29,924 nt of DNA, from the NCBI GenBank assembly GCA_030641085.1, contig DAOWIC010000323.1, positions 1-29,924 on the forward strand. The letters are read 5' to 3'. Positions within the stretch are counted from its first letter, which is position 1, and each line of letters opens with the position of its first letter. Positions 1-29,924 of the stretch are shown in pieces. Below the pieces are notes generated by a model that was given only the letters and a program-made list of their open reading frames with translations, did no database searches and was not told where the DNA came from. Both the position numbers and the translations under genes were made by a program. This DNA is from Calditrichota bacterium (GTDB lineage Bacteria; Zixibacteria; MSB-5A5; GN15; FEB-12).

Positions 1-1
1 A

Positions 2-190
2 ATTTCCAAGGGCATCTTCTTTATAATCATCTACTCGCTCTCGTTTGTGTTGATGGCCCTCTTAATCGGTTTTATCACAACGCCGATTCTGTTCATCTAC
101 GGTATCTGGGACGCCTACAAATCGGCCGAAAAGATCAACCAGGATATCGCCCAGCGATCGGCCTTCCATAACGGCCCGGGGGTTAATTAA
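2..190 (+). CDS. 3' end of a small membrane protein (TM2/DUF5683-like), truncated by the window start
   Basis: Frame 2 is open to TAA at 188-190 and reads ISKGIFFIIIYSLSFVLMALLIGFITTPILFIYGIWDAYKSAEKINQ..., i.e. hydrophobic helices followed by a 'GIWDAY' motif. Confidence 0.6.
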   Translation: MSKGIFFIIIYSLSFVLMALLIGFITTPILFIYGIWDAYKSAEKINQDIAQRSAFHNGPGVN

Positions 191-315
191 CATAACCTGA
201 CAACCGGCGGCCAACCGACGCTTTTTTCGTCCGGCAGTTGCCGGCGTTGTCCGTGACTATACGAATAGATATCGATTCGATATAGCTGCAGTACCAAAAC
301 TGAAGGAGGCAGAAA

Positions 316-612
316 ATGGCGACATTCATGTTAATGACCAAGCTCTCTCCGGATATCACCGCCCAGATGAAAAACCGGGCCGAGGTCGGTCGCGCCTGGC
401 TGGAGCAGGTGAAAAAGAAATGCCCGGAGGTGAAGTTTCTTGCCCATTATGGACTGCTCGGACCGTTCGATTTCTGCGATATCTACGAGGCTCCCGATGC
501 CGAGACGGCGGCGAAAGTGTCGATGATCAGTCTTTCCAACGGCGCGCTGCAGGCCGAAAGCTGGATGGCGATACCGTATAAGCGGATTGTTGAGCTGGCG
601 ACCGAGATTTAG
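316..612 (+). CDS. GYD domain-containing protein
   Basis: 98 aa with a strong RBS (GAAGGAGG, 302-309). The 'YGLLGPFDFCDIYEAPDAETAAKVS' segment matches the GYD family pattern (y.tlG.yD.v.i.eapD...aa). Confidence 0.8.
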   Translation: MATFMLMTKLSPDITAQMKNRAEVGRAWLEQVKKKCPEVKFLAHYGLLGPFDFCDIYEAPDAETAAKVSMISLSNGALQAESWMAIPYKRIVELATEI

Positions 613-629
613 CCGCCTGCAGCCGGTGG

Positions 630-657
630 TTGACATTACCGACCTGATACTTATATT
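630..657 (+). promoter_or_regulatory. sigma70-type promoter for coaX, probably giving a leaderless mRNA
   Basis: TTGACA (630-635), a 16-nt spacer, TATATT (652-657), then 6 nt to the ATG at 664. There is no SD sequence before the ATG. Confidence 0.6.
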
Positions 658-663
658 CCGTCT

Positions 664-1428
664 ATGCTGATCGCAATCGACATTGGCAACACCAACATAG
701 TCATCGGCCTGTATAGGGGCACGACACTCAAAGATCATTTCCGCGTATCATCGCGGCGTGATCTGACCGACGACGAGACCGGCTTTTTTCTGACCGCCTG
801 GCTGAGTCGGATGAATCTGACCAACGAGCAGATCGATGCCGTGGTCGTCTGTTCCGTAGTGCCGATCTTGACTCGGACTTTCGAGACGGTCGCCAGAAAA
901 CATCTCGGATGCATGCCGACCATGGTCTCCTGCCGTCTTAAGCTTCCGATCACAATCGAGATTGACCAGCCGGATCAGATTGGAGCTGACCGCATTGCCA
1001 ACGCCGCCGCCGGTTTTGAGAAATATGGCGGTCCGCTGATAATTGTCGATTTCGGCACCGCCACGACATTCGATGTGATTAGCGAAAAGGGCGCCTATAT
1101 CGGCGGCGTGATTATTCCCGGACCGGAGACCTCGATGGCGGAGTTGTCGAAAAAGGCGGCGCGCCTGTTTGAGATTCGGATCGAGCCGCCCGATACGGTA
1201 GTCGGCAAATCGACCGCGGGCGCGCTGAAATCGGGATTGTTTTACGGCACGGTCGGGCAGGTCGATCACATTATCGACCGGATCATAGCCGAAACCGGTT
1301 TTACCGGTTGTCGGATTATCGCCACCGGCGGTTTCGCGCGTGGTCTCGAGCATTACTCGCAACATATCAAGCTGGTGGAGCCGACCCTTACACTGGAAGG
1401 GCTGCGTATAATCAACGCTCTCAATTAG
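664..1428 (+). CDS. coaX: Type III pantothenate kinase
   Basis: Motifs 'LIAIDIGNTNIVIG', 'QIGADRIANA', 'IIVDFGTATTFD', 'YIGGVIIPG' and 'IIATGGFA' are diagnostic for CoaX/PanK-III. Confidence 0.95.
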   Translation: MLIAIDIGNTNIVIGLYRGTTLKDHFRVSSRRDLTDDETGFFLTAWLSRMNLTNEQIDAVVVCSVVPILTRTFETVARKHLGCMPTMVSCRLKLPITIEIDQPDQIGADRIANAAAGFEKYGGPLIIVDFGTATTFDVISEKGAYIGGVIIPGPETSMAELSKKAARLFEIRIEPPDTVVGKSTAGALKSGLFYGTVGQVDHIIDRIIAETGFTGCRIIATGGFARGLEHYSQHIKLVEPTLTLEGLRIINALN

Positions 1429-1451
1429 CAAATCCCGCGGATTAACCGAAT

Positions 1452-1481
1452 AAAAAAAGGCGCTCGCGAGAGCGCCTTTTT
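1452..1481. terminator. Bidirectional intrinsic terminator between the convergent coaX and aminotransferase genes
   Basis: AAAAAAAGGCGCTC-GC-GAGAGCGCCTTTTT: a GC stem flanked by A and T tracts. Confidence 0.85.
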
Positions 1482-1498
1482 CATTCTTCGAATCTATA

Positions 1499-2923
1499 TC
1501 ACATCTGGTAGTACTGCTGGAAATCAAGCGCGTACCCTTTCGGCGTAAACTCGCCCTTCTCTTTGTTCAGTTCCCACTCCTTGTGATAATCACCGGCGTC
1601 GATCTTTTTGACCATCTCGATAAAGCGGTCAATTTCTTCTTTGGTGTTATACAGACCGAACGAGGTGCGAATCGTGCCCGGTATCTGCGAACGGTCGCGG
1701 TTGAGGATCTGCCGCTCGAGTTCGGCCGAGGCGTCATCATCAACCTCCAGCAACTCCTTCACATAGGTATGGGCGCAGAAACATCCGGAGCGTACCCCGA
1801 TCGCCCCCTCGTAGCTCAGGATAGCCGCGGTCAGGGCATGCGGAATGTCGCCGACATTCATCGAGATAACCGCCAGGCGGTTCTCGGCGTTTTTCGGATC
1901 CGTGTCGCCGTAGATCGTCACCGACGGTATTTGAGCCAGCCTTTCAAGCGCGTAGGCAACCATCTCCGATTCATGACGGATTATGTCCTCCCAGCCGACC
2001 GCCTGAATAAGCCGGATTATTTTCGCCAGAGCCACCACGCCGATAATATTAGGGGTGCCGGCCTCTTCCTTTTCCGGGAGGTCGGTCCAGTAGGCGTTTT
2101 CGAGAGTAACGATATCCACTACGCCGCCGCCGACGGTCTCCGGATCACCCTCCTCGAATGCCGCCTTCTCGCCGACCAGCACGCCGATCCCGAACGGGGC
2201 ATACATCTTGTGGGCGGAAAAACAGAGGTAGTCAATCTTGTGCTGTGGGTCATGCGGCTTCATATCGACCGGGCGATGCGGCACAAGCTGAGCGCCGTCG
2301 ACTAAAATCTTGGCGCCGATCCGGTGGGTCTCGCGGGCGTAGAAGTCGATGTCGCTGATATAGCCGGTGACATTCGACGCGCCGGTGATCGCCACCAGCT
2401 TGATGCGCGAGCCGAATTTCTCCAGATTGGCGAGAAAATCCTCTTTCGAAATGGTCCCGTCCGGGTTCAACCCGACATGCTGAACCGGCCCCACCTGACG
2501 CCAGGGCAGTTCGTTGGAATGGTGCTCCATCAGGGTGGTCAGAATAATACCGTCGTCATCGAGCGGGACGCGATGGGCCAGTTTGTTGATCGCTTCGGTG
2601 GAATTCTTGGTAAAGATGACCACCTGTTGGTCGAGGTCGGCGCCGATAAATTCGGCGATAATTTCGCGCGATTTCTCAAACGCCCAACTGGCCAGTTGTG
2701 ATTTGAAGCCGGTCCCGCGGTGAACATTGGAGTACCATCGCAAAAACGAAGTGACCGAGTCGGCAATGACGGAAAAAGTTGGTGTTGAGGCAGCGTTGTC
2801 GAAGTTAATATATCTCATCGGTCCATGCAGAGTCGGCACGACTGTTTCCGCACCCAGCAGCATGTCCGGCAAATCGTTAATGGAAATCTTCATATTCTTA
2901 TCAAGGCCAACTGGTGATGTCAT
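1499..2923 (-). CDS. PLP-dependent class V aminotransferase / cysteine desulfurase (SufS/CsdA-like)
   Basis: Motifs 'INFDNAASTP', 'YSNVHRG', 'MEHHSNELPW', 'LVDGAQLVPH', PLP-lysine 'SAHKMYAPFGIG', 'EAGTPN' and 'VRSGCFCAH'. Start placed at ATG 2923, which has GGAG about 7 nt upstream; the ORF-track start at 3091 overlaps the GT gene. Confidence 0.85.
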   Translation of the reverse strand: MTSPVGLDKNMKISINDLPDMLLGAETVVPTLHGPMRYINFDNAASTPTFSVIADSVTSFLRWYSNVHRGTGFKSQLASWAFEKSREIIAEFIGADLDQQVVIFTKNSTEAINKLAHRVPLDDDGIILTTLMEHHSNELPWRQVGPVQHVGLNPDGTISKEDFLANLEKFGSRIKLVAITGASNVTGYISDIDFYARETHRIGAKILVDGAQLVPHRPVDMKPHDPQHKIDYLCFSAHKMYAPFGIGVLVGEKAAFEEGDPETVGGGVVDIVTLENAYWTDLPEKEEAGTPNIIGVVALAKIIRLIQAVGWEDIIRHESEMVAYALERLAQIPSVTIYGDTDPKNAENRLAVISMNVGDIPHALTAAILSYEGAIGVRSGCFCAHTYVKELLEVDDDASAELERQILNRDRSQIPGTIRTSFGLYNTKEEIDRFIEMVKKIDAGDYHKEWELNKEKGEFTPKGYALDFQQYYQM

Positions 2924-3002
2924 GTACATACTCCGCTCTTGGAATTTATTGCTGGTGCAATATAGATAAAACGATCTGGATGCGAAAGAGAATATGGGTG
3001 GC

Positions 3003-4214
3003 TTAAAGCTTACTGAGCGTGGACATGTATTCATCTGCCCACTTCTGGCGCCGGTGGTGGCGATAGGAATGCTCGTGGTACTTGCGGCCAAGGTCCTCGC
3101 CGTCGATCCGACCCGATTTCAGCTTGAGGATCAACTCGCTAAGCTGCTGGGGATCGTCGGTGCGGAAATGCAGGGCGCCGCCGGCTTTTTCAAGCTCCCG
3201 AACTGCTTCGCCATCGGTCGAACCGAAGACAATCGGCCGCCCGGAGGCCATGTACTCAAATAGTTTGCACGGGAAAGTGCCCTTGGTGACCGGCACTTCC
3301 TTCAGGCTCTCCACAAGGACATCGCTCGCCTTGAGAAAATAGGGTATGGTTTCCAGCGGCTGCAGCCCGATAAAACCGACATTTTTCAACCCGTAATCAC
3401 GCACCATCCCCTCCAGAACCTGCTTCTTCTGCCCGTCGCCGATAAAGGCGAAGTAGATATCCGGATGGTCGTTCAATTGACGCGCCGCCTCAATCACAGT
3501 TTCCAGCGAATGGGCCCAGCCGAGCGTACCGGCGTAAAGAATGAGAAACTTCTCTTCCCATCCGAAGCGCCTGCGAATACCGTTGGAGTCGGCGTTGATA
3601 AACTCCTCGGAGACACCGGATTTGATGGTAAGCACCTTATCACTCGGGATCCCGATCTGCCCGAGATATTCGGTGATGCCGTCGGTGACCGAAACGATTT
3701 TGTCCGCCTTGCGGTAGAGCCAGTGCATGAACCGCTTGAGCGCACGAGTAAACAGCGAGCGATTCAGGTTGCCGAAATCCTCGCTCGATTCCGGCTGGAG
3801 ATCGCGGATCTCAAGGACAAATTTGCATTTGCGCAGGCGGCTTAGGATCCAGCCGATAACCGGGGTGGTAACCGGCGGCGAGGAGGCGATGAGCAAATCG
3901 AAGTTATCCTTCAGCCTGAAAGAATTGAATATGGCCGACATCAGAAAAGTAATAAAGCCGACCATCCGCTTTCCGGGCTGACTGTTAGAGGCCGGCAAGA
4001 CCCAACTTCGATAAACCTGGACGCCGTCCATATCTTCGTGGTAGAAGAACTTGCCCCGATATTTTTCAGGTACAATTCCGTCCGGGTAATTGGGCATACC
4101 GGTGAGTACCGATACGCGATTCCCCCCCCGAACGAAATGCTGGGCAAATTCAAAGAGGCGTCTGGTCGCTCCCCTCTCCGGAGGAAAATGCTGAGTGATT
4201 ATGAGAATATTCAT
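3003..4214 (-). CDS. Glycosyltransferase family 4 (WbuB-like)
   Basis: Motifs 'ILIITQHFPPE', 'LTGMPNYPDG', 'ASSPP', 'LEIRDLQPES', 'YAGTLGWAHSLE' and 'PCKLFEYMASGRPI'. ATG start at 4214. Confidence 0.9.
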   Translation of the reverse strand: MNILIITQHFPPERGATRRLFEFAQHFVRGGNRVSVLTGMPNYPDGIVPEKYRGKFFYHEDMDGVQVYRSWVLPASNSQPGKRMVGFITFLMSAIFNSFRLKDNFDLLIASSPPVTTPVIGWILSRLRKCKFVLEIRDLQPESSEDFGNLNRSLFTRALKRFMHWLYRKADKIVSVTDGITEYLGQIGIPSDKVLTIKSGVSEEFINADSNGIRRRFGWEEKFLILYAGTLGWAHSLETVIEAARQLNDHPDIYFAFIGDGQKKQVLEGMVRDYGLKNVGFIGLQPLETIPYFLKASDVLVESLKEVPVTKGTFPCKLFEYMASGRPIVFGSTDGEAVRELEKAGGALHFRTDDPQQLSELILKLKSGRIDGEDLGRKYHEHSYRHHRRQKWADEYMSTLSKL

Positions 4215-4302
4215 ATCCAACCGTTCGTAAACTTAAGAATTCCAAGGGCTTTTTGCAAGATATAATTGAGCCTTCAGAGTATTATTTTTTTCACTTAAAT
4301 GC

Positions 4303-4331
4303 TTGACTGTAACCAAAATCTCCGATATTTT
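4303..4331 (+). promoter_or_regulatory. Putative sigma70 promoter for the cytochrome c gene
   Basis: TTGACT (4303-4308), 17 nt, TATTTT (4326-4331), in an AT-rich divergent intergenic region. Confidence 0.4.
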
Positions 4332-4402
4332 TGTCCCACTAAACGTGAAACTGAGAGAAGATCCAAGGGTATAAGCAGTAACTAACAACGGAGAGAGGTA
4401 AA

Positions 4403-4915
4403 ATGATCCGCAAATTCGTTATTTTCTCGACCCTGCTTCTGGCCATGGTTGCCTTTGTGGCCATGATGGCGTCTGCTGAAGAGGCCAAGCACGAATACGT
4501 GGGCAACAAAAAGTGCAAAGGCTGTCACAAGGACCAGTTTAAGGCCTGGGGCGAAACCACCCACGCCACGTCTTTTGACAAACTCAGCGACGAAGAAAAG
4601 GCCAAGCCGGAGTGCGCGAAGTGCCACACCAGCGGCACTATGGCCGATGGAACGCTCCTTGAGGGCGTGACCTGCGAAGGCTGCCACGGTCCGGGTTCGG
4701 ATTACAAATCGCCCAAGATCATGAGCAAGAAAAAATATAAGGCTGACAAAGAAGCTCAGCGCAAGCTCGCCCTTGAGGCCGGCCTGATTCTTCCGGGCGA
4801 GGCCGACTGCGTGACTTGCCACACCAAGGAAGGCAACACTAACTTTAAGCCTTTTGAATTCGAAAAGCGCAAAGGTGAAGTTCACCCGCCTGCTGTCGCA
4901 GAAGCCGAAAAATAA
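4403..4915 (+). CDS. Secreted tetraheme c-type cytochrome (cytochrome c554-like family)
   Basis: Sec signal peptide, four CxxCH motifs (CKGCH, CAKCH, CEGCH, CVTCH), the 'CEGCHGPGS' signature and an RBS (GGAGAGAGG). Confidence 0.9.
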   Translation: MIRKFVIFSTLLLAMVAFVAMMASAEEAKHEYVGNKKCKGCHKDQFKAWGETTHATSFDKLSDEEKAKPECAKCHTSGTMADGTLLEGVTCEGCHGPGSDYKSPKIMSKKKYKADKEAQRKLALEAGLILPGEADCVTCHTKEGNTNFKPFEFEKRKGEVHPPAVAEAEK

Positions 4916-4938
4916 GCGGGCATTCGATTCAAAGCATG

Positions 4939-4968
4939 AAAAAAGCGGCCGATTGCGGCCGCTTTTTT
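4939..4968. terminator. Bidirectional intrinsic terminator
   Basis: AAAAAAGCGGCCG-ATTG-CGGCCGCTTTTTT is a perfect inverted repeat between convergent genes. Confidence 0.9.
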
Positions 4969-4986
4969 GTGCAGTTTTTTGCCGAA

Positions 4987-5538
4987 TCATTCGGCCAGGG
5001 AGAAAGTGCGCACCGACACCCACTTGTTGTCCATCAGCGGCGTCACCAGATCAACCGCATCGGCGGTGAATTTCTCCTGCGACAGGCTGGAGACAATCGC
5101 CTCCTTGACAATCAGCACCCGGTGGCTCGAAACCTCACGCGCCACCACAACATGGGGTTTGAACTTCTTGAAGGGAATCGGAATCTCCAGCCGCGAGTAC
5201 AGTGAATAGTACAGATCGTTGAGGGTCTCATTCGGCATTGCCGACCAGTAGATTACAGGAGAGCCGGGATAGAAATCGCCGATCGAGTCCATCTCGACCG
5301 TGATTGCCCGGTGCAACCGCATTTCGTCGGTAATAACCGACGCCAGATCGTCGAGCGACCGGGTGGTCTCAAACGGAAATACCAGCGGAATATGGGCCGG
5401 CATCTGGCTGTAAACCGGGTCGTATTTCTCACGGATAGGCGAGATCAGATCATCGAGCACCGCGGGCAAAAATAGAACCAGCGCGTACTGTACATGGCGT
5501 CGCTCTTTTTCCGGTCCGAAATTGAAATAACTTTCCAT
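4987..5538 (-). CDS. 2H phosphoesterase / 2'-5' RNA ligase family protein with degenerate motifs
   Basis: 'IREKYDPVYSQMPAHIPLVFPF' and 'KFKPHVVVAR' sit where the two HxT motifs of the YjcG/LigT-like family are expected. Confidence 0.75.
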   Translation of the reverse strand: MESYFNFGPEKERRHVQYALVLFLPAVLDDLISPIREKYDPVYSQMPAHIPLVFPFETTRSLDDLASVITDEMRLHRAITVEMDSIGDFYPGSPVIYWSAMPNETLNDLYYSLYSRLEIPIPFKKFKPHVVVAREVSSHRVLIVKEAIVSSLSQEKFTADAVDLVTPLMDNKWVSVRTFSLAE

Positions 5539-5568
5539 GATAATCGAAAGGATCTATGCCGATAGCAT

Positions 5569-7014
5569 CTATTTGAAGAAGTTTATCTCGATTCTTCTGT
5601 TTTTGGCCCTGCCGGCGGCGGTACTGTTGTCGGCGACAAAATTGGTCTCGCCGCGACCGAATACTATTATTCGGGAAGCATCCACGCCGAATGTAATCAG
5701 GTACTCACGCACCCGCCCGGCTCGCTTTTTCGAGAGCTTCCGGTTGGCCGCGGTAGTACCAATATTGTCGGTGTAACCATTGATTTCAAGTCTGATTTCC
5801 GGGACAAAGTTCAGCACCCGCACCAGGCTCTTCAGCCGCTCCTGGTTGTTCGGATCGACCTCAAAAGAGCCGGGCTCGTAGTCGATATTGAGCACCATCG
5901 GCCGCGCCAGCATCGTCAGATCGATACATCCAAACTGGTCCACCTCGGCGCCGAAGAGCGTGTTCGGGCAGTCATCAAGGCCGTCCGGCACTCCGTCGGC
6001 ATCCCCGTCGAGCGGACAGCCGGATTCGTTAACATGAGCGCCGACCTGATTGAACGGGCAGGTATCGCGATAATCCGGGACTCCGTCAAAATCCGAGTCC
6101 ACCGGACAGCCGAATATATCCACCCGGCCGCCGGCGCGGCGGTCGGTATCCGGGCAGTCATCCAGCCCATCCGAGACCCCGTCGCCGTCCGAATCGAGCG
6201 AGCAGCCGTCGCGGTCGACAATTATGCCGAAGCGCGTGTTTTCGCACTGGTCACGGCTGTCGGAAACCCCGTCGCCGTCGGAGTCAATCGATCGGGTCGG
6301 CAGGTCCTCATCATCGGCAGGCGCAACTGTCGCCCAGCTTCTGTCGGAGCGCCAGCCGCTTTTTGCCGCCCGGTCGCCGAAATGGATCGTCAGCGAGACA
6401 TAGCTCCCCAGTTGCCAGCGATGGCGAGTGTCTGACACGGTCGTGGCGAACTCCGCCCCGGCGCCGCTGAGATAATCGGCCTGAAAATCGAGATTGAGAG
6501 CGACTGTCTCGGTCAAAAAGAGACTGAGACCGCCACCGCCGGTAAAGAATATCTCCGAAGCGGAATAATCAAGCTGCTCGTTGTGCGGGCCGCTGACATC
6601 CAGAATCGTATCGCCTACCGGCTCGACCATTTTCCAGATCATCAGCCCGCCCCCGAGATCGAGCGAAAGGTTGGCGCGGCTCTGCCATGAGAACAGCAGG
6701 TGGCGAAAAGTCATGCTAAGACGGGTCGCACGCCACTGTTCGGTGGCCATCTCTTTGTCGCCGCCAATGGCGAATATCGTATTGGCTGATGTGTCGTTGA
6801 AATTGCGGTGCACACTCAGATCGAAATCGAGCAGCCACTGGTCGCCCAGACGGTAGCCGACACTGCCGCCCCAGCTATCCTGCAGCGTAAACTTGTCGAC
6901 ATCGCCGCCGGATATCGTAGTCAAACCGCCCTTGAAACCGAGATAATATTCGTAGTCGCTCGCAAACGCGCTGGGCACAAGCAGTATCAAAAGTATGGCA
7001 ATCAAACGCAGCAT
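5569..7014 (-). CDS. OmpA family outer-membrane protein (beta-barrel + TSP3 Ca-binding repeats + peptidoglycan-binding domain)
   Basis: Signal peptide MLRLIAILLILLVPSAFA (start 7014), amphipathic beta-strand region, four DxDxDGVxDxxDxC repeats, and a C-terminal 'GYTDNIG...NRKLSKKRA...GRGE...NRRIEI'. Confidence 0.88.
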   Translation of the reverse strand: MLRLIAILLILLVPSAFASDYEYYLGFKGGLTTISGGDVDKFTLQDSWGGSVGYRLGDQWLLDFDLSVHRNFNDTSANTIFAIGGDKEMATEQWRATRLSMTFRHLLFSWQSRANLSLDLGGGLMIWKMVEPVGDTILDVSGPHNEQLDYSASEIFFTGGGGLSLFLTETVALNLDFQADYLSGAGAEFATTVSDTRHRWQLGSYVSLTIHFGDRAAKSGWRSDRSWATVAPADDEDLPTRSIDSDGDGVSDSRDQCENTRFGIIVDRDGCSLDSDGDGVSDGLDDCPDTDRRAGGRVDIFGCPVDSDFDGVPDYRDTCPFNQVGAHVNESGCPLDGDADGVPDGLDDCPNTLFGAEVDQFGCIDLTMLARPMVLNIDYEPGSFEVDPNNQERLKSLVRVLNFVPEIRLEINGYTDNIGTTAANRKLSKKRAGRVREYLITFGVDASRIIVFGRGETNFVADNSTAAGRAKNRRIEINFFK

Positions 7015-7042
7015 CGGACACCTGTTGGTTTCATGGTCGGTT

Positions 7043-8302
7043 CTAATATAGCTTCCGGACTTCCGCTCCGGTATAATAATGGGTAAGGATCTTATCGTAG
7101 GTCCATCCCTGCCGTGACAGCCCGATGGCGCCGCACTGGCACATCCCCACCCCGTGACCGTAACCGTGACCCTCAAAGGTAACGCGCACCAGGTTCCCGG
7201 CACCGTCACGCTCGATCTTGACATCGAAGTTAGTCGAGGGCAGGATCAGGTCGGGGTTCGAGGTCCGTCCCACCACCCAGCGGATACGGTCCTTGTAGAA
7301 GCGGTAGACGTCGTTTTCGGTTCTCACGAGCAGCTTGAGCACTCGCCCGCCGGCGGTACGCTCGACCGCCTGTACATCCTGAATCCGGTTGATCCGCAGA
7401 TCACGGCCGCGATCGCTGGAAAGATACTGCTCGATTCTCCCTCGCAGTTGCGACTCGGAAAAGATCTCTTTCCAACTGTAATACTTGGACCAGGAGCAGG
7501 CGCCATCGTCCTTGACCGGTTTCAGATATGGAATCTCCTTGCGATCCCAGACCGCAGCGACATCGTCGGTGGAACCGCCACAGGTGGAATGGTAGTAAGC
7601 GTTGACATACTTGTCCTCGTAAAACAGGACACTGCCGGCAGTCGCGTCGATAGCTTTGCTGATCAGATTGTCCTCGACCTTCAGCCCCTCGTAGACCTGA
7701 TCGATAATGCTCGATTTCACATCGTAAGGCTGGCCTTCGTACTGCCGCAAATGAGCCATGGCGTAGGTGCGCGCCGCCACCGCCTGGGCCTTGACCGACT
7801 CCAACTCGTCCTTGCTGCGCTTGCCGATCTCGGGCGGGACCACACCGCGCAGATAGTCTTCCATGTAAACGACATTGATAACGCGGACTGTCTCGCCGTT
7901 GGGCAGGACTTTCATAAGACCGCGATACGGCTGGTTATTGAGAGCGATTCGGGCGTTGTTCCCGCGCGGGATCAGGTTGACTTCGTTAAGCCGCGACTGG
8001 ATCAGGCCGCCCTTGTGGTCGGTAACTTTCAGCAGGTCGCCCTCTTTGATCACATTCACGGGCCGACTGGAATAGTAAACAGTCTGCTCGCCTTTGGCCA
8101 GGCACTCGACCGCAAAAGGGGATTTGGAGCTGAAGGTGACCTCGTTTTGGTTCTCCTCTAAAAGCACCCGCACAAACGGAATACGGATAAACGAACCGCC
8201 GGTCTCTTCCTTCAGGCCGGGAATGGTGGCACAACTCCACACCAGCACCATCAGCAATAGCGCCGTTCCGAATCGGGCACTGTATCTAATGATTCTTTTC
8301 AT
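7043..8302 (-). CDS. SpoIID/LytB-domain lytic transglycosylase, probable lipoprotein
   Basis: Motifs 'INVVYMEDYLRGVVPPEIG', 'KAQAVAARTYA', 'DQVYEG', 'YHSTCGGST' and 'GYGHGVGMCQCGA', plus a lipobox-like 'VLVWSC'. Confidence 0.9.
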   Translation of the reverse strand: MKRIIRYSARFGTALLLMVLVWSCATIPGLKEETGGSFIRIPFVRVLLEENQNEVTFSSKSPFAVECLAKGEQTVYYSSRPVNVIKEGDLLKVTDHKGGLIQSRLNEVNLIPRGNNARIALNNQPYRGLMKVLPNGETVRVINVVYMEDYLRGVVPPEIGKRSKDELESVKAQAVAARTYAMAHLRQYEGQPYDVKSSIIDQVYEGLKVEDNLISKAIDATAGSVLFYEDKYVNAYYHSTCGGSTDDVAAVWDRKEIPYLKPVKDDGACSWSKYYSWKEIFSESQLRGRIEQYLSSDRGRDLRINRIQDVQAVERTAGGRVLKLLVRTENDVYRFYKDRIRWVVGRTSNPDLILPSTNFDVKIERDGAGNLVRVTFEGHGYGHGVGMCQCGAIGLSRQGWTYDKILTHYYTGAEVRKLY

Positions 8303-9525
8303 CCGGCGACCCTGCCTTTTCCTGCCCGAGCGCGCTGAGGAGGCTGAGTGATCCGTCCCGCCACCGGACAGACCGCCTGCCGGCGACCGCTGGTGAACCG
8401 TGTTTCGGTCGGGCGCGAACGCAGGCAGGCCTCACCCATCACGGCATAGGCAGCCGCCTCGATATAATCACCATTGATGCCCAGATCGTCAATCATGCAA
8501 ATCTCCAGTTCCGGCAGATGTTGAGCAAGTCTGTCCACAAGGAAAATGTTATGTCGGCCGCCGCCGGTCAAATACAATTTTGACAGCCTTCTATCGCGCG
8601 CGATGATCGGTTCGACCTTTCGGACAATGCCGGTGACGGTCAGCTCGATCGCAGTGGCCATTAGATCCTCGTCAGGTAGGCTGAACCGCCGTGCAAAACT
8701 GATCATCTCGTCGGCCAGATGACGACCGAACTGTTCGCGACCGGTCGAAACGGATTTACCTGCGAAAAACGGGTTGGCTAATAGCAGCGATAGCAGACGC
8801 ATTGAGCAGACGCCGCGGCGGGCACGCACGCCGTGGCGGTCGAATCGACGCCCGTACAGAGATTCGGACAGGATGTCGGAAAGGCAGTTGCCGGGACCGC
8901 AATCTTCGGCCAGCGGGATCATTCTTGCGCGAGGGACGGGGAAATAGAAATAGTTGGCAATGCCGCCGATATTTGCCAGCAGCACCGGGTCCGCGCCGGA
9001 GGCAAAGAGTCGCTGCATGGCCGCCACTGTGATCGGGGCGCCTTCGTTTCCCAGCGCAACATCCGCCTGCCGAAAGTCACTCACGACCGGCCGGTCGGTC
9101 AGGGTCGCCACAAATTCGGGCGAACCGAGTTGCATAGTGCCCCTGACGGCGGCACCAAGCCGCTTGACTTTTTGCGGGAGATGGCGGACAGTCTGGCCGT
9201 GCGAGGCAATCAGGTCGACCCGCACGCCGGATTTTTCGAGGGCGCGAAGATACTCAGCCGCCGCCCGGCCATAAAACCGGCCGAGCAGGTTGTCCAGATA
9301 GATCAGTTCATCAAGATCGATTTCCCGCGTATCGGCCAGTTCGAGGATTTGTTGTCGCAGCCCGGCCGGAAGGCGCTTTTCGGCGCCGCCCAGGAACCTG
9401 ATCCGGGGGTTGCGAGGCGATGCGCTGAAGCGCACTACCGCCATATCGAGACTGTCGGCCGAGGTGCCCGAATTCAACCCCAGCACGGTCAGACTCTTTC
9501 GTGCTATCAGTCTGCTTAACGACAT
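8299..9525 (-). CDS. anmK: Anhydro-N-acetylmuramic acid kinase
   Basis: Motifs 'GLNSGTSADSLD', 'ASHGQTVRH', 'DFRQADVALGNEGAPI', 'NIGGIAN', 'DCGPGN', 'STGREQFG' and 'GGGRHN'. The stop overlaps the SpoIID start (ATGA). Confidence 0.93.
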   Translation of the reverse strand: MSLSRLIARKSLTVLGLNSGTSADSLDMAVVRFSASPRNPRIRFLGGAEKRLPAGLRQQILELADTREIDLDELIYLDNLLGRFYGRAAAEYLRALEKSGVRVDLIASHGQTVRHLPQKVKRLGAAVRGTMQLGSPEFVATLTDRPVVSDFRQADVALGNEGAPITVAAMQRLFASGADPVLLANIGGIANYFYFPVPRARMIPLAEDCGPGNCLSDILSESLYGRRFDRHGVRARRGVCSMRLLSLLLANPFFAGKSVSTGREQFGRHLADEMISFARRFSLPDEDLMATAIELTVTGIVRKVEPIIARDRRLSKLYLTGGGRHNIFLVDRLAQHLPELEICMIDDLGINGDYIEAAAYAVMGEACLRSRPTETRFTSGRRQAVCPVAGRITQPPQRARAGKGRVAG

Positions 9526-9538
9526 GTTTACTATAATA

Positions 9539-10549
9539 TTACAGTAGCGCTGACTTGCCCAGTTTGAATTTTATACCCGCAATCCGATCTAAAGAGGTCT
9601 GTACCCGTTCTTTGGAGATCTCGCCGCGCAGGAATGAGTCTTTGAAATAGTCGAACGCCCGCACCGATTCTTCAATATCCTGGCCGATCAAGAGCAGATC
9701 GTGCCCGGCCTTGAAAGCCGCCACCGCCCGCTCTCCCGGATGGCCGAGCGTGTCGGCGCCCTTCATCAAGAGATCATCAGTGATTACCGGACCATCGAAA
9801 AAGAGCTTCTGGCGTAAAAAGAAATTGACAAGCTTTTCCGAGTGAGTGGCCATTTCGTCGTCAAGCCCCCTGAGCTTGACATGGGTGGTCATCACAAGAT
9901 CGGCTCCATGATCCACACCGGCCGCAAACGGCAGCAGTTCGCGCTGTTCAAACAGGATTTCATCAAAATCGATCAGCGACAATTTGTCATGGGGATCGAT
10001 ATTGGCCGCGCCCAGACCCGGGAAATGCTTCAGACAGCAGAGAAGACCGGCTTTGTGAGCGATATCCACCGCGGCAGTGATAAACGGCACAACATCCGCG
10101 GCGGTGGTGCCAAAACAGCGATCTTTCAGGCAGGTGTTGTTCTCGTTGAGGAAGATGTCGCAGACAGGTGACAGGTTGATACTAATGCCCAGCGATTTCA
10201 GCAGCAGCATCGAACGGGTGTAATCTTCGCGGAACTGATCCAGTCCGAAGCGGGTTCCGTAATCCCAGGCGGAGTGAAACTCAGCCGGCGCGCTTTTTAT
10301 ACGGCATACACGGCCGCCTTCCTGATCGACGGCGATAAACGGCAACGAGCCACCCATCTTATCGCGGATCAACGTCACGTTCTGCTTGGTCAACTGGTGC
10401 GTGGGGCAGTTCTCCGCAAAGAGTATCACGCCGCCGATATTATCCTCGGCAATGAAGTCAAGAAACGACGATGCCGGTCGGTCTCCGGGGAAACCGATTA
10501 CAAATAACTGACCAATGTTCTTTTCCATATCAGACATTGAGTAACACAT
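9539..10549 (-). CDS. nagZ: Beta-N-acetylhexosaminidase (GH3, NagZ-type)
   Basis: Motifs 'IGQLFVIGF', 'GGVILF', 'VDQEGGRV', 'KHFPGLG....DPH' and 'VITDDL' fit the single-domain NagZ signature. Confidence 0.9.
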   Translation of the reverse strand: MCYSMSDMEKNIGQLFVIGFPGDRPASSFLDFIAEDNIGGVILFAENCPTHQLTKQNVTLIRDKMGGSLPFIAVDQEGGRVCRIKSAPAEFHSAWDYGTRFGLDQFREDYTRSMLLLKSLGISINLSPVCDIFLNENNTCLKDRCFGTTAADVVPFITAAVDIAHKAGLLCCLKHFPGLGAANIDPHDKLSLIDFDEILFEQRELLPFAAGVDHGADLVMTTHVKLRGLDDEMATHSEKLVNFFLRQKLFFDGPVITDDLLMKGADTLGHPGERAVAAFKAGHDLLLIGQDIEESVRAFDYFKDSFLRGEISKERVQTSLDRIAGIKFKLGKSALL

Positions 10550-10605
10550 TTGAACCCCTTATCAGTATTCCCTCCACCGGCGCGAGCACTTTTTTCGCCG
10601 GATCG

Positions 10606-12165
10606 CTATATGATACGAACAAGGTTCCTGCCCTCACCCTTGGCGCGGTACAGCGCCTGGTCGGTGACCGCCAGCAACTCCTCTTCGGCCTTACCGTTTT
10701 CCGGATACGAACTAACGCCAACCGAGACCGTGATTCTCAGCTTGCCGAGCCGCCCGGCGTCGAACACCTCTTTCTCCACCCGCTCCCGGATCCGTTCGCC
10801 GATAACCGAGGCCTCTTTCAACGTGGTCTGCGGCAGGATAATGGCGAACTCTTCGCCACCGTAGCGAGTGAAAATATCTACATCACGAATACATTGTTTT
10901 ATAATCGCCGACAACCCCTTCAAGACGACGTTGCCCACCTCGTGGCCGTAGCTGTCGTTCAGTTTCTTGAACCAGTCGATGTCGACCATGATGAGCGACA
11001 GCGGCTGATCATAACGTATCGCACGGCGCTTTTCTTCTTCGAGCTTCTGAACGAAGTAACGATAATTGTAGGTCTCGGTCAACTCGTCAATGACCGTCAG
11101 CTCCTCGGTCTTCTTATGCAGCTCGGCGTTTTCCATAGCCAGGGCGGCCGAACGGGCCACTGCCGACATCATCTGAACATCACGCTGCTTGAAGTGATCG
11201 ACATCCTCCGATTCGGCCACGATGATGCCGTTGGTCAAACCGTGAGCGGTCATGACGGTAATCAGCGCCGAACGCGACTTCTCTGCCAATCCCTCGTAAT
11301 CTTCGCGTTTGAGAATGTCTTTGACAATGATCGATTCGCCGACATTGGACACTTTGCGCACCAACTCCATCCTGGAAATATCAATCGCCTTGAGCGCAAA
11401 GTTGGTTTTGCCGGCTTCGGAGCGGGCCCGGTAATAGAAATTGCCCAGTTTGTCTTTGAAGATAAGAGCATAGGAACGATATCTGAGCAGGTTGCCCATG
11501 ATACGCATTACTTCGCGCACGACCGCGTCCGGCTCGAGAATAGAGGCGAGAATACGGGTGTTTTCATAGATCATTTCAAGCTGCGCCTGCGACTTCTCCA
11601 GCTCCGAAGTACGCATATTGAGCGTGTCGAACACCTTCAGAAGCCGCCGTTCCGAGCGGCGCATATAATCAGAGGCGTAAAGAATCGCCAGGTAGTAAAC
11701 CCAGATAAAGCCCACCCTGACCGAAAGATCAAACAGAGCCTCGAGCGTAAAAACGTTGTAGACTGATATTACATAGCCAATCGTCACTAAGACTACAGCC
11801 GCCAGCGAGAACCAGAAAGTCAGCACGTAGGCAGCCACCGAGATTGTCAGGTAAAACAGCGGGTAAAAAGCCGAGTTTACGCTTTCGGTATACAGAACCA
11901 GCAGCGGCACCAGCAGGATATCGTAGACGATCGCCGACAGATACGCCAGCTTGATATCGAATCTGCCCTTCGTGGCGGCATAAAAAAGAACCAGGTGCGC
12001 TATGTAAGTAGCCAAAATGAAGTCAAAGAGAAGCATATCGCCCTGGGGCAGACCGCGGAAATAGCCGAACCAGGAAATACTGGCCAGCGCCAGGATTCTC
12101 GACAGCATATAAATCGTGTCGATCCTGGGCAGAAGGGTCTTATTTCGATCTAAAAATAGCTTCAT
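10606..12165 (-). CDS. Membrane-bound diguanylate cyclase (TM region + GAF + GGDEF)
   Basis: About five N-terminal hydrophobic helices, a coiled linker, a GAF-like region ending 'ALAMENAEL', 'IDELTETYNYRYF', 'IMVDIDWFKKLNDSYGHEVG', I-site RDVD and active-site 'RYGGEEF'. Confidence 0.93.
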   Translation of the reverse strand: MKLFLDRNKTLLPRIDTIYMLSRILALASISWFGYFRGLPQGDMLLFDFILATYIAHLVLFYAATKGRFDIKLAYLSAIVYDILLVPLLVLYTESVNSAFYPLFYLTISVAAYVLTFWFSLAAVVLVTIGYVISVYNVFTLEALFDLSVRVGFIWVYYLAILYASDYMRRSERRLLKVFDTLNMRTSELEKSQAQLEMIYENTRILASILEPDAVVREVMRIMGNLLRYRSYALIFKDKLGNFYYRARSEAGKTNFALKAIDISRMELVRKVSNVGESIIVKDILKREDYEGLAEKSRSALITVMTAHGLTNGIIVAESEDVDHFKQRDVQMMSAVARSAALAMENAELHKKTEELTVIDELTETYNYRYFVQKLEEEKRRAIRYDQPLSLIMVDIDWFKKLNDSYGHEVGNVVLKGLSAIIKQCIRDVDIFTRYGGEEFAIILPQTTLKEASVIGERIRERVEKEVFDAGRLGKLRITVSVGVSSYPENGKAEEELLAVTDQALYRAKGEGRNLVRII

Positions 12166-12716
12166 ATCTAAGGCAATCCAGACTTATACCCAGTATATCG
12201 GCCGGATACCAACATTATTTATTGAAAGCAAACAGCTTAGATAAGTTTATCGGCATCGTCGGCCACTCCTTGCGGTCGCGGTCGGATTTTCATCCCAATC
12301 GACTCCGCCAATCCGAATCATGCCCACACACGCCCGTTCCGTCTATGGGCCGGCCAAACCCGACTCATTCCCGGGAGCATCGGGTAACCATCAGCGAGTA
12401 ATGGAGTTACCCTTACGGCAACGGACCGGCATTGTCGGAACACTGCGGTCAATAACAGGACCGGTCAGACAACTATCGCGGCATGGTTGTCTATCCGGCA
12501 ATCTGGTATATCGCAGCCGAGATGCGTTCGAATTTGATGCGTCTTCAATCAGTCTTACCTGCCGGAATCCGCCTGCCGCCAAGAGAATTACGTCCGATCA
12601 AAGTCGCTAAGCAGCATTTCCGGGCACGGTTTTATTACTTTACAACGATTCTGTTCTGCGTTTTAATTCAGGCAACCGGATCATCTGTTTGCCGTAGATA
12701 TAGAAAACAGAACGGG

Positions 12717-14024
12717 ATGACGCTTTTGAAGATGGCAACATTCAGACATATGGGAATCATGGTCGCGGCCTGGCTATTATTGACCCTGCCGGCTGTCAAC
12801 GTGACGGCGATGGAGTTTGAGTCGGGCGAAAAGATCCATATCTCGAACCTTCATCACCTCGAGGATGATCTGTTCGCCTGGGGCGAGAGTATCATTATCG
12901 ACGGTCAGATAGACGGTGATCTTTTTGCCGGCAGTTACTCGGTCGTCACCAACGGGCACGTTCGCAGTTCGGCGCATGCTTTCGCTTTCAAGTATCGTCA
13001 CACCGGTCGTATCGACGGCTCCCTGCGGATCTTTGCCAACGAGTGCATTATTGACGGCTTTGTCGGCCGGTCGGCCCTCATCATGGGTAACGAAATCACC
13101 GTCGGACGGACCGCTATCATCGACCAGGACGCTGTCTTCCGGGGGAATATTCTCAAACTCGACGGCACCATCAAAGGCAACACCGATATCAAGGGCGCCG
13201 ATGTTATGATTACCGGTCGCATCGACGGCGATCTGTTGATCAAGGCGGACAAGATAGCCATCATACCGCCCGCTGTTATCAACGGCAATCTGACCTACAC
13301 CTGTGAAGATGAAGCGCAGATCGATACCGAGGCGGGAGTGGTCATCGGCGGCGAGACTACCTGGAAGCTGCCGGATGAGGATGGCGAAAGCAAAGATAAG
13401 CCCAGCCGGCTGACCCTGTTCACGATCCAGGTTTCCAGGCTTCTGGCGGCATTTTTGTTCGGTATCATTCTTCTCGCCGCCTGCAAACGGTACGCCGTTG
13501 AATCGGTCAAGCAGTTGCGCGAGCGCTTCACGGTCGCCACCGCGACCGGATTTCTCGGGGTGCTTGTCTTCATTGCCGGCCTGCTGATCCTGGTTGTCGC
13601 GGCCATATCGGTACCGCTGGGAATGTCCCTCATTTCCGGTAGCCTGGCGCCGGTCGGCGTCCTTATTACCGCCCTGGCAATCGTGCTGGTTCCGATCACC
13701 AGCCTGGTAACGGTTTCGGGGGGCGTGCTCTTTTACAGCGGCAAGATTATCGCCGCCTTCCTGGTCGGCTACCTGGTGATGCGATGGAAAAGTCCGGACT
13801 CCGTCAGGCCGACCAGAAGCCAGCTTCTGATAGGTCTGATTATTCTGACCGCCGCCTTTGCCATACCACTGGTCGGTTTGCTGCTGTATCTGTTGATTAG
13901 TATTATCGGGGCGGGCGCAATCATCCTCGGAATCAAACATTGTCGGGCTACCACCCTCACCCGGATCGAAGAGCCGCCGGAGAGAGCCGCAGAACCGATG
14001 CCCCCGGCGGATGCACCGGACTAA
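12717..14024 (+). CDS. Bactofilin-like beta-helix (polymer-forming cytoskeletal-type repeats) with a multi-pass membrane C-terminus
   Basis: Signal-like N-terminus (start 12717 or 12732; the ORF-track start at 12483 is probably too long), repeated 'I.G.I.GD' units (IDGQIDGDL, ITGRIDGDL, INGNLTY), then about six hydrophobic helices. Confidence 0.7.
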   Translation: MTLLKMATFRHMGIMVAAWLLLTLPAVNVTAMEFESGEKIHISNLHHLEDDLFAWGESIIIDGQIDGDLFAGSYSVVTNGHVRSSAHAFAFKYRHTGRIDGSLRIFANECIIDGFVGRSALIMGNEITVGRTAIIDQDAVFRGNILKLDGTIKGNTDIKGADVMITGRIDGDLLIKADKIAIIPPAVINGNLTYTCEDEAQIDTEAGVVIGGETTWKLPDEDGESKDKPSRLTLFTIQVSRLLAAFLFGIILLAACKRYAVESVKQLRERFTVATATGFLGVLVFIAGLLILVVAAISVPLGMSLISGSLAPVGVLITALAIVLVPITSLVTVSGGVLFYSGKIIAAFLVGYLVMRWKSPDSVRPTRSQLLIGLIILTAAFAIPLVGLLLYLLISIIGAGAIILGIKHCRATTLTRIEEPPERAAEPMPPADAPD

Positions 14025-15736
14025 TACCCTCCCGCGCTGCCTCTCTTGCGGGGGTCGGCGACACCGTACATCAGACCATCGTTATCAACAAAAACCATTT
14101 GCAGATCGCTGTATGGTGTCCGCTCCTGAATATTGTGCCCGTAACTGATCAACCCCTGCTTGGTGTTGATATCGAACCCGCCCTCCTCGAGGTAGATCTG
14201 GTCGGGCAGCCACTGGTGATGAAACCGCGGTTGACCGGCCGCATCCACCGGCGTAAGTCCGAAGCGGGTGCAGTTGACAATCGTCTGGGCGACGACCGTG
14301 ATAATTTTCGATCCTCCCGGCGAGCCGAGAGCCAGATAGGGCCGGTCCTTGCGCAAAACCAGTGTGGGCGACATCGACGACAGCATGCGCTTGCCCGGCT
14401 CGATCTTGTTCGCCTCGCCTCCGACCAGACCGTAGGTATTGGCAACACCCGGCTTGATCGAAAAATCATCCATCTCGTTGTTCAGCAGAAACCCGCCGCC
14501 CTCAACCACCAGCTTGCTGCCGTATGCTGTGTTCAGGGTGTAGGTAATCGACACCATATTGCCGTCTCGATCGCAGATGGAAAAGTGGGTGGTCTCCTCC
14601 GACTCGTTCGCCGGCCCGAAACTCCCCGGCCGGGTCTCGGCCGATGATGAAGCGTGCTTTTCGATAATCAGACTGCGCCGTTGCTGAAGGTAGCTCTCAT
14701 CGAGGAGGCCATCAGGCACCGGGTAGAAATCGGCGTCGCCAAGATGGGTGGCCCGATCGGCAAACGCCAGCCGCGAGGCTTCACAAAACAGGTGAATGTA
14801 CTCCGGTGTCGCGGGAGTCCACGCGGAGAAATCATACGGTTCGATCAGCTTGAGAATCTGACCCATAACAATACCGCCCGAACTCGGAGGCGGCATCGAG
14901 TAGATATCGAGCGAGTCAAAGATGAAATGAATCGGCTCGCGCCAGACCGGGCTGTAATTTTCAAGGTCCTCCAGGCTGATCAGGCCGCCATGCTCGGTCA
15001 TGGTCTTAACCAGGCTTTCGGCCACCTGTCCCTTGTAGAATCCATCCGGTCCTTCGGCTGCGATCAGGTACAACGTTCGGGAAAGGTCCTTCTGGAACAG
15101 TCGTTCGCCGGTTTTGAGTGCGCGACCGTCGGGGTAGAAGATCTCGGCGGTCGATGCAAAAGAAGTCAGAGCTTTTTTGTGTTCTTCAAAGGATTCGGCC
15201 ATGTATGCATCGATATAGTACCCGGTATCCGCCAGCGCGGCAGCTATCGTGACCAGTTCCTCCCACGGCATAGTGCCGTATTCTTCCCAGAGGCGGTAAA
15301 AGCCGGCCACTGTGCCCGGCACTCCGGCAGCTTTGGCGCCGAAGGTAGAGAGGTTTTCGATCACCTCATCATTTTTATCGAGATACATCTTTTCGGTGGC
15401 CGCCGCCGGAGCGGTCTCCCTGAAATCAAGCGCGCGGACCTCACCCGAGGCACCGTCGTGAATCAGCGCGAACCCGCCGCCTCCGATATTGCCCGCCTCC
15501 GGATGTACTACCGCCAGGGCGAATCCAACCGCCACCGCAGCGTCACAGGCATTGCCGCCACGCGCGAAAACCGTTTCCCCGACCCCGGTTGCAATCGGGG
15601 CAGCGGTAGCTAACGCCCCGCGCTCAAAATAGTGAGTGACCCGGACACCGTCGCATCCGAGCAACAGGCCGGTAAGAAAAACCACCATCAGCGAAACAGT
15701 CAGCCCGCGATGGTGGTTTTTGAATATCTTATTCAT
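14021..15736 (-). CDS. ggt: Gamma-glutamyltransferase (glutathione hydrolase), probable lipoprotein
   Basis: Motifs 'GGNACDAAVA', 'HPEAGNIGGGGF', 'LDFRETAP', 'GVPGTVAG', catalytic 'ETTHFS', 'LLNNEMDDFS', 'SSMSPT' and 'GSPGGSKI', plus lipobox LLGC. ATG at 15736. Confidence 0.95.
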   Translation of the reverse strand: MNKIFKNHHRGLTVSLMVVFLTGLLLGCDGVRVTHYFERGALATAAPIATGVGETVFARGGNACDAAVAVGFALAVVHPEAGNIGGGGFALIHDGASGEVRALDFRETAPAAATEKMYLDKNDEVIENLSTFGAKAAGVPGTVAGFYRLWEEYGTMPWEELVTIAAALADTGYYIDAYMAESFEEHKKALTSFASTAEIFYPDGRALKTGERLFQKDLSRTLYLIAAEGPDGFYKGQVAESLVKTMTEHGGLISLEDLENYSPVWREPIHFIFDSLDIYSMPPPSSGGIVMGQILKLIEPYDFSAWTPATPEYIHLFCEASRLAFADRATHLGDADFYPVPDGLLDESYLQQRRSLIIEKHASSSAETRPGSFGPANESEETTHFSICDRDGNMVSITYTLNTAYGSKLVVEGGGFLLNNEMDDFSIKPGVANTYGLVGGEANKIEPGKRMLSSMSPTLVLRKDRPYLALGSPGGSKIITVVAQTIVNCTRFGLTPVDAAGQPRFHHQWLPDQIYLEEGGFDINTKQGLISYGHNIQERTPYSDLQMVFVDNDGLMYGVADPRKRGSAGGY

Positions 15737-15747
15737 GAGCAAGTCCG

Positions 15748-17931
15748 TTATGCTCGTTTCTCGACAATGAATATCTTGCCGTCGGGAAATTGAATATCAA
15801 CCGGGATGCCGTCGCGCAGTTCTTTGGCAGTCAATTTCATTGGCGCGTCGTCCTCGCCGGCATAGATATCGGTCAGCTTCAGCTTGGCCGCCTTGAGGCC
15901 GGCCTCGCGTAGATCGGCCTTAATAATGATCTCCTTGTGTCCGGCCTCGAAACCATCGGACAGTTCGCCTGGGGGCGGCGCCACCACAAACAACAAACCA
16001 CGCTTGGAACCCATCTGGAAGGAGATATCAACCGAGGGATCGCTGCAATACAGGTATGACTCGATCTTTTCACCCAGGAGAACCGATTCCAGGAATGTGA
16101 GCTTCTGGTGGTTCCCGCCCGAGGCGATATCAAAGGCGAAGAAATAGAGGTTGCCCTTGAACCGAGAGGAACAGACTCCCACCACCTTGGCGTCAACCTT
16201 GACCAGCTTCTTGACTTTGGAATCATCGGTCGATCGAATCGTACCGTAGATATAAGCCGGGAAAGAGCCGTTCTTGTGGGTCACGGAGCCAATACGGTCA
16301 TCGACTGAGGTCTTGATCCTGAAATGATTGGCCAGCACCTGGCAATCCTTGAAGCCTTCATCGTACTTGGGCATCAGGCCGCAGAGCAGGATAGTGACAC
16401 CGGCTTTGGCCAGGTCGATAATCGCCTCCTGATCGCGTTTGGCCATCACCTCGGTGGTCGGAATGAAGAGCATCTTGTATTTTGTCAGTGTTTCGAAATT
16501 CCGGTTTTCGCGCACGCCGAAGTTCAGTTTCAGGCGCATCAGGTCGCGGCAGAATCCAACACTTGACTCGTAGAGGAGACGGTTGACATAGGTGAACGCC
16601 TTCTTGCTCGAGGTTCCGGCCAGCCAGGAATAGAGACGGTTGCCGACCACGGCGATATCGGCGGACGCTTCCATCTCCTCAAGACCAACGCCGGCGATTG
16701 CCTGGCTGAACTTCTTTGTCAGAGCGTAGCCGTCGGAGACGGTTCCATCGTTATGCAGCGGGGCACCATACCAGTGATCGCGATCGACAAACATGTAATG
16801 ATTGAACCCCTTGAAACCGGATGACAGCCCGGCTGCGAGATAAAACCGGCGTGTGTTCGGTTTTATCGGGGCGACTTCCTCTTCGCGCTCCGGCTCAGCC
16901 GCGCCCGCCCCGGACACAAACGAGGTAGCGAAAGCAAAACCGTATTCCGCCTGCAGGAAACGGGCTTTAAGCGCAAAGTCGAAATAGTTGCCTTCGGGAA
17001 AGACGTTGGCGCCCAGGAAAGGCGAACGATCTTCAGGCACCAGATTGAACGCCGGTAACAAATCGCCCTGTCGGAAATACAGCGAGCGGAACATCAGCGG
17101 CTCCACCGTGTACGACGTAAAGATGTCCTCAAGCTGCTGCAGGTACAGATTCAGCAAATTCTCCCGGAAGCGATACCAGTCGAATACCTTGGGGTAGTCC
17201 TTTATGTCGAGATCGGTAAACTTGCGCGGCGGTTGCACCGATTCGAAGCTGTCGTTTTTCTCCTTGTACTGCGCGTTGAGCTTCTTGATCTCCTCGTACT
17301 TGTCCAGGAGAAACGGCGCATAATACTGCTCAAGGACGGTCGGGTTATAGTCGGCGCTGTCCGGTTCGAGCAGCCGCCCGAAAGAGGTCTCGAAGTCAAG
17401 TTCGACCATGAAGATCGGTCCGCGCGGGTGGACATAATTTTTGGTCGCCTCCACAAAAGCCTTGAAGTAGTTCCGGAGATGATACTGGAAATTTCGGTGA
17501 AGAAAGCTCGGTAAATAACCGGCCGACACGCCGTAATCTTCCGGCAGCCGCCGCTCCAGCCCCTGGGCATCACGGGAAAAAATGTTGATATCATTGAACA
17601 GATATTTCGGCAGGCCGCCGTTTTCAAGCTGGCCGCATACCAGCGGACCGGGCCTTAATATGACCTTGAACCCAAACTCGCGGGCCAGTTCCAAAAAGAC
17701 GATCAGGTCCTTTCGCGGGTCGGTCAAACCGGCAAAATCAAAATGTTTAGTCTCGTCCTGATGGATATTCCACGGTACGGCGCTGGAGATAATGCCGAAA
17801 CCGGCTCTTTTGATGCGCTCGAAACAGATTGACCAGTATTTCTTGTCAATTCTAAAGTAGTGGAGTTCTGCGGAAAACGGATGGTAAGTTTCTTTACCGA
17901 TGGAAAAACGATTACCTATTACACCTAACAT
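15748..17931 (-). CDS. GH35-like protein with GlmA-type (exo-beta-glucosaminidase) architecture, probably catalytically altered
   Basis: Motifs 'SAELHYFRI', 'VPWNIH', 'FLELAREFGFKVILRPGP', 'GGLPKYL', 'RGPIFMVELDFE' and 'FNHYMF', followed by a GATase-like alpha/beta middle domain ('YKMLFIP...GVTILLCGLMP'). No signal peptide. Confidence 0.75.
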   Translation of the reverse strand: MLGVIGNRFSIGKETYHPFSAELHYFRIDKKYWSICFERIKRAGFGIISSAVPWNIHQDETKHFDFAGLTDPRKDLIVFLELAREFGFKVILRPGPLVCGQLENGGLPKYLFNDINIFSRDAQGLERRLPEDYGVSAGYLPSFLHRNFQYHLRNYFKAFVEATKNYVHPRGPIFMVELDFETSFGRLLEPDSADYNPTVLEQYYAPFLLDKYEEIKKLNAQYKEKNDSFESVQPPRKFTDLDIKDYPKVFDWYRFRENLLNLYLQQLEDIFTSYTVEPLMFRSLYFRQGDLLPAFNLVPEDRSPFLGANVFPEGNYFDFALKARFLQAEYGFAFATSFVSGAGAAEPEREEEVAPIKPNTRRFYLAAGLSSGFKGFNHYMFVDRDHWYGAPLHNDGTVSDGYALTKKFSQAIAGVGLEEMEASADIAVVGNRLYSWLAGTSSKKAFTYVNRLLYESSVGFCRDLMRLKLNFGVRENRNFETLTKYKMLFIPTTEVMAKRDQEAIIDLAKAGVTILLCGLMPKYDEGFKDCQVLANHFRIKTSVDDRIGSVTHKNGSFPAYIYGTIRSTDDSKVKKLVKVDAKVVGVCSSRFKGNLYFFAFDIASGGNHQKLTFLESVLLGEKIESYLYCSDPSVDISFQMGSKRGLLFVVAPPPGELSDGFEAGHKEIIIKADLREAGLKAAKLKLTDIYAGEDDAPMKLTAKELRDGIPVDIQFPDGKIFIVEKRA

Positions 17932-18160
17932 ATAACGCCTTATATATCAACAACTTACATTTATAATCGTGACCTGCTCAATTATTAAGGATAGTCAATG
18001 GAGCCGTCAAAGTCAACTACAAAAGTATAATTACTTGCCGCGTAAAAACTTAGGAAACACTACCAAAAACAACCGGCTTGCTTCCATTTGCTATACAATA
18101 CCACACAATACGCCAAAATACTTGAGCGGCAATAATTGAGAGCGTGCAACGGAAAAGGGC

Positions 18161-18189
18161 AAAAAAAACCCCGGCCAAAATAGCCGGGG
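18161..18189 (-). terminator. Intrinsic terminator after the cohesin-like/CTD gene
   Basis: Minus strand reads CCCCGGC-TATTTTG-GCCGGGG-TTTTTTTT. Confidence 0.85.
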
Positions 18190-18214
18190 CTATACAAAAT
18201 CGTGCTGTGCCAAA

Positions 18215-19126
18215 TTACTTCAGCAGCATCATCTTCTTGGTTTCTACAAAGGAACCGGCTTCCATGCGATAGAAGTAGATTCCCGAAGAAACCTTGTTGC
18301 CGCCGTCACTGGTGCCGTCCCAGTCCACGACATAAGAACCGGCATTCATCTCTTCGTCGACCAGGGTAACTGTCTTCTGTCCGAGCACGTTAAAAACGCT
18401 GATGTTGACCTGCGAATGGGTCGGGACATCAAAGTTTACTTGAGTAGTCGGGTTGAACGGGTTCGGATAGTTCTGCGACAGGTCAAACGAGGTCGGCAGC
18501 ATGTCGCCGCGCGACGAAATGCCCTGCGACGGATCGGTCACTATGAAGCAGTGCGGTCCATCCCAGGCCGGCTCGATTGAACCACCCGGGCCAACCCACA
18601 TCCAGTAACCGGTCGGCCGGTAGAAGCAGGTGTCAAGGCAGATGGTCCTGCCGTGGTCGGTGGTCGCGATCGGGCCGATGGTGATCAGGTAGGATTCTTC
18701 GTCGAAGTTCGCGGGAACACCTGAACAGTTCGACATGATTGCGCCGCCGTAACCGACCGTATCGACAAGCATGCCGTCAACGTCGGACAAGGTAATTCCG
18801 TAAGTATCAAGGAAGCCCCAGTCCGGGGGGACTAAGTTTAGATTGTAACCGGTCCAGCCCCAGCTAACCGTGTCGGCAAACGTCTCGGTCCAGGTGGCGC
18901 CATCGTCGGAGTAAACCTTGAAACCGTTGGCCATACCTTCAATGAGATCAGCGTCGTTGGTAAAACGCAGGACGAACGTAATGGTCGTCGAACCATCGGC
19001 AATGATGCGATCGGTCGTACCATCTACCAGACCTTCGGTTCTTTCCAGGGTGATGCCCTGCCCGAATGCCATGCTGAACGAGCAAACAAGCAGGATAACG
19101 GTGAGAATTGACAGCTTAACTTTCAT
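18215..19126 (-). CDS. Secreted protein: cohesin-like beta-sandwich + FlgD-Ig/T9SS-type C-terminal sorting domain
   Basis: Signal peptide (MKVKLSILTVILLVCSFSMAFG), RBS GGAGG and a C-terminal 'FDLSQNYPNPFNPTT...FNVLGQK..TL...WDG...SSGIYFYRMEAG...KKMMLLK'. The CTD call is strong; the cohesin call for the N-domain is a pattern inference. Confidence 0.75.
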   Translation of the reverse strand: MKVKLSILTVILLVCSFSMAFGQGITLERTEGLVDGTTDRIIADGSTTITFVLRFTNDADLIEGMANGFKVYSDDGATWTETFADTVSWGWTGYNLNLVPPDWGFLDTYGITLSDVDGMLVDTVGYGGAIMSNCSGVPANFDEESYLITIGPIATTDHGRTICLDTCFYRPTGYWMWVGPGGSIEPAWDGPHCFIVTDPSQGISSRGDMLPTSFDLSQNYPNPFNPTTQVNFDVPTHSQVNISVFNVLGQKTVTLVDEEMNAGSYVVDWDGTSDGGNKVSSGIYFYRMEAGSFVETKKMMLLK

Positions 19127-19335
19127 TTTAACCTATGCCTCCATACATCAGATTTTTCCATCCCAAGGATCGAATAATTAACAGATCTATTTATCAAATA
19201 CTTATAAGGCCACCTCCCGTAAGTACGTGGAAGCTACTGTTTTTTGTTCCACTCATGCAATAATCCATTCTCAAAATACGGCCATGAGTTATCGGAGTCA
19301 ATAAGAATAATAGCCGCATACAATATTTAACAGGC

Positions 19336-19364
19336 GCGTCGGGCCGCATTCGGCGGCCCGACGC
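19336..19364. terminator. Perfect 12-bp GC hairpin between the S8 protease and the cohesin-like/CTD gene
   Basis: GCGTCGGGCCGC-ATTCG-GCGGCCCGACGC with only a weak U tract on the minus strand; a partial terminator or mRNA stabiliser. Confidence 0.55.
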
Positions 19365-19380
19365 AACAATTGCTCTCCAG

Positions 19381-21774
19381 TTACATAGACGGCGGTGCCG
19401 GGCCTTCGTTAAACGCATAATTCACCAGGTAGACCAGATCGGCCACGTCAATCTGGCCACTTCCGTCCACGTCGCCGCCGATCGGATCGGGCGCCGGGCC
19501 TTCGTTAAAGGCGTAATTCACCAGAAGTACCAGATCGGCCACATTAATCTGGCCGTTACAATCGGCATCGCCGTGAGCGCACGGTCCAATACTGATTTTA
19601 CCCGGCGTGAAAATCGGAAAATAGTTGCCCAGAATCGTGGTCATACGAGGGTTTTTGCCCGAAACGGTGGCGGTATCGATAATGCTCACGATCTCCGGGT
19701 CGGATTCCCGGGGAGCGGTGAAGTAAAGGTTCAAAATCGGGCCGTCACCCGGGGTTAGATAGGTGGAGCCGCCGGAAGTGTTGGTTTTCATGAGGATCGA
19801 CACACCATAGTGCCACGGATCGGCGGCGTTTTTGGTGATTGATTCGAAATACTCAGTGCGCAGGCCTTCCACCGAAAAGCTGTCGTAGGTGATGCCATTG
19901 TCGTTGGCGTAAGTGAAGGCGAACTGAATCTCTTTCACCAGCACCGTGTTCCTGAGATAAACCGGCACCGCCACGCTCTTGCCCTTGGAGGCTTCCACCG
20001 AATCCATAATGCAGGTATCTCCCTGCACCCAAACATAGTTTTTCAGGTACTCTTCGCCCCATCCCAGCGGGTTGCCTTCGTCGACTTTCAGGGAGACCGT
20101 ATAGACACCAACATCATTAAATGTATACTGCGGGTTCTGCTCTATGGAGCCGTCACCGTTGCCGAAACTCCATTCCCAGGCGGTGGGCGAGTTCGGGGAG
20201 AGATCGGTAAACTGCACCGTCAGCGGCACCGGGCCGTCGGTTACGTCGGCCGTGAACTTGGCGTTGGGCAAGTTGATCAGCGCCTGGTAGGCGTCGATAC
20301 GGCCTGAGCCGAGCAGATTGCGTAAATCGATCGGGTTGGCGTTGTACAGGGCATCATAGTCGGCCGAATTAACAATAATCGAGTCTATCTGGTCACGGTT
20401 CAGCGACGGCATGTGCGAGCGAATCAGCGCCGCCAGCCCGGCTACCATCGGCGATGCCATCGAGGTGCCGCTGAGCGAGGCGGTCATGGGCACATATTCG
20501 TCGGAATAGGTCGAAAGAATTGAGGAGCCGGGTGCCGAGACATCAATCCAGTCGCCGTAATTGGAAAAGCCGGATTTCGCATCGGAGTAAGGTCCGGTCG
20601 ACGCTATCGAGAGGACATCCCCCCCCGGTCGGGTATCCAAAAAGTCGGGATACTCATTATCGTCGTTGCCCGCCGCGTGGCAGATAGTCATGCCGGCCGC
20701 GACAGCATTGTCGATGGCCGCCGACTGGGCCGAACTGCCACCCCAACTGCAGTTGACGACATGGGCGCCCATCATTGCGGCGTAATCGATGGCCGCCGCC
20801 GCATCGCTTGGATTTACGTAGCCGTGGCCGTCATCGGCCGTACCGCCGATTCTCAGGCATATTATTTTGGCGCCGGCAAAAGAGCGGTGGCCGCCGTACC
20901 AGCCACCAGCCACACCGGTTACGTCCAGACCGTTGTTATTGGCCGCGGCGGTAATGCCGGCACAGTGAGTGCCGTGACCGTTAAAATCGTTCGGATCAGA
21001 ATCGCGAACACCGCCGTCCTCACCCGGCCAGACCGAGCCGAGGCCGCTGAGGAAGTCGTAGCCAATCAAATCGTCAATGACGCCGTTGCCATCGTTGTCA
21101 ATGCCGTCCAGATCGTCTTCGTCGTAAACAATTCCGTCGCCGTCGAGATCCTCACCCGGATTGACCCAGATATTCTGGATCAGATCGCGGTGCAGGTAAT
21201 TAACGCCGGTGTCGGTCATAGCAATTTTGATCGAGTCGGAGCCGGTTTCGATATCCCAGGCGTCATAAAACAGCGGATCGGGTGTGGAGGGGTAGTTCAT
21301 CGCCCACTGCGAGCCCCATTCCGGATCGTTGGGCTCCGCCTCCACCGGTTGCGCCCAGACCGCCTCGGCGGTTCTGATATTGGGGTTTTGCAGCAGGGCA
21401 TCGACCACGTCGGACACATTCTGTGTCTCATCGAACTTGAACTGGTACCAACGGGTTAGATCGTGCATGCCGGAGTTGACCGGCGGCTTTTCGGTTCGCC
21501 ACGGGAATATCTTCGTGGCGTCGTACACCTTAACCTGGTCCAGCACGGCGTCCAGACTGGCCAGTCCGAAGCGGACTTTGTCGAAGCTTTTCTCGACTGA
21601 TCGCAGGTCGACATCGTCTTCAAAGCGTACAGAAACCACACCCTTGATAATAAACGGTTCCGGCTTACCTTGATCGTCGCCGGGATAAATTCTTGCGTTT
21701 GAGGTAGTGGTCAGAACCAACAGTGCCAGCATGATGGCGACCATGGTGACAGCACCGGGAACCCTCTTTCTCAT
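19381..21774 (-). CDS. Subtilisin-family (S8) serine protease with PKD, cohesin-like and dockerin domains
   Basis: Signal peptide (ATG 21774, AAGGAG 8 nt upstream), prodomain, catalytic triad motifs 'TDTGV', 'NGHGTHCAG' and 'SGTSMASP', PKD ('VPLTVQFTDLS...WEWSFGNG...NPQYTF...GVYTVSL'), a cohesin-like 'VAVPVYLRN...IQFAFTY...PGDGPILNLYF', and a duplicated dockerin 'GDADCNGQINVADLV...GDVDGSGQIDVADLV'. Confidence 0.92.
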   Translation of the reverse strand: MRKRVPGAVTMVAIMLALLVLTTTSNARIYPGDDQGKPEPFIIKGVVSVRFEDDVDLRSVEKSFDKVRFGLASLDAVLDQVKVYDATKIFPWRTEKPPVNSGMHDLTRWYQFKFDETQNVSDVVDALLQNPNIRTAEAVWAQPVEAEPNDPEWGSQWAMNYPSTPDPLFYDAWDIETGSDSIKIAMTDTGVNYLHRDLIQNIWVNPGEDLDGDGIVYDEDDLDGIDNDGNGVIDDLIGYDFLSGLGSVWPGEDGGVRDSDPNDFNGHGTHCAGITAAANNNGLDVTGVAGGWYGGHRSFAGAKIICLRIGGTADDGHGYVNPSDAAAAIDYAAMMGAHVVNCSWGGSSAQSAAIDNAVAAGMTICHAAGNDDNEYPDFLDTRPGGDVLSIASTGPYSDAKSGFSNYGDWIDVSAPGSSILSTYSDEYVPMTASLSGTSMASPMVAGLAALIRSHMPSLNRDQIDSIIVNSADYDALYNANPIDLRNLLGSGRIDAYQALINLPNAKFTADVTDGPVPLTVQFTDLSPNSPTAWEWSFGNGDGSIEQNPQYTFNDVGVYTVSLKVDEGNPLGWGEEYLKNYVWVQGDTCIMDSVEASKGKSVAVPVYLRNTVLVKEIQFAFTYANDNGITYDSFSVEGLRTEYFESITKNAADPWHYGVSILMKTNTSGGSTYLTPGDGPILNLYFTAPRESDPEIVSIIDTATVSGKNPRMTTILGNYFPIFTPGKISIGPCAHGDADCNGQINVADLVLLVNYAFNEGPAPDPIGGDVDGSGQIDVADLVYLVNYAFNEGPAPPSM

Positions 21775-22071
21775 CGTATTCACTCCTTAGCCCCTATCAA
21801 ATAATGCGTTTAGTCTGCTCAGAATGTGCAATCAGTATAAGGTATAACAACAAACGTCGTGCCGAGTTTACACAATTTGCCTGCTTATATAAGACGTTAA
21901 GCACCAGCTACTTACCGTCCGACAATGTTCCCAAAGTGCAGCCTTTTGCGTAAAAGACGGCCTCCTGTGAACTTCTGTGAGGTAATGGGTTTTAGTCAGA
22001 ACCTGTTTATCAAGGGCGATTCAAGTCCGGGCTATGAAGTAAATATAATATGGTTATGGAAATAGTCCAAG

Positions 22072-22108
22072 AAAAAAAAGCCACCCCCGAAATCGTCGGG
22101 GGTGGCTT
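22072..22108 (-). terminator. Intrinsic terminator after the 1312-aa dockerin protein
   Basis: A 13-bp stem AAGCCACCCCCGA/TCGGGGGTGGCTT with an A8 tract on the plus strand (U tract on the minus strand). Confidence 0.88.
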
Positions 22109-22161
22109 CTGTTTCTGTTATCGAAAGGAATCTGTCGATTCCGTACTATCGATAATTATTT

Positions 22162-25100
22162 CTAGTGAACCTCACCCGGGCACCAGACCGGATCATCACC
22201 ACCTCCGAATGACCAGCTGACCCAGTAGACGATGTCAGCAACATCGACACGTCCGGAGTCATCCATATCGCACTCGGGATAGAAATAGGCACCCTCTTCA
22301 CCTTCTTGGCAACCCGGATGTACCGGATTACCCTTAAAGGCCCAGTTTACCCATGCCACAACGTCTTGGACGTCGACACGATCGTTATGGTCGAAGTCAC
22401 CACGGTTGTTGCAGCAGGAACCACAGGCGTCACCGACGCCGTCGCCGTCACTGTCTTCCTGACCCGGATTCCAGACATACGGGCAGTTATCGACATCGTT
22501 CAGGACGCCGTCGCCATCGATATCGGTGTCACAGGCATCGCCTTCACCATCTTCGTCCATATCCGCCTGGTTGCTGTTGGCAGCAGTCGGGCAGTTATCA
22601 CAGGCGTTACCTACTCCATCGTTATCGAAGTCGGACTGGTTGTGGTTAGCCGTAGTTACACAGTTGTCACAGCCATCCGGAACACCGTCGCCGTCAACGT
22701 CGTCTGAGTCGCTGAAGCCTAGGCAGGCATCGCACGCATCCGGAACGCCGTCCCCGTCAGTGTCGGTGCCGTCGTCGTAGACATACGGGCAACCATCGGA
22801 GGCGTTCAGGATACCGTCGCCGTCGATATCATCATCGAGAACGTCCGCGGTACCGTCTTCATCAACGTCACCCTGATCCGGGTTGGGGACGTTCGGAGCG
22901 TTATCGCAGGCGTCGATAATACAGTCACCGTCGGTATCAGCCAGAAGGGTCAACATATCCTTCTTGGCAGTAAAGTCTTCGTACCAGGCGATTCCTCGGT
23001 CGACAACACCGGCCAGATCGGTAATAGTACCATCCTCAACCGTCACCATAACAGTGAAGGCTGAGTAGACATCGGTCGGGCCGATGGTGATCTGTGGCGT
23101 GTAACACATGACCGAGTGAAGGTCGCGCTCGACCTGTTCGGTTACCCAGAAGCCGGAAGTGTGCATGAAGCGCCAAAGCTGGGCCGGCACAAATCCACTA
23201 GCGGGATAAACGAAGGAGTCATTGTTGTTGCAATAGGCCGAGTATGGGACATTGCCACCCGGTGAGAGCAACGAGCCGTTCATGTGCTGCTCGAGGAAGG
23301 CCAGACCGGCCCAGCGGTTATTGGCCTCGACACAGTCATCCTGAAGAGTGTCACTTTCAAGATTCAGCTCGGTACCCTGCTGGTAAATCAGGTTACGAGT
23401 GTCATCAATACCAGGATCGTTCTTGGAGGAGTCGCCCGGGACATCCCAGTCAATCGCCTCACCGATGGTCAGGTCGGCGTGCGTGCCGCCGTCATAGGAC
23501 CATACTTTAAGAACCTGGATAATGAAGTCACAATCGATGGCATCCTGCGGAGCCACCCAGATACGCTCGAGACCAATGGCAGAGTCGTGAGTCACGAAGG
23601 TGCCGGACTGGAAGACCTGAAAAGTCGGGTCACAGTATGTCGCGTTGAGATGACCACCGAGCGGGCGGAAGCCTGCATCATCGGTGAAGCCATCATCAAA
23701 GATCGACCAGTTGAATACGGTGTCATGAGTGTTGGCGCCTTCCGGCTCGGCCAATTCCTCAATCCAACCGATAACCGGTGAACCGTCGTACAGGTACGGC
23801 GTTGCGGTTGTATCGCAGTCGCCGGCATTCACGAAGTCCATGCCATATCGCTTCGTGCCCTCGTTACCACAGTTACCGTTGGTGGCGACAACCAGACCGA
23901 GACAGGTGGTCGTGATCGTATCAAAGGCCGGACGATGCAGAGTGTCAGCCACAATGAGGCTGACCTCAAGCACGTTCGGGCTGGAGGGAGCGTTGCTACT
24001 GAAGATCAGGCGACCGGTCAGAACTTCCGGAATCGCCTTGGTCTGAACGCCACCGGTGTTGAGCGTTACAATACCGGTCTCAAGGTTGCCGAATCCGGAC
24101 GGAACGGCGCCGGTGAAGCCCATGTGACCGAGCCAGCCGGTCGGACCGTTGTCTTCTTCGACGACGACCGAATAAGTCAGGCCAACGTTACCGGTGTTTT
24201 CGATAACCAGAGGCGTATCAAGCTGAATACCCGGCCTGGTCCAAGTCGGGTCAGCAACCTGAGCCCAGGACGGAACCAGTTTCGGGTTCGGGATAGCTTC
24301 GACACAAGCCAGACGGAACCAGTTCACGTCGGCTTCCTGCCAGGTGCCTTCATCCTGTACAATACCACCGGCATCGGGGTCCATAATGTACTGAACCTCG
24401 AGGTAGTATTCGCCGACAGCGCCGGTGAATGTACCGGACGGGTCGACGACCTCAGCGTTGGACCAGTCGTCGTCAGTTTGATTAGGACGACCGAAACGGG
24501 ACATCGACGGCCAGTTTTCGGACATACATGGCTCGCCGCCACCCGCAATGTCACAGTCCTTGGAGTAGGTGTTAGTGACGTTACGGGCTTCATCCCAGGT
24601 CAGACCGTCGTCTTCCGAGACGGAGATCCAAAGATCACCGTTGGCGGCGCCGGACGGAGCCTCGTTGTAACGGGCGGCACAGTCATCAAAGACGCCGTGT
24701 ACCGGATCCAGGAACTGTACCCAGAGGGCATACAGTCTGCCGTTACATTCCGAGACCTGCATTTTGGCGATGTTACCATTCCACGCGCCAGACCAGCATT
24801 CAATGTCATCCCACAGGGCGCCCCACACCGCGTCTTGAACGGTACGGATAAGGGGAGCCGGGTTGGCTACATCGTCGAAAGCTTCCGACCAGTGGAACAG
24901 ACGGCCTTCAGGCAGCCAGCCTTCAGTCGCGGCATCGGCCGGCCAGTAAGTACCGAACCACAGGATGTGGAGATCGTCGTCGGAATCAATCATACACGAC
25001 AGATCGGTATAGAGACGGTAGCCGGTTTCACCGTCGACCATTTTGGTCAGGTTGACTCTCGGGTTCCAGGTTTGACCCTGGTCGTCAGAGATCTGATATA

Positions 25101-26100
25101 ATACGTCGTTATCCCACTGAACGTGGATAGTTGACGTACCCGAGCAGGTATCACAGTCACCCGGATTGGGGAGGTTGGCCCCCCAGACCAGAGCCACCTT
25201 GTCGGTGGTTCTGGAGGCGGCGATGTCTTGCGATATGTCATAGATCGTGTCGACACAATACGGCGGGTCATCCCAGGCACTGTTCGGGAACAGGCCCTGG
25301 AAGGGATTCACCAGCCGGAAGTAATAAACCGCCTGCGGATCGGCGGCGTTGGCTTCGGATATCTGAGAGAACACGTGAAGGACCGTATCGGTACCTTCCT
25401 GCAGCCGGAATTTCGGCCAGATGCACTCGTCAGCATCATTGGATTGATAGTATCCAGCGAGTTCGTCCGGGACTCTCTCCGTCTCGCCAAAGTCGAAAGC
25501 ACCGTAGCCGGGCTCCCAGTCACGGTACAGGTGCGGCTCATAGTGGTCATCACCGGTCTGGTTGTGACCGCCGATGATGGCACGGCCACTTTTATCGACA
25601 TCAAGGCCGACGTAACCGGCATATTCGTCACCACTCTGCACGATAATGGGTGCGGTAGCGAAAGCGCCACCGGCGATGTTGTAGTAGTTATAGCCATAGG
25701 CACGAGCGGTGAAGGTCGGCAGGGGCAAATACATCCACGAGAACTGAATCCACGCGGCGCTGGTTTCCCAAGCCGGATTCGGTGGGTGGGGGCCCCAAGC
25801 AACCATACGGCCGATCGTTCCATTGTGCTGATAGTCATACCAGGTGGTACCGACTGTCTTACCCGGTGACGCTTTGTCCGGGCTTTTGTCATAGTCATAA
25901 GACACGCCGACTGACGGCAGGGCACCAGCGCCCACGGTAAAACTGTGTTCATTCGGGAAGGAGTATACCACCGATCTATCGATGATTGCTCGATCAGAAT
26001 TTTTAACAATTACCGGGGATCTGGCAGCCATGGCGGTCAAGGCCAGCAGACTTACCAGCAACAAGGAGAGGATTAGTAGTGAAGAAAATCTCCTTATCAT
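22162..26100 (-). CDS. Large secreted protein: Asp-box (BNR) beta-propeller-like N-terminus, Ig-like domain, TSP3 repeats and C-terminal dockerin
   Basis: Signal peptide, RBS GAAAGGAG, Asp-boxes 'SDDQGQTW' and 'SEDDGLTW', an Ig-like 'LVIENTGNVGLTYSV', several DxDGDGVxDACDNC repeats, and a dockerin 'CCNNRGDFDHNDRVDVQD...CDMDDSGRVDVADIV'. Confidence 0.85.
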   Translation of the reverse strand: MIRRFSSLLILSLLLVSLLALTAMAARSPVIVKNSDRAIIDRSVVYSFPNEHSFTVGAGALPSVGVSYDYDKSPDKASPGKTVGTTWYDYQHNGTIGRMVAWGPHPPNPAWETSAAWIQFSWMYLPLPTFTARAYGYNYYNIAGGAFATAPIIVQSGDEYAGYVGLDVDKSGRAIIGGHNQTGDDHYEPHLYRDWEPGYGAFDFGETERVPDELAGYYQSNDADECIWPKFRLQEGTDTVLHVFSQISEANAADPQAVYYFRLVNPFQGLFPNSAWDDPPYCVDTIYDISQDIAASRTTDKVALVWGANLPNPGDCDTCSGTSTIHVQWDNDVLYQISDDQGQTWNPRVNLTKMVDGETGYRLYTDLSCMIDSDDDLHILWFGTYWPADAATEGWLPEGRLFHWSEAFDDVANPAPLIRTVQDAVWGALWDDIECWSGAWNGNIAKMQVSECNGRLYALWVQFLDPVHGVFDDCAARYNEAPSGAANGDLWISVSEDDGLTWDEARNVTNTYSKDCDIAGGGEPCMSENWPSMSRFGRPNQTDDDWSNAEVVDPSGTFTGAVGEYYLEVQYIMDPDAGGIVQDEGTWQEADVNWFRLACVEAIPNPKLVPSWAQVADPTWTRPGIQLDTPLVIENTGNVGLTYSVVVEEDNGPTGWLGHMGFTGAVPSGFGNLETGIVTLNTGGVQTKAIPEVLTGRLIFSSNAPSSPNVLEVSLIVADTLHRPAFDTITTTCLGLVVATNGNCGNEGTKRYGMDFVNAGDCDTTATPYLYDGSPVIGWIEELAEPEGANTHDTVFNWSIFDDGFTDDAGFRPLGGHLNATYCDPTFQVFQSGTFVTHDSAIGLERIWVAPQDAIDCDFIIQVLKVWSYDGGTHADLTIGEAIDWDVPGDSSKNDPGIDDTRNLIYQQGTELNLESDTLQDDCVEANNRWAGLAFLEQHMNGSLLSPGGNVPYSAYCNNNDSFVYPASGFVPAQLWRFMHTSGFWVTEQVERDLHSVMCYTPQITIGPTDVYSAFTVMVTVEDGTITDLAGVVDRGIAWYEDFTAKKDMLTLLADTDGDCIIDACDNAPNVPNPDQGDVDEDGTADVLDDDIDGDGILNASDGCPYVYDDGTDTDGDGVPDACDACLGFSDSDDVDGDGVPDGCDNCVTTANHNQSDFDNDGVGNACDNCPTAANSNQADMDEDGEGDACDTDIDGDGVLNDVDNCPYVWNPGQEDSDGDGVGDACGSCCNNRGDFDHNDRVDVQDVVAWVNWAFKGNPVHPGCQEGEEGAYFYPECDMDDSGRVDVADIVYWVSWSFGGGDDPVWCPGEVH
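22420..22945 (-). repeat. Thrombospondin type 3-like Ca-binding repeats (about 9)
   Basis: Recurring DxDxDGxxDxCDNC units in the translated protein. Confidence 0.8.
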
Positions 26101-26478
26101 CCATCGCTCCTTTCGAGGTTTAAAAAGTTCCCAACTTAGTCCTCAATTCAAGAAAAACATGCGTGCGATCTCTCTGCAAAAAGCAGACCGCACTCCAGAC
26201 GCCCCTTTGGATAAAAAGGCGTTGGCAATCATGAAAGTTACTCTGCTATGAATCCACCTCCCTTCCCGAACACAAAATGTCATGGGTTCTGTCCATTGTG
26301 AATAAAACTGAAGTAAGTGCTTTACAACTAATTCGCTAATGTCCTTCGTTACCTAATCGAAAAAAAAATCATGCTGTTACAACACGATACTTAATGAACA
26401 CTTGAGTTTCACTAAGCGAGAAATGTGTAAGACATATCAGTCATTTAGCCCTGCTCCCACATCAGCAAGACTAGTATA

Positions 26479-26507
26479 TATATAAGTACGCAACCTATTC
26501 TTGTCAA
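26479..26507 (-). promoter_or_regulatory. Putative sigma70 promoter about 380 nt upstream of the 1312-aa gene
   Basis: Minus strand TTGACA (26507-26502), 17 nt, TATATA (26484-26479), just downstream of the preceding terminator. Confidence 0.55.
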
Positions 26508-26534
26508 GCTATTTTGGCCGATTATTGAACAGCA

Positions 26535-26569
26535 GAAAAGCAAAGAGGCCGCCCGTTTTGGGCGACCTC
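26535..26569 (-). terminator. Intrinsic terminator after the cadherin/Ig-repeat gene
   Basis: Minus strand GAGGTCGCCC-AAAAC-GGGCGGCCTC-TTTGCTTTT: a 10-bp stem with one G-U pair. Confidence 0.75.
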
Positions 26570-26601
26570 AATCGCATTGGAAATCCGGTAAGAAATCGCA
26601 A

Positions 26602-29600
26602 TTACTGCGGCGGCCGAGGCCCGGAACGATACATATAGTTGATAAGATATGCGACATCGGCAACATTGATTGTGCCACTGCGGTCGACATCACCCGCATC
26701 GGGCGGACTTGGCTCCTCGCCCTCGCGGAAAAGGAAACCAATTATGTAGACAATATCGTTCATGGTATAGACTTCGTCGGCATCAGCGTCGCCGCGCAGC
26801 ATCGATCGCACGTGGAGGGTGGTCGCAATCGTGTCAGCAGCACCGCCTACGTCGGTGACGACAAACGAGACCACCTCCGTTGTACCGTCCAGAGTCACAT
26901 CCGGGTAGTAGCTGAAGCTGGCCGCACCGTTTCCGGAATCGACAAAGAAGAACTCCGGTAACTCCGGTGTAACACTTAAGGTTACAGGCTCGGCCTCGGG
27001 ATCGTCGGCTACCAGGTGCAGCTCCAGTCCGGTGCCGACAAAGACATCAACGTCCGGATCAACCTCGGTTGTAAAGCTGGGCCGCTGGTTGCCGGCTTCG
27101 CCCACATTGACGATCACCGTGACTGTGGTGGAGGCGCCTTCGTCATCGACCGCAACAATGTCGATCGAATAGGTGCCGGCCTGAGTGTAATCCGGGTTGA
27201 ACTGGAGTGTTTTCACGGTGTTCGAACCGGTGAAAGTCGCATTCAACGGCAGATTTTCGGCCGTCAGACTTGCTACCGTACCGTTGATATCAGTGGCGGC
27301 CACAGTGAAGAACAGGGTACCACCCTCGGCGATATTGAACGGTCCGGAGCTGGGCGAAAATTCCAGCGTCGGCGGCGGGTTATAGTCATAGACCATAATC
27401 GATTTCGGCTCCGAAAGGGGCGAGGTCAACTCCGGATCGGCTTGGTCAATCGCCTGAACCCTGAACTCGTACAGGTTAGGCACCGGGGCGGTGCCCTGAG
27501 TGAAGTCCGGGTTGAAGATCAACGTGCCGATCGTCATCGTATCGCCACTATTGACTATCGAAAACGACATATTCGGCGGCAGCGGCTCTGAATCGCCGTA
27601 GACCACGGCTATGCCCGGCAGGGTTGAATCGACATCCCAGGCGTATATCAGGTACTCGAGCGTTTCACCTTCGTTCATGCTGACTGAACTCACCGGCGTG
27701 AAGTAGCTCGGCGCCCGATTGGTATCCAGGACCGTGATAAACACCGTCTGAGTGTCAAACAACGCATCATCATTGGCATCCAGAGCGGTAATCAGGATTT
27801 CCCAGTCACCGGCGTCGAATGCGCCCGGAGTCCAGCTAAAGAAGCCGGTGCCGTCACCGAGGTCGGTCAAGCCGGCCGTGCCGGGAAGCTCGGCCGTAAA
27901 TCTCGGAGGGAAGTCCTCATCCGGATCACTGGCCGAGACTCCGAAGGTCAGATTCTGGAGTTCTCGAACGGAGTAAGCTGGAATCGGGTCGAGGACCGGT
28001 GACTGGTTGCCGGCATCAAGGACAGAAATTGTCATCACTATTGTATCGGCCATGACACCGTCGCTGGCAACAACATAGATGTCGTACATACCGGCCTGGG
28101 TGTAGCCCGGCGTGAAGGTGTAGTAAGCCACACCGTCGCCACCATCTTCCAGCGTGAAATTCTCCGGCAGGGACACAATCGACTCGTCGACCGTATAGGA
28201 GATCGACAGCGTGTCGGGATCGTGAGCGGTGAGACCGCCGGTAAGAGTCTCGCCCTCGGTTACCAGGGGGCTGGGAATCGAGTCGAAGATCGGCGGCTGG
28301 TTGCCACCGTCGTAGACCTGTATCAGGACGATTTCCTTGTCATCATCCATTCCGTCGTAAGCCCGGAAAGTCACGCTGGTCAGCCCGGCCTGGATATATC
28401 CGGGAGTGAACCGGAAGCGACCGGTGCCGTCACCGTTATCAACGAACTCGAGGAATAAAGAAGTATCGGGCATTCTCTCGGCTATCAGCATCGGCGGGCC
28501 TCCGTCCGGATCGATAGCGGAAATATCAATCACCAGTGTATCACCTTCGACCGTCGTCTGCGGGCCGACATAGGCCAAAACCGGGGGCAGATTCCCCGTC
28601 ACAACCGTTATCGTGACCACCTCTTCGGCCGTATCAGTCCCATCATCGGCACCAAAAGTGACGATGTAGGCGCCGGCTTGACCGTATTCGGGCATCCAGT
28701 AAAAATTACCGGTGCCGTCGCCATTATCGGTAAAGGTCGCCCCGGTGGGAATAGCAGTGGCATACAGCGCGGGCGTACCGCCATCGGGATCGGTGGCCGA
28801 AATGTCAATCGAGAGAATCTTTTGTCCCACTATCGACCGGTCGCCAATCGCCGCCAGAACCGGCGGCTGGTTGACATCGGTAACCGTTATGAGAACCACT
28901 TCGCTGTCGGATGCCAGGTCGCCGTCGGTGGCGACAAAAGTGACCGAATAGGCACCGCGCTGGGCGAAAGTGGGGGTCCAGTCAAAAGTACCGGTACCGT
29001 CGGTATTGTCGACAAAGGTCGCGCCGACGGGAAGGCCGGTAGCGGCAAGGGTCGGAATGGAGCCCTCCGGATCGGTAGCCGTGACGACGAAAGACAGCAG
29101 CGTGTTTTCGTACGCTACCTGGTCGCCGATTGCGGCCAGAACCGGCGGCTGGTTACCGGACTCACTCACCGTGATCGTAACCAGTTCGCTATCGGTGTCA
29201 ACACCATCGGTAGCGTAGAACATGATGTCGTGAGTACCGGCCTGAGTGAAGTCGGGCGTCCAATCAAATTCGCCTGTGGCGTCGCCGTTGTCGACCAGGA
29301 CCGCCCCGAGCGGGAGCGTGGAAGTACTGAACGACGGCGTGTTGTCCAGGTCGGTAGCCGAAAGGCTGATAAGCAACTGGACACCTTCGGACGTGCTTTG
29401 CGGTCCAATCGCCGCCAGAACCGGCAACTGGTTACCGGCCTCGTTGACCGTGACAGGAACAATCAGGTCGGTCGTGAGAGAACCGTCATCGGCTGTGAAA
29501 GTTATGTCGTAGGTTCCGGCCTGCGTGAAGCCCGGCGTCCAGTCGAACGTACCGGTGCCATCGGCGTTATCGACAAAGGTCGCGCCGGTGGGAAGGCCGG

Positions 29601-29922
29601 TAGCGGTAAGCGCCGGGATAGTGGCATCTGGATCAGAGGCCGTTATAACGAAGGTCAGCAGCACGTTTTCGGTGGTCGCCTGAGCGCCGATATCCACCAG
29701 CACCGGGGCCTGGTTGCCGGACTCATTGACTGTGATCGTGACGATCTCATCATCTATCAGTGTGCCATCACTGGCCGTGAAGGTGACATCATAAGGACCG
29801 GCCTGGGTGAAGTCCGGCGTCCAGTCAAATGTACCCGTACCGTCAAGGTTATCAGTAAGCGTCGCGCCGGTGGGCAATCCGGTGGCGGACAGAGCCGGGA
29901 TAGTGGCGTCAGGATCGGAGGC
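26602..29922 (-). CDS. Very large surface protein with tandem cadherin-like/putative Ig (He_PIG-type) repeats and a C-terminal dockerin; 5' end lies beyond the window
   Basis: The frame stays open to the window edge (...ASDPDATIPALSATGLPTG...). It has ten complete plus one partial repeat of about 95-100 aa (NQxPVL..IG.Q...E...L.F.V.A.DPDG...L.A.GLP.GATF.DN.DGTG.F.WTP.F.QAG.Y.VTF.A.DG), then a dockerin 'LRGDADADEVYTMNDIVY...GDVDRSGTINVADVAYLINY'. Confidence 0.9.
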   Translation of the reverse strand, partial: ASDPDATIPALSATGLPTGATLTDNLDGTGTFDWTPDFTQAGPYDVTFTASDGTLIDDEIVTITVNESGNQAPVLVDIGAQATTENVLLTFVITASDPDATIPALTATGLPTGATFVDNADGTGTFDWTPGFTQAGTYDITFTADDGSLTTDLIVPVTVNEAGNQLPVLAAIGPQSTSEGVQLLISLSATDLDNTPSFSTSTLPLGAVLVDNGDATGEFDWTPDFTQAGTHDIMFYATDGVDTDSELVTITVSESGNQPPVLAAIGDQVAYENTLLSFVVTATDPEGSIPTLAATGLPVGATFVDNTDGTGTFDWTPTFAQRGAYSVTFVATDGDLASDSEVVLITVTDVNQPPVLAAIGDRSIVGQKILSIDISATDPDGGTPALYATAIPTGATFTDNGDGTGNFYWMPEYGQAGAYIVTFGADDGTDTAEEVVTITVVTGNLPPVLAYVGPQTTVEGDTLVIDISAIDPDGGPPMLIAERMPDTSLFLEFVDNGDGTGRFRFTPGYIQAGLTSVTFRAYDGMDDDKEIVLIQVYDGGNQPPIFDSIPSPLVTEGETLTGGLTAHDPDTLSISYTVDESIVSLPENFTLEDGGDGVAYYTFTPGYTQAGMYDIYVVASDGVMADTIVMTISVLDAGNQSPVLDPIPAYSVRELQNLTFGVSASDPDEDFPPRFTAELPGTAGLTDLGDGTGFFSWTPGAFDAGDWEILITALDANDDALFDTQTVFITVLDTNRAPSYFTPVSSVSMNEGETLEYLIYAWDVDSTLPGIAVVYGDSEPLPPNMSFSIVNSGDTMTIGTLIFNPDFTQGTAPVPNLYEFRVQAIDQADPELTSPLSEPKSIMVYDYNPPPTLEFSPSSGPFNIAEGGTLFFTVAATDINGTVASLTAENLPLNATFTGSNTVKTLQFNPDYTQAGTYSIDIVAVDDEGASTTVTVIVNVGEAGNQRPSFTTEVDPDVDVFVGTGLELHLVADDPEAEPVTLSVTPELPEFFFVDSGNGAASFSYYPDVTLDGTTEVVSFVVTDVGGAADTIATTLHVRSMLRGDADADEVYTMNDIVYIIGFLFREGEEPSPPDAGDVDRSGTINVADVAYLINYMYRSGPRPPQ
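26810..29922 (-). repeat. Intragenic tandem array of cadherin/Ig-like repeats (about 290-bp units)
   Basis: Units open with NQAP, NQLP, NQPP, NQPP, NLPP, NQPP, NQSP, NRAP, NPPP and NQRP. Near-identical DNA recurs, e.g. GACAAAGGTCGCGCCG..GGGAAGGCCGGTAGCGG at about 29011 and 29572. Confidence 0.85.
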
Positions 29923-29924
29923 GG

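Follow-up and report, generated by a model that had tools for sequence, protein, structure and literature searches.

Related systems

Pairing of cohesins with dockerins is the textbook mode of enzyme assembly in Gram-positive cellulose degraders, among which C. thermocellum carries the single-cohesin anchoring proteins OlpA and OlpC. A survey of non-cellulosomal cohesin-dockerin modules was reportedly made by Peer et al. in 2009, and ever since such modules were listed it has been asked what many of them do. The closest published precedent for the locus described here is a cellulosome-like complex suggested for 'Ca. Stygibacter' (Cloacimonadota), which was described in silico and was proposed, by genomic inference only, to degrade polypeptides and polysaccharides (Williams et al. 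2021, PMC8542988). Non-cellulosomal cohesin-dockerin modules have been reported from ANME archaea (PMC9012536), and for the non-cellulosomal cases a role in surface or cell-cell assembly has been proposed. The searchable literature on Zixibacteria with dockerin or cellulosome yielded no description of a cohesin-dockerin system in this phylum.

Features of the locus and comparison with known systems

The locus lies within a window (the whole stretch of DNA analysed, 29,924 nucleotides) from an uncultured cold-seep Zixibacteria bacterium with a genome completeness of only 72%. The following features were assigned, all on the minus strand:

18167..18191, minus: terminator-like hairpin 3' of P0001 (11-bp stem, then a T run)
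18215..19126, minus: P0001, 303 aa, with signal peptide, Ndom (aa 23-201) and type IX secretion system (T9SS) type A C-terminal domain (CTD)
18227..18469, minus: T9SS type A C-terminal sorting domain of P0001 (TIGR04183/PF18962)
18524..19060, minus: Ndom, un-annotated beta-sandwich of a putative divergent cohesin family
19381..21783, minus: P0002, 800 aa, with signal peptide, S8_N, S8 subtilase, PKD, cohesin and dockerin
19384..19599, minus: P0002 dockerin, Cys-free subtype, aa 729-800 (translation, own-genome profile, alignment)
19594..20022, minus: S8 cohesin module, aa 588-730 (Pfam Cohesin E 0.0025, below cut-off; hhalign; PDB profile matches)
22076..22110, minus: strong terminator-like hairpin 3' of P0003 (15-bp stem, 9 GC pairs, T run)
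22162..26100, minus: P0003, 1312 aa, with signal peptide, ~1,000-aa Asp-box domain, TSP3 repeats and Cys-rich dockerin
22177..22425, minus: P0003 dockerin, Cys-rich, long-linker subtype, aa 1224-1308 (own-profile E 1.2e-34, alignment)
26545..26569, minus: terminator-like hairpin 3' of P0004 (10-bp stem)
26602..29922, minus: P0004, the last 1,106 aa of a giant protein of Ig/cadherin-like repeats with a dockerin at its end
26608..26820, minus: P0004 dockerin, Cys-free subtype, aa 1034-1106 (translation, six-frame search, own-genome profile)

The locus resembles the Stygibacter complex in belonging to an FCB-group diderm, in encoding signal-peptide enzymes with C-terminal dockerins (including an S8/S53 serine peptidase), and in a candidate cohesin protein anchored via a T9SS-type CTD (PMC8542988). 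In Stygibacter a single 3,755-aa scaffoldin carries tandem cohesins and CBM2/CBM3, whereas the Zixibacteria locus has a 303-aa single-module anchor with a far more divergent candidate cohesin; Stygibacter cargo includes GH18 and GH57, in contrast to the Zixibacteria cargo described below; and in Zixibacteria the protease has its own cohesin and the system is phylum-wide. As judged by sequence, the locus would share with clostridial and ruminococcal cellulosomes two-F-hand Ca dockerins at the C-termini of secreted proteins and cohesin beta-sandwich receptors. A small single-cohesin cell-surface anchor such as OlpA or OlpC has the layout proposed for P0001, and cohesin and dockerin are combined in one protein in P0002 as in adaptor scaffoldins (PMC4959524). 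Sequence identity to solved cohesins is ~10%, and anchoring would be by T9SS CTD where cellulosome producers use SLH domains or sortase, because the host is Gram-negative. The non-cellulosomal cases (Archaeoglobus fulgidus, ANME) are similar in that their hosts are not cellulose degraders and some of their proteins carry both modules, and the ANME cases also in their cold-seep and sediment habitat. These cases are archaeal or scattered bacterial, whereas Zixibacteria show a phylum-wide expansion coupled to T9SS, to which are added a conserved protease/adhesin cassette and a putative lineage-specific cohesin family, Ndom.

Gene layout and host

The four genes were co-oriented as originally predicted; typical signal peptides were read from the translations at the N-termini of P0001, P0002 and P0003, and the 5' end of the P0004 ORF, which had been expected to lie outside the window, is open and runs into the contig end. 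Terminator-like hairpins end three of the four genes, so that a single operon for all four is unlikely and several transcription units are probably present; the S8 protease gene (P0002) and P0001 may be co-transcribed. The runs containing the locus were DNA runs of metagenomes from cold seeps, vents and sediments, and no RNA run was found among them. A diderm FCB-type host, also predicted, agrees with the naming of homologues as Zixibacteria and with the T9SS genes found: SprA_N is present in the host genome and in four relatives (5/5 genomes checked), and 32 T9SS CTDs in the host genome score above cut-off. One of these, the CTD of P0001, scored 43.7 bits against TIGR04183 (cut-off 23), and P0001 thus has the C-terminal sorting domain, and its genome the translocon gene, that define a T9SS type A cargo protein. 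P0001 is proposed to be a surface anchor. P0002, P0003 and P0004 are without a CTD and each ends in a two-F-hand dockerin.

P0002 matched Peptidase_S8 (E 5.8e-40) and PKD_4 (E 4.7e-10) in Pfam and carries the Asp/His/Ser motifs (DTG, HGTH and GTSMA), and is apparently an active S8 protease. The descriptions of P0003 as an Asp-box/TSP3 protein and of P0004 as an Ig/cadherin stalk held up in Pfam, with TSP_3 (E 1.7e-27) and a weak BNR match (E 0.0018) in the former, and Big_9 (E 1.5e-42), He_PIG (E 6.6e-38) and Cadherin_5 (E 1.6e-17) in the latter. A Protein Atlas search with the N-terminal ~1,000 aa of P0003 found the protein's own cluster and, beyond it, no more than weak leads to BNR_2. Cassette orthologues of P0003 are ~1,000-1,200 aa, and orthologues of P0004 called at full length are 3,216-3,487 aa.

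Dockerins

A dockerin was defined as two tandem ~22-residue F-hands, each with a 12-residue Ca-loop bearing D/N at positions 1, 3, 5, 9 and 12 and followed by a helix. Duplicated F-hands had been placed at three C-termini, and two such loop-helix segments were read from the sequence at each of them, with 24 genome copies aligned; in P0002 the repeats are DADCNGQINVAD followed by LVLLVNYAF and DVDGSGQIDVAD followed by LVYLVNYAF. The end of the P0004 dockerin (...SGPRPPQ) is kept in 3 of the 4 orthologues read. Against Pfam Dockerin_1 (PF00404, gathering threshold 22.9 bits) the P0004 dockerin scored 21.1 bits with hmmscan and 24.7 when searched in six frames, the P0002 dockerin 16.8, 22.0, or 29.9 with neighbours in frame, and the P0003 dockerin gave no match. 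A dockerin profile built from the host genome itself recovered all three tails at E < 1e-23, and a profile built from the three tails recovered 27 further modules in the host genome, nearly all at the extreme C-terminus. On this sequence evidence the tails are real dockerins.

Cohesin-like modules

A cohesin-like sandwich had been predicted in the S8 protein at about 19590-20023. This module scored 18.5 bits against Pfam Cohesin (PF00963), the cut-off being 24.1, and was missed in the host genome by an HMM made from five cohesin seeds of another host contig (C64), which matched its orthologues weakly; the assignment was settled by profile-profile comparison. By hhalign the module family (A4) matched the Pfam-validated cohesins of the same genome (A7) at 96.7% (E 3.2e-10), and four of its five PDB sequence matches were cohesins, including the top three; 2xdh, from Archaeoglobus fulgidus, came first, and 5nrk and 5nrm were also matched. 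By profile homology, then, the S8 module is a true cohesin homologue, in keeping with the prediction. It stands directly N-terminal to the P0002 dockerin, with only a few residues between.

The second predicted cohesin-like sandwich, Ndom, gave no match in Pfam or NCBIfam, and its profile gave none among PDB sequences. An AlphaFold2 model of Ndom was obtained with pLDDT 90.4 and pTM 0.88. With the two-domain P0001 model, Foldseek returned mostly multi-domain Ig-like matches, and the search was hence rerun with Ndom alone. Approximately 40 of the best 50 PDB matches to Ndom alone were cohesins (TM 0.35-0.64, E 2e-4 to 1e-2), and among these 50 the cohesins covered types I, II and III, with a best TM of 0.64. 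At the level of a fold match with moderate TM-scores, the predicted Ndom model thus matches the nine-stranded jelly-roll beta-sandwich of cohesins.

Direct hhalign of Ndom (A3) gave only 1.1% and 0.3% in comparisons with the S8 and C64 cohesins. Against the A6 family, which comprises the small cassette anchors of another, distant Zixibacteria family in the same cassette position as P0001, Ndom gave 94.9% (E 4.7e-8), the S8 module (A4) 91.3% and the own-genome Pfam cohesins (A7) 81.9%. Some A6 members carry PF00963 and part of the family is missed by Pfam. Ndom is joined to the cohesins by sequence transitively only, through this intermediate. The modelled fold, the transitive homology and the cassette position together support Ndom as a very divergent cohesin relative, in line with the original prediction for the N-terminal domain of 18215-19126.

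The Ndom family comprises 1,391 cluster representatives in a library of 1.84 billion proteins. Tandem arrays reach five copies, and among the top 140 family representatives 87 carry dockerins and 41 a CTD. The architecture [Ndom]n-Doc-X-CTD parallels the [Coh]n-Doc-X-CTD proteins of contig C64. Ndom was found in one order of the phylum only whereas dockerins occur throughout it, and Ndom therefore cannot be the general dockerin receptor.

Conservation and distribution

The four-gene cassette, in the order Ig-Doc, ~1,000-aa-Doc, S8-Coh-Doc and small X-CTD, recurs at nine loci in eight genomes of at least 4 families. It was found at L007, L008/L009, L010 (with a different flank) and L011 in family f1, at L038 and L045 in f5, at L048 in f7 (without the ~1,000-aa gene) and at L049 in f10, where two unassigned dockerin proteins occupy the place of that gene. 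The P0001-type gene is the last of the cassette at all of the f1 loci; in the small X-CTD gene, X stands for Ndom at these loci and for a cohesin-like domain at those of f5, and this gene adjoins the S8-Coh-Doc gene across at least 4 families.

Dockerins were found in 80 of the 81 sampled Zixibacteria genomes and Pfam cohesins in 79; the only genome without dockerins (G066) is also without cohesins, and in another (G071) at least 71 dockerin matches were counted and not one Pfam cohesin. Many genomes have roughly 70 to >200 dockerin candidates against 1-10 Pfam cohesins, so that dockerins outnumber recognisable cohesins ten-fold or more; cross-genome profile scores are confounded by relatedness to the host genome, and the per-genome counts (≥71) are lower bounds. 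In the host genome, other multi-cohesin T9SS proteins are encoded on contig C64, with 2-3 Pfam-validated cohesins each.

At the locus itself, three dockerins of at least two subtypes stand against two cohesin-like modules. The prediction of a modular surface machine accordingly stands as regards a conserved assembly of genes and not as regards a self-contained one: given this tally, the C64 multi-cohesin proteins and at least 27 other dockerin proteins in the genome, the locus is better read, from its sequence context, as one conserved piece of a genome- and phylum-wide docking network.

Cargo

Twenty-three dockerin proteins of the host genome (20 from outside the window and its own three; genome 72% complete) were scanned against Pfam, and none had a glycoside hydrolase (GH) domain. 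The domains found were S8 (three proteins), C1, C39-like, FG-GAP, BNR, TSP3, fn3 and DUFs, and the recognisable cargo among the 23 consists of peptidases and adhesin-type repeats, as the predicted non-glycosidase cargo would have it and in contrast to the glycoside hydrolases of clostridial and ruminococcal cellulosomes. CBM searches of the C64 multi-cohesin T9SS proteins gave no match, and the locus has no multi-cohesin scaffoldin; the CBM-bearing primary scaffoldin of the clostridial and ruminococcal systems is absent here. A cellulosome in the strict sense was rejected, as both GH cargo and a CBM scaffoldin are missing.

Model and alternative readings

The reading that we favour, and hold to be somewhat probable, makes the locus one conserved cassette of a surface-display network built on non-cellulosomal cohesins and dockerins, a trait shared by the phylum Zixibacteria as a whole. 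By analogy with other type A CTD cargo, the T9SS would export P0001 and fix it to the outer-membrane surface. The dockerin proteins would reach the surface by a route other than a CTD, candidates being a secretin-type system or co-export with a CTD protein, and would be held there by Ca-dependent dockerin-cohesin binding. Candidate receptors are P0001, the cohesin of the protease itself and/or the multi-cohesin T9SS proteins from other parts of the genome; were the protease's cohesin a receptor, a second layer could be attached with the protease as adaptor. The likely role of the surface-held proteases and adhesins would be to capture proteinaceous particles in anoxic sediment and break them down, and not to degrade cellulose.

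Counted against this model were the frequent occurrence of a dockerin directly after Ndom, as in a cargo module; the lack of a direct Ndom-cohesin profile match, the TM-scores of only 0.35-0.64 and the hairpins between the genes; and the 3:2 tally of dockerins and cohesin-like modules, with dockerins of at least two subtypes and Ndom confined to one order.

Another reading, possible if rather unlikely, keeps the network but takes Ndom as a displayed ligand-binding module (CBM- or lectin-like), which would reach the surface directly via the CTD, as at this locus, or via a dockerin, while its neighbours would bind C64-type multi-cohesin T9SS proteins. Many Ndom proteins do consist of signal peptide, Ndom and dockerin, the usual cargo layout, and Ndom has invariant Trp residues (W57, W153 and W166, domain numbering); yet cohesins rank first in Foldseek, and no CBM was found among the best 50 PDB matches. 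Pfam-validated cohesins on T9SS-CTD proteins exist elsewhere in the genome and most of the phylum has dockerins without Ndom, but Ndom is homologous to cohesin-like anchors at the same cassette position in other families, and its tandem arrays followed by Doc-X-CTD reproduce a scaffoldin layout. A predicted complex of Ndom, the S8 dockerin and 2 Ca, the single pair modelled, spoke neither for nor against Ndom as a receptor (ipSAE 0.12, below a mark of 0.32). The retention of a small X-CTD gene beside the S8-Coh-Doc gene in at least 4 families argues against a merely displayed module.

A joint reading, which we regard as doubtful, makes Ndom a new cohesin class of one Zixibacteria order with a dedicated dockerin subtype. 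Doc-Ndom-Doc-Ndom proteins would polymerise into a self-assembling surface mesh, and CTD-less cargo would bind CTD-bearing cohesins in the periplasm and cross the outer membrane with them through the T9SS translocon; we know of no description of such piggy-back export with a CTD protein for T9SS.

It is very unlikely that the dockerin-like tails are Ca-binding C-terminal tags rather than cohesin ligands (tags that would signal export or retention, cap and stabilise the protein, or bind a non-protein surface component), with the sandwich before the S8 dockerin an X-module-like support: the ten-fold excess of dockerins (≥71 against 1-10 cohesins per genome, and ≥71 against none in G071), the sorting-signal-like position of the tails at the extreme C-terminus, where they and the CTD are mutually exclusive, and the few residues between S8 cohesin and dockerin would suit such tags, but cohesins and dockerins co-occur in 79/81 genomes and are jointly absent from G066, Pfam undercounts divergent cohesins (Ndom and part of A6 are missed), true cellulosome producers, too, commonly have dockerin-to-cohesin ratios far above one, and multi-cohesin and multi-Ndom scaffoldin-like proteins would be pointless if there were no ligand.

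Significance

The favoured reading, a surface-display network, presents a whole candidate phylum of sediment bacteria whose genomes each encode dozens to hundreds of proteins with a dockerin tag; most of the cargo that can be recognised is peptidases and adhesin-like repeats, and the candidate cohesins would be anchored by type IX secretion. The cassette appears to be a Gram-negative phylum's counterpart of the cellulosome, both protein-degrading and adhesive, and, small and conserved, it offers defined pairs for bench tests. If binding is confirmed, the outer-membrane crossing of CTD-less dockerin proteins becomes a concrete secretion question, the cohesin superfamily would gain a Pfam-invisible family of the size given above, and there would be a protease-based cellulosome-like complex with a bearing on how protein is turned over in marine sediments. 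Designer scaffolds could also draw on the cassette modules as orthogonal parts.

Locus and gene layout

The source genome is metagenome-assembled (2.36 Mb, 362 contigs, 72% complete), and the window is its full 29.9-kb contig C274. Homology searches returned close homologues of its proteins that carry the name Zixibacteria, and near-identical DNA was found in metagenomes from cold seep, hydrothermal vent and marine sediment. The original prediction had described four co-oriented genes for extracellular-type proteins, and 18215-29924 indeed contains four ORFs, all on the minus strand:

18215-19126, minus strand: P0001, small putative anchor, 303 aa, typical signal peptide
19381-21783, minus strand: P0002, S8 protease, 800 aa, typical signal peptide
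22162-26100, minus strand: P0003, Asp-box/TSP3 protein, 1,312 aa, typical signal peptide
26602-29922, minus strand: P0004, giant Ig/cadherin-repeat protein, 1,106 aa, 5' end lost at the contig end

Within the window, terminator-like hairpins lie 3' of P0004, P0003 and P0001 and none follows the S8 gene, so the S8 and anchor genes may be co-transcribed and the others separate units. The remainder of the window carries housekeeping and cell-wall-recycling genes. A peptidoglycan-recycling set (SpoIID-like, AnmK, GH3 NagZ-like) with a bactofilin-like gene (7043-10549, minus; 12483-14024, plus) maintains synteny with the cassette in contigs of family f1. An outer-membrane beta-barrel/OmpA-family protein (5569-7224, minus) has Ca-binding TSP3 repeats between barrel and OmpA domain, a repeat type common to P0003 and several further dockerin proteins. 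Immediately downstream of the anchor gene is a GH35/GH42/GLMA-like gene (15748-17931, minus), separately marked earlier as a possible pseudo-glycosidase; it holds the same position in the related loci L006, L007, L008/L009 and L011, and not in L010.

Dockerins and cohesins of the cassette and genome

The four proteins were scanned against Pfam and NCBIfam. The sole match of P0001 was the type A C-terminal sorting domain (CTD) of the T9SS (TIGR04183, 43.7 bits against a cut-off of 23). P0002 matched S8_N, Peptidase_S8 (E 6e-40) and PKD in Pfam, with the DTG, HGTH and GTSMA motifs all in place, and gave sub-threshold matches to Cohesin (E 0.0025) and Dockerin_1. In P0003, Pfam recognised TSP3 at four places and, weakly, an Asp-box; in P0004 it recognised Big_9, He_PIG and Cadherin_5 repeats, with a near-threshold Dockerin_1 match.

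The tails of P0002, P0003 and P0004 have two 12-residue Ca-loops apiece, each loop followed by a helix and lying at the coordinates first proposed, and the three dockerins proposed there are, as read from these repeats, real. A profile made from the three tails and run against the genome recovered 27 more dockerin modules, nearly all within 6 residues of the C-terminus; T9SS CTDs over cut-off are similar in number (32), and in this genome the two are mutually exclusive at the extreme C-terminus. Two subtypes were distinguished by alignment, one Cys-rich with a long linker (~14 copies, P0003 among them) and one Cys-free (including P0002 and P0004). In L010, different cargo proteins of one genome (1-3144 and 3656-6988) share an identical 66-residue dockerin tail, and two cargo dockerins of L011 are near-identical, which suggests concerted dockerin evolution inside a genome.

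The beta-sandwich of the S8 protein, proposed as cohesin-like, is a cohesin as judged by profile-profile alignment of its family with the Pfam-validated cohesins of the genome (96.7% probability, E 3e-10) and by searches of the family profile against PDB sequences, where four of five matches were cohesins, the top three (2xdh, 5nrk, 5nrm) included. In other Zixibacteria the PKD-cohesin-dockerin tail is also attached to M43 peptidases, C1 peptidases and FG-GAP domains. T9SS-CTD proteins of this genome bear Pfam-validated cohesins, on contig C64 and, in further cases, on C120 and C255. C64 (L001:3-9947, minus) carries three tandem T9SS-CTD protein genes (~840-880 aa), preceded by that of a 459-aa dockerin protein. 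In two of the three products Pfam identifies a CTD, a Big_9 domain and 2-3 cohesins that exceed its cut-off; the third has the N-terminal domain of P0001 (hereafter Ndom) and a weak cohesin match in place of the Pfam cohesins, and our profile placed an internal dockerin-like module in each. C64 is the clearest scaffoldin-like locus in the genome.

A divergent cohesin-like family

Ndom (P0001 aa 23-201) had no match in Pfam, NCBIfam or PDB sequences, and direct hhalign gave 1.1% with the S8 cohesin and 0.3% with the C64 cohesins. The domain modelled alone with 52 homologues (pLDDT 90.4, pTM 0.88) was searched by Foldseek against PDB; about 40 of the top 50 matches were type I, II and III cohesins (TM 0.35-0.64, identity ~10%, E 2e-4 to 1e-2) and none was a CBM. 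Synteny supplied the sequence link: the cassette of genus g33, which belongs to another family, has at the equivalent position a small CTD protein of family A6, some members of which carry PF00963. A6 aligned to Ndom (94.9%, E 5e-8, 130 columns, with a common '...DS.FFPPxG.W' motif), to the S8 cohesin (91.3%) and to the C64 cohesins (81.9%). The most fitting interpretation is that Ndom is a rapidly evolving branch of the cohesin superfamily, and the cohesin-like domain proposed within 18215-19126 is upheld by predicted fold and A6-mediated homology. Two close A6 relatives of ~250 aa, P0314 and P0320, have a dockerin where the CTD would be, so the same type of socket module can apparently either carry its own anchor or itself dock into a second socket.

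In this genome, one count gives 11 Ndom copies and another eight Ndom ORFs. P0124 reads signal peptide-Doc-Ndom-Ndom-Ndom-cohesin-like-Doc-X-CTD and P0125 Ndom-Doc-Ndom (Doc, dockerin; Coh, cohesin). A search of 1.84 billion proteins yielded 1,391 cluster representatives of the family, in which Ndom is repeated in tandem up to five times; the best 140 include 87 with dockerins and 41 with a CTD. The parallel between [Ndom]n-Doc-X-CTD and [Coh]n-Doc-X-CTD indicates that Ndom behaves like a scaffoldin module. Alternatively, Ndom is a displayed binding module, a reading we consider unlikely and retain chiefly because many proteins are simply signal peptide-Ndom-Doc, the layout expected of a cargo module. 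If Ndom binds the dockerin of P0178 (833 aa, a library representative), the perfect alternation of that protein (Doc-Ndom-Doc-Ndom-Doc-Ndom-Doc) would make head-to-tail polymerisation possible.

Conservation, census and cargo

Four further f1 contigs encode an anchor 42-53% identical to P0001, in the order giant Ig protein-Doc, ~1,100-1,200-aa protein-Doc, S8-PKD-Coh-Doc, Ndom-CTD, and the dockerin is kept in all their cargo orthologues. The downstream flank differs in L010, and the anchor is duplicated in L011. Families f5, f7 and f10 have the same cassette, its last gene encoding a small cohesin-like-CTD or X-CTD protein; the f7 locus is without the ~1,000-aa gene, which in f10 is replaced by two unassigned dockerin proteins, with three tandem anchors.

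The census covered 81 genomes sampled from the phylum. Our own profile found dockerins in 80 of them, often at least 71 per genome with candidates up to 281, and Pfam cohesins were present in 79 (1-10 per genome); the sole dockerin-free genome was also without cohesins. Ndom was present in 48 (32/32 of f1, most of the same order, rare elsewhere). Dockerins co-occur with cohesins across the census, so the pattern named beforehand as refuting the prediction, dockerins irrespective of cohesins, is not what the phylum shows. One genome is dockerin-rich without a Pfam cohesin: G071 (same class, family f16) had at least 71 dockerin matches but nothing matching Pfam Cohesin with an E-value up to 0.001, and either has an unrecognised cohesin class or uses dockerins without cohesins. 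By these counts the locus is one component of a far larger network.

Domain scans covered 23 dockerin proteins, the three of the window and 20 others, and identified S8, C1 and C39-like peptidases, FG-GAP, BNR, TSP3, fn3 and DUFs. None of the 23 had a glycoside hydrolase domain, in agreement with the proposed non-glycosidase cargo, and a cellulosome in the strict sense was ruled out.

Proposed assembly

SprA and GspD-like secretins, the latter below the equivalog cut-off, are present in this genome and four relatives. The T9SS would put the cohesin-type anchor onto the cell surface, where dockerin proteins would dock onto it, onto the cohesin carried by the protease itself, perhaps as a second tier, or onto C64-type proteins. 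The sole complex prediction (Ndom, S8 dockerin and 2 Ca) gave an ipSAE of 0.12 against a mark of 0.32, which counts neither for nor against the pairing; its contacts on both dockerin helices carry no evidential weight. No mention of Zixibacteria together with dockerins was found in the papers searched. The nearest published case is an in-silico proposal for 'Ca. Stygibacter' (Cloacimonadota), with dockerin-tagged S8/C25 peptidases and GHs and a CTD-bearing scaffoldin (PMC8542988); non-cellulosomal cohesin-dockerin systems have been discussed for ANME archaea of similar habitats (PMC9012536).

The original observation is confirmed and its interpretation partly supported: it holds for the cohesin relatives, dockerins, non-GH cargo and conserved cassette, and the locus may not be self-contained. 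On a wholly computational basis, we regard the surface-docking model as somewhat favoured, and the locus is probably part of a T9SS-anchored cohesin-dockerin assembly, loaded with protease and adhesin, with a putative new, divergent cohesin family.
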